Source: a phage
Sequence record: PV805638.1
Strand: one strand, 5' to 3'
DNA: 64,000 bases
Shown here: one piece after another, positions 1 through 64,000 of the stretch
Layout of the letters: the number at the start of each line of letters is the position of its first letter
How positions within the stretch are numbered: position 1 is the stretch's first letter
The notes under the pieces: generated by a model
Seen by the model: the letters and a program-made list of their open reading frames with translations, nothing else
What the model was told of the DNA's origin: nothing
The model's database searches: none
Made by a program: the position numbers and the translations under genes

Positions 1-87
1 TGACTGGGGCTACACCCTTACACTCAACCATCCCCCCCGGTATGTTGACCCTGTAGCCACTACCCTACCCCACCTTACACGTTACAC

Positions 88-100
88 GTTGCTCCGCAAC
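88..100 (+). promoter_or_regulatory. vRNAP-type hairpin early promoter candidate (5-bp stem, 3-nt loop; top strand GTTGC-TCC-GCAAC)
   Basis: Perfect 5-bp inverted repeat with 3-nt loop; template-strand reading GCGGAGC puts G at loop centre and G three positions into the stem, as I recall for N4 vRNAP promoters; 44 nt upstream of first ORF; same core at 767 and 5108. Confidence 0.55.
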
Positions 101-143
101 CTATGGACATGTCGTCCTATCATCAACTATTGGAGCTATCATC

Positions 144-467
144 ATGACTACTACCGCTACTGTACGTATGACCGCAGGAACTCTGCTGGGTACTGTTAAC
201 TCTGCTGCTACTACTGTTGCAGATTCATTCGGTGCTGCTACTAAAGCAGTTGGTATGCTTAATTCTTACGTAGCTACTATGGCAAAGAAACAAGCCATTC
301 GTACTAAATTAGAAATGCATACTTTCGAAAACAAATTAGCTGAAGAAACAGCTATGAACGAGACTATGCGTAAGAAAAGTATCGAAGAATTCTGCAAAGA
401 CCCAGAAAACGCTCGTATCTACAACGCAGAATATTCAAGAATAATTGACATCCTGTCTAAAGACTAA
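144..467 (+). CDS. hypothetical early protein
   Basis: ORF 107 aa, GGAG RBS upstream, first gene after hairpin promoter. Confidence 0.6.
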   Translation: MTTTATVRMTAGTLLGTVNSAATTVADSFGAATKAVGMLNSYVATMAKKQAIRTKLEMHTFENKLAEETAMNETMRKKSIEEFCKDPENARIYNAEYSRIIDILSKD

Positions 468-470
468 ATC

Positions 471-497
471 AATAGGAGGCTCTTCGAGCCTCCTATT
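471..497 (+). other. perfect 12-bp stem / 3-nt loop hairpin (AATAGGAGGCTC-TTC-GAGCCTCCTATT), no U-tract
   Basis: Perfect inverted repeat read directly, immediately after stop of ORF 144..467; not followed by T-run so not a classical intrinsic terminator. Confidence 0.5.
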
Positions 498-556
498 AAG
501 GGCATTAGATAGATAGATAGTCAGTTCTGTATAAAAAGATAGGAGAGATACCTACT

Positions 557-703
557 ATGAGCAAACTAAAAAACGCATTCATGCTGATTGTCAGTGTCCT
601 TGCACTTGTTGCTATGGTTTCCGTATACATTGGAAAACCTCTGGTAAACACTGACTATGGTCATGGTCAGAAAGTAAAATCCATCCTGCTAATGGATAAG
701 TAA
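557..703 (+). CDS. small hydrophobic protein (48 aa, one predicted TM helix)
   Basis: ATG with AGGAGAG RBS 8 nt upstream; hydrophobic core LIVSVLALVAMVSVYI; below the ORF-track length cutoff. Confidence 0.4.
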   Translation: MSKLKNAFMLIVSVLALVAMVSVYIGKPLVNTDYGHGQKVKSILLMDK

Positions 704-766
704 AATGTCCTTGAATCTAAATCACCGTAAGAAACTCTGGATATCTTACATACCCTAAAAGACAAC

Positions 767-779
767 GACGCTCCGCGTC
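767..779 (+). promoter_or_regulatory. vRNAP-type hairpin early promoter candidate (GACGC-TCC-GCGTC)
   Basis: Same GCTCCGC core and 5-bp/3-nt geometry as 88..100; upstream of ORF 888..1271. Confidence 0.55.
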
Positions 780-887
780 TTATGGATGATGTAAATGCAT
801 CCACTAATCATTGAAATTTTATCCTTTTGTTTGGGTGTTCTCACCGACGAGTTCACCCGTCAATCACATAAATCTGGAGAGTACAAA

Positions 888-1271
888 ATGTCTATTCAAA
901 AATTCACTTTCGGTCAATCTAACGCTGCTGCTACTTCTACTGCTAAAACTGATAAACCAAAAGCTCAGTTCTGGCTGAACATTGGTTATGTAGCTAATGA
1001 AGGCTCTGATGATGAGAAATTCATCTCGCTGCCTACTGGTATTCCACTGGATACTCAGGAACCACTGCCAACTAACAGCAGCAATGCTGACTTCCGTGCT
1101 ATGCGTTGTGCACAGAACGATTTGTTAGAACAGTTAATCGAATATGCTCAGAACCTGAAACCAGGTGAAGAAGGCATCATTAACCTGCAAGTTCAACTTC
1201 GTCGTGTGAAAGCAGAGGCTGCTGACATCCCAGCAGACGAGAATAAATATGCTCGTAAACTGACTTTCTAA
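888..1271 (+). CDS. hypothetical early protein (127 aa; ORF track begins at 795 but the RBS-supported ATG is 888)
   Basis: GGAGAG RBS 7 nt before ATG 888; followed by intrinsic terminator. Confidence 0.55.
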
Positions 1272-1281
1272 TCAACCACTG

Positions 1282-1309
1282 GACTCCCTTCGGGGAGTCT
1301 TTTATTTTT
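1282..1309 (+). terminator. rho-independent terminator
   Basis: GGACTCCC-TTCG-GGGAGTC hairpin followed by TTTTATTTTT. Confidence 0.7.
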
Positions 1310-1414
1310 AACTCAGCGATAAACTAAGTTTAACTTTTAGGGGCTTTTCGACGAAGAGTCACTAAAACTTAAACGTAAACAGAAGCAGATAACTTAGAGT
1401 AAGGAGTAATCAAG

Positions 1415-1714
1415 ATGCGTACACTATGTAACCGTTATAATCCAACCGGACTGATTAACATCATGGCCTTATATGGTAGCAAAATGACTTATGGTGCTCG
1501 TTGGCAAGTGTCTGTAGAAGACAAGAATGGCAAATGTCATGACCACTACTTCGTAGCTAAGCCTACTCGTAAACAAATCCGTAAACTTCACAAAGTACGT
1601 AAGCATTACTTACTAAGTAAATGCTACGAATGTGGCAAAAGGATAGAACTAGGTAAAGAATTTACTTTTGATGATCTCAACTATGCTCACAATAACTGCT
1701 TAGGAACTAAATAA
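1415..1714 (+). CDS. hypothetical protein with Cys/His pairs (possible zinc-binding)
   Basis: ORF 99 aa; CHDH ... CYECGKR ... HNNC pattern. Confidence 0.5.
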   Translation: MRTLCNRYNPTGLINIMALYGSKMTYGARWQVSVEDKNGKCHDHYFVAKPTRKQIRKLHKVRKHYLLSKCYECGKRIELGKEFTFDDLNYAHNNCLGTK

Positions 1715-1715
1715 A

Positions 1716-2120
1716 ATGACTACTCATAAAATTGTAAAAAGCTGGACTACTGAAGCTGGTTTATCTGCTGTAATCCTGCTAGTAAATGATGGTTCTCACC
1801 ATTGTGGTTACGTAGCATTGCCTGCTGATTTAGCAGACAAAGACTTTATTAATTATGATCCAGAAGAATCCATTTCTGTTCATGGTGGTGTTACCTATCA
1901 AGATGCACTTCCTCAATTAGAGGATAAAATCGCTATCGGTTTTGATTGTGCTCATCACGGTGACCTCATGAAATGCCCTGAGAAGTACAAAGGTACTCCT
2001 CTGGAAGGACTGCGCATGTATTCAGAAGGTGTATGGCGAGATGAGCAATATTGCACCAATGAGTGTGAGTCTATGGCTAAACAACTAATGGCAATGTTGC
2101 CTAAACAACTAGAAGGATAA
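1716..2120 (+). CDS. hypothetical protein
   Basis: ORF 134 aa, start adjacent to stop of previous gene. Confidence 0.5.
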   Translation: MTTHKIVKSWTTEAGLSAVILLVNDGSHHCGYVALPADLADKDFINYDPEESISVHGGVTYQDALPQLEDKIAIGFDCAHHGDLMKCPEKYKGTPLEGLRMYSEGVWRDEQYCTNECESMAKQLMAMLPKQLEG

Positions 2121-2124
2121 TGCT

Positions 2125-2277
2125 ATGAAGCTACTAGCAGAGATTCTGTGTATTTTATTAATGATACTGCTGGTAGCTGCATTTCCGTGGCTATTAGCCG
2201 TAGGCATTATTATTGGTATGCTCGTAGCCGGAGCGAGTGATGCTCGTGGCAGAGATGAGCCAGGTGGAGATGTGTAA
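2125..2277 (+). CDS. small membrane protein (50 aa)
   Basis: ATG 2125; strongly hydrophobic LLAEILCILLMILLVAAFPWLLAVGIIIGMLVA; below ORF-track cutoff. Confidence 0.4.
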   Translation: MKLLAEILCILLMILLVAAFPWLLAVGIIIGMLVAGASDARGRDEPGGDV

Positions 2278-2606
2278 ACACTGCCAGAAGAGTATGTACG
2301 GGGGAACCAGTGATATTCACTAACATTGAGGATGCCATTGAAGAATGTATCTTCCGTAGATATCACACTGGAGTACAGAAACGACACTATGGTGTTGTGC
2401 AACTCAATGGCTATCAAATGGCTGTAAGAATTGTACGTAACAATAAACCTTTTAACTTTATGTGGAGTACTAAACATGCGTAAGTCATTAATCATGGGAA
2501 CCAAAGCTGACGTACAAAAGATGAAAGAGCGTCTGGCTGCTAAGCAACAGGCATCTGAATCAGTACGTAAGATTGTTACCTTCAATCATCCGTGCATCAA
2601 ATAGTA

Positions 2607-2645
2607 AGGAGTCCTCCAATAGGAGGCTCCTATTTTTTATTTTTG
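2607..2645 (+). terminator. rho-independent terminator
   Basis: GGAG(T)CCTCC-AATA-GGAGGCTCC hairpin with one bulge followed by TATTTTTTATTTTT. Confidence 0.65.
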
Positions 2646-2681
2646 AATAGTTAAATATGTATTTAAATAGGAGAAAGAACC

Positions 2682-2990
2682 TTGAATGAAATAGTATGCA
2701 TACTTCCACACTTAGCTAAAGTAGCTGATAGGAATATACGGATACATTTACCCTTCCCATTAAGTAACCCATTCACTCGTAATGAAAGAACCACAGTAGA
2801 GGATATAGAGGTAGCTTATGAAGCTTACCTTCGTAATCGTCTTATTAGTGGTGACAAATTAATTACAGCAGAGATGGAAAGGATTGCTGGCTTTGTCACA
2901 GATAGTACAAAGAAACCTGTTGGTTTAATTGGTACTGAATCTGATGTTAACGTTATTCGTAAAATATTAATGGAGGCATTAAGCCAATGA
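2682..2990 (+). CDS. hypothetical protein (TTG start)
   Basis: ORF 102 aa; AGGAGA RBS upstream; stop overlaps next ATG (ATGATG). Confidence 0.5.
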   Translation: MNEIVCILPHLAKVADRNIRIHLPFPLSNPFTRNERTTVEDIEVAYEAYLRNRLISGDKLITAEMERIAGFVTDSTKKPVGLIGTESDVNVIRKILMEALSQ

Positions 2991-3208
2991 TGTACTCAAA
3001 CGATTATGGTATATGCCCAGTCTGTAAGAAAGGACGTGGAGTTGCCAATCATAAGCGTTGTAGTCGTATATTGCAGAAGCAACGGAACCAGGAAGAATGG
3101 GCTAAGGTGCTGGAAAATCAGCATAAAGAAGAGAATCAACAGATGGCTGTTAGGGCATCTACTCAACGTATTCGCCGTATTAACTATATACAGGGGTATC
3201 AGAAATGA
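2987..3208 (+). CDS. hypothetical protein with CPVCKK motif
   Basis: ORF 73 aa; coupled ATGA junctions on both sides. Confidence 0.5.
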   Translation: MMYSNDYGICPVCKKGRGVANHKRCSRILQKQRNQEEWAKVLENQHKEENQQMAVRASTQRIRRINYIQGYQK

Positions 3209-3564
3209 AACTGATTGTAGCTGGTGGACGTGACTTCACTGACACCAATCGTATGATTATTGAATTACAAAAGCTAGTGGAATCTGGTGAAATAATTGAT
3301 TCACCTGAACTTGTATGTGGTATGGCTAGAGGAGCAGACATTACAGCATACAATCTCTGGAAAGGAGCAGGAATGATAATACATGAATTTCCTGCTGACT
3401 GGGACAGACTAGGTAAGCGTGCAGGTTATGTACGTAATACCGAAATGGCTAATTTCGCAGATACTCTTGTAGCATTCTGGGATGGTAAGTCAAAAGGAAC
3501 CAAGCACATGATTGATACCATGACCCGGTTCAATAATAAGAAAGTAATAGTGGTGAGGTACTAA
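3205..3564 (+). CDS. DUF2493 (SLOG-family, DprA/LOG-like Rossmann) protein
   Basis: VAGGRDF ... GMARGAD ... EFPADWDRLGKRAGYVRN ... FWDGKSKGT matches the DUF2493 pattern from memory. Confidence 0.6.
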   Translation: MKLIVAGGRDFTDTNRMIIELQKLVESGEIIDSPELVCGMARGADITAYNLWKGAGMIIHEFPADWDRLGKRAGYVRNTEMANFADTLVAFWDGKSKGTKHMIDTMTRFNNKKVIVVRY

Positions 3565-3822
3565 GTGATTATTACATTCCCTGCAACTAAATCATTTAAC
3601 TATATGGGACAAACTATTGAAGTCCCATTATGGGTTAAATATGTAGCCTTATTACCTCGACCACAGAAGAGTAAAAATGCCTCACTAATTGGATTTAGTA
3701 GAAAGCCTAAGCTGACTGAAAACTGTATTTGGAAGTCCAGTGGCAGACAAGAGGAAATTGGTTTTTGTGACTACGTACCTCAACCGAATACAGTATATCT
3801 AACCCTGGAGAAAGTAGAGTGA
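3565..3822 (+). CDS. hypothetical protein (GTG start)
   Basis: ORF 85 aa, GTG immediately after previous stop. Confidence 0.45.
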   Translation: MIITFPATKSFNYMGQTIEVPLWVKYVALLPRPQKSKNASLIGFSRKPKLTENCIWKSSGRQEEIGFCDYVPQPNTVYLTLEKVE

Positions 3823-4133
3823 ATAACATTGTAGTAGTACATGATAATACATTTACTGATGTCGATAAGATGATGCGTAATATTGATTACGTATCTCAGA
3901 CTAGTAAAGCATTCAACGAAGAGTTCACTATCTATTGTGAACCAGAATCACCACTGGTTTCTGTATTAAAAGAAGCAGGTCTACCCTTCTCTACAGAGAA
4001 CTTCCCGGAGGAGCCAGAGTATATGATTACATTCATATATGACTTACATGATGGCTCTCCTGCCAGTGAACTAGCTATGAACCAGTGGAGTAGTAAACGT
4101 CCTGTATATGCTTTCCAGGTACTCAAACCATGA
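3819..4133 (+). CDS. hypothetical protein (GTG start)
   Basis: ORF 104 aa, GTGA overlap with upstream stop. Confidence 0.45.
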   Translation: MNNIVVVHDNTFTDVDKMMRNIDYVSQTSKAFNEEFTIYCEPESPLVSVLKEAGLPFSTENFPEEPEYMITFIYDLHDGSPASELAMNQWSSKRPVYAFQVLKP

Positions 4134-4372
4134 TCTATGAAGAATATTATGTATTCAAAAAGGGAGATGATTTTATAGCTATGCCTGATAATTACAGGGG
4201 TTGGCATACAACTCCTGTATTAAAGGAAGCATTTTCCGTACCTAACCTGGAAGAGGTTAATAAAGTAATGAACGGGGTAATGCTAACAAGAGGTATGGCT
4301 TACAAAATAGACGCATTAGAAGGAGCTTCCGTATGCAAAGTAACTACATCCATTGAGGTAGTTAAACCGTGA
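4130..4372 (+). CDS. hypothetical protein
   Basis: ORF 80 aa, ATGA overlap. Confidence 0.45.
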   Translation: MIYEEYYVFKKGDDFIAMPDNYRGWHTTPVLKEAFSVPNLEEVNKVMNGVMLTRGMAYKIDALEGASVCKVTTSIEVVKP

Positions 4373-4749
4373 AAACTATCTCATTAGGTGATAACACCAA
4401 TGCTTTGATGGGTGTATCCGCACGTCCAATTACCATTGTTAATAAACATCACGGTAAATCCGGTGAGTATATTGGGCGTGGCTCACCGTTAGGCAATCCA
4501 TTCGTCATTGGTAAACATGGAACCAGAGAGCAAGTAATTGCTAAGTATAAGGTCTGGCTACAAGAACAGATTGATAAAGGCAATCCAGTTGTACTGGATG
4601 AACTCAATCGTCTTGGTAATAAAGCCATTGATGAAAAAGGTCTGGCCTTACAGTGCTTCTGTTATCCAAAACCATGTCATGGTGAGGTTATTAAAGAGAA
4701 GCTAGTAAAGGCTATGTATAACTACTTTGTAGAAAATCCAAAAGGGTAA
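4369..4749 (+). CDS. DUF4326-family protein
   Basis: GRGSPLGNPF ... LQCFCYPKPCHGEVI matches the DUF4326 signature from memory. Confidence 0.6.
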   Translation: MKTISLGDNTNALMGVSARPITIVNKHHGKSGEYIGRGSPLGNPFVIGKHGTREQVIAKYKVWLQEQIDKGNPVVLDELNRLGNKAIDEKGLALQCFCYPKPCHGEVIKEKLVKAMYNYFVENPKG

Positions 4750-4752
4750 CTA

Positions 4753-5103
4753 ATGAAAGAGATATTCGTATTTACTACCAACATATTAGGTCAACATACC
4801 AATGCTGCTGCCAAGTTAGCTTATAAGAAGCATGGTGCTCGCTGGGGTATGGCCTACGGTCATTATGGTAATAGCTTTGCCATTCCAGTAAGGGATGGCA
4901 ATGGTAACCGAATTAAAGAGGGTGCTATCTATGGCTTCGTTGAAGGCTTTATTTCCTATGCATCTACTAATCCACAGTGGGATTTCAAAGTAATGGGAGA
5001 TGACTTTCTGGACCCATACCTGTTCAATAATGTTACTGGCAATGTACTGTTACCAGAAGCATGGCGTAAACACTTAGGTGATGCTTACAACTACTGGTCA
5101 TAA
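4753..5103 (+). CDS. hypothetical protein (possible Rossmann-like fold)
   Basis: ORF 116 aa; FVFTTN...G...AA motif; family not recognised. Confidence 0.5.
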   Translation: MKEIFVFTTNILGQHTNAAAKLAYKKHGARWGMAYGHYGNSFAIPVRDGNGNRIKEGAIYGFVEGFISYASTNPQWDFKVMGDDFLDPYLFNNVTGNVLLPEAWRKHLGDAYNYWS

Positions 5104-5107
5104 GAAG

Positions 5108-5120
5108 GGTGCTCCGCACC
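5108..5120 (+). promoter_or_regulatory. vRNAP-type hairpin early promoter candidate (GGTGC-TCC-GCACC)
   Basis: Third copy of the GCTCCGC 5-bp/3-nt hairpin, just after the stop of ORF 4753..5103. Confidence 0.5.
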
Positions 5121-5135
5121 TTAAGGAAGTAATCA

Positions 5136-5365
5136 TGGCAGTATCCATTCAGGAAATCATTGTTAAGAGGCACAAGAGAAAATGGGAAAGCTATTACAAG
5201 CTAAAAGAAGTAATTAATGCTGCTTACCTTAGTAAAACAGGTCATGCCAAGATTGAGCTAAATAGTGCATGGCCTTGGAGACATAACATCTATACAGATA
5301 ATCTAATCCTGTTCTATAGCTATGGAAATGAGCATAAGGGTAGCTGTCTAGTTGTAATAATGTGA
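5136..5365 (+). CDS. hypothetical protein (76 aa)
   Basis: ATG 5136 with AAGGAAG RBS downstream of hairpin 5108..5120; ORF-track start 5078 lies inside the previous gene. Confidence 0.45.
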
Positions 5366-5387
5366 TTAACTAATTGGAGAATATGCG

Positions 5388-6206
5388 ATGTACTCATCTA
5401 TCGAACATCAGAAGCAGCTTGAAGTCCTATTCAATAAAAATCAATTACTGCCTCGCATGAGGAAGGAATTCGAGGACTCCAAAGAAATTGACTTTAAGGC
5501 ATTCGCTGCCTATTTAGAAATTGATTATAAGCTGCTCATTGATGCAATGGTGCAGATTGCCCTACATAAACGTGCTGACATCCAGACTATGATTGGCTCT
5601 CTTATGAGTCACTCAGATGATGCTCAGTATATCGCTGACTGTCTGTATAAGATGGCAGAGAATGACTGCTTCAACTATGACCCTACCATCGACAAGTTCG
5701 GTGTTATCTATGAGATTAGTGAAGATGTCCAGATGGAACTGGAAGCATTCCAGTATCCGTTACCTATCGTAAGTGCTCCTAATCCTGTCAGATCTAACAG
5801 GGATACTGGTTACTACCAGACTAGGGGAAGCATTATCCTCAAAAAGAACCATCATGAGATGGATGTCTGCCTTGATCACATCAACCGTATGAACAATCAA
5901 CGCCTCTGTATTAACTGGGATGTTGCTAACTATGTAAAAGATTCTCGTCCTAACATGGATAAACCCAAAGAGGGTGAAACCCGTCAGGAATATGAGAAAC
6001 GTGTTAAAGCCTTTGAGAAGTACAGTCGTACTGCTAAGGAAGTAATGGAGTTAGTGACTCAAGAAGGGAATAACTTCTCACTAGGCCACAAATACGACAA
6101 ACGTGGGCGTACCTACGCTCAGGGCTATCACATTAACTATCAGGGAACCAGCTACAACAAAGCTGTTCTGGAGTTCGCTGATAAGGAGCTGGTAAACGAT
6201 GATTAA
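5388..6206 (+). CDS. phage RNA polymerase II small subunit (T7-like RNAP N-terminal half, N4 RNAP1-like)
   Basis: 272 aa; YDKRGRTYAQG resembles the T7-RNAP D-x-x-GR motif; immediately upstream of a gene carrying motifs A/B/C. Confidence 0.6.
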   Translation: MYSSIEHQKQLEVLFNKNQLLPRMRKEFEDSKEIDFKAFAAYLEIDYKLLIDAMVQIALHKRADIQTMIGSLMSHSDDAQYIADCLYKMAENDCFNYDPTIDKFGVIYEISEDVQMELEAFQYPLPIVSAPNPVRSNRDTGYYQTRGSIILKKNHHEMDVCLDHINRMNNQRLCINWDVANYVKDSRPNMDKPKEGETRQEYEKRVKAFEKYSRTAKEVMELVTQEGNNFSLGHKYDKRGRTYAQGYHINYQGTSYNKAVLEFADKELVNDD

Positions 6207-6359
6207 TAATCGTGCAGTAGAAGACTTCTATGCTCATAGAGAGTTGGTACTGAAACGTATCAATGAAGCAATGAAACGTGAAGCAGAAGCTAAAGCTAAA
6301 CGTAACCGTAAATAAATCCAAATGCGAGCCAAGTGGCTCAAGACGCTAAGGAATACAAA

Positions 6360-6791
6360 ATGCAACTGTTAACTGCCCGTGAATACCTGAAAGTAGATAT
6401 CGCTAACAACTATGGCTTAGACAAGAAGACATGGGATGAGCGTATTAGCTGGTTCGATGAGAATGAAGCTAACCTGCTTAATCTGGTAGATGAAGCTGAA
6501 GAATCTGCATTGTTCTATGCTGGTGTAAACGCATGGAAAGATATGAAAGCCGGTAAGCCTATCGGTTATGCTGTAGCTCTGGATGCTACATCATCCGGCT
6601 TACAGCTACTGGCTTGCCTGACTGGTGACCGTTCTGCTGCTGAACTGTGTAACGTAGTTAACTACATGGGGGAGAATGGTAAGCCATTACGTCGTGATGC
6701 TTATACAGTTATCTATCACAAGATGCTGGACATCCTTGGTGAAGCATCTCGTATTAAACGTAGTGATACTAAGCAGGCCGTTAACCTATAA
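6360..6791 (+). CDS. phage RNA polymerase II large subunit (RNAP2), 5' exon / N-terminal fragment
   Basis: DATSSGLQLLACLTGD resembles T7 RNAP motif A (DGSCSGIQH); ORF stops inside the motif-B region (SDTKQAVNL*). Confidence 0.6.
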   Translation: MQLLTAREYLKVDIANNYGLDKKTWDERISWFDENEANLLNLVDEAEESALFYAGVNAWKDMKAGKPIGYAVALDATSSGLQLLACLTGDRSAAELCNVVNYMGENGKPLRRDAYTVIYHKMLDILGEASRIKRSDTKQAVNL

Positions 6792-7596
6792 GTCATGGCG
6801 GCCTTTAAACCGGGTGAACTCATGGAACATCCCTAGTGGACAATCATGAGCCAAGTTGGTAACGTAGAAAGCTCAATAAGGAGCATTCTATGTCAGAATT
6901 CAAAACGTGCAGTCGATGTAAAGAATTACTTCCTATCGAAGTATTCCCAGAGACTAAAAAAGCAATCACAGGACTCAAGACTAATTACGAGAATCGTTGC
7001 AGACCTTGCAAGGCTGCTGCTGCTCGTGAATGGCGTAAAAATAATCCCGGTTACACTGGAACTGGGATTCTTAAGGCAATACCGGAAGAGCATCGTAAAT
7101 GGTATTCAGCAGTCTCACTTAGACTGAGAGATGCAAAGAGCAGATGTAAAAAGCTCGGTAAGCCTATGCCTGATTGCACAGTAGAGTACTTATTTGAAAT
7201 CCTTAAATCACAGGAATTCAAATGTGCTTTAACTGGTGCAACCTTAGTAATTGAGTCGGGACATCCCTTGTGTCTATCATTAGACCAGATAGAGCCAAGC
7301 AAGGGATATAGTATTGATAATGTTCAATGGTTAGCTTGGTGTGTAAACCGAGCAAAGGGTGACCTTTCTACCAATGACTTTATTGATATGTGTGATGCTG
7401 TTTTGAATAACCAAAAGGTGCAGAGACTATCGAAAAGCAGCGTAAGCTGAACTTAGTAGAGTAGGCCCAAGTGGGTCGAAGCGCCCGGCTAGACTAATAG
7501 TCTAGATGATATAGTCCGAACTCACTGGTAACAGTGAGATGCAGGTAAAGCTGCTGGGGAAGATTAACGACCTTCCTTGAACATAATGTATGACTG
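6790..7596 (+). mobile_element. putative group I intron (about 0.8 kb) with HNH homing endonuclease ORF, interrupting RNAP2
   Basis: RNAP2 homology stops at 6791 and resumes at about 7590 in motif B; no RBS before the 3' part; GNRA-capped hairpin 7521..7538 and other hairpins; boundaries are approximate (+/-10 nt). Confidence 0.45.
6890..7450 (+). CDS. HNH homing endonuclease
   Basis: 186 aa; strong AAGGAG RBS; N-terminal Cys cluster and SLDQIEPSKGYSIDNVQWLAWCVNRAKGD HNH-type motif. Confidence 0.7.
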   Translation: MSEFKTCSRCKELLPIEVFPETKKAITGLKTNYENRCRPCKAAAAREWRKNNPGYTGTGILKAIPEEHRKWYSAVSLRLRDAKSRCKKLGKPMPDCTVEYLFEILKSQEFKCALTGATLVIESGHPLCLSLDQIEPSKGYSIDNVQWLAWCVNRAKGDLSTNDFIDMCDAVLNNQKVQRLSKSSVS

Positions 7597-8384
7597 CATT
7601 CTATGGTTCAGAAGCCAAGCCTAAAGAAGTATTCGGTGAAGGTATTCGTCTCAAGACTTTTGAGAATGTAATGGAAACAGTTGCTAGTGGACCTTGGGCA
7701 CTGAACAAGTTCTTACTGCAATGTGGTAACCCGGATGCTAGCCGTTACGTATGGGTACTGCCTGACAATTTCCATGCTGTCATTAAGGTCATGGTTCCAG
7801 AGGTACAGACCGTTAACTTCTTAGGTAAGCCATTCGACATCACTCGTATGGTTCAGGGTACTGAAGATAAGACTCGTATGCTCTCTGCTAACATCACCCA
7901 CTCTATTGATGGAATGGTGGTACGTGAGATGCTGCGTCGCTGTAACTTCGACATGAACCAGGTGAACTATATTAAGTCCCTCTGTGAAGGGACCAGTGAG
8001 TATATGCTGGGTACTAGCGAAAACTACGACATGGTTAGTCAACTGTGGCATAACTATGAGAAATCAGGATTCCTGTCTACCCGTATCTTTGATTATCTGG
8101 ATTCTGACTCAATTAAACTGGTTGATACAGATGTAATCATGGCTATGCTTAATACCATGCCTAAGAAACCATTCCCTGTAATGACCGTACATGACTGCTT
8201 CCGTTGTCATCCTAACTATGGCAATGACTTGCGTCGTCAGTACAATCAGATTCTGTCTGACATTGCTAAGAGTGACCTACTGGGCTTCATCCTGTCTCAG
8301 GTACTGGGGCAAGAGTTCTCTGCTGGTAAGCTGGATGACAGCCTCTGGCAGGACATCCTTGAAACGGATTATGCATTAAGTTAA
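7590..8384 (+). CDS. phage RNA polymerase II large subunit (RNAP2), 3' exon / C-terminal fragment
   Basis: AFYGSEAKPKE resembles T7 motif B (LAYGSKEFG); TVHDCFRCHP resembles motif C (HDSFGT); exon 1 + exon 2 is about 410 aa. Confidence 0.6.
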   Translation: MTAFYGSEAKPKEVFGEGIRLKTFENVMETVASGPWALNKFLLQCGNPDASRYVWVLPDNFHAVIKVMVPEVQTVNFLGKPFDITRMVQGTEDKTRMLSANITHSIDGMVVREMLRRCNFDMNQVNYIKSLCEGTSEYMLGTSENYDMVSQLWHNYEKSGFLSTRIFDYLDSDSIKLVDTDVIMAMLNTMPKKPFPVMTVHDCFRCHPNYGNDLRRQYNQILSDIAKSDLLGFILSQVLGQEFSAGKLDDSLWQDILETDYALS

Positions 8385-8392
8385 TAAACTGG

Positions 8393-8427
8393 CCTCATAC
8401 CTTCGGGTATGGGGCTTTTATTTTTTG
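8393..8427 (+). terminator. rho-independent terminator
   Basis: 10-bp GC-rich hairpin followed by TTTTATTTTTT. Confidence 0.7.
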
Positions 8428-8443
8428 CTTGGAGGTAGTCAAC

Positions 8444-8626
8444 ATGACAGACATCTATGATGTTATTACTAAAACCGTACTGATAGTTTTATCTGCTATT
8501 GTGGTATTCACTATAGCCAATATTCATAAAACCAAGTTTTCCTATTGCTACTATGGGGCATATTCTGCCGGATGTTTTGTATTAGCCGGTTGGATAGCTT
8601 ACTGGATTTACCGCATCAACAACTAG
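8444..8626 (+). CDS. small membrane protein
   Basis: GGAGG RBS before ATG 8444; two hydrophobic segments. Confidence 0.5.
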   Translation: MTDIYDVITKTVLIVLSAIVVFTIANIHKTKFSYCYYGAYSAGCFVLAGWIAYWIYRINN

Positions 8627-8655
8627 CCACCCTCATGGGTGGCTTTCTTTTTTAT
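8626..8655 (+). terminator. rho-independent terminator
   Basis: AGCCACCC-TCAT-GGGTGGCT hairpin followed by TTTCTTTTTT. Confidence 0.65.
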
Positions 8656-8700
8656 CAGCCTTCATAATGATTAGGCATATTTACTCAAGAGGATACATGT

Positions 8701-9522
8701 ATGCCAACCCTAAAGATTGCGTTTAATAAAACTACCAACGTTGCTATCGTGCTTGATTCAGATGGTAGTGTTCCAGATGGTTTTGCGGAAGTAGGTACTT
8801 TTGTACATCCTGATGCCACTTACCCTGATAGCTTAGTTATCTATCACGGTGTACGTGACCTGTTGTATAAACGTTCTGCTGAAGACCCTGCTGAAGAAGG
8901 TTTCTGGCCTAACAACATCGTGGATATGCAGTCAATCACTATTACCCCACAACTGACTATTGCTACCGAACTGCCTAATGAAGTCTCTGCCAACGAAGGT
9001 GAAGATATTAACTGGCATGTTGATGTAGCAGGCGGTAAAACACCTTTTACCTATAAGTGGCAATACAAAGCAGATACTGATGGTGCAGTATTCACTGATA
9101 TTGATTCTAGTGATAACGCATCTGCTGCTACTGCAACATTGACCCTTAATGGCGTAACCGCTGCTTCTGCTGGTACTTATAAAGTGATTGTTACTGATGC
9201 TAATGGAACCACGGTGGAAGATACCTCACTGCTGGTTGTAAGCTACCCCGAAGCAAGCTCACTGGTAGCTACTCCTGATTCACTGGAACTGTCTGTTGCT
9301 GACGATGCCACTGATGGTAAGACTGTAACCATTACTGCTTTGCCTGTAGGAGCATCTGTTGGTACTTTATCTATCAAAACTGCTCCAGATTCTGCCCGTG
9401 CTACAGCTACCATTTCTGATAACGTACTGACAGTTAAACCTGTGGCAGAAGGTGAAGCTACTTCTGTAGTAGTTACCAACGGTACTGTCGATGTAACCAT
9501 CGCTATTACTGTTGCAGCATAA
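8701..9522 (+). CDS. Ig-like domain protein (tandem Ig/BIG-like repeats)
   Basis: 273 aa, Thr/Ala/Val-rich beta-strand pattern; two repeats ending in GTYKV-like / ATSVVVTNG motifs typical of Ig-like folds. Confidence 0.55.
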   Translation: MPTLKIAFNKTTNVAIVLDSDGSVPDGFAEVGTFVHPDATYPDSLVIYHGVRDLLYKRSAEDPAEEGFWPNNIVDMQSITITPQLTIATELPNEVSANEGEDINWHVDVAGGKTPFTYKWQYKADTDGAVFTDIDSSDNASAATATLTLNGVTAASAGTYKVIVTDANGTTVEDTSLLVVSYPEASSLVATPDSLELSVADDATDGKTVTITALPVGASVGTLSIKTAPDSARATATISDNVLTVKPVAEGEATSVVVTNGTVDVTIAITVAA

Positions 9523-9572
9523 GGGTATCCCTTATTTGGGGTTATAAACCCTGAAAGGAATCCCTCTAGTTT

Positions 9573-9602
9573 GACCTCCCTATTAAAGGGAGGTCTTTTT
9601 TT
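9573..9602 (+). terminator. rho-independent terminator
   Basis: 9-bp hairpin GACCTCCCT-ATTAA-AGGGAGGTC followed by TTTTTTT. Confidence 0.7.
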
Positions 9603-9627
9603 GACTTAAACAAACCGGAGCCAGGAA

Positions 9628-9816
9628 ATGTATAAAGAGATTGCATTCTTCTCGTTCTTGCTAGGTGGGTTAATTGGTGCAGGAATTGTAGCTATTTCTA
9701 ATAACTACTTTGGTTCTACTCCAAACTCTGTAACACAAACCCTCAAGCATGAATGTGAATTGAATATCCCTCGCAACCAAAACTGTGTAATGCAGTTCGT
9801 ACCGGAGAAGAAATGA
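9628..9816 (+). CDS. small membrane protein
   Basis: 62 aa, N-terminal TM helix. Confidence 0.45.
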   Translation: MYKEIAFFSFLLGGLIGAGIVAISNNYFGSTPNSVTQTLKHECELNIPRNQNCVMQFVPEKK

Positions 9817-9998
9817 AACTTACTCTGTCCCAAGCAATTTTCCTTCGCATGGTTCAAGGTGGTTCTGCCACCAACAACCGTAATAACAAAACCGCACAGT
9901 CTCTTAAGAAGCTGGGCTTAGTACAGTTCAATGCTGGTCTTGGGTGGTCATTAACCCCTACCGGCGTACTTCAACTCAACGAATTAAAAGGTAACTAA
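9813..9998 (+). CDS. hypothetical protein
   Basis: 61 aa, ATGA-coupled. Confidence 0.4.
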   Translation: MKLTLSQAIFLRMVQGGSATNNRNNKTAQSLKKLGLVQFNAGLGWSLTPTGVLQLNELKGN

Positions 9999-10325
9999 AT
10001 GAAAACTTTAATTGCTGTTGTTCTTGTAGCTCTATCAGTTCTGTCATTCGGTGCTCAGGCATCTAGTCGTGCAACCTTATTGGAAGCTGCTGCTGATTAC
10101 AAAGCCAATAATGCAAACTTTGTGAACCAGGGTTACTTCATGGGCATGGTTACTATGGGTGTGGAAGCAGGAAAGAATTGTGTACCTGACGGTATAAAAT
10201 TAGGGCACATTTTTGACAGAGTGGCCTCTATTATTCTGTATGACCGAAAGGTTAATGCAGTAAAAGTACCATCAGACATGGTTCTGTTAGCGATTAATAC
10301 AGCCTATCCCTGCGTTAAATCTTAA
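9999..10325 (+). CDS. secreted/periplasmic protein (signal peptide, likely cleavage after AQA)
   Basis: N-terminal MKTLIAVVLVALSVLSFGAQA signal-peptide pattern; 2 Cys in mature part. Confidence 0.5.
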   Translation: MKTLIAVVLVALSVLSFGAQASSRATLLEAAADYKANNANFVNQGYFMGMVTMGVEAGKNCVPDGIKLGHIFDRVASIILYDRKVNAVKVPSDMVLLAINTAYPCVKS

Positions 10326-10359
10326 TTAGTAATTCCATTAACTTTAGGAGAGTAAGTAA

Positions 10360-11412
10360 ATGGCGAGCATTGACTCCTTGACTGTATGTAATACACGTCA
10401 AGCCCGTAACTTTATTATCCGTGCCTTGCAAGCAGGTAACGTACCGTTCCTGACTTCATCACCGGGTATGGGTAAGTCTGCAATTATTCGTTCTATTGCA
10501 GAAGAATTTGGTATGAAGCTGATTGACCATCGTTTGTCTACTTCTGCCCCGGAAGACTTATCTGGTCTACCATTCCGTAATGGTGACCGTGCAGAGTTTA
10601 TCCCTTTCGCTGACTTATTCCCTATCGAGGGTGACGAAGTACCAGAAGGTTATAATGGCTGGCTCCTGTTCCTTGATGAGTTCAACTCAGCTAAAAAGGA
10701 AGTAGTAGCTGCTGCATACAAACTGATTCTAGACCGTATGACCGGACAGAAAAAACTTCACCCTAATGTGATGATTATCTGTGCCGGTAACAAAGCCACT
10801 GACCGAGCCATAGTTAACCCGCTGGGTACTGCAATGCAGTCCCGTGTTGTCCACTTCGAAATGGAACTCGACTTCGACATCTTTGTTGAAGACGTAATGA
10901 TTCCTCAAGAATGGGATGAGCGTCTGGTTGCATTCTTACATGCTAACCCTGGTTATCTGCATGACTTCGACCCTGCCCACAAGAACAAAACATTCTGTTG
11001 CCCTCGTACCTGGGACTTTGTTAACAAAGACCTCAAGAACCGACCAGAAGGTGCTTTGCCTGATGAAGATTCTATCTACTATGCTGGACACGTTACTGCC
11101 GGTAAAGCTACAGAGTTTGTTCAGTTCACTCAGGTATACAATCGTATGATTACGATTGAGAAGGTAGTCAAAGACCCATTAGGCTGTGCACTACCGGAAG
11201 ATAATAACCTGTGTTGGGCTACTGTTAACCATCTGGCTAACAAAACTACTGAAGATAACTTCGCTGATGTTCTTCAGTACATTGAACGCTTTAAAACGTT
11301 CACCCATAAGATTCTGTACTTCCGTACAGTAGGCAAAGCATTACCAGAAATTCAGGCTACCCCTGAATGGCGTAAGGCTGCTGCCAATATCTCTCGTTAC
11401 ATTCACGGATAA
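10360..11412 (+). CDS. MoxR-like AAA+ ATPase
   Basis: Walker A SPGMGKS, Walker B LLFLDEFN, MoxR-type sensor region; AGGAGA RBS. Confidence 0.7.
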   Translation: MASIDSLTVCNTRQARNFIIRALQAGNVPFLTSSPGMGKSAIIRSIAEEFGMKLIDHRLSTSAPEDLSGLPFRNGDRAEFIPFADLFPIEGDEVPEGYNGWLLFLDEFNSAKKEVVAAAYKLILDRMTGQKKLHPNVMIICAGNKATDRAIVNPLGTAMQSRVVHFEMELDFDIFVEDVMIPQEWDERLVAFLHANPGYLHDFDPAHKNKTFCCPRTWDFVNKDLKNRPEGALPDEDSIYYAGHVTAGKATEFVQFTQVYNRMITIEKVVKDPLGCALPEDNNLCWATVNHLANKTTEDNFADVLQYIERFKTFTHKILYFRTVGKALPEIQATPEWRKAAANISRYIHG

Positions 11413-11419
11413 TCACAAC

Positions 11420-12595
11420 ATGAACCAGATACCTCAGCACACACTTAGTGATGAACAACTCATGCGTGAGTATGACCGTATTCAGGCCCAAGCCTTCCTA
11501 GGCAAGTCTGCTGCGTTTTTTGGTTCATTGCTGTGTAGTCTTAAGTTCTCATGGAAACGTGAGGGTTGTCCCACTGCATGTACCGATGGGATAGAACTCC
11601 ATTTCAACCCTGACTTCTTTATCTGGATGTGCCCTGATGCAAGAGAAACAGTGCTAATGCACGAACTCTGGCATGTGGCATATCTGCATGGCATCCGTTG
11701 TGGAAGCCGTGACCCGGAAGTCTGGAACCAGGCATGTGACCACTTCATTAACCTTCAGTTAGAAGAAGATGGTTACAAGTTCACTGGTATCGACGAAGGT
11801 ATTTGCAAAGACCCTCAATATAAAGGATGGGTCGAAGAAGACATCTACGATGACCTGATGAAGAACCCTCAGAAAAGGCAGAAGCCGTCGGGGGGAGCTG
11901 GAGCAAGTCTTGCTGGCGACATGAAAGCCCCCTCTTCGGGGCAGTCCCAGGGTGCTGTTGTCAACAACGTAGTGCGTGCAATGCAAAGCCAGAAGATGGC
12001 TGGTGGAACAATGCCCGGTAAAGGTGCTGGTCGTATGGAAGAGGTTATTACCCAATTCCTTAAACCAGTAGTTCCATGGCAGGAAGTTCTGATGAACTTC
12101 TTTACCGACATTGATGACACACATTATACGTGGGCCAGACCTAACCGTCGCTTCACTGACGTCTATCTACCTTCTCTGGAAGATGATGAAGGACGCTTAC
12201 GACACTTAGCCTACTTTGAGGATGTATCCGGTTCTATTAGTAGTGCTGACTCTCTGCGTTTTAACTCAGAGGTTGCCTACGTTAAGAGCCAGTTCAATCC
12301 TAAGAAGATGACCCTAATTACCTTCGACGATATTATCCAAGAAGAAATAGACATCACTGAAGAAGATACTTTTGAAGAGATTAAGATTACTGGTCGTGGT
12401 GGTACAAACCTTGAACCAGTGCGCGAATGGATTATTAAGAATAAACCAACCGCTGCAATCATATTCTCCGATATGTATGTTCGTCCAATGGAAGAATTAC
12501 CATTTGATATCCCTATCATCTGGTGTGTTCTGAATAATCCTAATGCTACCGTACCTTTCGGGGAGGTAGTTCATATCCCTAAAGGAATGAAATAA
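11420..12595 (+). CDS. vWA-domain protein with N-terminal putative metallopeptidase (HExxH) domain (DUF2201-like)
   Basis: MHELWH HExxH motif; DVSGSISS MIDAS-like DxSxS; directly downstream of the MoxR ATPase. Confidence 0.6.
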   Translation: MNQIPQHTLSDEQLMREYDRIQAQAFLGKSAAFFGSLLCSLKFSWKREGCPTACTDGIELHFNPDFFIWMCPDARETVLMHELWHVAYLHGIRCGSRDPEVWNQACDHFINLQLEEDGYKFTGIDEGICKDPQYKGWVEEDIYDDLMKNPQKRQKPSGGAGASLAGDMKAPSSGQSQGAVVNNVVRAMQSQKMAGGTMPGKGAGRMEEVITQFLKPVVPWQEVLMNFFTDIDDTHYTWARPNRRFTDVYLPSLEDDEGRLRHLAYFEDVSGSISSADSLRFNSEVAYVKSQFNPKKMTLITFDDIIQEEIDITEEDTFEEIKITGRGGTNLEPVREWIIKNKPTAAIIFSDMYVRPMEELPFDIPIIWCVLNNPNATVPFGEVVHIPKGMK

Positions 12596-13101
12596 TGATT
12601 GTTAATGGTAATTCTCTATACCGTTCATCTCAATTGCTGGATGTCCCAGACCGTAAAGTATCCGAGCATGGTGTAAGCTATGGATTAGGTGAAGCTGGTT
12701 ATGATATTCGTATCAAACAAGACATTACCTTCTATCGCTTATTTGGATTGATTCCAATGGTGAAAATCGCTGATGGAAAACAAGTATCACGCCACTTCGG
12801 TAAGTTTGCATTGGCTTCAGCAATTGAGAAATTCAACATGTCCCCGTCCTGTGTAGCTATCGTTCACGATAAGTCCACATGGGCAAGACGTGCATTATCT
12901 GTGTTCAATACCGTAATAGAACCAGGATGGAAAGGGTATCTTACCCTCGAACTGGTCTATCATGGTCGTAAGAAACTGCATATCCCGGCTGGTGCTGGGA
13001 TAGCTCAAGTATTATTTCATCTGGTTCAAGAGCCTGCTAACTACAATGGCAAGTATCAGAACCAGGAAAACAAACCAGTTGCTGCAAGAAGCAGCAAATA
13101 A
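12595..13101 (+). CDS. dCTP deaminase / dUTPase-superfamily protein
   Basis: DPGWKGYLTLELVYHG ... IPAGAGIAQVLF ... YNGKYQNQ resembles dCTP deaminase conserved blocks. Confidence 0.65.
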   Translation: MIVNGNSLYRSSQLLDVPDRKVSEHGVSYGLGEAGYDIRIKQDITFYRLFGLIPMVKIADGKQVSRHFGKFALASAIEKFNMSPSCVAIVHDKSTWARRALSVFNTVIEPGWKGYLTLELVYHGRKKLHIPAGAGIAQVLFHLVQEPANYNGKYQNQENKPVAARSSK

Positions 13102-13110
13102 GGAAACAAC

Positions 13111-13311
13111 ATGTCAGTATTTCAAGTATCTCCTGTTGACAGTACCCAACGTAAAACTATTGTTGCAACTAACGTAGTAGATGTAGATGAAACCCCGACT
13201 GGTGCTGTAATTCATCTGATTGATGGACGAACTGTAACTGTAAAAGAAAGCTATCGTTCAGTACGTGGATATGTTCGTAAAGCTTTGACTGCTGACTCTG
13301 ACGCAGAGTAA
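13111..13311 (+). CDS. hypothetical protein
   Basis: 66 aa, AAGGAAA RBS. Confidence 0.45.
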   Translation: MSVFQVSPVDSTQRKTIVATNVVDVDETPTGAVIHLIDGRTVTVKESYRSVRGYVRKALTADSDAE

Positions 13312-13384
13312 GTAGCTGCCTAAATAGCCCAACTATGTTGGGCTATTTGTGAAGAAACTATCTCAACCTCACATAGGAACCATC

Positions 13385-13645
13385 ATGGAATCTTTAGCAG
13401 CAATCCTCGTTCTGTTATTTGCACTTGCTGTATACCTTATCCCTACTATTATTGCTTTTGCACGAGGCCATGCCTCTAAGTGGGGCATTGGTGTACTCAA
13501 TATCGTATTAGGCTGGTCTTTAGTCTTCTGGGTAGTAGCACTGATTTGGTCACTGTCTAATAAAGAACAGTCTCAGACTACAATCGTTAACGTTGGTAGT
13601 GGTAACCAGTACAACGTGTCTCAAACGAGCCTGTCTGATAAGTAA
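13385..13645 (+). CDS. membrane protein (2 TM)
   Basis: ATG 13385 with AGGAA RBS; ORF-track start 13349 falls in the upstream hairpin. Confidence 0.5.
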   Translation: MESLAAILVLLFALAVYLIPTIIAFARGHASKWGIGVLNIVLGWSLVFWVVALIWSLSNKEQSQTTIVNVGSGNQYNVSQTSLSDK

Positions 13646-13720
13646 CTAACCTAAGCATCATTGTATAGTGGTGCTTGTGGAAGTTACTTCCAGCTCATTA
13701 CTTATCCATCTCCTAATCCA

Positions 13721-13746
13721 AGCCCACCTAACCCGTGGGCTTTTTT
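13721..13746 (+). terminator. rho-independent terminator
   Basis: AGCCCAC...GTGGGCT hairpin followed by TTTTTT. Confidence 0.65.
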
Positions 13747-13762
13747 AATTACAGGTACTCTT

Positions 13763-14143
13763 ATGTCAAACAGACAAAATGGTAAGTCTATCTTATATGG
13801 ACTGGACTTAAGTAAACTGGAACAAACTGCAATGCTTACTTTAGGTATACATGACCAAGTAGAAGTGAATGGAATTGGTCCTGATGTTTGTGCAGCAATG
13901 CAAGCTGCTATTCAGAAAGGATGGACTAGTAGATCATTTAATGTTTTCCCATACATCCCTCCTGAACCTCATCTGAAATCTAAGGTAGACAGAATCATAG
14001 ATAAGTTCTGGCTTAGCCCATGCGGGGATGACATGCATCTTTACCTGGCTCAAATACAAAAGAATCCGCGTACTAAAGATGTGTTCAAAGGCAAAAGCAC
14101 TACCCACCATTACCCTTGGTATAGAAGAGGTAGTAAATACTAA
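13763..14143 (+). CDS. hypothetical protein
   Basis: 126 aa from the first ATG after the terminator; the ORF-track start 13661 reads through the terminator. Confidence 0.45.
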   Translation: MSNRQNGKSILYGLDLSKLEQTAMLTLGIHDQVEVNGIGPDVCAAMQAAIQKGWTSRSFNVFPYIPPEPHLKSKVDRIIDKFWLSPCGDDMHLYLAQIQKNPRTKDVFKGKSTTHHYPWYRRGSKY

Positions 14144-14586
14144 TGCGTATCCCATTCCTAAGAAAAAGGGAACGAAATCCTGTTCTTTATAATAAAGGTA
14201 TAGAGGATGAGTACGAACTCAACCGTAAAGCCCGTTCCTACGCAACAAAATTATTCATGGGGACTAGCAACCCTAATAGATTACTGGACTTTGTTTTCGA
14301 ACAAGTCTTTATCATATACAGCTTAGCTATGTCTGCTGGTTCACAAGAAGTAAGTGATAAGGCAAGATATGCTCTCTGTATGCTCCGGAAAGAGTATGAA
14401 GCCATCATGTATGAAGACTTGTACTCCTTTAAGAAAGAAACCGCTGTAGCGTGTTCTGTGGCTCTTACTGAAGGTATAGCAGTATTACAAGAACTACCCC
14501 GTAGTGAGTTTAAGCTGGTATATGTCCAGGCCAGGAGAATTACAGAAAACCGAAGTGGTATTACCAACTATCTAAGGTCATTCTAA
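14143..14586 (+). CDS. hypothetical protein
   Basis: 147 aa, TAATG coupling. Confidence 0.5.
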   Translation: MRIPFLRKRERNPVLYNKGIEDEYELNRKARSYATKLFMGTSNPNRLLDFVFEQVFIIYSLAMSAGSQEVSDKARYALCMLRKEYEAIMYEDLYSFKKETAVACSVALTEGIAVLQELPRSEFKLVYVQARRITENRSGITNYLRSF

Positions 14587-15530
14587 TGATTAAGGCAACT
14601 GTCATTGCAGATTCCGTTCATCATGTAACGGGTACTCGTATTACTACCTTTGAATTGGTTTATCCTCGATTCATTCACAGTGAGTTTATGACCCACCGTG
14701 TATTCAACCGAAATGCTTCAAGTAGTCGTGCTATCCCTACTTCTAAGTTTATTGAACAGGTTCGTAATGAACCAGTGATGCCAAGTCACTGGGGCAAGAA
14801 CCAGAAAGGTATGCAGGCATTTGAAGAATTGTCTGAAGACCAACGTAGTGATGCAACCTTTATCTGGGAACAGGCTGCATCCAGTGCTGCTACCTATGCA
14901 GAAATGCTTCGTCGTGGACAAGTACATAAGCAGATTGTTAACCGTATTCTGGAACCATTCACACATATTCGTGTAGTGGTAACTTCAACTAGCTGGGCTA
15001 ACTTCTATGGATTGCGTGACCATGAAGATGCTCAACCAGAGATTCGTGAATTAGCTCAAGCAATGCGTAAGGCTCATAATGAAAGTGTTCCATCTAAGCT
15101 GTCCCAAGGTGTGTGGCATCTGCCTTATATTCGCAAGATTGATTGTATTAACGCTTACGATCATTGCAAATATCAACGAGTTACTTGTGATAAACCAAGT
15201 GATGAAGAAGTTATAGGCTTACTGCTTAAAGTCTCTGCTGCTCGTTGTGCTCGTGCCTCCTATAACAACTTTGAAGGCAAGCCATCTACTATTAGTGATG
15301 ACCTTGCTCTCTTTGCTAAGTTGGTAGAGAAACAACCAATTCATGCATCACCTACTGAGCATCAAGCTACCCCGATGGACTTCAGTACCAAGTTTGTTAA
15401 CAACCAGAACCCATTAACCTGGGAACAGGGTGTTACTTCAATGGACCGTGAAGGTAAGCTGTATTCTGGTAACCTGTTAGATTTCATCCAATTCCGTAAA
15501 CTAATCCCCGGAGAAACAATTACAGAATGA
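14586..15530 (+). CDS. putative FAD-dependent thymidylate synthase (ThyX-like)
   Basis: THRVFNRNASSSRAIP resembles the ThyX RHR-x7-S motif; sits next to a dCTP deaminase. Confidence 0.5.
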   Translation: MIKATVIADSVHHVTGTRITTFELVYPRFIHSEFMTHRVFNRNASSSRAIPTSKFIEQVRNEPVMPSHWGKNQKGMQAFEELSEDQRSDATFIWEQAASSAATYAEMLRRGQVHKQIVNRILEPFTHIRVVVTSTSWANFYGLRDHEDAQPEIRELAQAMRKAHNESVPSKLSQGVWHLPYIRKIDCINAYDHCKYQRVTCDKPSDEEVIGLLLKVSAARCARASYNNFEGKPSTISDDLALFAKLVEKQPIHASPTEHQATPMDFSTKFVNNQNPLTWEQGVTSMDREGKLYSGNLLDFIQFRKLIPGETITE

Positions 15531-15763
15531 AACGCTTAGCTATCCAAGCAATGATTGTAAGTATCATCCTGGTTCTGGAATTTGTATTTGCACTACATGG
15601 TGCACAGAGCCTGGAAGAGATGTTTTTCGTAGTAGCTCGTTTCTCTGCGTGTGTTCTTGGCTTATGGTGTGTGTATTACTATGCACGCGACTATGTAGCT
15701 ATCAAGGAACATGATGATGCTAAGGAACGTCTACGACAATTCGTAGAAGAGAATCGTAAGTAA
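15527..15763 (+). CDS. membrane protein
   Basis: 78 aa, two hydrophobic helices, ATGA coupling. Confidence 0.5.
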   Translation: MKRLAIQAMIVSIILVLEFVFALHGAQSLEEMFFVVARFSACVLGLWCVYYYARDYVAIKEHDDAKERLRQFVEENRK

Positions 15764-15768
15764 ACCTA

Positions 15769-15795
15769 AGACCTCCTCCGGGAGGTCTTTTTTTG
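15769..15795 (+). terminator. rho-independent terminator
   Basis: AGACCTCC-TCCG-GGAGGTCT hairpin followed by TTTTTTT. Confidence 0.7.
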
Positions 15796-15822
15796 GTTTC
15801 ACTTACTGTCCCAGGAGGACTT

Positions 15823-16047
15823 ATGGCTAGTTGGTATGCAACTATGTTGGAGAAAGATTCCAATGGACTATACAGGGAATCCGTCGGTAGTTTTAAAAAC
15901 ATCTGTATAGATGGGCGTTTATGCACGATTAACGCAGTAGATATTGCAGAAGAAACCCTGTCTAAAGAATCAGGATATGCAGGGTTTAAGCTGGAAAAAC
16001 TTAATAAAGCCTGGAATTACAGAAATCCTTTTATTTATAAAAAATAA
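15823..16047 (+). CDS. hypothetical protein
   Basis: AGGAGG RBS before ATG 15823. Confidence 0.45.
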   Translation: MASWYATMLEKDSNGLYRESVGSFKNICIDGRLCTINAVDIAEETLSKESGYAGFKLEKLNKAWNYRNPFIYKK

Positions 16048-16056
16048 GGAAACAAT

Positions 16057-16269
16057 ATGCCTGCTAAATACCGTATCAAAGACACACCTTTAATGTGTGA
16101 GGGTGAGAAGGGTGACATTGTATATGCCTGTATCCAGGATGATTTCAATGCTGCTCTGATGTTAACCCAAATGACAAACACACTGCATGTATCAGTAACA
16201 CTGGACCCTACCGGTGACTATCCATGCTTCCCTATCCCTGCTCATAACCTGGAGCAAATCCATGATTAA
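16057..16269 (+). CDS. hypothetical protein
   Basis: 70 aa, AAGGAAA RBS. Confidence 0.45.
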   Translation: MPAKYRIKDTPLMCEGEKGDIVYACIQDDFNAALMLTQMTNTLHVSVTLDPTGDYPCFPIPAHNLEQIHD

Positions 16270-16570
16270 TCCTGAAGTTATTCATAGTAAAACTGGTAAA
16301 GCTGTTCCACTTAGCGATATTGCAGTTACCGGTGATATTGCTGCTTGTCCAGCTAATATCGCTTCCCTGTGTATGTGCATTGCTGCACTGGCAGAGGAAC
16401 GTAAATTATGGCTGGAACCAAGCAAAGAAATGGTACTGGCTGGTATGTCTGAACTGAATGCACTTCTGAAAGAAATGTATGACGAGAATGGTCAATTAGT
16501 TGAACCAACTGATGACCAAATTTCAGACGCTGTAGTATTTGTCCTTCAAGCAATGGCAAGTAAACGTTAA
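16262..16570 (+). CDS. hypothetical protein
   Basis: ATGATTAA overlap with previous stop. Confidence 0.45.
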   Translation: MINPEVIHSKTGKAVPLSDIAVTGDIAACPANIASLCMCIAALAEERKLWLEPSKEMVLAGMSELNALLKEMYDENGQLVEPTDDQISDAVVFVLQAMASKR

Positions 16571-16610
16571 TAAATATTAAGAAGCAACATTTAATCTGGA
16601 GAGTAAATAA

Positions 16611-19175
16611 ATGTTAGTCGCAGATTCCAATCAATCAGCCACTTCAGCGACACTGGGTGGCAAAGAAGCAATCGCCTTTGGCATCTCTGATGACCCGGCA
16701 TTCTTTCACGTATTAAGTACTTCCTTATATAACAACCCTACACTGGCAGTAGTCCGTGAGACTATCTGTAATAGTTGGGATGCTCATATTGAAGCAGGTA
16801 AGACTGATACTCCTATCCGTATCACTATTGATACTGACAATTTTATTACCTTCCGTGACTTCGGTAACGGGATACCAGATGAACTCATTGGTTCCATTTA
16901 TGGCGTCTATGGTGCATCTACCAAGAAGTCCAACAGTAGTGTTACTGGTGGCTTTGGCCTGGGATGTAAATCCCCATTCGCTTATACAGATAGCTTCCAG
17001 GTTACTTCATGGAACCAGGGAAAGATGTCGGTATATAACGTAGCTAAGGCTGCAATTGAGAATGATGGTAAACCGGGTATTGTTCCTATCGTTACTGGTA
17101 TTCCTACTAAGGAATCTGGTCTGGAAGTTAAATTCCAGCTAGGTAAACATGATGTGAATACCTTTGTGCATTACATCACGTCAATTGTATTTAACGGTGA
17201 AATTAAGGCTGAGCTTAGTCTTCCCAAACTTGTTCGTGAAGAAACGGGTAATAGTATTCAGCAGGGTAACTATACTCTACTGAATACACTAGGTATGTCA
17301 TTTGAACCTGGTTCATATGATATGTCTGATAGATGGTATCAAGGATATATGAGTAGCAGTAACATCTTTGTTCGCTACGGTAACGTAATGTACCCAATAG
17401 TATCTAGCCCGGCTAGTGAAGAAGCTGTAGGTCTTATTCTCAACTTCATGAATATCATTGGAGCTGATAATTTAGTAGTTCAGGCTGCACCAAATACACT
17501 AGCGATTGCTCCTAGTCGTGAAACTCTGTCTAACCAGAAGTTAACCGACGACGGCATTACTGCTCTATGTGTAGACTTAGTAGACCGTATGGAGAAAGAG
17601 ATTAAGGCTAAGATTCCTGAAGCTATTAAGCAGATTGAAGAATATGCCTCCCAATCTTCTACTCGTTACTGGGAATATCCATCTTTCTTGGGTGCTGTTA
17701 CATACAGAACTGTTCAACGCTATATGTCCTCTAGCTTGTGGGCTAAGCAACGTAAGCATCATATTAAGCACTGGCGTAATCTATCCAATAAGGCATTACT
17801 AGCTCGCCCTGAATATGCAGGTCTTAAGAGAATGTATGGTAAGGCTATGCGTGCTCTTAAGGATACCCGTAAAGATAGTACCAACCATTCTTTCCAGGAT
17901 TTGGTATATCGACATCTGCACTTACCTCAGCTTGCTGCTTTAAAAGCTACTGGTGTTAAGTGGTCTGGTTACATAATGAACCAGGGTAACAGTGTTGGCC
18001 TGGTAAAAGGTAAACTTACTGACTACTTTAAGATGGGCTATAACTCCCACCTAGGTATCGGTATATTCACTACCAAGAACGTTGTAGTTACCCGACGTTT
18101 CTCTGACTGTGCAGACTCTTTCTCATACTTCCCAGAGTACAACCGAGGTGACCTGGAGCGTACAGCTTTTGTTCACGTCGTTGGTCCTAAGAAGGGAGAA
18201 GCAGAAAAAGCTGTAGCTAAGTTCACTGCTATGGGTTATCGGGTAATTGACCTTACTCAATATAATGAGTGGGACAAGCCAACTAACTTCCGCAGGGAAC
18301 AAGCTAAGTTAGCTGCCGAGAAGCGTGCTAAGACAATAGCTGCCAATAAAACCAAAGTAAGCGGTAAAACTAATGCACTGGTTTCATTGAATGCAGTACT
18401 TGGTACTACTCTTGTACGAGATAAAAGTGGTGATTTGGTAACTAAACCGGTCATTGACAAGGCTTTTGCTGACCCAGCACGCCATGAGAAGTATGGTTTC
18501 GTCGAAGTAGAACAGCCTAAGTACTACGTACCAGCCAGTCAGGTTGTTTCTGGTAGACCAGAAACTGCCAAGATTGGAACCATGTGGAAATGGTATGAAC
18601 TGTCTGATGAGATGAAAGCAGGAACTGTTGTCTGTCGTAATCAAATCGAAGTTAACAAAGCCAAACGTCGTGGGGCTATTCACATTGACGATATTCGTCT
18701 TAATGAATTGATGTCTGTTATTACCAGCAAGGGATTCAAGAAGTACGCCACTGAACAACGTAATGGTGTTCTTGAGTATCTTGATTTAAATGACAAAGAG
18801 TACTGTGAAATCCTCGATATTCTTGGACTAACATTCAAACCATTACAGAGTCTGGTTCTTAAACCAGAGTATGAATGGGCATGTAACTTCCTAAGAAATC
18901 ATTCAAGTAACAAAGATAAACTGGTTGAGATGGGCCTCATTAAGTCAGTAGATGACTTGGAACCATATGTAAAGATGGTTAATCCTCGTATGCATAAGCA
19001 TTTCAAAGTACTTAACGAGTACAAAGGGTTATTTAGATATAGCTGGAATGATAATGACATCCTGCAAAGCCTGGATTTGAGTAGATTAATCAAACATCTC
19101 AAGAAAAATCCGGAGGATATTCCTGGATTTAAGTCCCTCTACCGTAATCGTCTAAATAAACTGAAAGGTAACTAA
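16611..19175 (+). CDS. rIIA: rIIA-like protein (N-terminal GHKL/Bergerat ATPase fold)
   Basis: 854 aa; N-box ETICNSWDA, G1 DFGNGI, G2 TGGFGLG; size and position as in N4-like phages. Confidence 0.65.
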   Translation: MLVADSNQSATSATLGGKEAIAFGISDDPAFFHVLSTSLYNNPTLAVVRETICNSWDAHIEAGKTDTPIRITIDTDNFITFRDFGNGIPDELIGSIYGVYGASTKKSNSSVTGGFGLGCKSPFAYTDSFQVTSWNQGKMSVYNVAKAAIENDGKPGIVPIVTGIPTKESGLEVKFQLGKHDVNTFVHYITSIVFNGEIKAELSLPKLVREETGNSIQQGNYTLLNTLGMSFEPGSYDMSDRWYQGYMSSSNIFVRYGNVMYPIVSSPASEEAVGLILNFMNIIGADNLVVQAAPNTLAIAPSRETLSNQKLTDDGITALCVDLVDRMEKEIKAKIPEAIKQIEEYASQSSTRYWEYPSFLGAVTYRTVQRYMSSSLWAKQRKHHIKHWRNLSNKALLARPEYAGLKRMYGKAMRALKDTRKDSTNHSFQDLVYRHLHLPQLAALKATGVKWSGYIMNQGNSVGLVKGKLTDYFKMGYNSHLGIGIFTTKNVVVTRRFSDCADSFSYFPEYNRGDLERTAFVHVVGPKKGEAEKAVAKFTAMGYRVIDLTQYNEWDKPTNFRREQAKLAAEKRAKTIAANKTKVSGKTNALVSLNAVLGTTLVRDKSGDLVTKPVIDKAFADPARHEKYGFVEVEQPKYYVPASQVVSGRPETAKIGTMWKWYELSDEMKAGTVVCRNQIEVNKAKRRGAIHIDDIRLNELMSVITSKGFKKYATEQRNGVLEYLDLNDKEYCEILDILGLTFKPLQSLVLKPEYEWACNFLRNHSSNKDKLVEMGLIKSVDDLEPYVKMVNPRMHKHFKVLNEYKGLFRYSWNDNDILQSLDLSRLIKHLKKNPEDIPGFKSLYRNRLNKLKGN

Positions 19176-19179
19176 TCTG

Positions 19180-21231
19180 ATGAAAATCGAACTGATTTCT
19201 ATCATCGCACTGGCAGTTGACAGTCGTAACCTTACACTGTGGAAGCCAGATGGCTCTACGGTTGTATACCCTCAGAGCGACCCACGGGTTGCTCGTATTG
19301 TATCTGAAGCACAGACTAAAGGTCTGGGCACTACCCAGGATCAAATAGAAGTAAACATTGCACCAGAAGTAGAACTTCGTACTGAATACCTGGAAGCAGA
19401 GAAAAACACCAACGGATTCGTTCGTTTCTTTAAGGTAGCTAAAGCTAAACTCAAAGAGTTCTTCGAAGATGGTACGGGTGTTTCACCAGCCCGTATCGTC
19501 TCAGATATTAAGCTAGGTAATCCTACTAAGACGCTGGTGTCTAAAGCTATGGATACCTACCTGGCTATTCAGGCTAATGAACCAGAAGTAACAGTAGCAG
19601 ATGGTTACTACGACAAACGTGACAATCTGATGTGGGTTACTGGTTGGGATAAAGACCATAACCATCTTGCACTGGTTCGTTTTATTAACGACGTACTTTG
19701 TTGGAGTCATAAGCATACTGATCATATTCTTGCACAGGAGTGGCCTATTGCAATTCGTGCAGTATCCGATGATGAAATGGGTGAGTTTGCTAAACAAGCC
19801 CAATACATCAAAGGTGTACACATTGTATTTACCAACCGTGGGGAAACACCACTGCCTTATGTGGAAGTGGTTAAAACTACGAACCAGGATAAGCTGGCTG
19901 CTGCTTCAGAGAAGCTGGCTGCATTAGGTGCTATCAGTACCGATGATGCTAACTTCCATACTGATGTGAAGGAAGACGAGGTGGTTGTTGCTGTTACCAA
20001 TAGTGGGGTTATCCCTGGAGTTGAGAACCTGCAACGTCATCTACGTCAGTCTGCCAAGCTGAAAGACTATAAGGGCTTTACCAAGTTCCTTGAGCGTCTG
20101 GCTCCGGTTATCAAAGACCGTCTGCACTCAGTGGAAGACCTGATGAAGTTCATGGAAACTGCTGAACTGCCTATCGCTGATGATGGCTCCATCCTGTTTC
20201 TGAAACGACTTAAGATCAAAGGCGAAGAAAATGGTAAACGTGTATTCGTTGACTGTCACTCAGGCAACATCCGTCAATGGGTAGGCTGTAAAGTACAGGT
20301 ACGAGAAGACCTGGTAGACCCTGACCGTCGTCGGGACTGCTCCAATGGCCTGCACGTAGCATCCATGAGCTACATCCGCACCTTCGGTGGTAACGTAACT
20401 ATCCTAGGTAAAGTAGCACCAGAAGATGTATTTGCTGTTCCTGAGTACAACACTAATAAGATGCGTGTAGCTGCGTATCACATTATTGCTGAACTACCGG
20501 AAGAGGAACGTTGCAACGTTAACAATGGTATCTATCTGTCTAATACAGAAGTAGGTAAGAAGTTACTTAATGATGCCATCGTTGGGAACCATAGTTCACC
20601 TACCACACTTGTTATGGTTGGCGGACATCGTGGCACTAACCTCAAATACACCAATCTATCATCTGGTTCCGTAGAACAATTCCGTACAGTTGCTAATAAA
20701 GAGGCACTGAATATGGAAGAGTCACTGAATGAAGCTTTAGCTGCTGAACCAGTGAAGGCTACTGACCTTAAACCTATTGTTAATAAGGCTCCTACCGTGA
20801 AAGAACAAATCCAGGAACTGATTAAAGAGTTCCTTAACGCAACTACTCCGGAAGATAAATTAGCTGCTGCTGACTTACTTGTGGAAATGCGAGGTAAGGC
20901 TCGTAAGCCATGGGCTGCTTTAGGTGTTGGTTCTGATGTGGTGGCTAAGATTGCTGATGTACGTACAACCTACACAGCTAAACCTATTGGCAAACCAAAA
21001 CCAGTGAAGCAAGCTAAGGTTCATCGCTCGGCTACTGCCACTAAGGTAGCACCGTCAGGTAAACACGCTGATAACCTGCGTAGCATCCTGAACGATACGT
21101 CCTACTCTGACTATCAGAAAGGTCATGCTCTGCAAGACTATAAGCGTCATGCTAAGAAGTCATTCACTGCAATGGGACTGACAGAAGAAGAAGCTAAGTT
21201 GGCTACCAAGCTGGTCAAGGCCGTTAAGTAA
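19180..21231 (+). CDS. rIIB: rIIB-like protein
   Basis: 683 aa, immediately downstream of rIIA (synteny only). Confidence 0.5.
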   Translation: MKIELISIIALAVDSRNLTLWKPDGSTVVYPQSDPRVARIVSEAQTKGLGTTQDQIEVNIAPEVELRTEYLEAEKNTNGFVRFFKVAKAKLKEFFEDGTGVSPARIVSDIKLGNPTKTLVSKAMDTYLAIQANEPEVTVADGYYDKRDNLMWVTGWDKDHNHLALVRFINDVLCWSHKHTDHILAQEWPIAIRAVSDDEMGEFAKQAQYIKGVHIVFTNRGETPLPYVEVVKTTNQDKLAAASEKLAALGAISTDDANFHTDVKEDEVVVAVTNSGVIPGVENLQRHLRQSAKLKDYKGFTKFLERLAPVIKDRLHSVEDLMKFMETAELPIADDGSILFLKRLKIKGEENGKRVFVDCHSGNIRQWVGCKVQVREDLVDPDRRRDCSNGLHVASMSYIRTFGGNVTILGKVAPEDVFAVPEYNTNKMRVAAYHIIAELPEEERCNVNNGIYLSNTEVGKKLLNDAIVGNHSSPTTLVMVGGHRGTNLKYTNLSSGSVEQFRTVANKEALNMEESLNEALAAEPVKATDLKPIVNKAPTVKEQIQELIKEFLNATTPEDKLAAADLLVEMRGKARKPWAALGVGSDVVAKIADVRTTYTAKPIGKPKPVKQAKVHRSATATKVAPSGKHADNLRSILNDTSYSDYQKGHALQDYKRHAKKSFTAMGLTEEEAKLATKLVKAVK

Positions 21232-21246
21232 TAGCCTGTTCAAATG

Positions 21247-21270
21247 CCCTCACTTATAATAAAGTGAGGG
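21247..21270 (+). terminator. terminator-like hairpin (weak U-tract)
   Basis: 8-bp stem CCCTCACT/AGTGAGGG with 8-nt loop, after rIIB. Confidence 0.4.
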
Positions 21271-21293
21271 TAAATTTGAAGAGGAAATGTACT

Positions 21294-21689
21294 ATGAGTT
21301 CTGTATACAGAGTTAATCGCAAAGCAACTGATGAAGACATCATTCGTATGAATGCTGTTGGTCTGTCCCTCGCAACTATCGCTAAGACGTTAGGGGTTCA
21401 CCCCACTACGGTTACTCTGCGATTGCGTTCTTTAAACATTGAACCTGCCGACACACGTCGGACGTTCATGGAGAATGTACTCCGTCCATTACCAACCCAT
21501 GTGGTAGATTGGCTATCAGAGCAAGTTGGTCCTGCTTATGAGATTCGTTCATATGTAAGGGACTTGATTCTGGAGGCATATAATAATCGCCACCTTAACC
21601 AAGAGAGTGAGCATGACAAGTTCATCCGTTTGTACGCTGGAAAACACACGGCAATGGTTTCTAAAAGCCGTACCGAATCCGACGAGTAA
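21294..21689 (+). CDS. putative helix-turn-helix DNA-binding protein
   Basis: AAGAGGAAA RBS; MNAVGLSLATIAKTLGVHPTTV HTH-like segment. Confidence 0.5.
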   Translation: MSSVYRVNRKATDEDIIRMNAVGLSLATIAKTLGVHPTTVTLRLRSLNIEPADTRRTFMENVLRPLPTHVVDWLSEQVGPAYEIRSYVRDLILEAYNNRHLNQESEHDKFIRLYAGKHTAMVSKSRTESDE

Positions 21690-22065
21690 GAATATTAGTA
21701 CCCAGATTGGTTGCCATCTGGAAGAAGTAGCAGAAATGCTAAACGCTATTACCAGTAAAACACCAGAGCGTGCCTCACAGATCGAGGCACTACGTGCAGC
21801 AATTGACCATGTGGGTAATCTGCTTAAAAAAGATAACAATATTGTTATCAAAGACTCAGTAGAACTACTGGACTCACTGGCAGATCAGATCGTTACAGCA
21901 ACTGGCGTCGGTACTTTCCTTGGGATGAATGTCCCTGGAGCATTGGCTGAGGTCAATCGCTCAAACTATTCCAAGTTCGAAGATGGAGAACCTATCTTCA
22001 ACGAGAACAAGAAAGTCATGAAGGGGAAAGATTATACTCCCCCGGATTTAACACCTTACATCTAA
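21607..22065 (+). CDS. MazG-like nucleoside triphosphate pyrophosphohydrolase (start uncertain)
   Basis: HLEEVAEML, ELLDSLADQIV, NRSNYSKF blocks; the only in-frame ATGs are 21607 (83-nt overlap with upstream gene) or 21736. Confidence 0.5.
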   Translation: MSMTSSSVCTLENTRQWFLKAVPNPTSKNISTQIGCHLEEVAEMLNAITSKTPERASQIEALRAAIDHVGNLLKKDNNIVIKDSVELLDSLADQIVTATGVGTFLGMNVPGALAEVNRSNYSKFEDGEPIFNENKKVMKGKDYTPPDLTPYI

Positions 22066-22086
22066 CCCTCTACGGAGGGTTTTTTA
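22065..22086 (+). terminator. rho-independent terminator
   Basis: ACCCTC-TACG-GAGGGT followed by TTTTTT. Confidence 0.65.
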
Positions 22087-22098
22087 CTGGAGATTTAA

Positions 22099-23408
22099 AT
22101 GTTTTCCAAACCTACCAAAGCCCCATTGAACCAGGGGCAAGAAGCGGTTGCGAAGGAGTTCTTCGACTTCCTGCTCGACCCTAATGCCACAGAGTTCGGA
22201 ATCAGTGGACCTGGGGGGACTGGTAAGACATTCCTGATGTCGCACCTAATTGATGACACTATGCCTGCGTATATGGAAACCTGTTCTCTGATGGGAACCA
22301 AGCCTCTGTATAACGAAGTTGTCATGACTGCGACCACGAACAAAGCTGCTGAAGTTCTGGCTCAAGCTACTGGGCGTCCAACGTCTACCTATCACTCCTT
22401 CCAGGGACTGATTGTTAAGAATGACTTTAAGACTGGTGAGGCTAATGTCGTACCGTCTAAGTCATTCTCTATTAAGAAGAACAAAATCATCTTCGTAGAC
22501 GAAGCATCCATGATTGACCGTCAGTTACTTAGGTATGCTCGTGAAGGTACTCACCAGTGCAAACTGGTATTCGTAGGCGATGCTTCTCAGCTTCTACCTG
22601 TTAAAGAGAGTAAGTCTCCAGTGTACGCAGGTAATATCCCAACACACTATCTGACTGAACAGATGCGTACCGATTCACCAGACTCAAAGCGTTGCATCAG
22701 CAATTGCGTGATACGGTGGAAGGTAAGACAGGCTTCCTGCCTATTAAATGTATTCCAGGCATTATTGACTGGGTGCAAGGGGAAGAGATGGAGAAACTGG
22801 TTCTCAGTCACTTCACTCAGCCTACCAATAGCCGTATTGTTGCTTACACCAATGACCAGGTTATTAATTACAATAACTACATTCGTGAAGCTAATGGCTA
22901 CGTAGGTGAATACTCCATTGGTGAACAACTAGTTTCTAACTCAGCTGTTCGCTTGGGCGGGGAAGACCGTCTGTCTATTGAGCAGGACGTAAAACTCATC
23001 GACCAGGATAGTAGTACTCGAATGATTAAGGTTACAGGTGACCTGGAACTGGAAGTCCGTGATAGTACTCTAGACCTTGGTTATGGTGGTATTGTTAGTG
23101 AAGTACCAATTCCTACCGACCCAGACTACTTCAACCGTTTGGTTAAGTGGTTAGGTAAAGAGAAGAACTGGGAACCTTACTTCCGTCTTAAAGAAACTAT
23201 TCCAGACCTGCGTGCTACTCATGCATGTACTGTTCATAAATCACAAGGCTCTACTTACGACACAATCTTCATTGATGCAGATGACCTCTCAAGCTGTCGC
23301 CAACCTGATATGGTTGCCCGTCTGCTTTACGTCGCTGTGTCTCGTGCCCGTAAGCGAGTAGTGTTCTATGGCAATCTTGCCAGTAAGTACGGTGGCCTAA
23401 CTTTCTAA
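22099..23408 (+). CDS. Dda/RecD-like SF1 DNA helicase, split between two reading frames (-1 shift near 22685..22695)
   Basis: Walker A GPGGTGKT and Walker B FVDEASM in frame 1 (to about 22690); helicase C-terminal motif VHKSQGSTYD...VAVSRAR in ORF 22692..23408. Confidence 0.6.
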
Positions 23409-23418
23409 GGGAGGGTAT

Positions 23419-23949
23419 ATGCCTCAGATTGGTTCAGCGACTATTGGTCAGGTTGCCAATAGCAGTGAGATAGTCAAACACCTGTTCTTAGCAGAACTGG
23501 TTCGTCTTGATGGTGTGTTAAATGGCATTATTGATAAGAATGATCGTATCAATGGCGTAGACGTATCGGCTGGATTCCTTCACCAAGGGGAGTTCTATCA
23601 GCGTTCCAATGCTACCAGACCCCCAACCTACGGTGAGCGATTAACGCTTAATCCAGAACTTTGGCCTGCAATGGACAAGTATCTGAAAGCCTCCAGTCGT
23701 CTGATTATGGAAGTACACCTTGTGAACCAGACTGTATATCGACTGGTTCGTGGTTGTATGTCCTATCAGGATGTACGTGATGCTCTACCTGAATGTCTGG
23801 TAGCACAAGACCAGACTGGTCAGTACAAAGGACTACCACGTACTCGTGAAGCAGCATGGACTCTTGCTGGTGATGCTATGGCAATCAAACAGTATGAGAA
23901 GATTCTTCCTTCTATTGAGTACTATGCAGCTTCACATCTGATCTTCTAA
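23419..23949 (+). CDS. hypothetical protein
   Basis: 176 aa, GGAGGG RBS. Confidence 0.5.
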   Translation: MPQIGSATIGQVANSSEIVKHLFLAELVRLDGVLNGIIDKNDRINGVDVSAGFLHQGEFYQRSNATRPPTYGERLTLNPELWPAMDKYLKASSRLIMEVHLVNQTVYRLVRGCMSYQDVRDALPECLVAQDQTGQYKGLPRTREAAWTLAGDAMAIKQYEKILPSIEYYAASHLIF

Positions 23950-23958
23950 GGTAAAGCT

Positions 23959-26538
23959 ATGCGTTACATCACCTCTCAGGATACTGGCAAGTATCCTATT
24001 GCTATCCTCGGTCATCAAATCCGAAGGGAGGAGATGATTAAAACCTACCTGCTGCCTTATGACCTAAGCATGGAAGATTTCATCTTCCTTGAACTTCATT
24101 CTGCCCCAGGCAAAAAGAAGACCCCTGCAAGGGAGATTAAGGAGTTCATTCAGCAGGAACTGCAACAAGTACTGGATGATGCAGAGACTCAATACATTAT
24201 CTGTACCGATTCTGACTACTTTAAAATACTGACTAAGGAAGCTAAAGCAGAAGCTAACCTCGGCTATGTTTGTGATTCGGTATGGGGTAAGCAGAAGGTT
24301 ATCTATACACCCAGCTACAGACAGGTCTTCTACGACCCACCTGTAGTAAAGGCCAAGATTGCTCAGGGTATGGATGCATTACTTAACCACATCCGGGGAC
24401 AGTATGCTGAACCAGGGCAGGGAATAATTGAGTTTGAAGCCTACCCAGATACACCCGAAAAGATTAAAGCCTGGTTGGACCAGTTGCTTGAGATGAATAA
24501 GCCTCTGGCTATAGACATCGAATCGTTCGGTTTAAAGCACTATAACGCAGGTATAGGAACGATTACGTTCTGTTGGAGTAAGACACAAGGCATAGCCTTT
24601 AATGTGGACTATGAGCCGATTAAGGGGGCTACTGAAGCTCCTTATGGGCGTATTAACAGGAACGATGTTGTTCGTAACCTGTTACGTGAGTTCTTCATTA
24701 AGTACACTCAACGGCAGATGTATCACAACATTAGCTATGACGTGTACATACTTATCTATCAGTTATTCATGGATAACCTGATTGATACAGAAGGCTTACT
24801 ACATGGCATGGAAATCATGCTGCGTAATTGGGACTGTACTAAGTTAATCACCTACCTGGCTACTAACAGTTGCGCCGGTAATCACCTTAGTCTGAAAGAA
24901 CAGGCTCAGGAATATGCTGGTAACTATGCTCAGGACGATATTAAAGACATACGTCTTATTCCTAATGAGCAACTGTTACGCTACAACCTCATTGATGGTT
25001 TATGTACGTGGTACACCTACGAGAAGCACTGGGATACTCTCATTGCTGATGACCAACTGGATGTTTACAACAACATCTTTAAACCAGCCTGTGAAGACAT
25101 TATTCAGATGCAGTTAACCGGTATGCCCATGAACATGGAAACCGTTAACCAAGTGGCTGAAGAGATGGAAACTGACAGGAACCAGGCTTTGAAAACTATT
25201 CGTGAATCTAAGCTCATGAAGAATTTCACCCTGATGCTGCGTCAGGAATGGGTAGATGATAAGAATGCTAAGCTTAAGAAGAAGCAGGTAACACTGGCCG
25301 ATTGTGACATTGAGTTTAATCCTAACTCCGGTCCTCAATTACAGAAGCTGTTATTTGATTATATTGGCTTACCGGTTCTTGGTCTTACTAAGAGCAAGCA
25401 ACCTGCTACTGACGGTGACACTATTAAAGCACTGCGTACACATACGCAGAGTGAAGATGTTAAGGAACTGCTCAATGCACTTATCGACTATAAACTTGTG
25501 GATAAGATTATCACTAGTTTTATACCAGCTTTCAGGAATGCCCAACCGGGGCCGGATGGCTGGCACTATCTGTTCGGAAACCTCAATCTGGGAGGCACAG
25601 TCTCCGGCAGGTTATCGGCTTCAGAGCCAAATCTACAAACAATTCCATCCGGCTCTAAATATGCCAAGAAGATTAAGAAATGCTTCGAAGCCCCTCCTGG
25701 CTGGATATTTTGCGGTTTGGACTTCGCCTCGCTGGAAGACAGAATATCTGCATTGACTACTAAAGATCCTCAGAAACTTAAGGTGTATACCGATGGTTAC
25801 GATGGTCATAGTCTTCGTGCGTATGCTTACTTTGGCGAGCAGATGCCAGATATAGTAGACACAGTTGAGTCAATCAATTCTATTCAGACGAAGTACAAGC
25901 ACTTGCGCAGCGATTCTAAAGCCCCAACATTCTTGCTTACCTATGGTGGCACGTATATGGGCTTGATGAAAAACTGTGGCTTCTCAGAAGAGAAAGCTAA
26001 AACAACAGAGAAACGTTATCACGACCTCTATGTAGTTAGTGATATGTGGGTTCAGTCTAAGCTAGACGAAGCTGCTAAGACTGGTTATGTAACTGCTGCA
26101 TTTGGTTTGAGAGTGCGTACTCCTTTACTGGCTCAGGTTTTACGTGGGACATGTAAGACTCCATATGAAGCAGAAGCTGAAGGTAGAACTGCTGGTAATG
26201 CTTTAGGGCAAAGCTGGTGTCTACTGAATAACCGTGCTGGTTCAGAGTTTATGCGTAAAGTCAGAGCCAGTGAGTTCAGATTAGATATACGTCCTAGTAT
26301 TCACATTCATGATGCCCAGTACTTCATGATTCGTGACAATATGGATACCTTGCAATTCACGAACAAGCATTTGGTGGAAGCCGTTAACTGGCAAGACCAT
26401 CCTGATATTGCTCATCCAGAAGTTGGTTTGGGTGGGGAACTATCCTTGTTCTACCCAACGTGGGCTAACGAGATTGAGATTCCAAATCACGCTACCCCAG
26501 AAGAAGTTCATCAAATAATTCAAAAGGCATTCGCATGA
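23959..26538 (+). CDS. family A DNA polymerase with 3'-5' exonuclease domain
   Basis: 859 aa; exo motif DIESFG; RSDSKAPTFLLTYGGTYMGL (motif B-like) and IHIHDAQY (motif C-like). Confidence 0.75.
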   Translation: MRYITSQDTGKYPIAILGHQIRREEMIKTYLLPYDLSMEDFIFLELHSAPGKKKTPAREIKEFIQQELQQVLDDAETQYIICTDSDYFKILTKEAKAEANLGYVCDSVWGKQKVIYTPSYRQVFYDPPVVKAKIAQGMDALLNHIRGQYAEPGQGIIEFEAYPDTPEKIKAWLDQLLEMNKPLAIDIESFGLKHYNAGIGTITFCWSKTQGIAFNVDYEPIKGATEAPYGRINRNDVVRNLLREFFIKYTQRQMYHNISYDVYILIYQLFMDNLIDTEGLLHGMEIMLRNWDCTKLITYLATNSCAGNHLSLKEQAQEYAGNYAQDDIKDIRLIPNEQLLRYNLIDGLCTWYTYEKHWDTLIADDQLDVYNNIFKPACEDIIQMQLTGMPMNMETVNQVAEEMETDRNQALKTIRESKLMKNFTLMLRQEWVDDKNAKLKKKQVTLADCDIEFNPNSGPQLQKLLFDYIGLPVLGLTKSKQPATDGDTIKALRTHTQSEDVKELLNALIDYKLVDKIITSFIPAFRNAQPGPDGWHYLFGNLNLGGTVSGRLSASEPNLQTIPSGSKYAKKIKKCFEAPPGWIFCGLDFASLEDRISALTTKDPQKLKVYTDGYDGHSLRAYAYFGEQMPDIVDTVESINSIQTKYKHLRSDSKAPTFLLTYGGTYMGLMKNCGFSEEKAKTTEKRYHDLYVVSDMWVQSKLDEAAKTGYVTAAFGLRVRTPLLAQVLRGTCKTPYEAEAEGRTAGNALGQSWCLLNNRAGSEFMRKVRASEFRLDIRPSIHIHDAQYFMIRDNMDTLQFTNKHLVEAVNWQDHPDIAHPEVGLGGELSLFYPTWANEIEIPNHATPEEVHQIIQKAFA

Positions 26539-26840
26539 CTAAAAGTACTAAAGAAACCGTCGTCAAAAAATATCATTGGATGGTGGCAGCACAGGTAATC
26601 TTCCAGCTTCCTAAAGCCGATGATGGTTCCCTACTTACCATGAACACAATGCTGCTCACTGACGAACCTCATGTGACTTATAAAGATTTGGCCCGTGTCA
26701 ATCACTCCCTGAAGATTAGTCTGGACCAGCGTTTCGACACCTCAGTTGACCTGAAAGACATTGTTTATCTGTCTATTAACAATCTGGGTCTGATGTCTGA
26801 ACCAGAGTTCCAGGCAAACATGATTCCCAAGGGGGAATAA
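26535..26840 (+). CDS. hypothetical protein
   Basis: 101 aa, ATGA coupling. Confidence 0.45.
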   Translation: MTKSTKETVVKKYHWMVAAQVIFQLPKADDGSLLTMNTMLLTDEPHVTYKDLARVNHSLKISLDQRFDTSVDLKDIVYLSINNLGLMSEPEFQANMIPKGE

Positions 26841-27124
26841 TGACTAAGCTCTCCGGTGGTCTTAATAACTACTATGTAGTTTTAATTAAAAATCCCCAAC
26901 GGAAAGAGCAAGAGCCATATCAAGCAGAGTGTGAGGATATTATCCAAGCACTGGGCATGACCTTCGATGAAGGTTGTGCCTTTAAAGCTCTATGGCGAAA
27001 TGCTGCTGCCCGTATGGGTAATGGTAAACCAGGTAACTCTTCGGTGTACGACTCAGAGAAGATTGTGCATTATGCCAATCGAATATTGAAAAAGGCTTAC
27101 AATGAAAGTAACCAACAACCATGA
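26840..27124 (+). CDS. hypothetical protein
   Basis: 94 aa. Confidence 0.45.
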   Translation: MTKLSGGLNNYYVVLIKNPQRKEQEPYQAECEDIIQALGMTFDEGCAFKALWRNAAARMGNGKPGNSSVYDSEKIVHYANRILKKAYNESNQQP

Positions 27125-28082
27125 TGTCTCACTAGCTCTGGCTGTATGGCTATTGCATGATGAGTATGATTATGTAGACAATCCTAAGTACCTGTCTGCT
27201 ACTACATTGCTTAAGCCTATTAAGCAAATCGTCATGAAGCATCGTGTAGATTTCAGTGACCAGTCCATTGATGTTATGGATTTTGTTTCCACATCAATGG
27301 GTACTGGCTTACATGATTCTATCGAGAAAGCCTGGAAGCTGGGTCATAAGACTGCATTGAAGAAGCTGGGTTATCCTCAGCGAGTAATTGATGCAGTAGT
27401 CATTAACCCAACCAAAGAAGACTTTGCTGCTAACCCTGACCTTATCCCAATCTACATTGAACAACGTGGAACCAAGCAGGTTAAGGGATGGACTATTGGT
27501 GGTAAATTCGACATCGTAACAGAAGGTCTGTTGCAAGACTTCAAGTCTACCTCAACCTATTCCTGGGTTGCTGGTTCCCGTGATGATGAACACAAGATGC
27601 AAGGCAGCTTGTACCGTTGGATTCACAACGACATCATTACTGAGGATGTAATTCGTATTAACTACATCTTCACCGACTTCATGAAACACATGGCTAACAG
27701 CAATCCGAACTATCCTGCTAATCGTATTATGCATAAGGATATTCCGTTACTGTCTGTCGAGAAGACTGAGCGTTGGGTGGAAGAGAAGATTCACTTAATC
27801 GAAAAGTACTGGGATGCACCTGAAGAGGAAATCCCTGAATGTACTGACGAGGAGTTGTGGCGAACAGAGCCACAGTTCAAATACTTCTCTGATGCTTCTA
27901 AGGTAGATGTACCTGGAGCCAGAAGTACCAAAAACTTTGGCGATATGGCATCTGCCCGTATCTTCATGACTGAAAAAGGTGGCAAGGGTGCTATCAAGGT
28001 TGTGGAGGGGCAGGTTAAACGCTGTTTATATTGCCCTGTCGCATCCATTTGCAAACAAAAAGAGAGATATTTCCCATCATGA
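27102..28082 (+). CDS. PD-(D/E)XK nuclease (Cas4/RecB-like, C-terminal Cys cluster)
   Basis: GKFDIV ... QDFK nuclease core and C-terminal CLYCPVASIC. Confidence 0.5.
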   Translation: MKVTNNHDVSLALAVWLLHDEYDYVDNPKYLSATTLLKPIKQIVMKHRVDFSDQSIDVMDFVSTSMGTGLHDSIEKAWKLGHKTALKKLGYPQRVIDAVVINPTKEDFAANPDLIPIYIEQRGTKQVKGWTIGGKFDIVTEGLLQDFKSTSTYSWVAGSRDDEHKMQGSLYRWIHNDIITEDVIRINYIFTDFMKHMANSNPNYPANRIMHKDIPLLSVEKTERWVEEKIHLIEKYWDAPEEEIPECTDEELWRTEPQFKYFSDASKVDVPGARSTKNFGDMASARIFMTEKGGKGAIKVVEGQVKRCLYCPVASICKQKERYFPS

Positions 28083-30232
28083 GTATTGACCTTACCGGAG
28101 TAGTGCATCATCAGGCGATTGAAGAAATCGTAGATGTGCTCTGCAATAAAACCCAGAATAACGACCGGGGATTCTTCCGTGTCGAAGTAGCCTACTTCTT
28201 GGCTAAAATGGCATCCTGCATGGGTGCAACCATCGTAACTAAAGACCGTGGTGACCTGCCGGTAAACATCTACGCTATGGCGTTGGCTACATCTGGTTTC
28301 GGTAAAGGTCACTCGGTAAATATCATTGAAGACGGGTTCATGACTGGCTTCCGTAAACGTTTTATGGAAGACACCATGCCCGTCATTGCAAATGACCGTT
28401 TATGGAAGATTGCTAACGAACGTGCTGCTCGTCAGGGTACGGACCAGAATGATGAGTTCGATAAAGTTGAGGCAGAGTATAAGCGTGCTGGGGCATTCCC
28501 ATTCACATTCGACTCTGGTACAGCACCTGCTGTAAAACAGCTTCGTCACAAGCTGCTTATGGCTGGTTGTGGTGCTATTAACTTACAAATTGATGAGATT
28601 GGTTCCAACCTCATTGCCAACGTTGAAGTTCTTAACCTGTTCCTTGAGTTGTATGACCAGGGGAAAGTAAAACAGAAGTTAACCAAGAACACTGCTGAAA
28701 GTATTCGTGGTGAAGAACTGGATGGTAAAACTCCTGCTAACCTGCTGCTGTTCGGTACTCCGAGTAAGCTGCTGGATGGTGGTCAGACCGAAGACCAGTT
28801 CTATGATTTCCTCGATACAGGGTATGCACGTCGTTGTCTATTTGCCATTGGGCACTTAGATAAACGAGCACATGCAACGATGACTCCGGAAGAAATCTAC
28901 CATAACCTGATTAAGCAGGATAACGTTCAGTCTCTTGGTAAGTGGGCCAACCACTTCCATAGTCTGGCTGACCCAAACCTGTTTGGCTTTAAGATGATTG
29001 TGGAAGATGCAGTGGGTATTGCTCTGATTGCTTACAAAATTGATTGTGAGAAACAAGCAGAGGCTATGGCTGACCACGAAGAAATTCGTAAGGCTGAAAT
29101 CTCCCATCGTTACTTCAAGGCTCTTAAACTGGCAGGTGCATTGGCGTTTGTTGACCAGAGTTCATTCATTGAGATGTCTCACCTTAAACAAGCAATCCTG
29201 CTCGTAGAAGAATCTGGGGCAGCATTCCAGGGTATTCTCAATCGTGAGAAAGCCTATGTGAAGCTGGCTAAGTACATTGCCTCCGTAGGTAAAGAGGTTA
29301 CTCATGCTGACTTGCTGGAGTCGTTACCATTCTATAAGAGTGGTAATGCAGCTCGTAATGAGATGATGACTCTTGCTACAGCATGGGGTTACAAACAGCA
29401 CATCATTATTAAGAAGACCTTCAATGAAGGTATTGAGTTCTTCCGTGGGGAGACTCTGAAAGAGACTGACACCAATGAGATGATAGTGGCATATAGTGAT
29501 AGCTTTGCTTATGACTATGTTGGTGAACGTGTACCGTTTGACCAGCTACATGTATTAACCCAAGCTCCCGGTATGCACTGGGTAAACCATCACATGAAGA
29601 ATGGGCATCGTTCTGAAGAGAACGTTATTCCAGGATTTAACATGATTGTTATTGACTGTGATGGTGGAGTACCACTGCATACGTGCCATGAACTGATGAA
29701 GGAATATAAGTTCATGACCTATACCACTAAGCGTCATACCGATGAAGAGAACCGTTTCCGTTTGATTATTCCAATGAACTATGAGTTACACCTCGACACT
29801 GAGGAATACAAAGAGTTCATGAATAACGTTATGGCTTGGCTACCATTCGAAACGGATGAGTCTGCTAACCAACGAGCTAAGAAGTGGATGTCCTGTGAGA
29901 CTGGTTCCTATCATTACAACCTTGATGCGAATCTGTTGGATGTACGTGACTTTATTCCTCGTACCAGTAAGAACGAGCAGTTCCAGAACCAGATGAAGGA
30001 AGTTCAGTCGTTGGATAATCTGGAGCGTTGGTTCGCTGGTCGTATTGCCTCCGGTAATCGTAATAATCAAATGATTAAATACGCACTGGCATTAGTAGAC
30101 AGTGGTTGGGACTTTGCTCAGGTACAGCAAGCCGTCTACTCATTCAATAAGAAACTGGCTAATCCATTACCAGATGATGAATTGAATTCAACCGTAATGG
30201 TCACCGTGGCTAAACGCTTCGCTGGCAAGTAA
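28079..30232 (+). CDS. putative DNA primase (N4-like replication module)
   Basis: about 717 aa; position between nuclease and ATPase/SSB as in N4-like phages; no motif confirmed by eye. Confidence 0.4.
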   Translation: MSIDLTGVVHHQAIEEIVDVLCNKTQNNDRGFFRVEVAYFLAKMASCMGATIVTKDRGDLPVNIYAMALATSGFGKGHSVNIIEDGFMTGFRKRFMEDTMPVIANDRLWKIANERAARQGTDQNDEFDKVEAEYKRAGAFPFTFDSGTAPAVKQLRHKLLMAGCGAINLQIDEIGSNLIANVEVLNLFLELYDQGKVKQKLTKNTAESIRGEELDGKTPANLLLFGTPSKLLDGGQTEDQFYDFLDTGYARRCLFAIGHLDKRAHATMTPEEIYHNLIKQDNVQSLGKWANHFHSLADPNLFGFKMIVEDAVGIALIAYKIDCEKQAEAMADHEEIRKAEISHRYFKALKLAGALAFVDQSSFIEMSHLKQAILLVEESGAAFQGILNREKAYVKLAKYIASVGKEVTHADLLESLPFYKSGNAARNEMMTLATAWGYKQHIIIKKTFNEGIEFFRGETLKETDTNEMIVAYSDSFAYDYVGERVPFDQLHVLTQAPGMHWVNHHMKNGHRSEENVIPGFNMIVIDCDGGVPLHTCHELMKEYKFMTYTTKRHTDEENRFRLIIPMNYELHLDTEEYKEFMNNVMAWLPFETDESANQRAKKWMSCETGSYHYNLDANLLDVRDFIPRTSKNEQFQNQMKEVQSLDNLERWFAGRIASGNRNNQMIKYALALVDSGWDFAQVQQAVYSFNKKLANPLPDDELNSTVMVTVAKRFAGK

Positions 30233-30288
30233 GTAAACAGGAGTCTTTCTTTGGTTTGAAGGACTCCTAAACTAAACGAGGAAAAATA

Positions 30289-31041
30289 ATGTCCGAAGAA
30301 ATCTCCAATGATATGAACACTCAGCTAATTCTGATTGCAGGATTCTCAGCGAGTGGTAAATCAGCATCATTGCGTAATATCCGGAACCAGGATCGCTGGT
30401 TGTATCTGAATACGGAAGCAGGTAAGCGTCTACCTTTCCGTAATAAGTTCAACACCTACAACATTGAAGACCCATATCAGATTTGGGAAGCATTTGATGT
30501 TGCATCTCCGGGTGGTGAAATGGCAGACGATGTTGATGGTATCATTATCGACTCTGCTACCTTCATGATGGACATGCTGGAATCCCAGTATGTATTGCCA
30601 TCTGCTAATACCCAGAAAGCCTGGGGAGACTTTGCACAGTTCTTTAAAATACTGCTGCAACAAAAAGTCGTTAAGTTTGGTAAGCCAGTAATCATTACTG
30701 CTCATGCCAAAGATGAACTCGATGAAGCTGCTGGTGTGATGAAAACATTCATCCCGGTTAAGGGTTCACTGAAGAACAATGGCCTTGAGGCTTACTTCTC
30801 TACAGTGGTTTATGCAGAACGCGTAGACATTAAAGAACTGGAGAAGTATGGCAACAAGATGCTTGATATTACGGAAGAAGAACGTGACTTAGGCTATAAG
30901 CACGTATTCCAGACTCGCCCAACCAAGAAGTCTGTTGGTAAACGACTTCGCTCACCAATGGGTATGTTTGATAAGTCGCAGACTTACATTGATAATGATG
31001 CCCAAAAACTCTTAGACCATCTGGCTGAATACTACGCTTAA
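30289..31041 (+). CDS. P-loop ATPase (RecA-like / Sak4-like)
   Basis: Walker A GFSASGKS; Walker B-like IIIDSATF; 250 aa. Confidence 0.5.
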   Translation: MSEEISNDMNTQLILIAGFSASGKSASLRNIRNQDRWLYLNTEAGKRLPFRNKFNTYNIEDPYQIWEAFDVASPGGEMADDVDGIIIDSATFMMDMLESQYVLPSANTQKAWGDFAQFFKILLQQKVVKFGKPVIITAHAKDELDEAAGVMKTFIPVKGSLKNNGLEAYFSTVVYAERVDIKELEKYGNKMLDITEEERDLGYKHVFQTRPTKKSVGKRLRSPMGMFDKSQTYIDNDAQKLLDHLAEYYA

Positions 31042-31081
31042 GCGTTTGCCTGGTTGTTAATCACTTATTAGGAAAAATATT

Positions 31082-31885
31082 ATGGCACTGTTCGGTAACT
31101 TGAAAGAAAAGACCAAAAACGTTGAAGCTGCAAAAGACTCCCTTGGTGGTGGTGGCTTCGGTGCAAAAGAATCCGATATCTACACTGGTACTGTAAAAGT
31201 AGCTTATGTAGGTAAAGCTGACTCTGGTGCAGACTGGATGCAGTTAATCATCGAAAACCTGAAAGGTTCTGACGGCAATGATGCTGGTGAGTTCCGTGCT
31301 CAGGTGTACTTTACTTCTGGTAATGCTAAAGGCAATAAGCCAACTTACGAGAAGAACGGTAAAGAGTACTTCTTGCCTGGTTACACTGTCATTAATGACA
31401 TGATGCTTATGGCTACTGGTTGTGAACTGCCAGATGCAGACTTCGAAGAGAAGATTGTTAAAGTCTATGACTTCGATCTGAAAGCTGAAACCAATAAGTC
31501 TGTCATGGTTCCAGTTGACCTGGTTGGTCAGACTGTTACCTTCGCTCTGGAAAAGGTTCTGGAAGCTAAGCAGGTTAAAGGTGACAACGGTTACGTTGAC
31601 TCCGGTGAAACTCGTGAAGTAAACGAGATTCAGAAAGTGTTTCATCCGGAACTGCTGGTCACAGTCGTCGAGGCTCAGGAAGCAGAGAAGGCTGAGAAAG
31701 AACTGACCCCAGAACTGGCTGTATTCTATGGAGCATGGCTGGAAAAGAACAAAGGTAAAACCCGTGATAAGACCAAGGGTTCTACTGGTGGTAATGGTAA
31801 AGGTGGCTTGCCTCCTAAACCAGGTGCAGGTGCTGGCACAGGTACTACTCCAGCTGGTGGTAAATCTCTGTTCGGTAAGCGTTAA
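31082..31885 (+). CDS. putative single-stranded DNA-binding protein
   Basis: 267 aa, Gly-rich C-terminal tail; size and position match N4 SSB as I recall it; synteny-based. Confidence 0.45.
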   Translation: MALFGNLKEKTKNVEAAKDSLGGGGFGAKESDIYTGTVKVAYVGKADSGADWMQLIIENLKGSDGNDAGEFRAQVYFTSGNAKGNKPTYEKNGKEYFLPGYTVINDMMLMATGCELPDADFEEKIVKVYDFDLKAETNKSVMVPVDLVGQTVTFALEKVLEAKQVKGDNGYVDSGETREVNEIQKVFHPELLVTVVEAQEAEKAEKELTPELAVFYGAWLEKNKGKTRDKTKGSTGGNGKGGLPPKPGAGAGTGTTPAGGKSLFGKR

Positions 31886-32439
31886 TGAAAATCCCAATTG
31901 TCGGTGCAGACATTAGTCTCCGCAATTGGGGATTAGCTCGTGGGATGCTGGACATTGAGTCCGGCGTCTTCGAGCAGGTCGAACTTAAACTGGTTCAAAC
32001 TGAAGTTGACCACAACAAACAAGTTCGAACCAACTCCAAAGATATACAAGCTGCCCATGATTTGTTTCTTGGTTGTGAAGAATGGTTACGGTCTGCTAAA
32101 GCAGTATTCGTAGAAGTACCAGTAGGCTCTCAGTCTGCTAATGGTATGAAGTCTTATGGTGTATGCGTAGGATTAATCGGTGCATTCCGCGCATTGGGTT
32201 GCCCAATCTTTGAAGTATCCCCAATTGAAAACAAACTTGCACTGGTCGGTGATAAAACCGCATCCAAAGACACGATGATTCGTGCTGCTCATGCCATCTA
32301 TCCCGAAGCCAACTGGCTCACGGATAGTAAAGGTAAACTTCTGAATAAGAACGAGCACTTAGCTGATGCAATCGGTGCAATCCACGCTGGGGTAAATCTT
32401 CCAGCTTTCCAGAATCTCATTAAATTAATAAAGGCATAA
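31885..32439 (+). CDS. RuvC-like Holliday junction resolvase
   Basis: IVGADISLRNWG N-terminal catalytic-Asp motif and HLADAIGAIHAG C-terminal motif. Confidence 0.55.
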   Translation: MKIPIVGADISLRNWGLARGMLDIESGVFEQVELKLVQTEVDHNKQVRTNSKDIQAAHDLFLGCEEWLRSAKAVFVEVPVGSQSANGMKSYGVCVGLIGAFRALGCPIFEVSPIENKLALVGDKTASKDTMIRAAHAIYPEANWLTDSKGKLLNKNEHLADAIGAIHAGVNLPAFQNLIKLIKA

Positions 32440-32440
32440 T

Positions 32441-32890
32441 ATGCAAATCGTTCTGAACCAGTCTGAAGTAGAAGCTGCTATTGAAGCTTATGTAAATGAG
32501 CAAGTTAATCTTGCCGGGGACATTAATATCCTGGTGAATGCAGATGGTACTGCCACAATCGGTATTAATGAAGAGGCCGGTCATAGTGATGACACTCCCC
32601 CCGTGGTAGAGAAGAAGACTCGTCGTTCTCGTAAGAATCCACAAGAAGCCAAACACCGTCCGGTAGAACCGGAACCGGTTGTTGAGGATGAAGCCGAAGA
32701 AGAGGTAAAGGAAGAAGAAATCCCGACCTCTACTGGTGGACCGAACGGGAGTTCTACGCCGGAACCTGAAGAAGTAGTAGCTGAACCAGAAGCACAAGAA
32801 GAAGTTGTGCAGGAGGAAGTTAAGGCAGAAGAACCAGCAGAGAAACCTGCTGCGAAGCCTTCACTGTTCGCTGGCCTAAAACGTAGTTAA
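32441..32890 (+). CDS. acidic low-complexity protein (Glu/Pro-rich C-terminus)
   Basis: 149 aa; EEEVKEEE and PEPEEVVAEPEAQEEVV tracts. Confidence 0.5.
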   Translation: MQIVLNQSEVEAAIEAYVNEQVNLAGDINILVNADGTATIGINEEAGHSDDTPPVVEKKTRRSRKNPQEAKHRPVEPEPVVEDEAEEEVKEEEIPTSTGGPNGSSTPEPEEVVAEPEAQEEVVQEEVKAEEPAEKPAAKPSLFAGLKRS

Positions 32891-33609
32891 TCTGGTAGGT
32901 GGCTCAGAAGCTGCTGCTAGGTGTGGTAGTGTTTATAGTTCTGATGCTACTACTGGTCAGGATTATAGACGTGTCGGCTCCATACATAGCTTTTATCATC
33001 ACTGTCATTATCCTGTGGAAATGCAGTGGTAAACACGGTGGTGACAAGCCGCCAGAATAACAACAACCGAACCAGTGGATTGGAATACTCTCCCCAGTCC
33101 ATTGGTTCAACCGAGGCTGATATGAACAAATTTACTATTCACTGGCTCAATGGAAAGGTTAGTTCTTTCATGGGTGGAGAACCTGTTGAAGGAAGCATTG
33201 AAAAAGAGTAGTTAATATCGTGAAGGGTTCTGTTAGAATCCTTTGAGATAGGAACTCCTATCATAACCATTCTTAACTTAATCCTGCCGTATGGCACTGA
33301 CGCTAGGGGTGGCCCCCCATCCGTCAGACAGACTATTTTAAGAATAGGTTATCACAGAAAATGTAAAGCAACATTTGGGTTAATCAATGGCCTCTCCTAT
33401 AGGGGCCATTTCTGAATCTCAGGCTATATCCCAAAGATTAGTGTCTTTGGGATAAGGCTTCAGATCCCTTATCAAACTAACGCTCATGTTGAGCACAACA
33501 TTAACCAATAATGTCGGATAGTTCGTTACGCTATTCATTCAGCATCGAGATGTTAGGTCTTACATGTAAAATAAAACATAGGGTAAAGAGGGACTCATCC
33601 TCCCTCTCC

Positions 33610-33925
33610 TATTATAATGGTCGAGGTAGCACGTAGGCATGTGTAGAAGGTCGCTACTTCTCTCGCTGGTTCGAGTCCAGATGCCGGAACCAATTCGTGA
33701 GAACTCTTATCTTGGCTACCGGGAAAGGAGTGAAAAATATTCGTAAACTACTCCCCAATTAGGTTCAACTCCTAAACCAGGGTAAGTGTTCTCACAAATT
33801 GGAAGAATTAAGACGGGTCTGGTGAAGTAGATGGGGTTCGATTCCCTCCGGTGGAGTAATCCACTAGCGTGCTTGGTGCACGAATAAGACTTAATACTGG
33901 TGGTTCGATTCCATCCCCCGTTACC
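33610..33925 (+). tRNA. tRNA-like elements: three T-arm motifs (GGTTCGAGTCC at 33668, GGTTCGATTCC at 33835 and 33902); cloverleafs not verified
   Basis: Three canonical T-stem-loop motifs in 250 bp of an ORF-free region, one followed by ...GGAACCA; I could not close standard acceptor stems by hand. Confidence 0.3.
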
Positions 33926-34335
33926 CGAAGTCGCCAGGTACTTATGGCAAACAACGAGGTAGTAACGAACTAGTCATTCGTCAAACGCCTCACCTAATTA
34001 TGAGTCAGCAAGAGCGCCTTCACTTAAACTTAAACAAAAAAGCTTAACGCAATAATTATGTAGGGGTATGTAAGGATTGCGAAGAAGGAGCCAGTTAGAG
34101 CCTGGCATGACTCTCCCATTTAGCAGTAACATAGTCCTGATTGCATAGCACTCTAAAGACAACACTGGTAAGACAGTCCAGTGGCTGCTAATGTATTGAT
34201 ATTCCCCTCGACGGGAATTTCGCTAGTGAAGGTAACACTTAAAAATCCAAACCTACGTCTTACTACTATCGGGCTATCAACCCACTAGTGATAGTAGTTT
34301 GACGGCCTGCCTCGTTGACTGCGTTAAAGTCACTA

Positions 34336-34372
34336 AGTCCCTCGGAGCCGTCACTCTGGGGGACTTTTTTAT
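34336..34372 (+). terminator. terminator-like hairpin with U-tract at end of ORF-free region
   Basis: AGTCCC...GGGGACT stem followed by TTTTTT. Confidence 0.5.
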
Positions 34373-34803
34373 TTGAGAACTACTTATTGGACGATTCATA
34401 TGATTGACCTAATCTTAACCCCGTATGCCTATGAGGTAACGGATAACCGAGGACGTAAGTCTTTGGTGTTTGCAGGTAGCGTAGCCTATAACAACGCAGT
34501 CATGTTTAAATACAAACTTAAACCGCTCTATGAGGCTAACAATGGAATTTGATGATTTAGATTTTGAAGCTATTGAAAAGGCGAACCAGGAGAAACTGGA
34601 ACAGGCTAATCGTGAAGCTGAAGAGTTGGAAAACGCTAAAGATAACAACGATTGCACTAGTGGTGGTTGCACCATTTAACAAACAGGTATATGGTAGTTT
34701 TTACCGAAAGGTACTAAACTACCCGACATGTAGTAAGGCTCATGAAGCCAAAACAAAACAAGCCCTCTTAGTGAGGGCTTTCTCATATCTGTAGGAAACT
34801 ATT

Positions 34804-35034
34804 ATGACGCAAGTATCTATTACCTCTGTTGTTCGTGAAGCCATTCTCAATAATACCGTCCGTACGTATTCATTCGATGAAATCGCAGAGAAGCTAGGAG
34901 TAACTCGTTACGTAGCTAAAAAACTCTACTTCACATTCCTATGGTTCCCTACGGAAGAAACATTACGGAAGATTAAAGAGACTGGTAAATTTCCAAGTGA
35001 AGGACGTAAGCCTAAAATGTGGAAAACACCCTAA
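34804..35034 (+). CDS. small putative HTH DNA-binding protein
   Basis: AGGAAA RBS; FDEIAEKLGVTRYVAKK HTH-like; followed by bidirectional terminator. Confidence 0.45.
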   Translation: MTQVSITSVVREAILNNTVRTYSFDEIAEKLGVTRYVAKKLYFTFLWFPTEETLRKIKETGKFPSEGRKPKMWKTP

Positions 35035-35043
35035 CTTCTAAAA

Positions 35044-35077
35044 GCAAAGCCCCTCTTTTGAGGGGCTTTCTTATTTT
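35044..35077. terminator. bidirectional intrinsic terminator between convergent gene blocks
   Basis: 9-bp hairpin AAGCCCCTC-TTTT-GAGGGGCTT flanked by A-run and T-run; between + gene end 35034 and - vRNAP stop 35076. Confidence 0.7.
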
Positions 35078-38000
35078 AGTTTACTAAGTTCATCCAAGGG
35101 TTTAGGTTGTGAGCACGAAGCCCCTGACCAAAGCCCCATGAGTAATCCAGACTACCCTTAGCAGCAATACTAAAGATGTTGTCCTGAATAGGTAAGCCAA
35201 CGTTACCAAACATGGTAGGAGTTGGAGCCAGCATCGCCATTGCTGCATGTACTGGGTTATTGCGAATCATGGACACTGCAACCTTAGCTGAACGAATCTT
35301 AAAGTTGTAGAACCACATTAAACCAACGCTTTCCATATACCCACGGAAACGGCCCGGCAGACGGTCATAGTTAATGAACTCTTCGGTTACACGTCCCAGT
35401 GCTTCTTCACGAGTCTTACCTTTACGCTGGGTCAATTCATCATAGATGATTGCTTTAGCGATAAAGTCAGAGTACTCAACCGTCTTCTGGATACCCTGGA
35501 ACAGAGCAGTATCCTTAGTGATAAGTGCATAACGACCAGCAGCACGTACAGACTTAGGTAACTTATCCGCCAGCTTTTCCATGTATTCGTGAAGTTTACC
35601 TTCAGTAATCAGGATGTCATCACGACCAATACCAGCATCTGCAATTGAAGAGAACTCACCAGCTTCTATCAGAGGCCAGATACTCATACGCTTATGGCTA
35701 TCAGTAATGGACTGAATCTCAGCCTTAAGTTTACGAATCTGGTTCGGGTTAGTAGCTGCACGTAATTCTGCTTCTGCATCTACCTGACGTAAACGAGATT
35801 TAAGGTACTGGTTAATCTCAGCAGTCTTCCGTGGAATGCTCTTAGCAATGTTCTTAACCGGTACACCACGAGCAACCATCTGGTAAAGGTTAGCCAAAAA
35901 GTTAACAACAGGTACGACTACTGACTTAACTACAATCAGAGTCTTAGCATCTTTAACTAAGTTTTGAACCAGGTTCTCACCACCCATTAAGTACTTATAG
36001 GCACGGTTACCGGCTAAACCCAGAATAGCTTTTTTAAAGGTATTAAGCGTTTCCGGGGACCAACGAGAATTACCAGACCAAGCATCACCAATCGAAGCTG
36101 CACGATAGCCAAGTGCATCATTCAGCATGTCCCGACGTACCCACAGTTCACCCTCACCAAACAGTTTTTCTGCTTTCCGTCGAGTTTCGCTGTTCATCAG
36201 CTTAAGAGCATCAGCAGTTACTGGGTCCAGTTTAGAACCAAAAAGGTTCACGTACTGGGACTTATTAGCAGCAGACATCTTAATGTCTTCCTTGTACATG
36301 CTATACAGGTTCTCAATCAGCATATCGTTGAAACGCTGAGCCTTAGCTTCTTCCACCTGACGACCACGCCATACACCAATTGCACGGGCAAGATGATTTT
36401 CACCTTCAATATGCTTCAGCATATTAGGGTTAATTGATTCCTCATAAGCAACCACATCACCTTTAGCATTATATACGGGCAATAGTGGTTCATTACCACG
36501 TTCACCACGAGCTAGTGCTTTAGCGATACGGTCTACAGAAGGCTTGTCAGTAATACGACCAGCTACCATGGAACCCATCGTAAAGCCTGTACCGAGGTCT
36601 ACACCACCAGCAGTATTACGAACGTTCTGTAGAATACCTTGTGAGAACGGAGCCTGTGCCTGTACTGGGGCAAAGTAGTAGCTACGTGCCAGACCTCGGT
36701 TAGCAGAGCTACCTTGATAAGTACTCAGACGTACATAGGACTTCTCTATCAAATCACCAAACTGGCTATCTTCAGCAACAACCAGACTAACACCCTGTTT
36801 AGTCTCACTAGGGATATACCCTTTGTACTGGTTCAGGGTTGCACGCATATTAGATTTGGCTTTAGCCATTTCATCTTTACGCTGCCCAACCAGGTAAGAA
36901 GTAGCAAAGTCCATTCCCTCAACTTCTGTCTGAGCCAGTGAAGATAACATCTCACGGTCGGACTTGTTCATTGCTTCCAGTGCATACAGGGTAATAAGTT
37001 TATCCAGTTGAGCTACATCTACAATAGAGCGAGTAGTCTTACGTTCACCTAACATACGAGAGATTGCAGTAGCATTCCGCAGCAAGTTTTTACCGACTGT
37101 GCCATTAATCATGTACTGAGCCAGTTGCTTAGATTTACGGTTAATCAGAGGCCAGTTACGACCAGCTTGTTTCTGCAAATCTGCTTCCAGCTTATTCACT
37201 TCACGGTCAACAATCTTCTGGTCAGATAGCAGGTCACGGATTTCAGCCAGAGACATGGTGTCACGCAGGACAGCTAAGTCAGTTTTACCCATACCAGTGT
37301 ACATTGCTTTCCACTCATCCTTAGTCAGCTTACGGCTGAACTTAGATGCGATAGTGGTAGGCAGGTGTTCACGGAACTGCTGACGGTCAGCCTGCACCTG
37401 TGCACGAACTGCTTTAATCAAATCGTATACAGAAGCATTACTCTTAGTACGACCGGTTAAGTCATTAACCAGGTCATGGAAAGGTTGCCATACTTTACCC
37501 TGGTTCATTGCAACCATAACGCCTTCAGCTACGTTTGCACCATTCTTCTCTGTAGCAATAGCAGCCATTAGTTGTGCAGCATGAGCAGCACCCTTAACCA
37601 ATGGATTTTTGGTATTGGCTGCAACTTCACGAGCACTTTCTAAAACACGGGTAGACAGTACATCAATAGAGTCCACCAAATACTGGTTAGCACGGTCAAT
37701 AGCATTACCACTAGGAGTAGCAACGGAATCATAGAATGACTGTGCATTAAGGCTAGTCTGCATGATTGTTTGAGCCAGTGCATCCATACCTTCCTGTACG
37801 TTGGTAGCTTTAGTGTCACCTGCTACACGAGCATTCAGGCTTGCCATTGCAGCAGTACCAATGTTAGTCAGCATTGCATCGACGGTATTCCCAGATTTCT
37901 TATCTGCTTTCATAACAGGAATGTTAGCCAGTACATTACGTACCTCTTCACTTACCATTGCCAGACCAACAAAGGTAGGCAGTATTGAAGAACGACCCTG

Positions 38001-41000
38001 CGCATCAAACTCAATATTGTTAGCACCCATGATGGTATCGAACTTCTGCTGTGCATAGTAACGGTCAGCAGGGTTAGTACTATCTGGGTCAGTCATGAAT
38101 GATTCAACAGTCAGGTTCTTAGTAACGTGTGCATAGTATTCCTGTGCACGAGAAAGAGCAGCCGGACTAATAGCAGCTTCAGTAGCGAGTGCAGCAACAA
38201 TGTTAGTAAAGAGACGCTGCTCCTGCATATTCATAGTGAAGCCATGAGCCTGAACATCACGGGTTACTTTAGTTGCGTGCTTTTTCGCATCAGAGAACTT
38301 ACCTTCACGGATTACTTGCTGTACTGGTTCTGAACCAATGTAGTTAGTAATCAGCTTATCAAATGTCTGTCCTAACTCTTCCAGACGGGTATTGTCACCA
38401 TATGCTTTGTTATGGAACAAGGTAGTATCTTTGGCTACAGCAGCCGTAGGAGCCTGTCCACGCATAACTACTGAAGAGTTAAACAGTAAGCCAGAGAACA
38501 TATCATCTGCATTAGCAGGTGCTTTCTTGCGACCAAATACCAGACGTTTGATTGCTTCATATACTGACTGAACCATGGCTTTCAGTGCAGTGGTCTTCTT
38601 CTGCTTACTAATTAATTCACGGTTAGTTAAGCCCCAAGCCATGTACTCATTCAGTGCAGCAGCTTTAGCCATTGCTGGTTCAATAAAGCCGTTAGACAAG
38701 TGACCATTAATGGTATTAAGTGCATCAGCATATGCTTCACGTACTGCCGGAGATTCATCCATAACATCCAGATTACGGAACTGGTTCATCAAGTCTTCAA
38801 TATTCTGGACTGCTTCATTAGGAGTACCCTCATAGTGAGCCAGTACAGATTCAAAAGTAGAAGCATGTACTAATTCATGAACCAGAGTCTCTAGGGAAGG
38901 GGTAACTAAGTAGATGGTTTTATCATCAAAGTTAGTCCAGCCATACGCATTACCAGCTTCGGCAGCTTCAATATCTTCCGGTGCTGGACGAGTAATGTTC
39001 TTCTCAATAGCATAGGCATCCAGTTGAGCAGGAGTACCGTAAACAACTTTGTAGTCTTTAGCAGCAAGGGATTTCTGTATCTCTTTCAATACTGCTTGCT
39101 GTTCTGGAGACATCTCTTTAGCCAGCTTGGTAATAGCAGTATTAGACAATAGACGTACACCAGACTTAAGTACACGACCAACTTGTTCCATTGCTGGCAC
39201 TTCTTTAACAGGTGCTTCTTTAGTAGGTACTTCTTTCACTGGATCTGCTTTAGCAGCACGTACTGCATCACGACGCTTATTTAATTCAGCATCAAACAGT
39301 TCGTTCAGCTTAGCTACTTGCTGGTCTACAGTCAGTCCCTCAAGAGAAATTTTACCGTTGTTCACATAAGGAGCACCTACAGCAGCCATCTGGTCAACAG
39401 TGGTCTGTACCTGGTTCATTACTTTGTGGCGAATATCCACACTTAAAGCAATGTTACGCAGGTTACGCTCAATAAGGTTAACACCTGAATTCTTAATCAT
39501 ATCAATCTTATACTGCCTGTCTCCCTCAACGCGACTGATATGAGAAAGCTGTTCAAAATCTAAAGCGGAACGGGCAATGTCATCAATTGTCTTATCTGAC
39601 AACTTATCAAAGTCTACATTCTTCAAGAACTCAGAGAAGGATTCATATACAGCCTTGATAGGATTCCCCTGCCAGGAAGTGTATACAGCCTCGTTTGCTT
39701 TACGACTTGCATCAGTGATGTCACTAATACCAATGTTCATACCATCAAAGATTTTCAGGGTATTCTTCGGAGCACCTTTCATAGTAGAAAGGGTCTGCAT
39801 CATCATGCCATCACCAGTACCGATGGTCATAAATGGAATACCTGCAACACCTGCTTGTGAAGGAGCATAGATGCTCATTGGCACACGCATACGGTCATCT
39901 AAGTTGGTAGCCAGTACTTGGTTAGCAACGTCAGTACTCTCACTGCCAGCAAGGTAGAAAGTCTGTGAGCCAGTCTCAATCATTGGAGCCAATGGAGATA
40001 ATGATTCCTGGATTTCATTCAGTTCTTTCTGTGTTAAGAAATCACCCTTCTTCCAGGTTGGGTCTTTTTCTTTTTCTGCTAGCTTAGCCTGTACTGCTTG
40101 CTGGAACATATCCTGCAATACCAGAGACTGAATCTGAGTAGCCTTCTGCAAGTTCTCAGTAGAGTACATCAGACCTTCACCAACAGTATTACGGATACCG
40201 GTACGCATTGGCTCAACGAACAAATGGAGCATGTTCTCTTGTAAGTTCTTCAGAGCATTACCGGATACGGTAAATTTCTGAGGGTCTAACTTACCAGTCA
40301 GAGCACCATCTACTTCCTTAATAAATAACTTACCTTTACGCTTAGCTGGAATCTTACCGGTCAGTGCTTCCATAGAAGTAAGGAAGGTATCCAGCATAGC
40401 CTGAGCATCTGCCTCAGACGCAGCCTCCTTACCAAACATTGCCATAGCCGGGGAAATGCTAGGGTCAGCAGCACGTGCTTGCAGAACGTCGCTGAAGCGT
40501 TCGTAGATGGTGTCAGTAATTGCACTGACCATCTTGCCAGCAATACCACGAGCACCAGAACCATAGATGGTAATGGTCAGAGGGTTCTTAGCGATACCAC
40601 GTTTCAGGTCCAGAGTACCATCTTCATTCAGGTTAAAGTCTTTAATGAACAGGTCCATTAACTTCTGGAGATGATTTATCTGGTTCATAACTGGAACGTT
40701 GTTACGGTAAGTAGTACGTAACTCATTCAGTGCTTGTTGCAGACCATTGGTAGATGCTTCATACAAGTCAACATTATCGTCGATAGAACAGTGTTCGTTC
40801 ATCGTTTTACCAGCGCGACCGAAGAACAGTCCACCTTTAGCAGTGTTCTTAATCCAGTCTGGGGTGAACTTACCACCAGTCATTAATACCATTGCGTTGA
40901 TTGGGCCGTTGGTTACACCATCAGCTTCAACGTACAGAGGGGTAGTAAAATTAGCACGGTCATCACTGTTCAGGTAACGGGCATATTCCATCAGAGCCAT

Positions 41001-44000
41001 GAGAGCTACGAAGGATTTGTTATCACCCAGGGAAGACTTCAGAATATCTACTGCATCAGTAGGTAAGTAGCCAGACTTATCAAACTCGACCATCATATCA
41101 ACAGCAGGTTTCAGATTACCTTCCAGAGCTTTGGTCAGATTTTCAGACATAGCTTCACGGGACATTTTATGTACCTTGATGCCCAATGCCTGAGCCAGAC
41201 CTAGCTGGAAGTCAGAGAACGCTTGGCTGTTTTCATTACTTAAGTCGATAGTAGAGAAGGTTGGCAAAATTGCTTCACGAACCAGCTTACTGGATTGTGG
41301 GTTATTTTTACCAAGCATCTGCATACGACCTACACGGGTCATGTTATAGCCATAGTGAATGGGAGTATCCAAACCATTCTCTTGTTCTTTTAGCTGATTA
41401 ATTAAACCGAACAAGGAATCATATGCCATAGATACTGATAAGTTCTTACCTTCCAGAGATTTGGCAGTGTTTTCATTCAGCAAATCAGGATTAAGAGAAC
41501 CAGCACCCATCAGTTCCAGAATGCCGTCACGCCCCAATGCTTCATAGAAGTTAACCATCGGCATGTGTACACGGAACTCGGTAGCCTGTTCAGCTTTCAG
41601 AGCAGCTTTCTGTTCAGGGGTATTCTTAACAGCAGGGTTACGTAACTGAGTCTGAGCCACAGAAGGAATGTCATCACCAAAGTACATTTTCTCTTCTGGT
41701 TCTAAGAGGACAGCTTCCTCAATAGCAGTAGGGAATTTGTTAATGGCATCATTGTCATCCAGTTTCTCAATAGTATACAGACCAATGGTCTTATTGGAGT
41801 CTGGGTCAATCTCAGACACATCCAGCATAGACTCTTTAACTTCACCCATCTCAATGAGGGAAGACAGAATCTCTGTAGCCATTGCCATTGGGATACCTTT
41901 TGTATAACCCAGTGGTGCATTAGGATTACGATTCAAACCCCAATAAGATTCAATCTTCTGAGCCAGTGAGTTAGTAGCTTCGACCAGAGTCTGGGCATTC
42001 TCGAACTCAGCCAGAATACCTTCTGGTAACAGAGATGCATCTACACCAGTAATAGCAGCTACGTCTTTCATGTCTTTAATGGCAGCATTCTGTGTAGCAG
42101 TCAGTCGCCATTGCAGACCAGCAAGTACAGCAGTCTCTAACAACTGGTCATTAAACTTAAAGGTGTCACCATCACGTTCAACGATATTCAGCAGTTTGCC
42201 ACCTACCCAACGGTTAGCTTCAGTACCTTCTGCAAAACGCTTACCAACGTTCTTGTTAGCAAGGAACTTAGCCAGTCGTTCAGACAAAGTAGTCTTCAGA
42301 GTTTCCCCAAAGTCCATCAAGTCTTGATAACGTTCTAACACATCACCTGTAAGAGCGTTATTTTCTTTTTGAGTGAACGCTTCAAAGCGAGCAGCAGAAG
42401 ACAGTGCTTGCTTAATATCAGCCAAAGGGGATTCTGAACCAATGGTACGGGACTTAGGTTCTTCCGGTAAGGTAAACGCCTTCAGGAACTGGTTCGGTGT
42501 CTTCTCATTGTTATAGACAGGGAACACTGTTTCCATTTCAGAAAGAGGTTTGCCACCTACTGTATAATCTGCTTTCAATTGAGCCAGTGATACTTCATCT
42601 TCCTCCGCGTTGTTAGTGTTAAGACCAGAGGTATCTACACCAACCAGAATATGTGCATTATTGGCTTCAACGAAAGACTGAACAGTATTGAATTGTTCGG
42701 CAGTCAGTTTCTGATTATCGAACAGCTGTAAGGACACAAACGGGTGTTCACTGCCTTTATAGAACATAGAGCGAATAGCACCTGTATCCAGAGACATATC
42801 ACGATAACCATCATGACCAAATACATCGGACAGGCTGATATGGTCGCCATTAGAACCAACCACAGTACCATCAGCAAACAGCCATGGACTTTCTCTATGG
42901 TCACCATACTTATTAAGAGTTTCCTGTGAAATAGTATTTTCTTTCACATAGGCATCTCTTTCAGATTCGGTAGGTTGCTCGATGGTATCCTCATTAGTGG
43001 GGGTAGCATCATCTACAACCGGGCTAGTCTTTTCAGACTTAGGTACTTTCTCTTCCTGTGCAGGTGTAACTTCTGGCTGGGAGAATGTATTACGTACATA
43101 GTTCATAAAATCATTACGTGCTTGAGAAGGAGAAGACCATACTTCCCGTGTGCTACGTAAACTAAAGATTCGACCTTCAGGAGTCATTACGTAAGGTACA
43201 TTTGTTTCACCGTACTTAAATGAAGTGAGTACATCTGACTTACCAGTAACAGTGCTTTCCCCTGGAATGACAATAGTCTTACCACCAGTAGAAGGAGCAG
43301 CACGAACACCCTCAATATCCTTACCAAGAGAAATATACTCTTTACCGTTGTAATCAAAGTACTGACCTATCTGCATATAGGTAGCTTGTTGCTTACCAGT
43401 AAACTCAGCAGTTTTCATCTCCGGGCCGTTAGGTACAGACGTACTTTCAGACTTAGGCTTAGATACTTTCTCTGGTTCTGACTTAGACTCTACAGTGTTA
43501 GGAGCAGTTTTATTGTTTACCACTGGTTTAGCTTTAGACTGTACAGTAGTGACTGGTTCCTGTGTTTTTACAGGTGTTTCATTAACCTGATTCACTGGTT
43601 CATTAGCCTGTTGAGACTGAGTGGCATTAAGACCACCTTGACGGAACTCTTTAACTACCTGGGCAGCTGGCTTGTTCAGACGTGAATCCAACGAGGTAAC
43701 TTTCACATGAGAAACATTAAGCTCCGGGTAAGCCGTAGCAAGTGCATTAGCAATATCAGCTACGGTCTTAGCTTCCAGTGCTACTTGCTGGGCAAACTTA
43801 ACAGACTTGGTATCGTAAGGATTGACACCGAGGCCAGTACGACTACGTACCCATTCACGAGTAGGTGTGAGAGCCTGATAATGAACAGACTTATTCTTAT
43901 CCGCATTCCCAGAAATCAGATGCTCATTCAACGCTCCGACCTTATTCTGCATGTGCTGGGCGAACTTCATAAAATCGCTCAGATAAGCGGAAGCCAAATC

Positions 44001-46355
44001 GAAGTTACCAGAGTTATACGCAGAACGAATGCGTTTCGCATGTTGCAACGCAGAGTACTGTCCTTCATTAGAACGAGACTCGTCGGTTTTAATCTGTTTA
44101 CTAACGATATCTTGACGACGTAAGCCCAGTTCTTCTGCTTTAGCATCATACTCACGTGCACCCTGTAATAGAGCAGCAGCTGATTGCAGGGCAGCACGTT
44201 GACGATTATTCAGTGTAATCTTACCTTCACTCGCATGCTTCAGAACCATATTCACTGAATCTGCGTCCAGTACTTCTGGGGATACATCAGCAGCCATAGC
44301 AATGTTGTTTGCTTGGGCTTGGTTAGCTTCTTCAGTAGCTTTCAGCTTACCTGCTTCAGCCTGTTCCTGAATCATAGAATGGATGGCACGGAATGCACGA
44401 AGTACTTTAGGGGTATTCTGTATGTTAGCCATCAGGCCGGAGAACTGGTCTACGATTGCAGCAGCAGGAGAACCTTGTTCCAGATTAGCCAGAGCACCTG
44501 GGTCACGGTTAATGAAGCTATCCATAGACATGATATTGTCATACATCTGGATTGCAGCTTCCATTTGAACGTTAGGGTCTTCAGCAGTATTAACCAGGTC
44601 AGCCATCTTCTGAATAGCTTCCACACGGTTAGTGGAACCAGAAACGGCTTCACGGATTACTGGGTTAGCTTGTTCCAATTCTACTGGGTCAAACTTCATT
44701 GCCTGAGTTAAGTCAGCAGCATACTGGGTAGCAGCAGCCTTCTCTTCCGGAGTGATATCCATTGCATCTACTGCTTCCTGTACGGTTGCCTGTGCTTGCT
44801 CTGCTTGAGCAGCAGCTTCCTGTGCAGCAGCATTAACCGTAGCATCAGCTACAGGGGATGCTTGTTCATTACGCTTAGCAACTTCTTCACCACGTTGAAC
44901 CAGGATGTTAGTAAGAGGAGATGCAGCTTTTGCTAATGTTTTACCAACCAGAGAAGCACCAGCCAGAGTAGTACGAAGAGCAGGACCAGCAGCAGCACCG
45001 GCAGCTTTAACGGTTGCACCAGGAGCTTGAGCAACCCCAGCACTACCGAAGCCATAGAGTGCACCAAGACCAGCTTGCTCACCGACACCTTTGAGGGTAT
45101 CTCGGGATGCATCAACATTTTCCTTGATTGCACGGTTCTGTGCGAACTGACCAAAGCCTGATTGAGTACCCTCTTCAAAAGTCTGAGCACCAAGGTTAGT
45201 AAGGGCTGCCCCAGCAGAACCAACCCTCATGGGGTTAAGTTCAAACTTAGATACTAACGGACCCATAGCAGCAGCAACTGGAGCAGTTAAGCCAGCAGCA
45301 ATGATACCTGTTTCGGATGCAGTCTGACGACGTGCTTCATCAGGAGATAAACCATCAGCAATATGTTGTTGGTAAACAGGAGACTTACTTGCCAGTTCTG
45401 GATGGGACATCTTCATGATTTCAGAAGCAGTCTGTTGGTATGCACCACCAGCTTCCATACCACCGATTGCAATAGCAGGTGCAGCAACACGACCAGTAGA
45501 CAATGCAACCTGTGCAGGACGTGAACCTAACCCAGCAGCTAAGGTAATACCCTTAACAGCTTTATCACCACCTACCATTACTTTACCGAGTGCAGATACA
45601 CCACGGATAAGAGGACCACCAGTAAAGAGGGAACCAACACCTTCACTCAGTCCATCTGAGGCAGCCATACCATTATCAAGTGTATTAGCAACAGAGTCGA
45701 AAGCATCACGACCAATGCGAGACAGGGAGGCAACCAAATCGCTCTCCCCGTTTTTAATGTCCTGTTCATAGAGTTTCTGATTCTTTTGGGCAGAAATCTG
45801 GTTCTGATTCTGAACAACTTTACGGGTAGCATTCAGTGCATCAGACTGTAGATTGTGTACGCCTTCATTCAACCAATCCATCCCGGAAGCAATGGTTGCC
45901 CCGGCATTATCATTGACCAGACCTGCGCCAAGAGCAGCAATGCCCCCAAGGGTATTAGCAACACCAAGACCAACACCAGAAAGAGTATCGCCAAATGCTT
46001 CTGCGTTAGTACGCTGCTTAGATAAGTCCTGACGTACAGCATCCGCAGCATTAGCTCGGCTATTAAGAATCTGTAGACCTTGCTCATTACCGTATTTATT
46101 AATGATTTCTAATGGGGAGGCTTGAGTGAAGTCTGCCTGAAGTGAACCTGGTTCGAATGCACCGATTCCAAGATTACCTACTCGTCCAGTCTGGAGATTG
46201 TAAGCATTCTCTGGGGTTAATCGGAAAGGGCTTTGCCCTTGTGCAGCTTGCTTCTGAGCGGTTGCAGTAGAGACATCGACTTGCTTAGCATTAGTGATGC
46301 TGTCTGCGAAACCTGCCAGACGGTCAAATGTTGACATAGCATGTTTCCTGTTCAA
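35076..46355 (-). CDS. virion-encapsidated giant RNA polymerase (vRNAP, N4 gp50-like)
   Basis: Single 3759-aa ORF; size and position at head of late block are the hallmark of N4-like phages. Confidence 0.85.
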   Translation of the reverse strand: MNRKHAMSTFDRLAGFADSITNAKQVDVSTATAQKQAAQGQSPFRLTPENAYNLQTGRVGNLGIGAFEPGSLQADFTQASPLEIINKYGNEQGLQILNSRANAADAVRQDLSKQRTNAEAFGDTLSGVGLGVANTLGGIAALGAGLVNDNAGATIASGMDWLNEGVHNLQSDALNATRKVVQNQNQISAQKNQKLYEQDIKNGESDLVASLSRIGRDAFDSVANTLDNGMAASDGLSEGVGSLFTGGPLIRGVSALGKVMVGGDKAVKGITLAAGLGSRPAQVALSTGRVAAPAIAIGGMEAGGAYQQTASEIMKMSHPELASKSPVYQQHIADGLSPDEARRQTASETGIIAAGLTAPVAAAMGPLVSKFELNPMRVGSAGAALTNLGAQTFEEGTQSGFGQFAQNRAIKENVDASRDTLKGVGEQAGLGALYGFGSAGVAQAPGATVKAAGAAAGPALRTTLAGASLVGKTLAKAASPLTNILVQRGEEVAKRNEQASPVADATVNAAAQEAAAQAEQAQATVQEAVDAMDITPEEKAAATQYAADLTQAMKFDPVELEQANPVIREAVSGSTNRVEAIQKMADLVNTAEDPNVQMEAAIQMYDNIMSMDSFINRDPGALANLEQGSPAAAIVDQFSGLMANIQNTPKVLRAFRAIHSMIQEQAEAGKLKATEEANQAQANNIAMAADVSPEVLDADSVNMVLKHASEGKITLNNRQRAALQSAAALLQGAREYDAKAEELGLRRQDIVSKQIKTDESRSNEGQYSALQHAKRIRSAYNSGNFDLASAYLSDFMKFAQHMQNKVGALNEHLISGNADKNKSVHYQALTPTREWVRSRTGLGVNPYDTKSVKFAQQVALEAKTVADIANALATAYPELNVSHVKVTSLDSRLNKPAAQVVKEFRQGGLNATQSQQANEPVNQVNETPVKTQEPVTTVQSKAKPVVNNKTAPNTVESKSEPEKVSKPKSESTSVPNGPEMKTAEFTGKQQATYMQIGQYFDYNGKEYISLGKDIEGVRAAPSTGGKTIVIPGESTVTGKSDVLTSFKYGETNVPYVMTPEGRIFSLRSTREVWSSPSQARNDFMNYVRNTFSQPEVTPAQEEKVPKSEKTSPVVDDATPTNEDTIEQPTESERDAYVKENTISQETLNKYGDHRESPWLFADGTVVGSNGDHISLSDVFGHDGYRDMSLDTGAIRSMFYKGSEHPFVSLQLFDNQKLTAEQFNTVQSFVEANNAHILVGVDTSGLNTNNAEEDEVSLAQLKADYTVGGKPLSEMETVFPVYNNEKTPNQFLKAFTLPEEPKSRTIGSESPLADIKQALSSAARFEAFTQKENNALTGDVLERYQDLMDFGETLKTTLSERLAKFLANKNVGKRFAEGTEANRWVGGKLLNIVERDGDTFKFNDQLLETAVLAGLQWRLTATQNAAIKDMKDVAAITGVDASLLPEGILAEFENAQTLVEATNSLAQKIESYWGLNRNPNAPLGYTKGIPMAMATEILSSLIEMGEVKESMLDVSEIDPDSNKTIGLYTIEKLDDNDAINKFPTAIEEAVLLEPEEKMYFGDDIPSVAQTQLRNPAVKNTPEQKAALKAEQATEFRVHMPMVNFYEALGRDGILELMGAGSLNPDLLNENTAKSLEGKNLSVSMAYDSLFGLINQLKEQENGLDTPIHYGYNMTRVGRMQMLGKNNPQSSKLVREAILPTFSTIDLSNENSQAFSDFQLGLAQALGIKVHKMSREAMSENLTKALEGNLKPAVDMMVEFDKSGYLPTDAVDILKSSLGDNKSFVALMALMEYARYLNSDDRANFTTPLYVEADGVTNGPINAMVLMTGGKFTPDWIKNTAKGGLFFGRAGKTMNEHCSIDDNVDLYEASTNGLQQALNELRTTYRNNVPVMNQINHLQKLMDLFIKDFNLNEDGTLDLKRGIAKNPLTITIYGSGARGIAGKMVSAITDTIYERFSDVLQARAADPSISPAMAMFGKEAASEADAQAMLDTFLTSMEALTGKIPAKRKGKLFIKEVDGALTGKLDPQKFTVSGNALKNLQENMLHLFVEPMRTGIRNTVGEGLMYSTENLQKATQIQSLVLQDMFQQAVQAKLAEKEKDPTWKKGDFLTQKELNEIQESLSPLAPMIETGSQTFYLAGSESTDVANQVLATNLDDRMRVPMSIYAPSQAGVAGIPFMTIGTGDGMMMQTLSTMKGAPKNTLKIFDGMNIGISDITDASRKANEAVYTSWQGNPIKAVYESFSEFLKNVDFDKLSDKTIDDIARSALDFEQLSHISRVEGDRQYKIDMIKNSGVNLIERNLRNIALSVDIRHKVMNQVQTTVDQMAAVGAPYVNNGKISLEGLTVDQQVAKLNELFDAELNKRRDAVRAAKADPVKEVPTKEAPVKEVPAMEQVGRVLKSGVRLLSNTAITKLAKEMSPEQQAVLKEIQKSLAAKDYKVVYGTPAQLDAYAIEKNITRPAPEDIEAAEAGNAYGWTNFDDKTIYLVTPSLETLVHELVHASTFESVLAHYEGTPNEAVQNIEDLMNQFRNLDVMDESPAVREAYADALNTINGHLSNGFIEPAMAKAAALNEYMAWGLTNRELISKQKKTTALKAMVQSVYEAIKRLVFGRKKAPANADDMFSGLLFNSSVVMRGQAPTAAVAKDTTLFHNKAYGDNTRLEELGQTFDKLITNYIGSEPVQQVIREGKFSDAKKHATKVTRDVQAHGFTMNMQEQRLFTNIVAALATEAAISPAALSRAQEYYAHVTKNLTVESFMTDPDSTNPADRYYAQQKFDTIMGANNIEFDAQGRSSILPTFVGLAMVSEEVRNVLANIPVMKADKKSGNTVDAMLTNIGTAAMASLNARVAGDTKATNVQEGMDALAQTIMQTSLNAQSFYDSVATPSGNAIDRANQYLVDSIDVLSTRVLESAREVAANTKNPLVKGAAHAAQLMAAIATEKNGANVAEGVMVAMNQGKVWQPFHDLVNDLTGRTKSNASVYDLIKAVRAQVQADRQQFREHLPTTIASKFSRKLTKDEWKAMYTGMGKTDLAVLRDTMSLAEIRDLLSDQKIVDREVNKLEADLQKQAGRNWPLINRKSKQLAQYMINGTVGKNLLRNATAISRMLGERKTTRSIVDVAQLDKLITLYALEAMNKSDREMLSSLAQTEVEGMDFATSYLVGQRKDEMAKAKSNMRATLNQYKGYIPSETKQGVSLVVAEDSQFGDLIEKSYVRLSTYQGSSANRGLARSYYFAPVQAQAPFSQGILQNVRNTAGGVDLGTGFTMGSMVAGRITDKPSVDRIAKALARGERGNEPLLPVYNAKGDVVAYEESINPNMLKHIEGENHLARAIGVWRGRQVEEAKAQRFNDMLIENLYSMYKEDIKMSAANKSQYVNLFGSKLDPVTADALKLMNSETRRKAEKLFGEGELWVRRDMLNDALGYRAASIGDAWSGNSRWSPETLNTFKKAILGLAGNRAYKYLMGGENLVQNLVKDAKTLIVVKSVVVPVVNFLANLYQMVARGVPVKNIAKSIPRKTAEINQYLKSRLRQVDAEAELRAATNPNQIRKLKAEIQSITDSHKRMSIWPLIEAGEFSSIADAGIGRDDILITEGKLHEYMEKLADKLPKSVRAAGRYALITKDTALFQGIQKTVEYSDFIAKAIIYDELTQRKGKTREEALGRVTEEFINYDRLPGRFRGYMESVGLMWFYNFKIRSAKVAVSMIRNNPVHAAMAMLAPTPTMFGNVGLPIQDNIFSIAAKGSLDYSWGFGQGLRAHNLNPWMNLVN

Positions 46356-46401
46356 ACTTATATCGTATATAGGTAACTTACTCTACAGTAAGCCAGTTAA
46401 A

Positions 46402-46426
46402 GAAAAAAGCCCCGTAGGGCTTTTAT
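46402..46426. terminator. symmetric intrinsic terminator (A5-GCCC-CGTA-GGGC-T5)
   Basis: Hairpin flanked by A-run and T-run, between - gene 46432..48396 and vRNAP start. Confidence 0.6.
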
Positions 46427-46431
46427 TAGTA

Positions 46432-48396
46432 TTACCGATTTTGTCTTGGTTGCATATACTCAGGCAGTCCTTGTGCCTGACGTAAGTACCGTGCAGCACG
46501 CTCTTCATCTTCCTTAGCTCGTGCCCTGTCCACACTAGCCTGTGACTGAAAACCTCTTGGAGCCAGGTTAGCTGGGTCAGCTTGTACTTGTGCCTGTGCA
46601 GCTTGGAGCATTGCAGCAGCTTTAGTAACAGCCTCCTGACGTGCAGGTAACAGAGCAGTAAGACCGGTTTGCCCGGTGTTAATCTTATTCTGGGTATTTG
46701 TCAGTGCAGCTACAGCAGCATCATATGCAGTCTGTGCTGCCTGAATATTCTGCATAGCCTGAGCACGACCTAGGTTGCGTACACTACCTTCCAGTGGCTC
46801 GCCTCGTTGTACGCCTTCAATTAACTGTTCTACCAGACGGTCATTAAGACGCATACCATTACCGGCTTCATTGGTAATGAGTGGGTTAATTGCATCAATA
46901 GCACGGCTAATATAACCTTCCGGTACACCAGTCTGTGCACGTTGCATAACAGCAGCAGCCATAGCTGGTGACATATTCCCACGCTGAGAAATATCATTCA
47001 GTCGGTTCAGTACCCAGTTACGGTCAGCACCTTTAAAATCACCTTCCAACAAACGGTTAGCAATCTCACCTACTGGGGTATTATCCGTGACAGTACCGAG
47101 GAAGTCAGTGTTAAGACTACCGGTATTATCCTGCATAGAACGAGTACCAATCATACCCTGAGCCAGGGTAGATACTGCCTGATTACCCTGATTATTCTGA
47201 ACCATAGCGAGTGGGTCAGCCCCTACCTCAGCTTGGGCAATAACAGGTTTAATCTGTTCCCAAGTCATATCCTTATAAGCACCTGGGGTAGAGTTAGGGA
47301 GTGCAGCCCATGTATCTTTAAGGTTACCGTTCTTACGGGCCTCGAAGATAGCCTTACCAATCTTATCCTGGTTCTCAGGAGAAAGGGGCTGGCTTTGCCA
47401 ATCTGAACCAAGAACTTTAGGAGCGAAGTCTAGCAGAGTAGCTTGGTTAATCTGGAATGCACCAACAGGTGAAGCACCCTGCTTCGTCTTCATACTATCC
47501 TGGTGCTTAATTACATCACCAATACTCATTTGAGTAATAGGAGTAGATGTACCAGCAAACTGGTAAGTAACATCGTAAGGGGAACCCTGACGAGTACCGG
47601 CAGTACCTGGGGCAGACGTAGCACCAACATTGTTACCGTAAACGCCCGGATATGCTCGTGCAAGCATCTCCTGCAAACGTGCCTGTGCAACCGGAGACAG
47701 ATTCTTACTATAAGATTCTGCCAGAATACGGGCATCGTCAGCATTCTCAGCACCGCGAGTAATCAGTGCCATTACACCCGTAGCAGCCTGACTATCAGCA
47801 TCATTACGTTGAGCAACACCCAAATCAAAACGATTCTGTGCCTGATTAATAGCCTGACCACCCTGACCTTGAAGACGACTCAGCATGTCCAATTGCTGGT
47901 CAGCAGGGAGTGCAGACAATGCATCACGGGTCTGACTTAATGCAGCATTAATACGGTTCTGGTCCCCCGACTGATAAGCCTCAGACAGCAAACGAATAGC
48001 AGGGGAAGCATTATCTAATGCAGTGTTAGTATCCTGTAAACGACCAAAGCGATACGCATTGTAGTCATTGGTTCCTTGCTGACCTTGTTGAGTCAGTAAT
48101 GTACCTGCTCGCTCATCCAGATTTTGGAGAGTACGTTGGTTTACCAGTGAAGGGTCAACTCCCTGAAATAATGCACCAGATGCCAAAGCATTACGGTACT
48201 CAGTAGGGTCTTGATACTGCATAGCATTCATCATGACGGCATTGCCAGCCTCCTGCTTGGCAGCGTTCTGGAAATTACCCAGTGCATCACTTAAGCCGGA
48301 GGTGGCGTTACCAATCATGCTACCAAATGTGCGAATGCTGTCACCAACTCCAGAGAAGTTAGGTGCATCAACATTTCTCCACGTTATCTGAGCCAT
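46432..48396 (-). CDS. virion structural protein (N4 gp51-like position)
   Basis: 654 aa, Gln/Ala-rich, in late structural block. Confidence 0.55.
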   Translation of the reverse strand: MAQITWRNVDAPNFSGVGDSIRTFGSMIGNATSGLSDALGNFQNAAKQEAGNAVMMNAMQYQDPTEYRNALASGALFQGVDPSLVNQRTLQNLDERAGTLLTQQGQQGTNDYNAYRFGRLQDTNTALDNASPAIRLLSEAYQSGDQNRINAALSQTRDALSALPADQQLDMLSRLQGQGGQAINQAQNRFDLGVAQRNDADSQAATGVMALITRGAENADDARILAESYSKNLSPVAQARLQEMLARAYPGVYGNNVGATSAPGTAGTRQGSPYDVTYQFAGTSTPITQMSIGDVIKHQDSMKTKQGASPVGAFQINQATLLDFAPKVLGSDWQSQPLSPENQDKIGKAIFEARKNGNLKDTWAALPNSTPGAYKDMTWEQIKPVIAQAEVGADPLAMVQNNQGNQAVSTLAQGMIGTRSMQDNTGSLNTDFLGTVTDNTPVGEIANRLLEGDFKGADRNWVLNRLNDISQRGNMSPAMAAAVMQRAQTGVPEGYISRAIDAINPLITNEAGNGMRLNDRLVEQLIEGVQRGEPLEGSVRNLGRAQAMQNIQAAQTAYDAAVAALTNTQNKINTGQTGLTALLPARQEAVTKAAAMLQAAQAQVQADPANLAPRGFQSQASVDRARAKEDEERAARYLRQAQGLPEYMQPRQNR

Positions 48397-48408
48397 GATG
48401 GTTTCCTA

Positions 48409-48873
48409 TTAACGAGTTAGTTTATTGGCTGCAATGTAAGCATCAGCCGAAGACTGGTCACGGTTTTCTGCTGTAGCACGGCTACGAGCACGGTCTTCCA
48501 GTGCAGTGTTATAAGACTTAATCTGATTATTCAAGTTAGTGTTAGTAACACTCTTAGCAAAATTCAGCTGGTCTTTGGCTAACTTGTTAGCCTGGAAACC
48601 ACTATAGATATTAGCTAAGGAACCAAGTGCACCCAGTCCTAGTTGGAAGGTAGGAATGTTCATGCCTAACTGATTAGCTGAACCAGATAAGAAAGAGGTA
48701 GGGGTAGTTAATCCTGTACCTGCATTCATACCAATAGCTGCACCCGGATTGTAGTTCATAGCTGGGGTATTAAAGTTTTGATTGTTATTAGACATCCAAG
48801 ACATAGCAGCTGGCTGTGGGGTTTGGTTGCCCGTTAAGAATGACAAATCCATGGGGATTCTCCTGTTAAACAA
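48409..48873 (-). CDS. virion structural protein
   Basis: 154 aa, late block. Confidence 0.5.
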   Translation of the reverse strand: MFNRRIPMDLSFLTGNQTPQPAAMSWMSNNNQNFNTPAMNYNPGAAIGMNAGTGLTTPTSFLSGSANQLGMNIPTFQLGLGALGSLANIYSGFQANKLAKDQLNFAKSVTNTNLNNQIKSYNTALEDRARSRATAENRDQSSADAYIAANKLTR

Positions 48874-51517
48874 GGTCAGTATTAAGAGTCATATCAGAGT
48901 AGCTGCCAACCATGTTTAAAGACATGTCAGCTATATCCGAACCAGTCATAAGAGTACGTGAGAGGAAAGAATCCAACGACTCCATTGACACAAATTGCAT
49001 AGGGTCAATTACACCCTGCCCAGCAGTACCAAACATTTCTTCATACTGCTTATTGATTGCCATCATATCAGTATTGTACTGCTGCATTACATTCTCTGCT
49101 TTCTGAATAGTAGCAGCCGTAGATGCATTAATATACTGGCTAATGCCGTTACCTACTGAACTGGTAAGCTGCATGATGTTCTGAGCATTCATCATTTCAC
49201 TGGCTAAAGTAGATAAGGATGTACCGGTAGACATAGCAGTACCAACGTTCATAGCCACCATTGAAGCAACAGCAGCAATGATAAATCCTAGCTTATCCCC
49301 AAACAGTGAAGTGGATACTTTAGTGACAATAGATATCATAATCATTGCAGCAATGGCGTTTGCTACAGCACCTACTATTACAGCAGCTAATCCAACAAAG
49401 CCAAGTGATGCACCAACTGCACCATATGCCCCAAGAATACCTGCACCACCTGCACTACCAGCACCCATAGTAAATACGGATATAACGACAGCAACTACAA
49501 CAACCACAATCTTAAAGGCAGAGGACTGATACCACTTTTTCTTAACCTTTTTATATGAGTTCATTACTAAGTAAGAGCAGGCAGTAGATAACTGAGTACT
49601 ACGAACCAGTGACATTGAGCGATAGATGTTGGTGTGCAGGGGAATAATGAATCCGCTTTCCTCTGCATCACCCATCGCCTCAGCAACATCAATATTTACT
49701 GACTTATTTTTATATACCTTGTTGCTATGATGAAGGCCCAATATCCTAAGTTTACGGTAGGTGTTATTACCATCCTGCCAAAGCAACTCATACTCCTGCA
49801 TAGAATAAAATGTAGGGGTAACTTCTAGTTTTTTGCTAGCACCAGTACGCATGTTCTTACGGGTAAGAGTTATATCCCCTGCATATCTGGCTCGAAGCTG
49901 TCCCTGTTTAGCACCAGACCACGCTTTACCTGAGTGGGTAGTTTCAAATGCGTAGTTCCAACTAATAGTCATGTCATACTTATACTGCTTACTACTGTGT
50001 ACCCTAAACTCCCGCTTAGGTATAACAGGGTATTCTGGCAGAGGTGGAGGTGTTCCAACAGTTTGACCTTCATGCCTGTCCCACCATTCCTCATATGCAT
50101 CGACTGCATCATTTGCTGCCTGATAACCTGCAATCACTGATTCTAATGTAGGGTAGGTTGGGTCAGGTGGGAATGCTTCAGTAGCCATCTGAAAGAAACG
50201 GTAGATGTATTCCTTAGCAGTATCTTCTGGAGTATTAAGAGATACACCGAATGTGCCATAGATGTATTGAATATCGCCTATGTCACCATTCTTCTTAAGC
50301 TCAGTCACTACTTTATCTAGCTTACCACCAGTAGCTTTATAGAGTGCCTTCTTACAGTATGGGTAGATTGGGTCATACTCTACCCATTGTTTATCATTCC
50401 TGATTGGGATGAATGGATAGAATCGGTTATCGGTAGCTTCGGTCTTAAACAGAGAATCGAGTGCAACGTTACCGGAGTTCTGCTTATAGATAAGCATCTT
50501 AGGTGTACCAACAGCAGTCATCTCAGTATCGGTACGAGTAGTCTGGGATGAGTACTTACGAACCAGTGTCTCTGTGGTTGTGGTTATTGTATCTGTGCGA
50601 GTAACACCACCACCTAAATCAACAACATTGGTAATTACAGTAGTACTGGATTGAACCTCACCAAACTTTCTATGAGTCATCACTCTGTCAGATACAACTA
50701 CAGTTACATCATCAGGTTTCTCAGTGTATCCTCTACGGTAAACCTTAACGTAAGAGTTCCAGTTATCCACACTTGATTCAGTAACAGTACTATCCTCATC
50801 CGGTCTACCATCAGAGTAAACAGAATGAGTCTGTACAGTCTTAGTAAGATTAGTTGTGTTAGCTGTAGTATCACTAGAGATTGTGGTCCACAGCAAGGTT
50901 GATGGTAAATCACCCTCATTGCTGTAGACAGTAGTTGGTCCTACTACCGGTGGATTGGTAGCCGGGGACTTATAGAACGTGTAATCAGCATAGAGATACA
51001 AAGCACCTGGTTCAAAGTTAGTAGGTGTGAATGTAATGGGGGAACCTCCATCTAAGGAGGTCATAGTGATTACATTAGTATCTTCATCAATGTCTACGTC
51101 GAATCGTTCCATGATTCGACTTGGGGCATTATCATAAAGATACTGATCACACCATTGCTCAAAGTCAGCAAAGCCAATCTCTGCTGCCTGAACATAGACA
51201 GATTCTCCAGCAGGTGGGGTAATTTGACCCTCTATAACAGTAGGGTCAATCTTAGCCAGTACACCTAACGAAGAACCCGCCATACCAACTTCTGAATCAT
51301 AGTGGTTCTTACTCCAGCTAGAGAACAGTCGCATACGTATACCAGGCCCCTTCAGATAACTATCAGAGATAGTGTCTGCCATAGTGAATCCTGTATCAGC
51401 AACAATCTTACCGATGACTACAGTCTTCATATAGTTTGGACGTTTGTGTATATCCCCTGCCATGTTATAGACAGAGGATGCTACGTATACTTTGGTCTTA
51501 CTACTGAATAAGCCCAT
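48866..51517 (-). CDS. large virion protein with C-terminal hydrophobic/Gly-Ala-rich segments
   Basis: 883 aa; VVVVVAVVISVFTMGAGSAGGAGILGAYGAVGASLGFVGLAAVIVGAVANAIAAMIMISIV membrane-like region. Confidence 0.55.
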   Translation of the reverse strand: MGLFSSKTKVYVASSVYNMAGDIHKRPNYMKTVVIGKIVADTGFTMADTISDSYLKGPGIRMRLFSSWSKNHYDSEVGMAGSSLGVLAKIDPTVIEGQITPPAGESVYVQAAEIGFADFEQWCDQYLYDNAPSRIMERFDVDIDEDTNVITMTSLDGGSPITFTPTNFEPGALYLYADYTFYKSPATNPPVVGPTTVYSNEGDLPSTLLWTTISSDTTANTTNLTKTVQTHSVYSDGRPDEDSTVTESSVDNWNSYVKVYRRGYTEKPDDVTVVVSDRVMTHRKFGEVQSSTTVITNVVDLGGGVTRTDTITTTTETLVRKYSSQTTRTDTEMTAVGTPKMLIYKQNSGNVALDSLFKTEATDNRFYPFIPIRNDKQWVEYDPIYPYCKKALYKATGGKLDKVVTELKKNGDIGDIQYIYGTFGVSLNTPEDTAKEYIYRFFQMATEAFPPDPTYPTLESVIAGYQAANDAVDAYEEWWDRHEGQTVGTPPPLPEYPVIPKREFRVHSSKQYKYDMTISWNYAFETTHSGKAWSGAKQGQLRARYAGDITLTRKNMRTGASKKLEVTPTFYSMQEYELLWQDGNNTYRKLRILGLHHSNKVYKNKSVNIDVAEAMGDAEESGFIIPLHTNIYRSMSLVRSTQLSTACSYLVMNSYKKVKKKWYQSSAFKIVVVVVAVVISVFTMGAGSAGGAGILGAYGAVGASLGFVGLAAVIVGAVANAIAAMIMISIVTKVSTSLFGDKLGFIIAAVASMVAMNVGTAMSTGTSLSTLASEMMNAQNIMQLTSSVGNGISQYINASTAATIQKAENVMQQYNTDMMAINKQYEEMFGTAGQGVIDPMQFVSMESLDSFLSRTLMTGSDIADMSLNMVGSYSDMTLNTDLV

Positions 51518-51518
51518 A

Positions 51519-52361
51519 TTAATTCAGCCCGTTGTTAGACTTCAGCTTGGACAAAATGGTATCAATACTTGCGTTAGTGAATCCATTAGGTGGGTTCAAG
51601 CCTTCATCAATAGTCTTCTGTGTAATCCATGCATCAGTAAACAACTTAGATGCTTTAACTTCTGCATCACGTTGGTAAGAAGTAATCTGTTGAGAGTACA
51701 ACTCTTTCTGCTTACCTACGGAACCAGTAACAGTAGCCCCATCACTTCGGGTATCAAGTGTTTGTGCACGCTGTGCCTCAGTCTGCTCAGTAATTAGTTT
51801 AAGCTGTTGAGGTAACATCTGATCAGCATTAAACAATGCAGCACAGTATGTCTCAGACTCAGTAGCAATTTTCATCTTAGTGAGGGCATATTCACTCTTA
51901 GCAGACAGTGCCTGAATCTTAGCCAGTACAAACTGTGCCTTAGAGGATGCCAATTGAACACGTGCAGTAACTGCCTGAATCTGTGCCATAGCAGCAGCCC
52001 AGTATGCCTGGTCACGACCAAGTAAGAACTGAACAGCATTACTCATGCATGATTCCATCATGGCAATATATGCCTTGGTGTATTCACCACCGGTAATACG
52101 GTTAGCTTTAAACTCAGCTTTAAGATGGTTGTGTGCGGATTCCATTAATGCATCAAACGTACCACTACCACCTACTTCACGGGTAGTAAGTGATTCGTTA
52201 GTTATTTTGCTAATATCACCAAAGATGGGAGAGTCATCCCCACCAGGGATATCCCATTCGGGACCAGACATATCAATATCAGGGAGGGTAAAGTCATCAC
52301 CCTTAGTTAACTCTTCTAGGAGTCGGTTAGCTTCTACCTCAGCAGAACAAGACATAATCAT
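51519..52361 (-). CDS. virion structural protein
   Basis: 280 aa, coiled-coil-like Ala/Gln-rich middle. Confidence 0.5.
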
Positions 52362-52431
52362 TCCTCTCGGTTCAAAAAGAAACGGCCCACGGAGTTACCC
52401 CAGTGAGCCGTGTTGAACTGTAGCTTATACG

Positions 52432-53073
52432 TTAATCGTTCAGGCTACCAGCAGCAATCTGTGCTTGAGCCAGTTGAGCCAATTCTGCTTCAGTCAGCGG
52501 AGGCAATACTTCAATGGAGAACTCACGTGCTTCTGTTGCACGGATATCTGGTAAGCCATTCTTACCTTTACGAGTCGTAATGTTGATGAACTTACGCTCT
52601 TTAAGGAACTCGTAGATACAGTACGGAATATGATAACCATTGTCGGTAACTTCACCGAATGGAACAAACTTACGCACAGTACCCATATATTCGTTAGCTA
52701 CGGTGATAATCTCACCCGGCAGGTCTTTCTTCTTAGGATCAAGGTTCTGGATACGTACACGAATCAGTCGAGTCTGTTCTGCACGAATCTTCTGACCCAG
52801 GGTCATCTTCTTAACACCAGCTTCTTGTTTTTCACCCAAAGGATTAACAGCAGCTTCTTTTACTTCTGGTTCATCTTTTGCTTGTGCAGCTTCAATCTTC
52901 TCACGGAGTTTCTCAACGGAGATGTTGTTAGAGAACTTAATATTCATCAACGTTGCACGTTGCTTAAGAACTTCAAGTTCGCTAGGCATTGCAATATCGT
53001 TAACGGTATCTTCGTTGCCCTGTACGTCCAGTTCTACGCCAGTGGTCGGTTTATCGTTAATGCTCATGTTCAT
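52432..53073 (-). CDS. head-associated protein
   Basis: 213 aa, immediately downstream of major capsid gene. Confidence 0.5.
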   Translation of the reverse strand: MNMSINDKPTTGVELDVQGNEDTVNDIAMPSELEVLKQRATLMNIKFSNNISVEKLREKIEAAQAKDEPEVKEAAVNPLGEKQEAGVKKMTLGQKIRAEQTRLIRVRIQNLDPKKKDLPGEIITVANEYMGTVRKFVPFGEVTDNGYHIPYCIYEFLKERKFINITTRKGKNGLPDIRATEAREFSIEVLPPLTEAELAQLAQAQIAAGSLND

Positions 53074-53102
53074 ATTTCCTGTGGTTCAACTAGTTTTATT
53101 AA

Positions 53103-53129
53103 GAGGGGGACACTAGTCCCCCTTATTTT
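53103..53129 (+). terminator. terminator-like hairpin with T-tract on the + side, downstream of the major capsid gene
   Basis: 7-bp stem GGGGGAC/GTCCCCC, 4-nt loop, followed on + strand by TTATTTTATTT; orientation opposite to the surrounding genes. Confidence 0.4.
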
Positions 53130-53140
53130 ATTTAGGACTA

Positions 53141-54343
53141 TTACAGAGGAGCAACAGTCTTAATCAGAGCCAGACGTTCTGGGCGTTTAACCAGGATACC
53201 GTAGTACCACTTGATGGAACTGAAGCCAGTCTCACCATACGGATCATTACGGTCAGCAGTTTCACGACCAGGCATCTTAGTCATGATGGAGAACTTAACA
53301 GACTTACCATCAGTCTGGAAGCCAATGGTAGAGAAGGAGTCATCACCAACTACCAGCATCGGGAATACGTCGTAGTGTTCCTGACCACTAACCATAGATG
53401 AACGGTAACCAGGGTTAGTAGAGACTTGAGCACCAGCACCTGCCCAATGCAGCATCTCAGGAACCTGGATAATACGGAACTTGTCGATACAACCAATCTC
53501 ACCATTCATCAGAGTACCAGCATCAGCATAGTGCTGAACCTCGACAAATGCTTTGTTACCGAACAGGTCTTTCATCGCTTTCAGTTCTGGAACCAGTTCA
53601 GAACCAACGTACATTACACGAGTACCACCAAGTACTTTGGTATCAGTAAGTTTAGAACCAGTGATGATAGTAGTCTGGGTCGGAGTACGGTTCTCAGTAA
53701 GAATCTGGTCAAGACGCATCAGGTTCTTATAAGAAACTACAGACGGGGTAAGACCTTCACCAGTGATGGTAGCATCAGAGGTAGCAGCACCTGCATACAG
53801 TACAGTACCAGCAGCAGCCAACAGGTCTTTCTGGAGAACAGCTTCAGTCAGCTGTACAGCACCGTTCATCAGTTCACGAGACAGGTGTTCTTTCAGTTGG
53901 TCATCAGAATCAAAGTCCAGGGACTCTTGGGTAAATTCATAGAAGAAACCGAACTTATGAATGGAACCTTCACGGGACAGACGAGTAAAGCCTACACGGT
54001 TAACACGACCACCGTTCTCTGTCAGCAGAGGCAGTTTAGAAGTGATGTTACCAACGTCTCGGGAAGAACCATACAGGTTACCATTAACGATGGTAGCACC
54101 ATTAGCATCAATACCCTGGTCGTTGATGTTCTTATCGTCAAGCAGTGGAACGTATTCGTACACCTTAACAGTCTTACCGTAGTTCTTCGGCATGTTAATG
54201 GTGTTAGCCAGTGGCATGAAGTACTGGTCTTTACGGGACTGAATAATAGCTTTCTTCAGCCAGTAATAGGTATTCATCTGGTCGGAACCAGAACCATCAA
54301 TGCTAGATTTCTGGCCGTCAATTGGGGCGTTATAGTTTAACAT
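53141..54343 (-). CDS. major capsid protein (N4 gp56-like)
   Basis: 400 aa; size and position match N4 MCP as I recall it; shadow ORF on opposite strand. Confidence 0.75.
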
Positions 54344-54359
54344 ATCATCTTATTCCTGT

Positions 54360-55580
54360 TTAAAGACTACCCGGTACTGGGAGTTTAGCGAAATCTTCAT
54401 CACTCATAGCGAGTGGGTTTACAATAGGTGTTGCTTTACGTGTAGCAGCCCGATTAAGGGAAGCTGCTTTAGCTTGCTCACTGTTAGCCAGAGTCTGCTT
54501 AGGTTGTGCTACACGCACTACCGGCTGAACCACTGGTTTAACTGCTTGTACCGGTTCTGGCTTAGCCACTCGGTTAAATGCCCCTTGTTGTGCAAGGAGG
54601 TTACCGACGTGGTTATAAGCCTGAATGAACGGAGTACCTACCGGAATCTGGCCTAACATCTGAAGACGGTTCACTTCGTTTGCAATGGTGTCATAAATGC
54701 CATTCTCACGTTGTTCGTGAATAGTCTGAAGTAGGCCACGATTCTGGTAAAGAGCTTCTTTACTGGCAGCATCCCATGTCGAGCCGATAACACCTAATGT
54801 AGCTTGTCCTTCTTGAGTAGACTTTAAGTCGTCAATTTCGGTTGCAAAATCTGCTTCGGTGTCGGTAACACGGTGATTGCCACCCTGGTAGTTAATTTCT
54901 TCATCTGGATTAAAGTCCAGAGGATCTGTACCAGAGTCTTTGAGCAACTTCTTAATGGCTTCAGGATTCTTTTTATCCAGGTCAATAAGGAAAGAAAGTT
55001 TATCCTCATCCATCAAACCGTTGTTCTGTAACATCAGCATTACCTTACGGTAAGGCTTTAGTTCTTGCATCTTACGAGTATAGTTAGCACCCATCTGCAT
55101 CAGGCTAATGGCCTCCTCCGGTGAACGGGGAGTAATCACTTTGCCGTTAGCTTTAAAAGGAGCCATCAACTTCTCGTAACCTTCTTTATAGTTGAAGTCA
55201 GCAGGCAGACCTTCAGACTGTTTGCCTTCTTCTTTCTGTTCCTGGCCTGGTTCAGTAGTAGAAGGTTCAGCTTTAGTAATCGGCTCGCCGTTACTATCAA
55301 CTTCTGTGTCAACAACTTTATCATCAACTTTATCAGAAGTTAAAGAATTTGCTGAATCTTCTTCGTCTGGTTCGGCTTCAGGGGAGGTTTCTTCAGTTGG
55401 TAGGTCTTCAACAGCAGGGGTGTCAACTTCTTCTTCAGGAGTCTGTACGCCGTTGGTTTCTGGGTTGTTCTGAGTGGAAGTATCTTCCTCAGCGATAATT
55501 GCTGGGGCTTCCATATTCAGAATCTCATCATCCGACATTGCGAGAATGTCGGAAGCTGTGGTTGCAGCTTCCGTAGTCAT
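54360..55580 (-). CDS. putative scaffolding protein (acidic N-terminus)
   Basis: 406 aa; Glu/Asp/Thr-rich N-terminal third; located between portal and MCP. Confidence 0.45.
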   Translation of the reverse strand: MTTEAATTASDILAMSDDEILNMEAPAIIAEEDTSTQNNPETNGVQTPEEEVDTPAVEDLPTEETSPEAEPDEEDSANSLTSDKVDDKVVDTEVDSNGEPITKAEPSTTEPGQEQKEEGKQSEGLPADFNYKEGYEKLMAPFKANGKVITPRSPEEAISLMQMGANYTRKMQELKPYRKVMLMLQNNGLMDEDKLSFLIDLDKKNPEAIKKLLKDSGTDPLDFNPDEEINYQGGNHRVTDTEADFATEIDDLKSTQEGQATLGVIGSTWDAASKEALYQNRGLLQTIHEQRENGIYDTIANEVNRLQMLGQIPVGTPFIQAYNHVGNLLAQQGAFNRVAKPEPVQAVKPVVQPVVRVAQPKQTLANSEQAKAASLNRAATRKATPIVNPLAMSDEDFAKLPVPGSL

Positions 55581-55599
55581 AGGAAATATCTCCGGTTAA

Positions 55600-55944
55600 T
55601 TATTCGTCTTCAGGTTCAGCACGAACTGCGTCGAGTTCTTCTTCTACCTGTAGAATAACGTCAGCTTCGTTTTCGCCCATACGAATGGCGAGGTCGAGCC
55701 AACGACGTAAGTGACCAGCAGCTTGAGCCATGTTCAATGCATCTGCACGGTTATTAGGTTCAAGCAGTGGGTCACCAGACTCTTGCACGTAACGTGCACA
55801 ATCTTCCGTACAGAACTGGCGAAGAATTACTTTACGGAACAATGGATTCTCTAGAAGTTTACGTACATCTTCTGCATGTGCAACTGCACCTTTAGCAGCT
55901 TCTAGTCGATGTTCCAGCCCAGCGATTGTTGATTCTTTACTCAT
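55600..55944 (-). CDS. hypothetical head protein
   Basis: 114 aa between portal and scaffold. Confidence 0.45.
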   Translation of the reverse strand: MSKESTIAGLEHRLEAAKGAVAHAEDVRKLLENPLFRKVILRQFCTEDCARYVQESGDPLLEPNNRADALNMAQAAGHLRRWLDLAIRMGENEADVILQVEEELDAVRAEPEDE

Positions 55945-55957
55945 GTGAAGGTCTGCC

Positions 55958-58228
55958 TTACAGGTTCATGCCAAGAGCCGATGCTGGGTCTTGGCTAGGG
56001 TCATAGTATTGGGAACTAAGTGAATAAGACGGGTCTTGCTGAGCAGCTAAATCCCGTTCTGGTATAGAGTTCACGTTAGTCAAAGTATTATATCCAACAG
56101 CTGCAGATATGTTGGGGGTAGTTTCCCCTTCTTTAATAGGTGTTGTCAATGCCTTAGTTATTTGAAGGTTCTGGTTTCCTTGGGATTGTGCTTTTTGTTT
56201 TTCCATATCACGAGCATGTTTAGTACCAGATTCCTGTTCCAGATAATCCAGGTCTTTAAGGTCACCACTAGAAGCAGCCTCTTTAGCTTTAGCCATATTG
56301 AGTGCAATCTTACTTTGCAACTCTTCATTCTCAAGCTGTGCTTTCTGAATTGCCAATTGCTTAAGCTGTTCTTCCATAGGGTCTGGTTGTGGTTGCCAAG
56401 TACGTAACTCATGAGCCAGGTCAGGCATACGTTTAAGCTCTGCAATCTTAGCTACGAGGGATAATGTAATAGTCTGGTCAACCGTATTACCCAATGTTTG
56501 AACCATGAAGCTCAAGTCCTGGGATTTCTGGTTATCAATTTCAGCAGTGTTAATATCAACCTCAATGTCGAAGTTACCTTTAAGATCTTCACGGTTAATC
56601 TCTACATACTGCTCGTTAGTAATACGTACTACTTCCTTCTCAGATAAGAACACAGCATTCATTGCACAAATCTTAGTACCAATGTCTGCCATACCCTTAG
56701 CTAATCGACGAAGGATTGCCATCTCACGCTTGGATGCTGCATCAAGTGCACCACGAATACCAGCAGCCACATCTCCGTATGCTGAACCAGTTACACCACC
56801 GGAGAATGCTTTAACACCAGTTAATGATTCAGCTTCCTGGTTTTGCATCTGGGTCATTATTATTGCCGACTGAGGTAACTCAGGGAACTTATGTTCCATA
56901 ATGGCTTGACTAGGATTACCCTGCATTGGGTTGTATTCATAGTCTTGCCCATCGTCATAACGACGTCGGTTTAGTGTATCCAACATCCCTTTAGGATAAC
57001 CACGCTGACCATTTGCACTTCGACCTAACAGGTCAATCATCCCACGCATAGTTGCACCAAGAATTGCTTGGTTATCCCCTAATAGTTCAGCATCAGCTTC
57101 ACCAAAGAGTTCACGTTTACGAGGCATGTAAGGAACAACTACTAAAGGTAATTTGCCGTCAGGGAATGGGTTCCTCTCCATACGAATAAGGGTAGAACCA
57201 ATCCAGGTAGCAACAATAGGTTCCAGAGAACCATCATCATTGATGTCGTAGAATCCCCAGTATTCATAAGCAACAACTTTCTTACGTAGTGCATCCTTAA
57301 ACTGAAAGTCACTAGGGGTTTTACTTTCATGGTCTGGGTCAGTCATTGGGCTAGAACTTTCCCAGTCAATCTTATCTAAATTGTGGTAACGGTCTTTGTT
57401 CTTCATGAGGTCTGCTTTGCATGTCTCAAATGAGATAACTGCATACAGAGCCTTATCCAAATCACCGTTACAGCTTGGGTCAATAACTACGTTATTGGGG
57501 TTAAGCATTTCAACGGTAGGTCTGTTAACCAGTGCCTTCTCTACCTCTACTTCAGTAACCCCTGTCTGGATTGCATACGTAGCTTCTCCAGTTTCATTGA
57601 AGTAGTTAACAGCTTCCTTAATATCTTCAGGCATTGTTTCATCATACTCACGAGGATTCTCTGCCTGAAGCTGTAAAGCCTGTTGAAGAACATCTGCCTG
57701 TTCTTGGTTCTCAATTGGATACAACTGGAAGACTGGTGTTTCTGTTTTAATCTTAACGGTCTTACGTTCCCAACCAATACGAGCAATACCAGTACCGTCA
57801 TCTACGACACTGTGTACGTAATCATCTACCAGTTTTACTTTATTAAGCTGTGTACGGAATTGGTAGTTAAGAACTAATTCATTCTGACGTGCAGCTAACT
57901 CATCTTCAAAAGTAACCGGGGTTACTTTAAAGAGTTTGTTAGATGAGAGGAATGGCTCGGATAATGGAGCATATCGCCACTCTGCCTGACGGCGAACCAG
58001 TCTGGGCTGGACTTGTGATCGTCCTTTAACCTTTGGGGGTTTAGCTTTACCTTTAACTTCCATCAGGTCATTCCACTCACGAATCTGTGCCATAATCGCA
58101 TCGTGAGCAGGTTTAGCTGATTCCAAATCACCCTTCAGTAATTGGATACTTGGTTCCTTCTTCCAGTCCGTTAACTTCTCTGATTGAGCCGGGTCTGGTA
58201 AAGGCTTAAAAGTGTCTTGGTGTTCCAT
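55958..58228 (-). CDS. portal protein (N4 gp59-like)
   Basis: 756 aa; size and order (portal-scaffold-MCP). Confidence 0.65.
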
Positions 58229-58236
58229 AGTTAATC

Positions 58237-58737
58237 CTATTCAAAAAGTTTACGGTCAGCCTGAATTTGCTTACCCAACTCAATTAGTTGGTTGTCACGG
58301 AGTCTAACAGTTGCCCGGAGTTCTTCAACCAAACGTCTGCCTTCTTCAAGACTGTTGTCGAGTCTGGCTGCATGGCTTGCAAGACTTCTGCACTCAAGGG
58401 TTCCGGCTTCGGCTTGACGTTTATATACCGATGCTCGTCTTTCAGACTGTTGCATCCGGCTGTCGTAATCACTGCTAACGCGAGCAAGCTCGCTTGCGTA
58501 ATTACTCTCAGCCGTCTGCAACCGGGAAGTAAGTAACCCGACTTCATAACTATGGTTTCTTTGGAGAGCATTGTATTTGTCCTGTAGTTTTTGTGTTGCC
58601 TTCTGGTCTTCAACCTTTTGAGCATCCCATCTCTTTTGGACAGTAGACTGTCCATTGGAATTGCCCCAAAAGTAAATGGTGGCCCCGAGGACCACCACCA
58701 GAAGATAAGGCCAACCTTTAGAGATTAGCATCTTCAT
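58237..58737 (-). CDS. i-spanin (Rz-like; N-terminal TM, periplasmic coiled coil)
   Basis: N-terminal [18 protein letters not shown] then Gln/Arg/Glu-rich helical region; directly after endolysin; start taken at internal Met. Confidence 0.55.
58284..58547 (-). CDS. o-spanin (Rz1-like lipoprotein) embedded in i-spanin gene in another frame
   Basis: Lipobox-like [12 protein letters not shown] then Pro-rich periplasmic part; entirely inside the i-spanin ORF. Confidence 0.5.
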   Translation of the reverse strand: MKSGYLLPGCRRLRVITQASLLALAVITTAGCNSLKDEHRYINVKPKPEPLSAEVLQAMQPDSTTVLKKADVWLKNSGQLLDSVTTN

Positions 58738-59353
58738 TACATGCCTCCAGTGGTACATTACCGATTCGGTTAGCTACCCAACCATACGTAAAGTCTGGCA
58801 TGTTCAATGAGGTGTAGTGGTTCAATTGTTTAGCATCAAGCAACTTAATCATTACCTGACATGCTGCAACTTTGCCTCGTTTTTTCTGTAATGCTTTATA
58901 TGCATTAACAGTACCTGCACCGACTTTACCATCAACTTGTATTTTAGGGTAGTCTTTGCCATCACGGGACATTTCATTAAGGGATTGCTGCAACCACTTA
59001 GCTGGTCTGGTTACACCGGTATTAACACCAGCATCAACCAGTTTGTGTGTTACAGCAGGAGATATATCAGCGAAGGCTACGAAGTTAGGCTTAATAACGT
59101 AGTCATCAATGTATATCTCAGCAGCCATCTCTTTAGATAAACCCTTCATGGAACCATCCCAACCATACTCAGTAGCCAGAACTTCTTTATGAGACTTAGC
59201 TACTGAATGAGTAATACCATGATTAGTTTCCCCGCCTGGGTCACGAGGATTGTTTACGTATCCCCCTTCCATATAGAACACTGCCCCCAGAATAGCAGCG
59301 ATAACTCCTCCCACCGCACCCCCTTTTGCAGCAAGTTTCTGTTTAGCTTTCAT
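58718..59353 (-). CDS. endolysin, GH108 N-acetylmuramidase with N-terminal signal-anchor and C-terminal PG-binding region
   Basis: EGGYVNNPRDPGGETNHGIT matches GH108 signature; N-terminal Gly/Ala-rich hydrophobic GGAVGGVIAAILGAVFY (SAR-like). Confidence 0.7.
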   Translation of the reverse strand: MKAKQKLAAKGGAVGGVIAAILGAVFYMEGGYVNNPRDPGGETNHGITHSVAKSHKEVLATEYGWDGSMKGLSKEMAAEIYIDDYVIKPNFVAFADISPAVTHKLVDAGVNTGVTRPAKWLQQSLNEMSRDGKDYPKIQVDGKVGAGTVNAYKALQKKRGKVAACQVMIKLLDAKQLNHYTSLNMPDFTYGWVANRIGNVPLEACNEDANL

Positions 59354-59603
59354 GAGAATCTTCCTTTGGATGGAATCGTATTAGTCTACCTACAATGTTT
59401 AAGGCAAATAGTGCGATTGTAATACTGGAACCATGTGGAATATCTTCAAGGATGTGACGTGGTAGTCCCGTCAGCATTGGTTGGATAATATCTACTGTAG
59501 AAAACAGAATTACTCCAAATGCACTAATCTGAACAGATGCCCACTTCCAGGACCTCTTCCAGTTAGGAACTAGCCCTATTTTTCTTTTTAGCTTGCGAAC
59601 CAT
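59343..59603 (-). CDS. putative holin (2 TM)
   Basis: Two hydrophobic helices; immediately upstream of endolysin; ORF-track version extends to 59669. Confidence 0.5.
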   Translation of the reverse strand: MVRKLKRKIGLVPNWKRSWKWASVQISAFGVILFSTVDIIQPMLTGLPRHILEDIPHGSSITIALFALNIVGRLIRFHPKEDSHES

Positions 59604-59920
59604 GCGAATATCTCCCGTCTTGCAGCAGCCAATACACCAATGATTGCACCTGCCCCAGCCCATACCCACTTGCCAAAAATTCCAGCACCTGCAACCTTAT
59701 GTTTAATGGTGATGAACTCTTCGATGGTAGGTTCAGACTTAGTGATGCTCTCCTCTACCCGTTTAAGTCGGGTACTAAGGTCACCCATAGACTCACTTAG
59801 TTTTTTAATAGACTCTTCCATTTTCTCCCTATCCCTCGATTCACGAGTTTGGTTTTCGAAAATGTTTCTTAGTCTCTCTTCGAGTCTGGCTAGAGTTACG
59901 TTATCTGGTTCATTTCCCAT
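59588..59920 (-). CDS. membrane protein with cytoplasmic coiled coil and C-terminal TM (holin/antiholin candidate)
   Basis: 110 aa; C-terminal GAGIFGKWVWAGAGAIIGVLAAA TM. Confidence 0.45.
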   Translation of the reverse strand: MGNEPDNVTLARLEERLRNIFENQTRESRDREKMEESIKKLSESMGDLSTRLKRVEESITKSEPTIEEFITIKHKVAGAGIFGKWVWAGAGAIIGVLAAARREIFAWFAS

Positions 59921-60167
59921 AGGGATTTTCTCAGGTTAGTTAAGTCGTAATTGACTAAAACAGTCTACCTAATGACTTGTTTTTGGTACAACAAAAACCC
60001 ACCCCCCGCAACCTAGTTGGGCTGGTTAAAGCCTGAAATATGGAACAGCAGTCACCAAAACAACAAAGACCATACTTAGGGTTGAGACAATCATATGGGT
60101 GGCTATATGCGTATAATATTTTTAGGGAGCAAGTGTATACTTGCTCCCCAGAGTTATCTCAGAGTCA

Positions 60168-62702
60168 TCAGAACACATAATCCAGTTGCGTAAGCTGCTT
60201 CAACTGAATCTGCACGGTACTATCCAGAGTTACTGCCGGAACAGTTAAGCCAGAAACACCGATTGCAAAGTCCGCAATGAACCCGGTAGTAGGATTCTTT
60301 ACTATATCCGCCCCAGTACCCCCAGAACCTGTACTTGCAAACTGAGTCTGCTTAGTACCATAAGCATTCCCTGTACCCGCAATAACTAGTTGCCATACAC
60401 CCCTGCCGAGCGTACCTGGAATACTCAAGCTACCTGAACCAGCAGCCCGAAATATCTTGGTATTCTCATAGAACATACACTCTTGCAACGTGCAGGTACT
60501 TCTCTGCCCGGTACTCACAACCTGATTACCCCGGAAGCTAAAGTTAGTCTGGTCATTCAGAACGAAGTCACACAGCTTAGCCTCTTGCACCCGCACGTTC
60601 ATATCCAGAGTGTTGGCATGAGCAATCAGGGACTTAGGAATACCTTGCACCTTATATCCAACAGCACGATAACTTAAATCCAGAGAGTTGTACTGCTTCA
60701 CGGAGTTGCCAATCAGCTTAACCGTCTGTCCCCGATATACCTGGGATGCGCTAGCCCCAGCGTTAACTATAATAGCCTCGGTTGTGTTATTGACAGTCTG
60801 ACACTTAAGTACAACCGTATTGTGACTGATATCGATATCCTGGTACACCTGGTATGAGCTATCCCCTGCTCCGGTCGATATAGCTACCCCATCAAAAGCT
60901 CTAAGCTCGCAATAGTTGTTGTGAATCTTAACAAAGGGGTTCGGATACGTCGCTGCCGTAGCCTCCCCGCCGCCACCTACATCGATGCTGCGAGTATACT
61001 TTCCACCTATAAGCAGTCCGGAAGTAGCACTAGCAGGAATATCTCTGGAGCGCACATAGTTGTTGCTAACGATGAGGTTGTATGGTTCGTAGTTTGGATT
61101 CCAACCTGCCCCACATTTAGCATATATACCAACTACGCCGTGCTCAAGGCACATGTTCTCCGTGATGATTACCTGCCCACCACCGTGGAAGTCAATACAC
61201 TTACGACGACAGTTCTTAATCTGGTTTTTAGCAACAACTACGTTCCTGATTCTTCGGTTACGCGCATGCGAAATACCGTACCCAGGGTCGTAGCTATCGT
61301 TCAGAACATCATCACCATAAGGGTGTCCAATATTCTGGATATCGTTGGACTCATAGTTTAGTCTGTAGCCGGACAGTACGTAGATACCTGCACTGTAGCA
61401 ATCCTTGATGGTACAGCCCATAACCATAACACCGTCAGGTACATCCGTGTCATTCGTATAATCCGTGCTGCCGTAGGTAGTCGCAATGTTACGGATGCCG
61501 ATACCAATGCCACCAAAGTTAAAACCGGATACGTGCGAGTTCAGAATAAGGATGCCACGGCAGCCGCGTTGCACCTTGATACCATTAGCCCAGCTTCCGA
61601 TGTAACCGCCAAGGAAAGTCCCCCAGGTACTGCGCCACCCATCCAACTGATTACCCGCGTCATCATAGTTAGGGAACTGTCCAGCTACACCAGCATAAGC
61701 ACCAGACGTGTACGCACTGGAGTCAACGGAGTTATTAGGACCTGTAAACAGTGCTGTATCGTATCCGAAACGAGCCTCACCTTTCTCTGCATAACCAGTA
61801 GGCACATCTATAGCAGGGAACTTGTTAGGGCCACGCACAGTCAGCGATACAGTCACGTTCCGGCAATTTACAAGGGCAAGTCCGTCCAGCCCATGCGTAT
61901 TCACAATTATAGTGCCGTTGGAGATACGAATACCTTCCTTATTTACCAGTGCCAGACACGGACTGTAGTTACGTGTACCGTCGCTGAAGTCAGGCTCAGT
62001 AGGGTACGTAGAAGCCAATGCAGGATTTTTTCGAACTAAATATGTCTTTCCTCCTAAATCAATATCTCCAGTGGCGGCGTCGAAACATGCCTGCACTGCC
62101 AACGTATCGTCGGCAACGCCATCGCCAACCGCCCCCCATCCACGTGGATCGCCATTATCACGCCAGCGAGCCATTTGTAGTTCGGGGTATTTTGTTGCAC
62201 CTTCAGGGTCTGAAATCTGTCCTCGTAGCACCACATCCCCAACACTCACCCAAGCACCCAGACCAACACCACCAGAAGTTTTAGGGGTTGAGTCGGCAGG
62301 AACTACTTTAGGCAATACACCATCCCATCGATACTTACCATCGGTAAAGACAACCAGTTCATTCTTGGTATTAACTGTTACACCAGTATCAAATGAACCA
62401 GGTAAGGTTACATACTCTTCACGAGCAACAGCAAGTGCACCTAAGTCCACACTACCAGCAGAGTGTACTAATACCCCAGATGGACTAAGACTTGCAGCAG
62501 TAACCCCTGAACCAATGTCAGCAGGTAAGGAATAAGCACGCTGTGTCTCCTTGTCGTAGATGACTTTGTAACCACTTAGTACAGCACCCACTGAGAAGTA
62601 AACAACCTCAGATTGCTTAACTCCAAAGTGACGGGCTACTGCTTGTTTATTGGTTAAGATTCCAGTTGAACCTTTACCACCTTGAGAGAACATTTCGTTC
62701 AT
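60168..62702 (-). CDS. tailspike with pectate-lyase-like right-handed beta-helix (putative polysaccharide depolymerase)
   Basis: 844 aa; GAVGDGVADDTLAVQACFDAA resembles the pectate_lyase_3 N-cap motif; repeated G/N/I-rich beta-helix rungs. Confidence 0.65.
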   Translation of the reverse strand: MNEMFSQGGKGSTGILTNKQAVARHFGVKQSEVVYFSVGAVLSGYKVIYDKETQRAYSLPADIGSGVTAASLSPSGVLVHSAGSVDLGALAVAREEYVTLPGSFDTGVTVNTKNELVVFTDGKYRWDGVLPKVVPADSTPKTSGGVGLGAWVSVGDVVLRGQISDPEGATKYPELQMARWRDNGDPRGWGAVGDGVADDTLAVQACFDAATGDIDLGGKTYLVRKNPALASTYPTEPDFSDGTRNYSPCLALVNKEGIRISNGTIIVNTHGLDGLALVNCRNVTVSLTVRGPNKFPAIDVPTGYAEKGEARFGYDTALFTGPNNSVDSSAYTSGAYAGVAGQFPNYDDAGNQLDGWRSTWGTFLGGYIGSWANGIKVQRGCRGILILNSHVSGFNFGGIGIGIRNIATTYGSTDYTNDTDVPDGVMVMGCTIKDCYSAGIYVLSGYRLNYESNDIQNIGHPYGDDVLNDSYDPGYGISHARNRRIRNVVVAKNQIKNCRRKCIDFHGGGQVIITENMCLEHGVVGIYAKCGAGWNPNYEPYNLIVSNNYVRSRDIPASATSGLLIGGKYTRSIDVGGGGEATAATYPNPFVKIHNNYCELRAFDGVAISTGAGDSSYQVYQDIDISHNTVVLKCQTVNNTTEAIIVNAGASASQVYRGQTVKLIGNSVKQYNSLDLSYRAVGYKVQGIPKSLIAHANTLDMNVRVQEAKLCDFVLNDQTNFSFRGNQVVSTGQRSTCTLQECMFYENTKIFRAAGSGSLSIPGTLGRGVWQLVIAGTGNAYGTKQTQFASTGSGGTGADIVKNPTTGFIADFAIGVSGLTVPAVTLDSTVQIQLKQLTQLDYVF

Positions 62703-62751
62703 ATAAACCTCATTGTTTTTCTAGGTAAGCCCCCAACTACGGGGGCTTTGA

Positions 62752-64000
62752 TTAAAGCAGTGTGTATTCCACTGTAGATGGAAGGGGGACACCTACTGCT
62801 ACAGGTCTGTTTACTGTAATTACACCAGCAGAGCAAGAAGCAGTATCGTTTGCAGTAGCTGGGTCAACTACCCATGAGCGAACTCTATACGACTTAGTTG
62901 TGTCTGCATTAGGTATAGTTAATGTTCCAGAAGTGGCCCCAATAGCAACAGGAACACTTACTACCCCATTGGTAGCAGGTGTGCCTCTATTAGAACGATA
63001 GTAATTATAAGAATTGGAAGGCTTCAATATTTCCTCAATACCAGTTAATCCGGAATTTTGCACTACAACATCACTAGAACCAGTTAGGTACAACGGATTT
63101 GCCAAAGTACATGAATCAATAACAATACCCCCACCAGTATGGTTAAAAATTGCTATACCCGACCACCCACCGACAAACGTAGACTGGCCGATGTATACAG
63201 GCCCAACATGTTGGCCAGCAATGTTAATACCAATGTTATTATTGAGAGGGTTGGCATTATGCAAATTACAGTGCAAACCAGTAATCGATTTCTGTTGTTG
63301 GATTTGGTTAGCGTTTAAAGAGACTGCAAAAAATTGCTCTGTGGACTCACCATCGCCAGCTATCCATGAATCTGACAGGTTAAATCCACCGTTAACGTTA
63401 ATAATAGCCACGGCATTCTTTCGAATGTAATCCAAATCCAGATTACTCATCTGCAAGTCCAGGCAGTCATCAACATAGATGCCATAATCTACGGAAATAC
63501 ACATAGTTTCCCCATCAATAACGATGGCTTCACTACGAGATCCTGAACTCTGGTCAGGACTCCACGCATACACCCTAGGCTGGATGCGAATGCCAAACGT
63601 GTTACCCAATGTAGAATAATGATCACGGCGGAAATGGCATCCCGTGATATTGATAGAAACGTTTTGCCCCCATAGATGTAACCCCATACGGCAGCTACTA
63701 GTAGTGCAGTTACGCAACGTAGAATGCCACAACCCCTGTAGTTGCATTCCTATTTCAAACACCTCAGCACAAACACCCTGGATATCGAAACCGTAAATTT
63801 GCTGTTCTGCCTCGGCAGTGGATTCAATATCTGTACCAATCCCTATGCCAGTGCCATTCCCCTGCAAGCGGAAATTGTATAAATAACGGCCAGATATCCC
63901 GCCTCCATGCATCAAAACTAACAGACCTTTACCGAGATCAGTGTAGGTTTTAAGACACGAGTTAATACCCTCGCCTCTTAGATTAACAAATGGCTTGAGC
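62752..64000 (-). CDS. second beta-helix tail fibre/tailspike, 5'-truncated by window edge
   Basis: Frame stays open with no stop from 63915 to 64000 on the - strand; Asn/Gly/Ile-rich repeats. Confidence 0.55.
   Translation of the reverse strand, partial: LKPFVNLRGEGINSCLKTYTDLGKGLLVLMHGGGISGRYLYNFRLQGNGTGIGIGTDIESTAEAEQQIYGFDIQGVCAEVFEIGMQLQGLWHSTLRNCTTSSCRMGLHLWGQNVSINITGCHFRRDHYSTLGNTFGIRIQPRVYAWSPDQSSGSRSEAIVIDGETMCISVDYGIYVDDCLDLQMSNLDLDYIRKNAVAIINVNGGFNLSDSWIAGDGESTEQFFAVSLNANQIQQQKSITGLHCNLHNANPLNNNIGINIAGQHVGPVYIGQSTFVGGWSGIAIFNHTGGGIVIDSCTLANPLYLTGSSDVVVQNSGLTGIEEILKPSNSYNYYRSNRGTPATNGVVSVPVAIGATSGTLTIPNADTTKSYRVRSWVVDPATANDTASCSAGVITVNRPVAVGVPLPSTVEYTLL

Follow-up and report, generated by a model that had tools for sequence, protein, structure and literature searches.

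Two adjacent genes of an N4-like podophage, one for a putative MoxR-type ATPase and the other for a VWA protein with a metallopeptidase-like domain, raise the question of which step of the infection cycle such a pair could serve. The 64,000-nt stretch of DNA analysed here (the window) belongs to an Escherichia coli phage of the genus Gamaleyavirus. It is G7C-like, shares 92-97% nucleotide identity with Gamaleyavirus genomes, encodes a vRNAP of 3759 aa and has an N4-like genome layout. Both open reading frames proposed in the first-pass annotation are real and lie at 10360-11412 (+, 350 aa) and 11420-12595 (+, 391 aa), with 7 nt between them. By sequence they are the orthologues of N4 gp24 and gp25. 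In G7C, where both genes are annotated at matching positions with cross-references to N4, the identity to the window proteins is 99% for gp24 and approximately 97% for gp25. The gene order, with gp17 upstream and the dCTP deaminase and ThyX genes downstream, is shared with N4 and G7C, whereas the HNH homing endonuclease gene gp24.1 separates gp24 from gp25 in G7C at the place of the 7-nt gap in the window.

Neither the pair nor its architecture is new, and what was noticed in the window corresponds exactly to genes that had already been annotated. gp24 and gp25 count among the 14 genes published as core to N4-like phages (Schitoviridae) (PMC4193335), and the same MoxR-vWA-metallopeptidase pair has been reported in jumbo phages (Iyer et al., 2021; PMC7824862). 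In papers on N4-like phages the function labels are "Unknown" and also "vWFA domain" (PMC4193335, PMC2784036), and in RefSeq the G7C proteins are called "ATPase" (gp24) and "VWA-like domain-containing protein" (gp25). Functional data on DUF2201, DUF3150, N4 gp24/gp25 or a Schitoviridae metallopeptidase were not found in the literature, functional-genomics papers included, which agrees with the earlier remark that the role of the pair in the phage cycle is not established. The "gp25" of CRISPRi-ART and phage Tn-seq papers belongs to other phages (PTXU04, PhiKZ), and N4 gp24/gp25 data are absent there. What can be added to the known annotation is the size of the family, its relatives with DUF3150 on plasmids and integrative elements (ICEs), inteins that split the WNxACD motif and the correction of a database label.

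The pair is located in a transcription unit delimited by terminator-like hairpins:

9573..9595 (+), terminator-like hairpin closing the gp17 unit, 5' boundary of the gp24/gp25 unit; a stem-loop is annotated there in G7C
12593..12597 (+), TAATG, in which the gp25 stop overlaps the start of the dCTP deaminase gene (gp26)
13720..13742 (+), next terminator-like hairpin, likely the 3' boundary of the unit that runs from gp17.1 to the Imm-like gene

The TAATG overlap suggests translational coupling of gp25 and gp26. ThyX is encoded 2 kb downstream of gp25, and the unit further includes an Imm-like gene for superinfection immunity along with a Rap1a/Tai4-like one. gp17, which encodes the Hoc-like decoration (virion) protein, is found 0.8 kb upstream and belongs to another transcription unit, and the late structural module is approximately 40 kb away on the opposite strand.

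Domains and conserved residues of gp24 and gp25

The features of gp24, with strand placements taken from the DSSP assignment of an AF2 model, are the following:

10360..11412 (+), gp24 orthologue, predicted AAA+ ATPase of the Midasin/MoxR (AAA_5) branch, 350 aa
10456..10479 (+), Walker A / P-loop SSPGMGKS, residues 33-40; G38, K39 and S40 invariant in 39 homologues
10531..10572 (+), RLSTSAPEDLSGLP, conserved loop between strands 2 and 3, in the position of the helix-2 insert
10663..10680 (+), Walker B LLFLDE, residues 102-107; D106 and E107 invariant among N4-like homologues
10783..10851 (+), sensor-1 N144 and arginine finger R162, the latter just before strand 5; both invariant
11005..11007 (+), R216, an invariant sensor-2 candidate, where helix 215-226 begins in the helical lid domain

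The ATPase had been described as MoxR-type, and the assignment holds for the branch and for the motifs. Searched against PDB, the gp24 family profile matches Midasin with E=1e-27, whereas the top-scoring classical AAA protein reaches 1.6e-7, and the profile also picks up NorQ; the solved structures nearest to gp24 belong to the Midasin/MoxR clade. Bacterial homologues of the family score 25-29 bits with AAA_5 and 24.5-27.1 bits with AAA_3 (cutoff 27), one of them being at the AAA_3 cutoff. The Midasin profile match and the bacterial homologues passing AAA_5 support a placement of gp24 in the Midasin/dynein/MoxR AAA_5 branch. The assignment did not extend to the curated thresholds for the window protein itself: the HMM search suggested as a check returned DUF2201_N and DUF2201 for gp25 and generic AAA (PF00004, 28.5 bits) for gp24, but AAA_5 remained below its cutoff (18.2-20.8 bits vs 22) and AAA_3, the core MoxR model of Pfam, did not match gp24. 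The idea of a clamp-loader-like replication ATPase was rejected, as the match to phrog_168 is merely 4.5e-6 and the profile and fold evidence favours Midasin/MoxR.

The Walker A and B motifs, sensor-1, the arginine finger and sensor-2 are all invariant in the 39 homologues, which are approximately 50% identical; in several plasmid-type relatives E107 of Walker B is replaced by D (D-D vs D-E). Within the loop RLSTSAPEDLSGLP, P64, D66, G69, L70 and P71 are invariant in phage, plasmid and ICE ATPases, and the loop aligns with the D-x-x-D-L-x-G segment of the Midasin AAA modules. In the AF2 model a 40-residue segment (residues 59-99) takes the place of a regular helix 2 and includes a small hairpin (72-73/77-78), with pLDDT below 50 at residues 63-80. 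The model also predicts a pre-sensor-1 beta-hairpin between helix 3 and strand 4 (strands 127 and 132-133 before 137-144; pLDDT ~85).

The second protein of the pair has the following features:

11420..12595 (+), gp25 orthologue, DUF2201_N (zincin-like) plus DUF2201 (VWA/MIDAS) by Pfam, 391 aa; database phage proteins 97-98% identical; AF2 pLDDT 78
11468..12178 (+), DUF2201_N "putative metallopeptidase" domain (Pfam PF13203, 8e-55), residues 17-253, including a conserved, poorly modelled linker
11660..11674 (+), HELWH, putative zinc-binding/catalytic motif (H81, E82, H85); invariant in 43 sequences
11687-11689 (+), H90, found in 90% or more of the 43 homologues
11723..11740 (+), WNQACD block (W102, N103, A105, C106, D107), the intein insertion point in other members
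12125..12175 (+), conserved segment YTWARPNRRFTDVYLPS; W238, R243, R244, Y249 and P251 invariant, P241 and N242 in at least 90%
12206..12577 (+), VWA-like domain, residues 263-386 (DUF2201, 1.8e-34)
12221..12235 (+), MIDAS motif DVSGS (D268, S270, G271, S272); invariant
12404-12406 and 12470-12472 (+), T329 and D351, which complete the MIDAS; invariant

The HELWH and DxSxS motifs pointed out in the first-pass annotation are thus borne out by the alignment and by both Pfam models; for PF13203 the score is 186.8 bits against a cutoff of 23.2. No variation at HExxH, D107, E140 or any of the five MIDAS residues is seen in the 43 homologues of approximately 50% identity or in plasmid and ICE relatives of 29-30% identity, and when the latter are aligned H90 is invariant together with H81, E82 and H85. 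Conservation of this kind, as judged from the aligned sequences, is far beyond chance. Candidates for a third zinc ligand are H90 and the invariant D107 and E140. In the WNQACD block A105 and D107 are invariant and W102, N103 and C106 are found in at least 90% of the 43 homologues. Two members of the family carry independent inteins exactly between A105 and C106, splitting WNxACD. Inteins favour conserved functional sites, and their position here therefore points to the importance of the putative peptidase site.

In the AF2 model the N-terminal domain consists of helices, a three-stranded sheet, the HExxH helix and further helices. PDB sequence searches with gp25 alone or with the family profile revealed no solved relative of this domain, and the VWA half prevailed in both of the fold searches. 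The VWA domain is above the threshold of its family model, has the VWA fold and a complete MIDAS, and matches the MoxR-partnered MIDAS domains of Midasin/Rea1, NorD and BchD; with the Midasin match of gp24, this bears out the likeness to MoxR-VWA systems noticed earlier. The segment YTWARPNRRFTDVYLPS is covered by residues 230-256, where pLDDT is below 50, and may be an ATPase-docking or regulatory element. The PHROG label "HNH endonuclease" (phrog_1314), common for the gp25 family, is wrong: gp25 has no HNH domain, and the label probably goes back to members with an intein or to HNH genes inserted nearby.

Relatives in phages, plasmids and integrative elements

The gp24/gp25 family is very large, with approximately 22,000 clusters at 50% identity, and it is found in lytic phages, plasmids and integrative elements. 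Both proteins retain about 50% identity across phages whose hosts belong to three proteobacterial classes, and their counts run parallel in phage genera (for example, 112/112 for Pseudomonas and 17/17 for Achromobacter). In bacteria of many phyla the gp24-like ATPase gene is adjacent to a gp25-like gene on the same strand (about 70 of 80 loci). The bacterial adjacency, the parallel phage counts and the 7-nt gap within one terminator-bounded unit argue for functional coupling of gp24 and gp25.

Relatives are carried by 101 plasmids, 48 of which are typed as conjugative or mobilizable. On plasmid pMTS2 (Cupriavidus) the cassette adjoins a complete PRTRC system and SbcCD-like genes. Other bacterial relatives adjoin VirB11/VirB4-type genes, the PRTRC ThiF/E, RNase H and Gp157 genes, or Rad52, VapBC and integrase genes, and AntA, pRha and DnaB genes surround the module of one phage-like contig. 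Clear mobile-element markers within 6 kb were found in just 32 of 79 bacterial loci, all from two lineages. Neighbour genes were mapped by HMM, as single-linkage clustering of stop-to-stop ORFs is confounded by shadow ORFs in high-GC genomes. Pfam enrichment among 142 neighbour ORFs of 22 diverse bacterial loci was flat, with no shared family and with scattered RadC, DUF4138, T2SSE, Rad52 and ResIII matches. A third gene, DUF3150, accompanies the pair in 57-58 of 79 bacterial loci, whereas no DUF3150 homologue was detected in the 64,000-nt window. This third partner defines the bacterial form of the system, and since plasmid and ICE cassettes usually include it and the phage form does not, function may differ between the two.

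Possible roles of the pair

We tentatively favour, at somewhat below an even chance, the reading that gp24 and gp25 are an ATP-driven, MIDAS-guided remodeller or protease of the intracellular middle phase and not a chaperone of virion assembly. A general model of MoxR-VWA action has been published (PMC7159879). In the phage, gp24 would be an active AAA+ ATPase, most likely a hexameric ring, with gp25 as its dedicated partner. The MIDAS of the C-terminal VWA domain would grip an acidic residue on a specific target protein, and the N-terminal zincin-like domain, with its HExxH and WNxACD motifs, would most likely cleave this target or a chain next to it. By hydrolysing ATP, gp24 would pull or remodel the gp25-bound target, which could expose a cleavage site or release the product, as other MoxR-VWA pairs do. 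Made in the middle phase from a transcription unit shared with the dCTP deaminase gene, the pair would serve a mobile genome in the intracellular phase that follows its arrival, be it in establishment, in replication or in taking over the host. The MoxR-VWA pairs that have been characterised are mostly not proteases but cofactor-insertion or remodelling chaperones, and this counts against the favoured reading, as do the AAA_5 and AAA_3 results of the window ATPase, the limited share of bacterial loci with clear mobile-element markers, the flat Pfam enrichment and the DUF3150 partner of the plasmid and ICE cassettes.

Virion building is disfavoured by the presence of the same module on conjugative plasmids and integrative elements, which make no virions. 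A morphogenesis chaperone and processing protease, folding or assembling capsid, tail or ejection proteins and trimming structural ones, would correspond to the role in virion assembly and peptidolytic processing proposed for the jumbo-phage pair of the same architecture (Iyer et al., 2021; PMC7824862), and p618/p892 of the Acidianus two-tailed virus is a cited viral precedent (PMC7159879). The pair belongs to the core gene set, like structural genes, and a few roseophage virion proteins are encoded near gp24/gp25 homologues (PMC4193335). The nearness of gp17 also speaks for virion morphogenesis and against the favoured reading, but gp17 is in another transcription unit and the late structural module is distant and oppositely oriented. 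Moreover, gp24 and gp25 are reported as middle transcripts in N4-like phages, and no homologue of either is among the virion proteins identified by mass spectrometry in N4-like roseophages (PMC4193335). The plasmid and ICE relatives undercut the sole published functional proposal as a general role, and for the phage pair we regard it as unlikely.

By analogy to the MoxR-vWA ternary conflict systems (Kaur, Burroughs, Iyer and Aravind, 2020), the pair might instead be an accessory module, which either counters defence by degrading or disabling an immune protein of the host or brings about superinfection exclusion. MoxR-vWA systems with effectors fused to vWA, occasionally a metallopeptidase, are known (PMC7159879), the family is spread over phages, plasmids and ICEs and adjoins PRTRC, itself a cassette that is tied to mobile elements, and the phage unit holds the Imm-like and Rap1a/Tai4-like genes. 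Such a role nevertheless seems improbable for genes that are among only 14 core genes of all N4-like phages and stay about 50% identical over three proteobacterial host classes, as defence and counter-defence genes are usually variable accessories. None of the third components of the ternary systems (VMAP, inactive STAND, FtsH-type ATPase, beta-propeller) is present among the ORFs of the unit, bacterial relatives have DUF3150 in their place, and the bpMoxR model gives 16 bits on gp24 against a cutoff of 27. NCBIfam and PADLOC returned nothing significant for gp24 or gp25, so the pair is not a catalogued defence system.

A non-proteolytic metallochaperone, which would supply a partner enzyme with a metal or cofactor or restore its activity while HExxH holds or delivers the metal, is very unlikely in our judgement. 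Its models would be NorQ-NorD, CoxD-CoxE, CbbQ-CbbO and the chelatases (BchI-BchD, CobS-CobT), and NorQ, CbbQ, NorD and BchD are indeed among the closest solved structures. The candidate clients would be the adjoining nucleotide-metabolism enzymes: besides the gp25/dCTP deaminase overlap and the nearby ThyX gene of the window, in a Mesorhizobium element the pair is likewise followed by a deaminase and ThyX, and in a jumbo phage thymidylate synthase is encoded 1.6 kb from the relative. This synteny, however, may merely mirror a conserved module order in one phage family, and the plasmid and ICE cassettes are not beside nucleotide-metabolism enzymes. In zincin peptidases the Glu of HExxH is the catalytic base, and metal binding alone does not need it; that it is invariant in gp25 speaks against a mere metal carrier.

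A broader proposal, which we consider a long shot, is that the module is a general "arrival" tool of mobile DNA in N4-like and jumbo phages, conjugative plasmids and ICEs. It would be an ATP-driven protease that strips a tightly or covalently bound protein from the incoming or replicating DNA, much like eukaryotic Cdc48/p97 with the HExxH proteases Wss1/SPRTN, and so licenses replication. Candidate targets are the relaxase on the transferred strand, the injected vRNAP or ejectosome, or a conserved protein of the host (nucleoid, SSB-type or repressor). The DnaB, Rad52, RNase H and SbcCD neighbours, the core status in Schitoviridae, the host-independent distribution and the inteins at the active-site block would fit such a tool. 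Knowing the substrate of gp24/gp25 would close a real gap in what is understood of the N4 cycle of infection and might reveal a common step in the establishment of incoming mobile DNA.

Comparison with known systems

A published counterpart is found in jumbo phages of group 2.2, where MoxR is paired with a vWA protein that has an N-terminal metallopeptidase, as in the window (Iyer, Anantharaman, Krishnan, Burroughs and Aravind, 2021; PMC7824862). Jumbo Asteriusvirus has homologues of both proteins, with 22-26% identity for the gp25-like and ~30% for the gp24-like one; the jumbo-phage proteins are longer (~470 aa) and distant from those of the window. Midasin/Rea1, the eukaryotic AAA_5 ATPase of ribosome assembly, also has a C-terminal MIDAS domain, but it is a single chain of 4,700-4,900 residues with six fused AAA modules and no peptidase, and it removes assembly factors without cutting them. 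The VWA partners in NorQ-NorD, CbbQ-CbbO, RavA-ViaA and CoxD-CoxE have no HExxH domain, and the known roles of these pairs are cofactor insertion or enzyme reactivation. The p618 (MoxR) and p892 (VWA) proteins of the Acidianus two-tailed virus are likewise a virus-encoded couple, a likeness by description; no peptidase domain is reported for them, and they concern the extracellular tail development of an archaeal virus. The cassettes of plasmids and ICEs, in the order ATP-binding protein, DUF3150, VWA-like protein, are 25-30% identical to phage gp24/gp25. Their genes are adjacent and co-directional, homology of the ATPase extends from end to end and takes in the P-x-D-x-x-G-L-P loop, and the DUF2201_N plus DUF2201 protein is a homologue that shares the invariant residues.

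Genomic setting of gp24 and gp25

The window belongs to a Gamaleyavirus, an N4-like podophage of Escherichia coli, and region 10000-13200 is 92-97% identical at the nucleotide level to phage G7C and approximately 55 other records. The layout is N4-like: the + strand carries the early and middle genes as far as approximately 32 kb, after which the - strand encodes a 3759-aa virion RNA polymerase and then the late functions. Both ORFs of the pair lie where the first-pass annotation had placed them, and the Walker A/B, HExxH and MIDAS motifs it had claimed were confirmed, with motif coordinates verified on the DNA; these motifs and domains cannot be due to chance. The matching genes of the G7C reference record are annotated as "ATPase" (gp24) and "VWA-like domain-containing protein" (gp25), each cross-referenced to its N4 counterpart, gp24 or gp25.

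Features of the gp24/gp25 unit
9573-9595, terminator-like hairpin bounding the single gp24/gp25 unit
9999-10325, + strand, gene directly 5' of gp24 (G7C gp17.3), 108 aa, signal-peptide-like N-terminus
10360-11412, + strand, gp24, 350 aa (ORF call)
11420-12595, + strand, gp25, 391 aa (ORF call)
13720-13742, terminator-like hairpin bounding the same unit

The two genes are separated by 7 nt, and the gp25 stop codon overlaps the start codon of a dCTP deaminase gene. Scanning 185,579 species genomes with a degenerate pattern yielded 563 gp25 relatives, and in approximately 70 of 80 fetched loci a gp24-like ATPase adjoins the gp25 relative on the same strand. Within the phage collection, 815 records contain a gp24-like gene and 680 a gp25-like gene, and the counts for individual genera run in parallel. 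Close spacing, the shared unit, conserved linkage and these parallel counts clearly indicate that gp24 and gp25 work together, putatively as a physical complex.

The dCTP deaminase 3' of gp25 in the E. coli phage (DCD/dUTPase fold, 12595-13101) has at the same position of a Mesorhizobium element (L089, 12667-13113) a dCMP deaminase of the cytidine-deaminase fold, a case of non-orthologous replacement. The product of 9999-10325 weakly matches Rap1a/Tai4, a type VI secretion immunity protein (19.5 bits, cutoff 27.7), and gp17.3-type genes are annotated "Tai4 protein" in some records. Further upstream, the RNAPII large-subunit gene (N4 gp16 orthologue; 6333-8384, + strand) is interrupted by an insert of approximately 800 nt.

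Features of the interrupted gp16 gene
6333-6791, + strand, 5' part (G7C gp16 residues 1-141, 96% identity)
6890-7450, HNH/EndoVII-like ORF in the insert
7199-7538, Rfam group I intron match in the insert, full-length and below threshold (30.2 bits, gathering score 50, E=1e-4)
7590-8384, + strand, 3' part (G7C gp16 residues 142-405, 98% identity)

Most probably the insert is a group I intron carrying a homing endonuclease; alternatively, the gene is split. Homing endonucleases occupy different sites in near-identical genomes: G7C carries HNH genes between gp15 and gp16 and, as gp24.1 (7417-7893 of G7C locus L001), between gp24 and gp25, whereas the window has its HNH insert within gp16 and just the short gap (11413-11419) between gp24 and gp25.

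Domains and conserved residues

In gp25, Pfam assigns residues 17-253 to DUF2201_N ("putative metallopeptidase domain", 8e-55) and residues 263-386 to DUF2201 ("VWA-like domain", 1.8e-34). Among 43 homologues of approximately 50% identity, H81, E82 and H85 are invariant, as are D107, E140 and the entire MIDAS (D268, S270, G271, S272, T329, D351), which bears out the proposed combination of a vWA domain with an HExxH metallopeptidase-like domain. The structure model (pLDDT 78) has two well-defined halves; residues 150-260 between them are poorly modelled and nonetheless contain invariant W238, R243, R244, Y249 and P251. Searches of PDB sequences found no solved relative of the N-terminal half, and both fold-match lists were filled by VWA matches. 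The modelled order of the N-terminal half (helices, three-stranded sheet, HExxH helix, more helices) is compatible with a zincin; the basis for calling it a putative peptidase is its Pfam family together with the invariant HExxH.

In some members of the family an intein, bounded by the usual Cys...HN/Cys junctions, interrupts the conserved WNxACD block exactly between A105 and C106. Two such proteins, P0364 (519 aa) and P0370 (701 aa), have a Vint/Hint mini-intein of approximately 140 aa and an Intein_splicing intein of approximately 310 aa, respectively, at this identical site (window nt 11732-11737). As inteins typically reside at conserved functional sites, the active centre probably includes WNxACD. 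In PHROGs the family is named "HNH endonuclease" (phrog_1314), a label copied into many phage records. Pfam found no HNH domain in gp25 and the label is an annotation error, which probably traces back to members with inteins or to HNH genes next door.

The rV5-like phages encode a 486-aa "putative metallopeptidase" aligning to the gp25 N-domain only (residues 23-244). In Escherichia phage CarlMeissner (Vequintavirus; L088, 3935-5395) it adjoins a 325-aa gene annotated "anti-sigma factor", and a gene annotated "MoxR ATPase" lies approximately 4 kb away on the opposite strand.

In gp24, Walker A, Walker B, sensor-1 N144, arginine finger R162 and sensor-2 R216 are invariant in the homologue alignment. 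The sole Pfam model passed is generic AAA; AAA_5 scored 18-21 bits (cutoff 22) and AAA_3 gave no match to the window protein. Midasin was the sole PDB relative of the single sequence (E 4e-5), and a profile built from phage, plasmid and ICE sequences of the family reached Midasin at 1e-27, spanning several AAA modules, against 1.6e-7 for the top classical AAA protein; NorQ was also detected. The AF2 model has a hairpin ahead of strand 4, and helix 2 appears to be replaced by a long, conserved, poorly ordered insert with an invariant P-x-D-x-x-G-L-P loop. These would be the two inserts expected of the Midasin/dynein/MoxR clade in AAA+ classification. Bacterial members of the family score above the AAA_5 cutoff and just reach that of AAA_3. 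Although Pfam alone leaves the "MoxR-type" assignment unclear, these lines together place gp24 in the Midasin/dynein/MoxR branch.

ATPases of plasmid, island and phage-contig type co-occurring with DUF3150 (Paraburkholderia, Cupriavidus, Cloacimonadales, Chitinophaga, contigs L082 and L084) have a D-D Walker B instead of D-E (column of gp24 residue 107, ATPase alignment A4); phage, Desulfobacterota and Terriglobus versions retain D-E. The difference is a possible sign that hydrolysis is altered in one of the subgroups.

Relatives on mobile DNA

An exhaustive profile search collected 21,847 cluster representatives of the gp25 family, of which 15,028 scored E<=1e-10. Most bacterial copies lie in a three-gene cassette of ATPase (A), a 280-300-aa protein (X) and VWA-peptidase (V), always co-directional, in the order A-X-V (47 loci), A-V-X (4) or X-A-V (1). 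The third protein is DUF3150, of which no homologue was detectable within the window and which a full-text search found mentioned in a single paper. The cassette (L017, L064, L086 and more than 50 other loci) occurs in Acidobacteriota, Burkholderiales, Cloacimonadota, Chloroflexota and Bacteroidota, among other groups, and PRTRC systems or type IV secretion genes recur beside it.

The genomic contexts of these relatives are mobile DNA, with markers within 6 kb in only 32 of 79 loci, from two lineages, and flat Pfam enrichment across 22 diverse bacterial loci. A Terriglobus locus has a PRTRC ThiF-family protein (269 bits, cutoff 145) and PRTRC protein E upstream, and RNase H and a Gp157-like gene downstream; VirB11- and VirB4-type genes occur in Paraburkholderia loci. 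A gp25-like gene is present on 101 plasmids, 48 of them typed conjugative or mobilizable, and conjugative plasmid pMTS2 carries a complete PRTRC system, then the cassette, then SbcCD-like genes. Elsewhere the module stands beside Rad52 and VapBC on an integrase-bearing island, and amid AntA, pRha and DnaB genes on a 72-kb phage-like contig.

Large Mesorhizobium contigs of 153 kb and 727 kb (L089, 8600-21053; L003) contain an N4-like middle/replication module (gp24-like, gp25-like, dCMP deaminase, ThyX, H-NS, Dda-like helicase, PolA) next to ordinary bacterial genes. The module may be an N4-like element that is integrated or cryptic, or the contigs may be chimeric assemblies; such a context would not be expected of a phage family considered strictly lytic.

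Possible role and comparison with known systems

We tentatively favour an ATP-driven remodeller or protease steered by the MIDAS site. Here gp24 would form the ATPase ring and gp25 would be adaptor and catalytic subunit, holding a target via an acidic residue at its MIDAS; the captured target would be cut at the HExxH/WNxACD centre. Action during intracellular establishment or replication is suggested by the homologous module on plasmids and ICEs, which make no virions, and by the position of the phage module, which is surrounded by middle genes and genes for replication and nucleotide metabolism. Certainty is much greater for the domain-level parts than for the purpose.

Jumbo phages encode the same MoxR/vWA-metallopeptidase pair, for which a role in assembling virions, combined with proteolytic processing, was proposed with reference to archaeal virus ATV (Iyer et al., 2021; PMC7824862); such a morphogenetic role, weakened by the plasmid and ICE relatives, appears unlikely for gp24/gp25. 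Equally improbable is an accessory conflict module, a reading weakened by core status, strong conservation across hosts and the lack of any of the defining third components. More doubtful still is a metallochaperone that serves neighbouring enzymes and is not proteolytic.

In N4-like phages gp24 is a "putative ATPase" or of unknown function and gp25 has a "vWFA domain" with no function given; both are among the 14 core genes and the middle transcripts, and neither is included in virion proteins identified by mass spectrometry (PMC4193335, PMC2784036). Literature searches found no experimental work on the family. In the general MoxR-VWA model, a peptide captured by the VWA domain is remodelled and released by the ATPase (PMC7159879). 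Since the window genes share 97-99% identity with phage genes that are already in the databases with annotation, and the architecture is in print, the pair is already known; added here are DUF3150 as a third partner in bacteria, the correction of a propagated mis-annotation, and a context analysis that offers a testable steer away from virion assembly.

Follow-up and report, generated by a model that had tools for sequence, protein, structure and literature searches.

Three genes of a G7C-type N4-like coliphage, gp26, gp30 and gp36, are likely to act together in shifting the deoxycytidine nucleotide pool towards thymidine nucleotides, through activities and a pathway coupling that are predicted from their sequences and models. 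They lie among replication genes on the + strand of a 64,000-nucleotide stretch of phage DNA (sequence record PV805638.1, hereafter the window), and all three open reading frames are present where the initial annotation had placed them (12595-13101, 14586-15530 and 21607-22065), each matching the kind of family proposed for it at a level well above chance. The window phage is a Gamaleyavirus (G7C-like, N4-like coliphage) with a G+C content of 40-48%, and the DNA of the region is 95% identical to that of vB_EcoP_G7C, gene order and product names being alike. By sequence comparison the three products are orthologues of N4 and G7C gp26, gp30 and gp36, which carry in the RefSeq record of G7C the names dCTP deaminase, FAD-dependent thymidylate synthase and NTP pyrophosphohydrolase family. 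The trio is therefore already annotated in RefSeq G7C and N4, and its presence here is in itself known and ordinary.

The genes have the same order and orientation as in phages vB_EcoP_G7C and N4. At the amino acid level, gp26 and gp30 are 98.2% and 99.4% identical to their G7C counterparts, while gp36 is 97% identical to that of Bas96 and 75% identical to that of N4; as the gp36 of the window is nearer to Bas96 than to G7C, the region appears to be mosaic. Compared with G7C, the window has one additional small gene (13763-14143) and is missing the HNH gene gp24.1. No nucleotide-metabolism gene beyond the trio was found in the full annotation of the close relative G7C.

gp26 is a predicted dCTP deaminase

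The dCTP deaminase blocks described earlier at 12595-13101 (+ strand; 168 aa) were borne out by Pfam, PHROG, PDB and BLASTP matches. The Pfam family DCD (PF22769) matched gp26 at 1.7e-16 with 61.1 bits, its gathering score being 27, and phrog_1663 matched at 3e-59; the NCBIfam equivalog TIGR02274 scored 79.2 bits, under its cut-off of 92.8. The best PDB matches, 4dhk (Dcd, 1.6e-11) and 3km3, are both deposited as deoxycytidine triphosphate deaminases, and the KSTxAR...TLE blocks of gp26 align to 4dhk. In a BLASTP comparison with E. coli Dcd (5e-13), S94, R98 and E119 of gp26 (codons at 12874-12876, 12886-12888 and 12949-12951, + strand) aligned to the catalytic residues S111, R115 and E138. 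These results point to gp26 being a metal-independent dCTP deaminase of the dUTPase fold, which would convert dCTP to dUTP and NH3.

gp30 is a predicted flavin-dependent thymidylate synthase with a rearranged segment order

The initial annotation would have been refuted by a lack of family matches, especially for the ThyX-like frame at 14586-15530 (+ strand; 314 aa), but Pfam Thy1 (PF02511) does match this frame, at 2.3e-14 with 54.1 bits (gathering score 24.8), although the match spans profile positions 59-190 only. The family assignment was further supported by phrog_85 (1e-113), with the NCBIfam equivalog TIGR02170 at 56.5 bits, under its cut-off of 87.9. The AF2 model of gp30 (pLDDT 89.4, pTM 0.88) gave 125 Foldseek matches in the PDB at E<=0.001, the best 50 of which were all ThyX or ThyX-like PolB, and its fold is like that of canonical ThyX (T. 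maritima TM0449, PBCV-1 A674R and M. tuberculosis ThyX) with a Foldseek probability of 1.0 and a target-normalised TM of up to 0.61. On this basis gp30 would be a flavin-dependent thymidylate synthase, producing dTMP and THF from dUMP, CH2-THF and reduced FAD.

The RHR...S motif formerly attributed to this protein did not hold as written, since the substrate-loop motif is T36-H-R-x7-S46-x-R48 (14691-14729, + strand), that is THRx7SxR instead of the signature RHRx7SxR, with Thr in place of the first Arg. The motif was aligned to T. maritima RHRIASYNELSGR, and Tyr91 of the canonical enzyme is replaced by Ala. T36, H37, S46, S47 and R48 show no variation among 34 relatives, and R38 shows hardly any (at least 90% conserved); the equivalents of T. 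maritima H79, S88 and N169 are likewise invariant, R80 being matched by a nearly invariant residue (at least 90%). The invariant gp30 residues R48, R120, R144 and H253 align to T. maritima R90, R147, R174 and H53, which comprise dUMP-binding arginines and the flavin-site loop, and the equivalent of the canonical H53..H59 loop is invariant in the gp30 type. Compared with canonical ThyX, of about 220 aa, gp30 is longer and has an additional C-terminal tail of 55 aa with invariant Q302 and R304.

A further difference concerns the order of the parts. In canonical ThyX the segment formed by helices alpha1-alpha2 and the H..EH loop stands between beta1 and beta2, whereas in gp30 its counterpart, two helices followed by the loop H253-A-S-P-T-E-H259 (aa 205-259; 15198-15362, + strand), comes behind the core. 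This assignment comes from profile rearrangement tests, in which aa 205-259 corresponded to the N-terminal alpha1-alpha2/H53..H59 part of the canonical enzyme. Once aa 205-259 were placed between beta1 and beta2, the Pfam Thy1 score rose from 52.3 to 65.4 bits and the match covered profile positions 13-190, while the controls, six shuffled versions and one reversed version, gave 50.7-53.3 bits. A rearranged gp30-family profile matched T. maritima ThyX at 9e-7 (31.6 bits), compared with 0.0086 (18.3 bits) for the native order, so that restoring the canonical order added 13 bits in both of two independent tests. It is thus rather probable that gp30-type ThyX is a non-collinear variant, in which the helical segment with the H-x-S/T-P-x-E-H flavin/folate-site loop is shifted behind the catalytic core and the first Arg of RHR is replaced by Thr. 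The phage ThyX is thus rearranged relative to every ThyX of solved structure, which accounts for its partial coverage by curated models.

The gp30 type is distributed among N4-like phages and in more than 1000 phage genomes, forms about 2800 protein clusters when grouped at 50% identity, and has a segment order and a Thr substitution of which no account was found in the searchable literature. Rearrangement of such a very common type would matter in attempts to model or inhibit these enzymes; should it be real and of functional relevance, assembly of the tetramer active site could differ from that of the studied ThyX enzymes, and possibly inhibitor sensitivity or chemistry as well.

gp36 is a predicted all-alpha pyrophosphohydrolase

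The MazG-like character noted earlier for 21607-22065 was supported by phrog_671 (1.3e-34) and by PDB 3nl9, a putative NTP pyrophosphohydrolase (7.4e-5 over residues 36-147). The MazG profile search proposed for it gave no match, the gp36 of the window having none in Pfam (PF03819, PF01503, PF09934) or NCBIfam. PRA-PH appeared weakly in three of seven gp36 relatives (best E 0.025), and similarity to DR2231 was marginal (E 0.04, or 0.0095 with a profile). In the 150-aa product (21613-22065, + strand), the predicted metal ligands E37, E38 and E41 (21721-21735) and D87 and D91 (21871-21885) are invariant in the gp36 alignment and align to E43, E47, D95 and D99 of 3nl9, whose metal and substrate ligands were taken as described in PMC2954211; N118 (21964-21966), the putative deoxyribose-discriminating Asn, is also invariant and was mapped to 3nl9.

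The model of gp36 is all-helical (pLDDT 86.7). Foldseek returned nothing from the PDB at E<0.8, and the monomer model did not superpose on the DR2231 crystal dimers (TM 0.37-0.43, rmsd about 11 A); in BFVD it matched viral models named 'MazG', 'NTP-PPase-like' and 'DR2231-like' at 5e-11 to 5e-3. Like DR2231, the MazG-like dUTP-hydrolysing NTP-PPase of D. radiodurans, and YP_001813558.1 (PDB 3nl9, DUF2166), gp36 is assigned to the all-alpha NTP pyrophosphatase superfamily, sharing with both the EExxE and DxxxD metal motifs and the sugar-discriminating Asn, whereas gp36 has Val/Thr in the place where 3nl9 has its aromatic, sugar-stacking Tyr102/Phe103. The conserved residues are consistent with an all-alpha, Mg2+-dependent dNTP pyrophosphohydrolase.

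A proposed route from dCTP to dTMP

The most likely effect of the trio would be to turn dC nucleotides of the host pyrimidine pool into dT nucleotides by way of dUTP and dUMP, whereby gp26 would convert dCTP to dUTP, host Dut, gp36 or both would convert dUTP to dUMP, and gp30 would convert dUMP to dTMP, the extra dTMP supplying a genome of about 43% G+C. Low G+C has been invoked in the same way for an N4-like roseophage carrying dCTP deaminase and thymidylate synthase (PMC11981692). That the three proteins feed dUMP to dTMP and clean the pool, as the initial annotation suggested, is plausible and agrees with how such genes are usually read in N4-like phages. The searchable literature yielded no biochemical or genetic test of gp26, gp30 or gp36.

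In its chemistry and step order (dCTP to dUTP to dUMP to dTMP) the proposed phage route is identical to that of E. coli Dcd, Dut and ThyA, and gp26 is homologous to E. coli Dcd with like catalytic residues. E. coli, however, uses ThyA whereas the phage would use the flavin-dependent ThyX, which would release THF and therefore need no DHFR, and the trimeric Dut of E. coli has no phage counterpart, the only candidate dUTPase being the unrelated, all-alpha gp36. The pyrimidine module of T4 (gp56 dCTPase-dUTPase, Cd dCMP deaminase and Td ThyA) also consists of phage enzymes redirecting deoxycytidine nucleotides to dUMP and dTMP, as proposed here, although none of its three enzymes shares a family with the trio. 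In T4, moreover, it is the monophosphate that is deaminated, and dCTP is kept out of the DNA; nothing in the window suggests the same.

As a hypothesis, gp36 would serve a self-contained phage shunt from dCTP to dTMP as its dedicated dUTPase, and by analogy to DR2231 it may, though this is doubtful, act as a dUTPase. There is a serious if not a prevailing chance that gp36 works outside the dTMP route, either as a dNTPase that cleans or biases the pool in general (with a preference for dCTP and dGTP, for example, as a cyanophage MazG is reported to have) or in some other function. Relatives of gp36 are found in Vibrio podophages and cyanophages, the top host genera listed in the dCTP-deaminase search include neither Vibrio nor Synechococcus phages, and at the one Vibrio locus inspected, that of phage BT-1011, no Dcd or ThyX gene lies alongside; the role of gp36 therefore need not be tied to the dTMP pathway. 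The host already has Dut, which counts in the same direction. So do the marginal likeness of gp36 to the dUTP-hydrolysing DR2231 (E 0.01-0.04) and the base-recognition residues of its N-terminal helix, which appear not to be those of dimeric dUTPases and are already different in 3nl9 (PMC2954211). A link to the deaminase is nevertheless suggested by the near-matching record counts of gp36-like and dCTP-deaminase-like genes for Escherichia, Erwinia, Klebsiella and Rhizobium phages and by the presence of both in the N4, G7C and Bas96 genomes inspected, and a phage dCTP deaminase would raise dUTP and so make more dUTPase capacity useful. It is unlikely that gp26 itself is a bifunctional dCTP deaminase-dUTPase, or chiefly a dUTPase, giving dUMP directly and making gp36 dispensable for the pathway. 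The Pfam dUTPase family does score 26.4 bits on gp26, over its gathering score of 22, and gp26 matches PDB 2yzj, deposited as 'hypothetical dUTPase', at 4.6e-5. It also matches 2qxx/4a6a at about 1e-6, dCTP deaminase entries from M. tuberculosis that represent the bifunctional enzyme. Some archaeal 'dCTP deaminases' are actually dUTPases (PMC5122711), which counts for the same reading. The DCD score of 61 bits is, however, far above the dUTPase score, the top matches in the PDB were deposited under the name of deaminases, and the deaminase catalytic Ser, Arg and Glu are present, although mono- and bifunctional forms are inseparable by sequence alone.

A dTMP-forming route is also strongly preferred over a role of the trio in thymidine replacement or hypermodification (dU-DNA or 5-hmdU-derived bases), which seems highly improbable. 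The pre-replicative module of T-modifying phages does consist of dCTP deaminase, dUTP pyrophosphatase and a thymidylate-synthase homologue (bioRxiv 10.1101/2025.03.26.645540), dU-DNA phages pair dCTP deaminase with a dTTP pyrophosphatase (PMC12697855), and gp30 is a divergent ThyX, but one that keeps the ThyX dUMP-binding residues and the flavin-site loop. The G7C annotation lists neither a kinase, a glycosyltransferase or a dTMP phosphatase nor any further gene for DNA modification. N4-type DNA is not known to be modified. Furthermore, the dUMP hydroxymethylases in the literature consulted are ThyA-family enzymes (PMC8989533), and the deaminases of dU-DNA phages belong to the Zn-dependent dCMP-deaminase family, unlike gp26 (PMC12697855).

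Start codon of gp36

Upstream of gp36 lies the gene for the gp35 homologue (21294-21689, + strand), a small HTH protein of 131 aa matched by phrog_6377 (3e-73, alignment from residue 11 of the GTG-started ORF) and weakly by HTH_38/HTH_23; the gene is 396 nt long, as in G7C and N4, and its 3' end overlaps gp36. The start of gp36 had been regarded as unresolved, its only in-frame ATGs giving either an 83-nt overlap with the upstream gene or loss of the HLEEVAE helix. Those ATGs are at 21613 and 21736. The second falls just after HLEEVAE and yields a product of 109 aa; the first gives an overlap of 77 nt, 83 nt being the figure for the GTG codon at 21607. Public gene calls of 150, 146, 131 and 109 aa attest to the ambiguity itself, whereas comparison favours ATG 21613.

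The frame is open upstream of the EExxE motif in all 39 related loci, and an in-frame ATG precedes the conserved W(F/H/Q) N-terminal helix in 35 of them. This helix is encoded by every one of the 39, including phages without an overlapping upstream gene, and where gp35 is absent the long form of gp36 has no long overlap. The ATG and a purine-rich upstream stretch are kept in 13 relatives. The overlap (21613-21689, + strand), annotated with the same 77 nt in N4 and G7C, would encode both the C-terminal tail of gp35 and residues 1-25 with part of codon 26 of gp36, comprising the N-terminal helix with invariant W15 and F16, plus A19. Within it wobble-position diversity follows the gp36 frame (0.392 vs 0.219), while upstream of it the gp35 frame is followed (0.445). 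Translation of gp36 from ATG 21613 (150 aa, 77-nt overlap) is thus well supported by the comparison.

A start at ATG 21736 would avoid the dual-coding overlap, and 109-aa products figure in many automatic gene calls, but such a protein would be without the invariant metal ligands E37/E38/E41 and the conserved W15/F16 helix. With the helix ahead of 21736 encoded at all related loci, the predicted helix of residues 8-19 forming part of the folded model and the diversity of the overlap tracking the gp36 frame, there is very little to be said for this start. In the gp36 family many of the public gene calls are consequently too short (109-131 aa) and lack the metal-binding helix, and the 150-aa form starting inside gp35 should therefore be used. 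Directly after the gp36 stop codon, a consensus scan alone picked out a terminator-like hairpin followed by a T run (22064-22081, + strand).

Identity and gene order of the region

Window positions 12500-22100 matched 82 GenBank phage records by megablast, the best match being Escherichia phage vB_EcoP_G7C (95.3% identity, 95% coverage), with RudolfBernhard_Bas96 (Bas96) at 92.6% identity; both are N4-like podoviruses (Schitoviridae, Gamaleyavirus). The G7C RefSeq record displays the same order and orientation as the window, namely gp24 ATPase, gp25 VWA protein, gp26 dCTP deaminase, gp27, Imm, gp29, gp30 FAD-dependent thymidylate synthase, small ORFs, gp33 rIIA, gp34 rIIB, gp35, gp36 'nucleoside triphosphate pyrophosphohydrolase family protein', gp37 helicase and gp39 DNA polymerase, and the annotation of Bas96 and N4 is consistent with this arrangement. 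Therefore, by name and by gene order, gp26, gp30 and gp36 are already annotated with these functions, and the three-gene finding of the initial annotation, a real observation, repeats existing knowledge. The sole additions made here are a resolved gp36 start and a rearranged ThyX architecture.

The region around gp26, gp30 and gp36 is mosaic. The gp26 and gp30 proteins are 98-99% identical to those of G7C, and the gp36 protein shows about 76% identity to G7C and 97% to Bas96. Compared with G7C, the window has an extra 126-aa ORF (13763-14143; phrog_12812, unknown function) between Imm and gp29, which Bas96 also has, and is devoid of the HNH homing endonuclease gp24.1 (site 11412-11420) located between gp24 and gp25 in G7C. 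The RecD/Dda-like helicase gp37 (22099-23408) is found in two overlapping ORFs, 22099-22905 and 22692-23408, following a 1-base deletion relative to G7C gp37 ('CACCAG-ACTC' versus 'CACCGGAACTC', break at about 22681/22682), the remainder of the gene being 98% identical; the split reflects either an error of sequencing or assembly or a genuine frameshift, gp37 being an essential replication gene.

Family assignment of gp26 and gp30

The dCTP deaminase-like ORF was correctly placed at 12595-13101 (gp26), its family being confirmed by Pfam DCD (1.7e-16, 61 bits; gathering score 27) and phrog_1663 'dCTP deaminase' (3e-59). The best solved relatives, 4dhk (1.6e-11) and 3km3 (1.3e-10), were both deposited under the name deoxycytidine triphosphate deaminase and have the KST(W/Y)AR…EP.W.GY.TLE blocks in common with gp26. 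By BLASTP against E. coli Dcd, gp26 gave 5e-13, with S94, R98 and E119 aligned with S111, R115 and E138. Monofunctional and bifunctional (DCD-DUT) activity cannot be separated for gp26 from sequence alone. The recently characterised dCTP deaminases of dU-DNA phages were considered as a guide and set aside, since they belong to a different, Zn-dependent family and are thus uninformative on gp26.

The ThyX-like ORF at 14586-15530 (gp30) was likewise confirmed in position and family by Pfam Thy1 (2.3e-14, 54 bits; gathering score 24.8) and phrog_85 'thymidylate synthase' (1e-113). Its motif had been described as RHR...S; the actual sequence, THRVFNRNASSSR, reads THRx7SxR. Both proteins score under the NCBIfam equivalog cut-offs (gp26, 79.2 versus 92.8 bits; gp30, 56.5 versus 87.9 bits) and are divergent members of their families. 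The AF2 model of gp30, built with 34 relatives, reached a pLDDT of 89.4 and a pTM of 0.88, and the best 50 of 125 Foldseek PDB matches (E<=0.001) were all ThyX or ThyX-like PolB, with target-normalised TM up to 0.61. The gp30 family is very large, with 1037 phage records and 2810 clusters (50% identity, E<=1e-30).

When aligned with T. maritima ThyX, gp30 H253, S255, P256, E258 and H259 fall on H53, T55, P56, E58 and H59, while R48, R120, N139 and R144, invariant in the family, fall on R90, R147, N169 and R174, and R38, nearly invariant (at least 90%), on R80. Changes relative to the T. maritima enzyme are R78 to T36 and Y91 to A49.

Rearranged segment order in gp30

The Pfam Thy1 match in gp30 is limited to profile positions 59-190, and beta1 leads directly to beta2, the helices usually found between them being missing there. 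Residues 205-259 (…LLKVSAARCARASYNNF…DLALFAKLVEKQPIHASPTEH) look like the missing part (T. maritima …LSAVRAARVSFD…HLIEYLMKHGHETPFEH). The C-terminal fragment alone yielded no ThyX match in Pfam or PDB as a single sequence, nor any as a 20-sequence profile. Once residues 205-259 were placed between beta1 and beta2, the Pfam Thy1 score rose from 52.3 to 65.4 bits and the match extended over positions 13-190, compared with 50.7-53.3 bits for the controls, namely six shuffles that preserved composition, the segment in reverse and a version lacking it. In an independent test, a profile of 19 sequences put into the rearranged order matched actual chains of T. maritima ThyX at 9e-7 and 31.6 bits, the alignment remaining collinear across the H..EH loop and (R/T)HR motif; with the native-order profile the values were 0.0086 and 18.3 bits. 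A weak non-collinear piece reported by HMMER (2.7 bits) was not significant alone, and the relocated segment is detectable only in rearranged-order tests. Taken together, the segment-order tests and residue alignments argue for a gp30 that retains the residues known for dUMP binding and the flavin site, arranged in a segment order different from that of canonical ThyX. No description of a permuted ThyX was found in the searchable literature.

The N4-like roseophage Ruegeria phage vB_RpoP-V13 (L009:592-2112) encodes a 506-aa 'thymidylate synthase ThyX', roughly double the normal length, which matches gp30 over residues 22-169 only (27% identity). This protein may be a fused tandem form and, speculatively, would be compatible with a gp30-type origin by tandem fusion and loss.

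Start codon, family and fold of gp36

The MazG-like ORF does occupy 21607-22065. The initial annotation had regarded its start as unresolved between an ATG giving an 83-nt overlap with the upstream gene and a second one losing a conserved motif. Codon 21607 is in fact GTG, and the in-frame ATGs lie at 21613, with a 77-nt overlap with gp35 (small HTH gene, 21294-21689), and at 21736; the motif loss from the downstream start holds, as that product would have neither the base-recognition helix nor three of the acidic ligands. The 77-nt overlap is annotated in both G7C and N4, and by tblastn homology to gp36 begins at residues 1-9 even in very distant phages. The same N-terminus occurs behind upstream genes other than gp35, with a 4-nt overlap in Pseudomonas phage Zuri, no overlap in Vibrio phage BT-1011 and a 188-nt gap in Rhizobium phage Y38. 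The frame is open upstream of the EExxE motif in all 39 related viral contigs, and in 35 of them an in-frame ATG precedes the conserved W(F/H/Q) N-terminal helix. Among 13 N4/G7C-like sequences, conservation extends to the start ATG and to a purine-rich stretch lying 6-13 nt before it; the most variable codon position is gp35-frame position 3 upstream of the overlap (0.445) and gp36-frame position 3 inside it (0.392 versus 0.219 for gp35 position 3), so that constraint on the overlap comes mainly from its coding for gp36. On these sequence comparisons, we conclude that gp36 spans 21613-22065 (150 aa) and that public gene calls of 109-146 aa are truncations.

Fusion of gp35 to gp36 by programmed frameshifting was rejected, since gp36 possesses a conserved ATG and a purine-rich leader of its own and is found alone where gp35 is absent. 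Between rIIB and gp35, at 21247-21270, is a 9-bp stem without mismatches that closes a 6-nt loop (CCCTCACTT ATAATA AAGTGAGGG), a stem_loop being annotated at the equivalent position in G7C; together with a terminator-like hairpin at 22064-22081 it flanks the gp35-gp36 pair.

Membership of gp36, a predicted enzyme, in the MazG/NTP-PPase superfamily is supported by phrog_671 'nucleotide pyrophosphohydrolase' (1.3e-34) and by 3nl9, a solved putative NTP pyrophosphohydrolase (7.4e-5; DR2231, 0.04). No Pfam or NCBIfam match was obtained, Pfam remaining empty at E<=10 for the window protein. A 7-sequence profile performed worse against PDB than the single sequence, with de novo designed TIM barrels best and 3nl9 lost, and a second profile search for relatives brought little extra diversity. 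Across seven diverse members, W15, F16, A19, P21, E37, E38, E41, D87, D91 and N118 are invariant. In 3nl9, the metal ligands are Glu43/Glu47 and Asp95/Asp99, Asn126 discriminates deoxyribose and the N-terminal helix serves in base recognition (PMC2954211); in the phmmer alignment, these ligands and Asn126 map to gp36 E38, E41, D87, D91 and N118. The AF2 model (pLDDT 86.7) has five helices, helix 8-19 being encoded within the overlap. Foldseek returned nothing significant for it in PDB (designed helical bundles best; DR2231 TM 0.37-0.43), and the monomer model probably fails to capture the dimeric or segment-swapped bundle. Among predicted viral structures, it matched 'NTP-PPase-like', 'MazG' and 'DR2231-like' entries at 5e-11 to 5e-3.

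Proposed pathway and alternative roles

Beyond these three, the complete G7C annotation has no gene for nucleotide metabolism; trimeric dUTPase, dCMP deaminase, ribonucleotide reductase, thymidylate kinase and DHFR are all absent from it. The window has a G+C content of 40-48%, E. coli being higher at about 51%. In the simplest reading, the phage would duplicate the enterobacterial route dCTP to dUTP to dUMP to dTMP, supplying its own deaminase and a ThyX that would regenerate THF and need no DHFR, while the dUTP step could be carried out by host Dut, gp36 or both. The initial interpretation was essentially right. Low G+C has been invoked in the same way for a roseophage of the N4-like type that encodes dCTP deaminase and thymidylate synthase (PMC11981692). 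The searchable literature yielded no experiments on N4/G7C gp26, gp30 or gp36.

A general house-cleaning or pool-biasing role for gp36 is about as likely as a dedicated dUTPase, given that its relatives are found in Vibrio and cyanobacterial phages, that the top host genera listed in the dCTP-deaminase search include no Vibrio or Synechococcus phages, and that the gp36 relative in the single Vibrio phage locus examined has no Dcd or ThyX neighbour. Thymidine replacement or hypermodification as the purpose of the three genes is very unlikely: the G7C annotation includes no downstream modification genes, and the ThyX catalytic residues are conserved in gp30.

Terminator-like hairpins, all by consensus match only, are located behind Imm (13720-13742), behind the small ORF that follows ThyX (15768-15789) and behind gp36 (22064-22081); gp26, gp30 and gp36 may therefore belong to separate transcription units, which would suit their initial description as 'dispersed'. 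The DNA polymerase (23959-26538) belongs to the N4-like A-family group, whose members are reported in a preprint to have an N-terminal UDG-like domain with its catalytic residues lost (bioRxiv 10.1101/2025.03.26.645540), a domain of note beside a phage dCTP deaminase, which raises dUTP.

Follow-up and report, generated by a model that had tools for sequence, protein, structure and literature searches.

A stretch of phage DNA of 64,000 nucleotides (sequence record PV805638.1; this whole stretch is referred to as the window) contains a Dda-like helicase gene at 22099..23408 whose coding sequence is divided between two reading frames. We conclude with high confidence that this split is a one-off single-base deletion, which arose either through an error of sequencing or by very recent mutation, that the intended product is a 436-aa helicase, and that no built-in recoding is involved.

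The relatives of the window were identified with megablast using 22099-23408 as a query. The search matched 59 phage records, each with at least 80% query coverage and 80-97% identity, and nearly all of these are phages of Escherichia or Shigella that belong to the N4-like genus Gamaleyavirus (Schitoviridae). The top match was vB_EcoP_G7C (96.7% identity); the same picture was obtained with a 14-kb query, where G7C matched at 96.1%. On the strength of these matches the source of the window is assigned to Gamaleyavirus, as a G7C-like, N4-like coliphage of the Schitoviridae. When the G7C proteome was compared with the window by tblastn, the two genomes were found to be collinear from gp1 to the tail-fibre genes, and among approximately 62 genes common to both a change of frame was observed in gp37 only.

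Several other differences from G7C were observed in the window. G7C has five HNH homing-endonuclease genes (gp2.1, gp15.1, gp24.1, gp41.1 and gp47.1), none of which was matched in the window, and the annotation of several relatives lists 'DNA polymerase (x2)' or 'DNA primase (x2)'; members of Gamaleyavirus seem to differ widely in the mobile endonucleases that they carry. The match between the gp41 homologue (26840..27094) and G7C gp41 is limited to residues 1-85 of 156, and the differing C-terminal half adjoins the site where G7C has the HNH gene gp41.1. The tail-fibre region at 62193..62732 is diverged, with G7C gp63.1 matched over its first 174 aa only (71%) and gp66 matched weakly; this is the expected swap of a host-range module. 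The homologue of G7C gp16 (RNAP2 subunit A, the middle RNA polymerase subunit, 405 aa) is interrupted in the window (6333..8384). Its N-terminal part corresponds to ORF 6333..6791 and its C-terminal part to ORF 7590..8384 in the same frame, with about 800 nt between them. The insert contains a 186-aa Cys-rich ORF (6890..7450) with no Pfam match, and Rfam comparison gave two sub-threshold group I intron matches, one to RF00028 at 7199..7538 (30.2 bits, E 1.5e-5, gathering score 50) and the other at 6746..6999 (17.7 bits). The gp16 insert is probably a group I intron with a homing-endonuclease ORF, located inside the middle RNA polymerase gene.

The gene order around the helicase, gp34-gp35-gp36-gp37-gp38-gp39, is as in G7C. 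The helicase lies between the homologues of gp36 and gp38, upstream of the DNA polymerase gene gp39, which is exactly the position of the gp37 'DNA helicase' in G7C and N4. Judged by its sequence and location, 22099..23408 is the sole SF1B Dda/RecD-like helicase gene of the replication module and the homologue of N4 and G7C gp37. In relatives gp37 is annotated as 'ATP-dependent RecD-like DNA helicase' or 'Dda-like helicase', and is placed in PHROG 325 in the Mimir124 record. No helicase other than gp37 is annotated in G7C, and no further helicase domain was found in the neighbouring replication genes of the window, gp43 carrying PriCT_1 only. The features of the region are as follows.

22064..22090, + strand: terminator-like hairpin AACCCTCTACGGAGGGTT followed by a T-run (TTTTAC); a consensus match only, from a terminator scan
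22099..22682, + strand: 5′ part of the helicase gene, in frame (codons 1-194 and the first two bases of codon 195)
within 22099..22682, + strand: Walker A, Walker B and motifs III and IV, covering RecA-like domain 1A and the beginning of 2A; AAA_30, E 8e-20, and AAA_19, E 2e-18
22678..22689, + strand: lesion site, CCAGACTCAAAG in the window and CCAGAACTCAAAG in relatives
22683..23408, + strand: remaining 3′ portion of the helicase gene, read in the -1 frame (intact-gene codons 196-436)
within 22683..23408, + strand: domains 2A/2B with motif V (VHKSQGST) and motif VI (VAVSRAR); UvrD_C_2, E 7e-15
22683..22905, + strand: out-of-frame tail of the truncated frame-0 product (about 74 aa), with a stop codon at 22903-22905
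22686..22689, + strand: A_AAG tetranucleotide, -1 slippage-prone in E. coli, within C_UCA_AAG

The hairpin at 22064..22090 sits between the gp36 homologue and the helicase gene, directly upstream of the helicase start, and a GGAG Shine-Dalgarno sequence is located just 3′ of it at about 22090-22093. From this arrangement, gp36 and gp37 may be separated by an attenuator or by the boundary of a transcription unit. The gp36 homologue itself (21607..22065; 'nucleotide pyrophosphohydrolase' in Bas96), the ORF of which overlaps the end of the gp35 homologue, is 76% identical to G7C gp36, compared with 96-100% for its neighbours. The divergence is concentrated in a stretch of approximately 120 nt (~21750..21870) where the alignment is rich in gaps, and this stretch has the look of mosaicism or recombination.

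The frame-0 ORF of the helicase gene, 22099..22905, encodes 268 aa and contains Walker A in the sequence GISGPGGTGKTF, which includes GPGGTGKT, followed by Walker B (IIFVDEASMI), motif III (FVGDASQLLPV) and motif IV (LTEQMR). The -1 frame is open from 22659, after a TGA stop at 22656-22658, to the stop at 23406-23408, and contains TVHKSQGSTYD (motif V) and YVAVSRAR (motif VI). The preliminary description of this DNA had assigned GPGGTGKT and FVDEASM to the first frame, VHKSQGSTYD and VAVSRAR to the -1 frame, and had ended the first frame at 22905; all of these were found as described. In the protein the break falls just after motif IV and separates the first RecA-like domain from the remainder.

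When the missing base was restored, the resulting protein matched Pfam families AAA_30 (76 bits against a gathering score of 27), AAA_19, PIF1 and UvrD_C_2 (54.5 bits against a gathering score of 27.4), each of them above its gathering score. Pfam searches with the two window ORFs placed the N-terminal domains on the frame-0 ORF and the C-terminal domain on the -1-frame ORF. Comparison of the repaired protein with solved structures gave matches to the Dda-like helicases 8JX6 (E 1e-22) and 9KWF, to T4 Dda (3UPU; phmmer E 1.8e-13, residues 33-265) and to RecD (E 3e-7). In the HMMER alignments to solved Dda-like helicases, query residues 29-264 form one stretch, which crosses residue 195 unbroken. 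The domain and structure matches across the break therefore identify an SF1B Dda/RecD-like helicase and, together with the ORF layout, agree with the earlier view of a single Dda-like helicase in two frames. The Walker A, Walker B and motifs III-VI of T4 Dda (PDB 3UPU, SF1B) are all present, although T4 Dda is a distant relative and the C-terminal half of the window's protein is nearer to Dda-like deep-sea helicases and RecD. By analogy with T4 Dda, the protein may act as a monomer with 5′-3′ polarity. The likeness to G7C and N4 gp37 is much closer and extends to the same genome position, the same AAA_30 and UvrD_C_2 architecture, and 431 of 436 residues identical to G7C gp37 after repair. The features expected of a gp37 orthologue (Walker A/B, motifs V/VI, orthology) were all found with the exception of an uninterrupted ORF, since the window's gene is without one A of codon 195 and hence occupies two frames.

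The position of the lesion was evident from the alignment of the gene with those of G7C, Bas96, pSb-1 and K57alpha1.2. A single gap was observed, with CCAG-ACTCAAAG in the window against CCAGAACTCAAAG in the relatives, and this gap was confirmed by the blastn gap listing. The missing base is one A of the invariant Glu195 codon, which is reduced from GAA to GA between 22682 and 22683. Loss of this A throws codons 196-436 into the -1 frame. Alignment to intact helicases of related phages, the check proposed in the preliminary description, thus placed the shift at 22682/22683; the break had been put at 22690-22692, which is correct to within about 10 nt but lies 8-10 nt downstream of the true site. 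The continuous ORF, put there at about 430 aa, has 436 aa on repair. The repaired protein is 99.1% identical to its homologue in K57alpha1.2.

The extra base is present in all 59 related records. The gene is 1310 nt long in the window; among the 40 relatives listed it is 1311 nt in 38, and the other two rows, both of pSb-1, have 1309 nt. In a sensitive blastn search of the 181-nt stretch around the break all 59 full-length matches had exactly one base more than the window, and none of these close relatives is split at the window's site. An alignment of 11 sequences, which took in Jgk1 (81% identical) and the Moovirus Moo19 (76%), showed GAA-CTN-AAR-GCA-TTG (E-L-K-A-L) at the break in all ten relatives, and none of the four relatives whose complete genes were aligned with the window's has an indel here. 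A tblastn search detected the homologue in 428 phage records from across the Schitoviridae. Coverage in one place was at least 80% in each of them, and the 40 rows sampled along the ranked list all show a single piece. Every other Schitoviridae homologue examined is one ORF of about 436 aa, excepting pSb-1, which is broken at other sites.

Neither the deletion nor its products were found elsewhere. Pattern scans of IMG/VR and JGI metagenome contigs gave no match to the deletion allele; the intact allele had five matches in IMG/VR. Exact-sequence look-ups found neither the 268-aa nor the 238-aa ORF product on record, nor the neighbouring rIIB protein of the window. The 74-aa tail of the frame-0 product is rich in Cys, Trp, Arg and Leu and has no homologue among 5.8 billion protein clusters. 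It is therefore out-of-frame junk and not truly low-complexity sequence, as it had been called in the preliminary description.

Shigella phage pSb-1 (KF620435.1) is similar to the window in that 1-nt deletions have led to annotation of its helicase as two 'hypothetical proteins' (psb1_0083/0084). The gene lies at 1501..2809 of the compared pSb-1 sequence and has two such deletions, which are probably sequencing errors in the deposited record. However, they are located at gene positions 221 and 309, compared with 584 in the window, and pSb-1 is intact at the window's site. The different locations indicate independent events, and the broken pSb-1 gene demonstrates that sporadic breaks of this helicase gene do occur in database records.

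The age of the break could be judged from codon differences downstream of it. In the true frame, 16 of the 18 differing codons are synonymous in comparison with G7C, 20 of 22 with Bas96 and 27 of 28 with K57alpha1.2. The break is therefore either very recent or not real, and by this measure the downstream half is under purifying selection essentially up to the present. An old, decayed pseudogene was rejected because the lesion is single and the downstream differences from G7C are almost all synonymous. Of the explanations offered in the preliminary description (an indel error, a pseudogene or programmed -1 frameshifting), a single-base deletion is upheld; a long-standing pseudogene conflicts with these data, and programmed frameshifting with the absence of conservation, heptamer and structure described below.

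The remainder of the window was also inspected for signs of sequence quality. The helicase lesion is the only isolated 1-nt gap within conserved coding sequence across the 64 kb; the full listing of other non-triplet gaps relative to G7C contains only gaps that are intergenic or paired within divergent patches. A low-quality, indel-ridden assembly was rejected, as the helicase is the only broken gene in the window. Since the rest of the window is without signs of low quality, an error in the helicase gene, if it is one, would be a lone one. Three differences are present near the deletion, namely the variable residue T/A/S193 and two synonymous third positions in the true frame; one nearby difference (CAT) is common to the window and PhAPEC5. 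A cluster of unique substitutions as the sign of a bad read was accordingly considered and rejected, the nearby differences being ordinary polymorphism. Interruption by an intron or homing endonuclease, as in the gp16 homologue of the window, was rejected because no sequence is inserted between the halves, which abut and overlap in a gene 1 nt shorter than those of its relatives.

With its 1-nt deletion at 22682/3, the window's gene is thus a member of this family that has been either disrupted or miscalled. As to the choice between error and real mutation, we infer that an error of base calling or assembly is the probable cause of the split; a real deletion that arose very recently in the sequenced stock is less likely. 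An error is favoured because a real deletion in so widely conserved a gene should rarely reach consensus in a viable stock. The lone indel contradicts all relatives and reverts to a perfect ORF, as an error would. Long homopolymers are the commonest context for indel errors of sequencing platforms, and in this respect the site is unlike the usual error context, the missing base lying in AA reduced to A with no long homopolymer. If the mutation is real, the helicase might be dispensable in laboratory growth or might be rescued by leaky slippage at A_AAG.

A real deletion could be a simple null or hypomorphic mutation, with the phage growing without functional gp37 or making use of the two fragments. 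One fragment would comprise residues 1-194 and the junk tail, and the other would be a C-terminal piece for which translation starts anew at ATG 22788. This ATG, residue 231 of the intact protein, is the first start codon in the -1 frame with a Shine-Dalgarno sequence (SD-like AAGGGG upstream, duplex -7.6 kcal/mol); the putative second ORF as such lacks a usable start, the first start codon of any kind in that frame, TTG 22692, having no Shine-Dalgarno sequence (duplex -0.1 kcal/mol). The protein would then have an accessory role comparable to that of T4 Dda, its closest characterised homologue by name, which is non-essential in T4, and the cleanness of the remaining genome is also consistent with a genuine mutation. 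However, a fragment beginning at residue 231 would miss residues 195-230 of domain 2A, no other helicase domain that might substitute was found in the neighbouring replication genes, and the gene is one ORF in all Schitoviridae sampled. The synonymous character of 16 of the 18 downstream differences means that any inactivation would have to be extremely recent. The literature was searched for genetic evidence that N4 gp37 is or is not essential, with no decisive result. Loss or reduction of function through a real deletion appears unlikely.

Alternatively, a real deletion could be tolerated through -1 slippage at A_AAG (22686-22689), which the deletion brings into the zero frame 4 nt after it. 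Four Z_ZZN tetranucleotides are present within 22659-22902 (A_AAG, A_AAT, G_GGG and A_AAC), and A_AAG is the only strongly shift-prone one between the stops at 22656-8 and 22903-5. A -1 slip at this site would produce ...TDSPDSKALHQQ... in place of the restored ...TDSPELKALHQQ..., a protein that differs at E195D and L196S only; the predicted slippage junction is ...SPDSKALHQQ..., with the junction peptide ...TDSPDSKALHQQLR.... Shifting by -1 at A_AAG has been documented in E. coli, in which one Lys-tRNA decodes both AAA and AAG (PMC5009743; shiftiness also in PMC10861913), and suppression of single-base deletions has been reported with an aggregate efficiency of ~1% (PMC10861913; PMC5009743). 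By comparison with these reports slippage may actually occur at 22686-22689, and about 1% of full-length E195D/L196S helicase would be made. Such an event would represent non-programmed frameshift suppression or a 'savior indel' lowering helicase dosage, possibly selected for that effect, for example as an escape from a helicase-sensing host defence. The location of the missing base outside any homopolymer and the clean remaining genome agree with this explanation. On the other hand, the deletion allele was seen nowhere else in the sequence collections searched, and there is neither an SD-like element upstream of 22686 nor a structure downstream, so that efficiency should be low. The gene encodes the only helicase annotated in G7C and is intact in the other relatives examined save pSb-1, and a loss of ~99% of the product should be strongly counter-selected. 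We regard slippage of this kind as a very unlikely explanation; if true, it would provide a natural savior indel with compensatory frameshifting in a phage replication gene.

The region was analyzed for signals of programmed recoding as well. The frames overlap at 22659-22905 with A_AAG inside the overlap. No slippery heptamer of the X_XXY_YYZ type is present between 22659 and 22902, in agreement with the preliminary description, which had nevertheless missed A_AAG within C_UCA_AAG. The 81 nt downstream of A_AAG fold with -18.3 kcal/mol compared with a shuffle mean of -17.45 (z = -0.32, not significant), 66 of 200 shuffles folding at least as well, and Rfam gave no match at the frameshift region. 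No homopolymer run that could support slippage of RNA polymerase is found at the break. In E. coli dnaX the programmed -1 frameshift employs A_AAA_AAG, where the Lys-tRNA slips on AAG, together with stimulators on both sides, an SD-like element upstream and a hairpin downstream. Half of this site, A_AAG, is in frame in the window, but the resemblance ends at the tetranucleotide, with the tandem heptamer, the stimulators and conservation all absent.

With no heptamer, no stimulatory structure and no conservation, programmed frameshifting is therefore rejected: production of a 268-aa protein and a 436-aa helicase in the style of dnaX tau/gamma, by -1 ribosomal frameshifting or transcriptional slippage, is extremely improbable for an arrangement that occurs in none of the 59 close relatives and none of the sampled distant homologues (pSb-1 being broken elsewhere) and whose frame-0 tail has no homologue.

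Overall, nothing here is new biology: the split helicase is a known gene with a single-base lesion. The main bearing is on annotation: both ORFs should be merged into one gp37 Dda-like helicase gene, with a flag for either a probable single-base error or a mutation of the frame, and neither recoding nor a pair of new proteins should be reported. A real deletion, which none of these data require, would turn the phage into a convenient natural test of how far non-programmed slippage at A_AAG can sustain a conserved replication gene.

What the first reader, a model, noticed from the sequence alone, without database searches (positions are those of the whole stretch)
33212..34400. 1.2-kb ORF-free structured region with three tRNA T-arm motifs and strong hairpins
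No ORF of 60 aa or more on the + strand. Three GGTTCGANTCC T-arm motifs occur within 250 bp (33668, 33835, 33902), one followed by GGAACCA. Perfect hairpins lie at 33297..33327, 33386..33410 (7-bp) and 33427..33454 (10-bp), none with a U-tract, and a terminator-like hairpin closes the region (34336..34372). I could not fold canonical cloverleafs, so these may be unusual tRNAs, tRNA-like ncRNAs or remnants. The region sits at the switch from + to - strand genes, a common place for tRNAs or a replication origin in N4-like genomes.
Basis: seen in the sequence. Interest (0 to 1): 0.6.

Follow-up and report, generated by a model that had tools for sequence, protein, structure and literature searches.

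The report
Phage island of tRNA-like RNAs
This gene-free 1.2-kb stretch of a G7C/N4-type coliphage is the phage's "tRNA island": it has no real tRNA gene left but keeps several conserved, folded, tRNA-like small RNAs of unknown function, two of which also occur in the tRNA clusters of unrelated T4-type phages.

Summary
GGTTCRANTCC occurs four times in 64 kb, all within 33668-33912 (0.25 expected). The hairpins, the terminator and the lack of ORFs are also confirmed. The window is a G7C-like N4-type coliphage, and the region matches N4's gp47-gp48 gap, which holds tRNA genes in N4 and in most relatives. No canonical tRNA is left here.

- **Motif 1 (33668)** is a dead hybrid: the 5' part of tRNA-Ala(CGC) fused, T-loop to T-loop, to the 3' end of a mini tRNA-like RNA.
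- **Motifs 2 and 3 (33835, 33902)** belong to one 111-nt RNA, "E5/6". It has an acceptor-like stem, two T-arms and two short hairpins, and no anticodon loop. 12 of its 26 pairs show compensatory changes, across N4-like podoviruses and T4-like myoviruses.
- **A fourth, variant T-loop (33762)** lies in "E4", a ~110-nt RNA with a long helix and a three-way junction. 17 of its 35 pairs are compensatory.

Neither RNA matches Rfam, and neither is T4 rnaC or rnaD, which co-occur with them.

Most likely the island is one non-coding transcript cut into stable, non-decoding tRNA mimics. Their function is unknown. No evidence supports a replication origin.

The parts
33212..33500 (+). Leader of the island. 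Its function was not determined.
   Evidence: Nearly invariant across 10 Gamaleyavirus sequences. The MFE z-score is -6.05 for 33240-33500. Inverted repeats I1, I6 and I8. Found only in Gamaleyavirus-type phages, apart from a 45-nt match in phiEco32-like phages. A sigma70-like hit at 33212-33239 is not above chance.
33575..33616 (+). Hairpin (7-bp AGAGGGA/TCCCTCT, flanked by TAGGG/CCTAT) just upstream of the tRNA-Ala-derived segment.
   Evidence: Inverted repeat I11. A hairpin is kept at this place in relatives with a different stem sequence.
33619..33692 (+). E1, a dead hybrid. The 5' ~55 nt come from tRNA-Ala(CGC). They are fused within the T-loop (shared CTGGTTCGA, about 33666-33676) to the 3' end of the mini tRNA-like RNA 'E2' (..CCAGATGCCGGA-ACCA). 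It holds T-arm motif 1 (33668).
   Evidence: Alignment A3. Relatives ShWW44, L009 and L014 carry both parent genes about 520 bp apart. No cloverleaf forms, and the fold z-score is -0.57. Relaxed ARAGORN models it only with two mismatches in the acceptor stem.
33691..33801 (+). E4, a conserved structured RNA. It has a ~25-pair closing helix (33691-33717 / 33775-33801) and a three-way junction. The junction carries hairpin P2 (33727-33732 / 33749-33754) and a T-arm-type hairpin (33760-33763 / 33771-33774, loop TTCAACT; variant motif at 33762).
   Evidence: RNAalifold on 10 sequences from N4-like phages and Yersinia T4-like phages gives 35 pairs, 17 of them compensatory. 95.7% of cells are paired against 35-50% in the slid controls, and 0 of 500 shuffles reach this. 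MFE z-score -5.13. CM R2 scores 125.8 bits on the + strand and 35.6 on the - strand.
33812..33926 (+). E5/6, a double-T-arm tRNA-like RNA.
- Acceptor-like stem: 33812-33817 / 33917-33922.
- T-arm 1: 33833-33836 / 33844-33847 (motif at 33835).
- Hairpin P3: 33850-33855 / 33860-33865, loop GUAA.
- Hairpin P4: 33868-33872 / 33878-33882, loop UUGGU.
- T-arm 2: 33899-33903 / 33911-33915 (motif at 33902).
- 3' end: A33923, then CCC.
   Evidence: Alignment A1 has 11 sequences: 7 Gamaleyavirus, KP8 and 3 T4-like phages. It gives 26 pairs in 5 helices, 12 of them compensatory, with 99.7% of cells paired. 0 of 500 shuffles reach this, and the slid controls give 41-62%. CM R1 scores 148 bits here, while true tRNAs score only 12-19 bits. 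The sequence is 100% identical to G7C.
33927..34060 (+). Spacer found only in the Gamaleyavirus-type group (92% identical in the G7C-like contig L014). It was not analysed further.
   Evidence: blastn mapping.
34061..34262 (+). E8, a further conserved non-coding segment shared with N4 and KP8. It includes a covarying hairpin at 34163-34168 / 34178-34183. In most relatives the tRNA-Ile gene (plus a second tRNA in UE-S5b) sits at about 34114-34120; this window has none there.
   Evidence: 71-73% identity to N4 and KP8. Alignments A5 and A6 show 5 compensatory pairs.
34335..34375 (+). Intrinsic terminator that closes the non-coding island.
   Evidence: 13-pair stem followed by TTTTTTATTT. The homologous site is annotated as a terminator in G7C, PhAPEC5 and PhAPEC7. 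N4 and KP8 have a terminator in the same place with a different stem sequence.

Best explanation
The region is the 'tRNA island' of an N4-type phage, the gap between gp47 and gp48. In this G7C-like lineage it no longer holds any decoding tRNA gene. It still carries a string of conserved structured non-coding RNAs on the + strand, closed by an intrinsic terminator.

Shown here:
1. The island is homologous to the N4, KP8 and Gamaleyavirus tRNA regions, and it is a mosaic of cassettes.
2. T-arm motif 1 is a non-functional hybrid. It arose by a ~520-bp deletion between the T-loops of tRNA-Ala(CGC) and the mini tRNA-like RNA E2.
3. Motifs 2 and 3 are the two T-arms of a single 111-nt RNA, E5/6. Its five helices are all maintained by compensatory changes. 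Its terminal stem abuts T-arm 2 as in a tRNA, and it has no anticodon arm.
4. The variant motif at 33762 is the T-loop hairpin of E4, a second conserved RNA.
5. E4 and E5/6 also sit inside the tRNA clusters of T4-like myoviruses, where tRNA genes lie nearby (7-20 nt from E5/6 in VR5).

Inferred:
- The island is transcribed as one non-coding precursor.
- The host tRNA-maturation machinery (RNase P, 3' trimming, CCA repair, TrmA/TruB) recognises the coaxial acceptor/T-arm minihelix of E5/6.
- The product is a stable small RNA that mimics a tRNA but cannot decode.

This window and G7C carry no tRNA yet keep E4 nearly unchanged (97%) and E5/6 identical, so these RNAs must have a role of their own rather than merely helping tRNA processing. 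My preferred guess, which is weakly supported, is that they occupy or divert a host or defence factor that recognises the tRNA elbow and acceptor end.
For: Identity and homology:
- Best match is G7C at 96%.
- N4 carries tRNA-Asn, Ser, Thr and Pro in the same gap, together with E2, E4 and E8 homologues.
- Relatives carry tRNA-Ala, tRNA-Ile and other tRNAs there.
- The module table shows a mosaic of cassettes.

No canonical tRNA or known family:
-.

E1 hybrid:
-.

E5/6:
- 26 pairs, 12 of them compensatory, with 99.7% of cells paired.
- 0 of 500 shuffles reach this, and slid controls give 41-62%.
- 37 G-U cells fix the + strand as the RNA strand.
- In VR5 it lies 20 nt after tRNA-Met and 7 nt before tRNA-Arg.
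- Seven of the eight N4-like sequences encode N-CC-N directly after the closing stem (in pSb-1 the CC is one base further on), and ShWW44 encodes ACCA.
- True tRNAs align end to end with the E5/6 model at low score.

E4:
- 35 pairs, 17 of them compensatory.
- Present in N4, Pylas, SP-058 and KpCHEMY26, and in the Yersinia T4-like phages TG1 and phiR1-RT.

Retention without tRNAs:
- G7C and this window have no tRNA but the same E5/6 sequence.

Terminator:
-.

Precedent:
- T4 makes two stable small RNAs of unknown function from its tRNA region (PMC3014915; PMC9697503).
- M. smegmatis YrlA, a bacterial tRNA mimic, is cut by RNase P and receives CCA (PMC4201824).
Against: - No expression data: transcription, processing and stability are all inferred from sequence.
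- No promoter was identified; the sigma70-like hits are at chance level.
- The closing stem of E5/6 in this window has only 6 pairs plus a mismatch, and one unpaired C lies between it and T-arm 2. It is therefore not a perfect 12-bp tRNA minihelix.
- The T4-like copies do not encode CC at the 3' end.
- The alignments are shallow (10-11 sequences, effective number about 1.1-1.3) and many rows are close relatives. The counts of compensatory cells therefore over-count evolutionary events.
- No evidence of any kind bears on the proposed decoy function.
Confidence: 0.75

Rival explanations
1. The whole region is a graveyard of decaying tRNA genes. The T-arm motifs are the slowest-decaying pieces of pseudogenes and have no function.
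For: - Motif 1 is exactly that: a hybrid of two genes with a broken acceptor stem.
- Relatives hold intact tRNA-Ala and tRNA-Ile that are missing here.
- The island is visibly rearranged by deletions and insertions at short repeats.
Against: - E4 and E5/6 keep every helix through compensatory changes, across phage families that share no other detectable DNA similarity.
- E5/6 is 100% identical between this window and G7C, while the flanks are 94-96% identical.
- The unpaired junction nucleotides are invariant.
Confidence: 0.08
2. The elements are unusual but functional decoding tRNAs, for example with introns or odd arms, that standard detectors miss.
For: - They show canonical T-arm sequences, acceptor-like stems and NCC-type 3' ends.
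- Some genome records label the homologues 'tRNA-Undet' or 'tRNA-OTHER'.
- ARAGORN at 80% thresholds emits weak calls over them.
Against: - ARAGORN finds nothing in default, intron or mitochondrial mode.
- The Rfam tRNA model gives nothing even at E<=10.
- In E5/6 the two inner hairpins have 4-nt and 5-nt loops in the N4-like copies, and the closing pair of the 5-nt loop covaries.
- E4's T-arm is not next to its terminal helix.
Confidence: 0.03
3. The elements act only in cis. They would be RNase P, RNase III or RNase E processing and stability signals ('punctuation') for a long transcript, with no function as free RNAs.
For: - E4's ~25-bp helix resembles an RNase III substrate, and E5/6 resembles an RNase P substrate (inference from the structures).
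- In T4-like phages both RNAs lie between tRNA genes.
- Cassette junctions carry a recurrent CCAATT / AAATTGG sequence.
Against: - This window and G7C have no tRNA, and no mRNA lies inside the island to be released, yet they keep E4 nearly unchanged (97%) and E5/6 identical.
- The invariant single-stranded junctions and loops in both RNAs exceed what a cleavage signal needs.
Confidence: 0.12
4. The region is a replication origin, or a set of DNA-level hairpin promoters for the N4-type virion RNA polymerase.
For: - It is ORF-free and rich in hairpins.
- The cumulative GC skew peaks near 34 kb.
Against: - There are no iterons; the only direct repeats are the T-loops and two 10-mers.
- There is no AT-rich stretch, and the region's GC equals the window average.
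- The skew maximum coincides with the switch from + strand to - strand genes.
- N4-type promoter hairpins (5-bp stem, 3-nt loop, GCTCCGC core) occur at 91, 770 and 5111 and nowhere here.
- Many G-U pairs hold only on the + strand, which points to RNA rather than DNA structure.
Confidence: 0.02

Closest known systems
Bacteriophage T4 small stable RNAs: species 1 (rnaC) and species 2 (rnaD)
   Same: - They are about 120-140 nt, non-coding, and encoded inside a phage tRNA cluster on the tRNA strand.
- Their function is unknown (PMC3014915, PMC9697503).
- rnaC, like E5/6, ends in a canonical T-arm adjoining a stem formed by its 5' and 3' ends, and it shares ACUUAAUA just upstream of that T-arm.
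   Different: - Family membership is not supported. The E5/6 model scores rnaC at 16 bits, no better than ordinary tRNAs at 12-19 bits.
- rnaC has one T-arm, not two.
- rnaC and rnaD co-occur with E5/6 in VR25, and rnaC co-occurs with E4 in TG1, so they are separate genes.
Canonical tRNA (Rfam RF00005) and the N4 tRNA cluster
   Same: - Same genomic slot as the N4 tRNA-Asn, Ser, Thr and Pro genes.
- Canonical T-arm sequence, an acceptor-like stem and an NCC-type 3' end in E5/6.
- Conserved GG dinucleotides that could dock on the T-loops, as G18/G19 do in tRNA (inference).
   Different: - No D-arm and no anticodon arm.
- Two T-arms instead of one.
- Not detected by ARAGORN or by the Rfam tRNA model.
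YrlA / bacterial Y RNAs (tRNA mimics bound by Ro60/Rsr)
   Same: - A non-decoding RNA with a tRNA-like module that includes a canonical T-arm.
- A long helix formed by the 5' and 3' ends, as in E4.
- Found in bacteria and phages, and M. smegmatis YrlA is cut by RNase P and receives CCA (PMC4201824).
   Different: - No Rfam YrlA match, even at E<=10.
- By eye, E4's helix shows no GNCGAAN(0-1)G Ro-binding motif.
- The order of modules differs.
- No TROVE-domain gene lies next to the distant candidates.
tRNA-like domain of tmRNA
   Same: An acceptor stem plus T-arm with a stem-less GG 'D-loop'. Rfam's only hits here are to the tmRNA T-loop.
   Different: The hits cover 11-13 nt only (10.9 bits against a gathering score of 47). 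There is no tag reading frame and no pseudoknots, and ARAGORN calls no tmRNA.
Hybrid or partial tRNA genes produced by recombination
   Same: E1 is a fusion of two tRNA-type genes at the shared T-loop sequence, with a non-pairing acceptor stem.
   Different: This applies only to E1. One parent (E2) is itself a non-canonical 66-nt tRNA-like RNA: acceptor stem, one long hairpin, a T-arm and an encoded ACCA.

Membership tests
Canonical tRNA | Cloverleaf detected by a tRNA finder (ARAGORN) at default thresholds | tested here: not met
   No genes in the whole window. Nothing in intron or metazoan-mitochondrial mode. Only E1 appears at lowered thresholds, with two acceptor mismatches.
Canonical tRNA | Score at or above the gathering threshold of Rfam RF00005 (29 bits) | tested here: not met
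   No hit at gathering and no tRNA hit at E<=10 in 33000-34600. True tRNAs in relatives score 43-78 bits.
Canonical tRNA | Anticodon arm with a 5-bp stem and a 7-nt loop | tested here: not met
   E5/6 P3 has a 4-nt loop and P4 a 5-nt loop whose closing pair covaries. E4 has no such arm.
Canonical tRNA | T-arm (5-bp stem, TTCRANY loop) stacked on a 7-bp acceptor stem | tested here: inconclusive
   In E5/6, T-arm 2 adjoins the closing stem. In this window that stem has 6 pairs plus a mismatch, with one unpaired C between the two helices. The T4-like copies have 7 pairs.
T4 species 1 RNA (rnaC) | Detectable sequence and structure similarity to T4 rnaC | tested here: not met
   blastn with rnaC finds 748 phage records, none of them N4-like. 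The E5/6 CM scores rnaC at 16.1 bits with filters off, within the range of ordinary tRNAs. rnaC co-occurs with E5/6 in VR25.
T4 species 1 RNA (rnaC) | Non-coding gene inside a phage tRNA cluster, on the same strand as the tRNAs | tested here: met
T4 species 1 RNA (rnaC) | Accumulates as a stable small RNA in infected cells | not testable with these tools
   No expression data are available for this phage.
YrlA / Y RNA | Match to the Rfam YrlA / Y RNA models | tested here: not met
   No such hit at E<=10.
YrlA / Y RNA | Encoded next to a Ro60 (TROVE) gene | tested here: inconclusive
   The window's neighbours are gp47-type small proteins and the virion RNA polymerase, but the whole genome was not scanned for TROVE. 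There is none next to the distant candidates.
tmRNA | tRNA-like domain plus a tag reading frame, scoring at or above the Rfam RF00023 gathering threshold of 47 bits | tested here: not met
   Only 11-13-nt T-loop fragments match, at 6-11 bits. ARAGORN finds no tmRNA.
Intrinsic (rho-independent) terminator | GC-rich hairpin followed directly by a T-run | tested here: met
   34335-34366 plus TTTTTTATTT. Annotated as a terminator in G7C, PhAPEC5 and PhAPEC7.
Replication origin | Iterated binding sites and an AT-rich unwinding element | tested here: not met
   No iterons. The region's GC is 43.7%, the same as the window, and the most AT-rich 60-nt window is 70% AT.
N4 virion-RNAP hairpin promoter | Hairpin with a 5-7-bp stem and a 3-nt loop, of the N4/KP8 type (..GCTCCGC..TATGGA) | tested here: not met
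   Such sites lie at window 91, 770 and 5111 only, and none is in 33212-34400. The KP8 promoter sequences come from PMC6950046.

The most novel reading that the evidence does not exclude
E5/6 would define an undescribed class of phage RNA: a 'two-elbow' tRNA mimic. It has an acceptor/T-arm minihelix and a second, internal T-arm, and each T-loop may be capped by a conserved GG. The cassette appears to be exchanged between N4-like podoviruses and T4-like myoviruses, and distant look-alikes occur in unrelated phages (L076, L109, L040).

On this reading it acts in trans. It would be a decoy or adaptor for a factor that reads the tRNA elbow and acceptor end, such as a tRNA-targeting defence nuclease or toxin, RNase P, the CCA-adding enzyme, or a ribosomal tRNA-elbow contact. 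E4 would be a second, unrelated T-loop RNA with a function of its own. Together they could also give a handle on the 50-year-old question of what T4's species 1 and 2 RNAs are for.
Probability: 0.25. Interest if true: 0.8.

Novelty: new variant of a known kind. Interest (0 to 1): 0.6.

Why it matters
Phage tRNA clusters are usually read as codon-usage or anti-defence supplements, and anything a tRNA finder does not call is left blank or labelled 'tRNA-Undet'. In this island the tRNAs are dispensable, whereas the non-decoding tRNA-like RNAs are kept, and they are shared between unrelated phage families. That points to a selected function that has nothing to do with decoding.

The result provides:
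- two well-defined, covariation-supported RNA families (E4 and E5/6) that are absent from Rfam;
- a natural tRNA-free background (G7C and this phage) in which to test them genetically;
- companions to the still-unexplained T4 RNAC and RNAD.

It also shows a mechanism of island turnover. Deletion between the near-identical T-loops of neighbouring genes produces hybrid pseudo-tRNAs that can mislead annotation.

Tried and rejected
1. Canonical or odd tRNAs. ARAGORN default, intron and mitochondrial modes and the Rfam tRNA model all find nothing. Relaxed ARAGORN gives only the broken E1 plus mutually overlapping junk calls.
2. Any known RNA family. Rfam 15 at gathering and at E<=10 gives only T-loop fragments. 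Relatives' islands and the T4 region give only canonical tRNAs.
3. Homology of E5/6 to T4 rnaC. The shared ACUUAAUA plus T-arm looked promising, but the CM score equals that of ordinary tRNAs and the two co-occur in VR25. Rejected as family membership and kept as an analogy.
4. YrlA / Ro60 link. There is no model match and no TROVE neighbour.
5. Replication origin and N4 hairpin promoters. Rejected.
6. Host origin. There is no blastn match in 5,426 E. coli genomes, and no pattern match in the GTDB species representatives.
7. Widening the E5/6 family.
   - Strict pattern scans of IMG/VR and of metagenomes returned only the same lineages.
   - A loose double-T-loop pattern returned mostly adjacent tRNA pairs. 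Only L076, L109 and L040/L075 (27-36 bits, no tRNAs nearby) look like real distant relatives, and they remain candidates.
8. Promoter search. The sigma70-like hits are at chance level, so the promoter of the island is unknown.
9. Two literature searches on N4-like phages (N4-like with 'tRNA-like'; G7C/N4-like with tRNA and intergenic) turned up no description of these RNAs. The KP8 paper only notes two unidentified 'tRNA genes'.
Full report
**1. What the sequence is**

The window is a G7C-like, N4-type coliphage (Gamaleyavirus, Schitoviridae).
- Region 33100-34500 matches 67 phage records by megablast. The best is vB_EcoP_G7C at 96%.
- Upstream lie + strand homologues of N4 gp45 (SSB), gp46 and gp47. 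Downstream lies the 3,759-aa virion RNA polymerase on the - strand.
- The stretch therefore corresponds to the gp47-gp48 gap of N4. N4's RefSeq record annotates nothing in that gap, but ARAGORN finds tRNA-Asn, Ser, Thr and Pro there.
- Close relatives annotate tRNA-Ile, tRNA-Ala, 'tRNA-Cys', 'tRNA-Xle' or 'tRNA-OTHER' in the same gap. G7C annotates only terminators.

**2. Check of the observation**

All stated features exist at the stated coordinates.
- GGTTCRANTCC occurs four times in the 64-kb window: at 33668, 33762, 33835 and 33902. All four are on the + strand. Shuffles give 0.25 on average, and none of 100 reaches 4.
- No ORF exceeds 41 aa on the + strand or 55 aa on the - strand.
- The three hairpins and the terminator are found by the repeat and terminator scans. 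The first hairpin is interrupted rather than perfect.
- ARAGORN calls no tRNA or tmRNA anywhere in the window.
- Rfam 15 gives nothing at gathering thresholds. At E<=10 it gives only 11-13-nt matches to the T-loop of the tmRNA model.

**3. Motif 1 is a hybrid remnant (E1, 33619-33692)**

- In ShWW44, L009 and L014, ARAGORN finds a good tRNA-Ala(CGC). About 520 bp downstream lies a 66-nt tRNA-like element that I call E2.
- E2 has a 7-bp acceptor stem, UA, GGU, one long hairpin with a 4-nt loop, a T-arm, and an encoded ACCA. It is identical in N4 and UE-S5b and has compensatory changes in KP8, where it is annotated 'tRNA-OTHER'.
- Alignment A3 shows that this window and phage Moonfish carry the 5' ~55 nt of tRNA-Ala joined to the 3' end of E2. 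The join lies inside the shared CTGGTTCGA of the T-loop.
- The two acceptor strands no longer pair. The segment folds no better than shuffles (z = -0.57, against -3.2 for the intact tRNA-Ala).
- ARAGORN sees it only at lowered thresholds, with two mismatches in the acceptor stem.

**4. Motifs 2 and 3 belong to one RNA (E5/6, 33812-33926)**

*Distribution.*
- A sensitive blastn search gave an unexpected result. Besides N4-like phages, this element hits T4-like myoviruses at about 80% identity: VR5, VR25, PEi20, TH15 and TH40.
- In VR5 it lies 20 nt after tRNA-Met and 7 nt before tRNA-Arg.

*Structure.* Alignment A1 has eleven sequences: seven Gamaleyavirus, Klebsiella phage KP8 and three T4-like phages. 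RNAalifold returns five helices:
- a closing stem (33812-17 / 33917-22);
- T-arm 1 (33833-36 / 33844-47);
- hairpin P3 (33850-55 / 33860-65);
- hairpin P4 (33868-72 / 33878-82, loop UUGGU);
- T-arm 2 (33899-903 / 33911-15).

*Support.*
- Of 26 pairs, 12 show changes on both sides, and 99.7% of cells are standard pairs.
- No shuffle of 500 reaches the observed values. Sliding the 3' partners by 1-3 columns drops pairing to 41-62% and compensatory pairs to 0-2.
- Every helix has at least one compensatory pair. The closing stem, for example, reads GACGGG/CCCGTT here, GGTGGG/CCCACT in UE-S5b, GGCAAG/CTTGCC in KP8 and CATGGCG/CGCTATG in VR5.
- Thirty-seven G-U cells would be A-C mismatches on the other strand, so the + strand is the RNA strand.

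*tRNA-like and non-tRNA features.*
- T-arm 2 adjoins the closing stem as in a tRNA.
- Seven of the eight N4-like copies encode N-CC-N directly after the stem, and ShWW44 encodes ACCA. In pSb-1 the CC lies one base further on.
- There is no D-arm or anticodon arm. P3 has a 4-nt loop and P4 a 5-nt loop whose closing pair covaries.
- A covariance model (R1) scores the window copy at 148 bits. Genuine tRNAs align end to end but score only 12-19 bits.

E5/6 is therefore tRNA-derived or tRNA-like, and it is not a tRNA.

**5. The fourth T-loop belongs to a second RNA (E4, 33691-33801)**

- E4 is present in G7C, Moonfish, N4, Klebsiella phages Pylas and KpCHEMY26, and Salmonella phage SP-058. It is also present in the Yersinia T4-like phages TG1 and phiR1-RT, between tRNA-Met and tRNA-Arg.
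- Records for phages Jura and AL25 label it 'tRNA-Undet'.
- RNAalifold on ten sequences gives a ~25-pair closing helix and a three-way junction. The junction carries a hairpin (GGAGUG...CUACUCC) and a T-arm-type hairpin.
- 17 of 35 pairs are compensatory, and 95.7% of cells are paired against 35-50% in the slid controls. 0 of 500 shuffles reach this. The MFE z-score is -5.1.
- The junction core is almost invariant while the helix sequence drifts freely.
- Model R2 scores the + strand at 126 bits and the - strand at 36.

**6. The rest of the island**

- Region 34061-34262 (E8) is conserved in N4 and KP8 at 71-73% identity and holds a covarying hairpin.
- Most relatives carry tRNA-Ile(AAU) at about 34114-34120, and UE-S5b carries a second tRNA there. 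This window, N4 and KP8 have nothing at that point, while G7C has a 134-bp insert without a tRNA.
- The leader (33212-33500) is nearly invariant in ten Gamaleyavirus sequences and folds far better than shuffles (z = -6.05). It shows too little variation to test for covariation.
- The island ends at an intrinsic terminator.
- A presence/absence table over 14 phages shows a mosaic of cassettes. E5/6 is in 11 of them and E8 in 13 of 14. E3 and E4 are mutually exclusive, and the tRNAs come and go.

**7. Comparison with known systems**

*T4 RNAC and RNAD.*
- T4 encodes two stable small RNAs beside its tRNA genes: species 1 (rnaC, 139 nt) and species 2 (rnaD, 119 nt).
- Reviews and a 2022 omics study state that their roles are unknown (PMC3014915; PMC9697503).
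- rnaC resembles E5/6 in position, in size, in having a T-arm next to its terminal stem, and in an ACUUAAUA tract.
- The membership test fails, however. R1 scores rnaC at 16 bits with filters off, the same range as ordinary tRNAs. rnaC homologues, found in 748 records, are confined to T4-like phages.
- VR25 carries rnaC, rnaD and E5/6 side by side, and TG1 carries both rnaC and E4.
- E4 and E5/6 are therefore additional members of the same kind of RNA, not members of those families.

*Other candidates.*
- YrlA tRNA mimics (PMC4201824) show that such modules can be cut by RNase P and receive CCA. No Rfam YrlA match or Ro60 context is present here.
- None of E2-E8, rnaC or rnaD is represented in Rfam 15.

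**8. Mechanism**

*Shown:* the structures, their conservation, the strand, their context among tRNAs, the terminator, and the T-loop-to-T-loop deletion.

*Inferred from established tRNA biology:* RNase P, 3' trimming enzymes, the CCA-adding enzyme, TrmA and TruB all recognise the acceptor/T-arm minihelix. On that basis the island would be one precursor transcript from which E5/6, and probably E4, are released as stable RNAs.

*Independent role:* G7C and this phage have no tRNA left, yet they keep E4 nearly unchanged (97%) and E5/6 identical. The RNAs must therefore do something other than assist tRNA processing.

*Speculative:*
- The two T-loops and the two invariant GG dinucleotides (33821-22 and 33875-76) suggest two tRNA-type 'elbows'.
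- I favour a decoy or adaptor for a factor that reads the tRNA elbow and acceptor end. Nothing here tests that idea.

**9. Rejected alternatives**

- Replication origin: there are no iterons and no AT-rich element. The GC-skew maximum coincides with convergent transcription.
- N4 hairpin promoters: the GCTCCGC-type hairpins lie at 91, 770 and 5111 only.
- Host or prophage origin: there is no match in 5,426 E. coli genomes or in the GTDB representatives.

**10. Breadth and limits**

- Strict pattern scans of IMG/VR and of metagenomes recovered only the same lineages.
- A loose double-T-loop scan followed by R1 picked out three distant candidates with the same five-helix layout in phages without nearby tRNAs: L076 (67% GC, 36 bits), L109, and L040/L075.
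- The other hits were simply a T-arm plus the next tRNA. The candidates' neighbours are methylases, SSB and HNH genes. These remain candidates only.
- The alignments are shallow and partly redundant, and no expression data exist.

**Verdict**

The region is a tRNA-less tRNA island that carries one hybrid pseudo-tRNA and at least two covariation-supported, unannotated tRNA-like or T-loop RNAs. These RNAs are shared with T4-like phages. It is a new variant of the 'small stable RNAs in phage tRNA clusters' kind, and the function is open.

Noticed in passing
window 85-115, 764-795, 5105-5135: Three N4-type virion-RNA-polymerase promoter hairpins (..GCTCCGC.. followed by TATGGA or TAAGGA) on the + strand. 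They closely resemble the KP8/N4 early promoters listed in PMC6950046, so the window starts at the early (left) end of the genome.
   Followed up: partly
window 33087-33093 (junction); L001 990-1487: At this point G7C carries an HNH homing-endonuclease gene (gp47.1) that this window lacks. T4 likewise has a homing endonuclease (segB) inside its tRNA cluster. Such genes may drive the cassette turnover of these islands.
   Followed up: no
L015 (N4) about 5225-5325; L002 (UE-S5b) 2911-3017: Another conserved ~100-nt non-coding element (GTAACAGTTAAATCCAGTTGCCGGAAGTGCAA...). Its closing stem is fully compensated between N4 (GTGGGATG/CATCCCAC) and UE-S5b (TTGAGGTG/CACCTCAA). It is absent from this window and is not in Rfam.
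   Followed up: partly
L002 (UE-S5b) 2588-2715, and the same element in PhAPEC5, ShWW44 and PhAPEC7: 'E3' is a ~125-nt tRNA-like element with a 7-bp acceptor stem (TATCAGT/ACTGATA), a canonical T-arm and an encoded ACCA. It occupies the slot that E4 occupies in this window. E3 and E4 are mutually exclusive in the 14 phages tabulated.
   Followed up: partly
L002 (UE-S5b) 2110-2200; L019 (KP8) 529-622: Weak matches to the E4 model (26-32 bits). The UE-S5b match keeps the long closing helix, and even the downstream flank of the Pylas-type E4, but has a different core. The helix may be a scaffold that hosts alternative cores. The KP8 match was not inspected.
   Followed up: no
window 34400-35076 compared with L003 3679-4666 and L005 3027-4014: Most relatives carry gp48 and gp49 homologues between the island's terminator and the virion RNA polymerase gene. 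The gp49 homologue is DUF2829, annotated 'Thoeris anti-defense 2-like' in Moonfish. This window and G7C have only about 680 bp of small ORFs there, so those genes appear to be missing.
   Followed up: no
relatives L002 3289-3364, L003 3162-3240, L005 2596-2674: The tRNA-Ile that relatives carry at the position of window 34114-34120 has the unusual anticodon AAU. One record calls it 'tRNA-Xle'. Its 3' end reads ACCC rather than ACCA.
   Followed up: no
window 33445-33489: A 45-nt piece of the island's leader, the 3' flank of the third hairpin, matches phiEco32-like (Kuravirus-type) coliphages at 84%. No other similarity to those phages was seen.
   Followed up: no
window 33690-33700, 33795-33810; L002 2582-2590, 2712-2720: The junctions between cassettes repeatedly read ACCAATT or AAATTGGAAGAATTA. 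This could be a recombination joint or an RNase E-type cleavage site between the RNAs.
   Followed up: no
L026 (VR25) 2775-3219; L033 (TG1) 3955-5614: The tRNA clusters of T4-like phages can hold three or more different non-tRNA structured RNAs side by side: rnaC and rnaD together with E5/6 in VR25, and rnaC together with E4 in TG1. None of them is represented in Rfam 15.
   Followed up: partly
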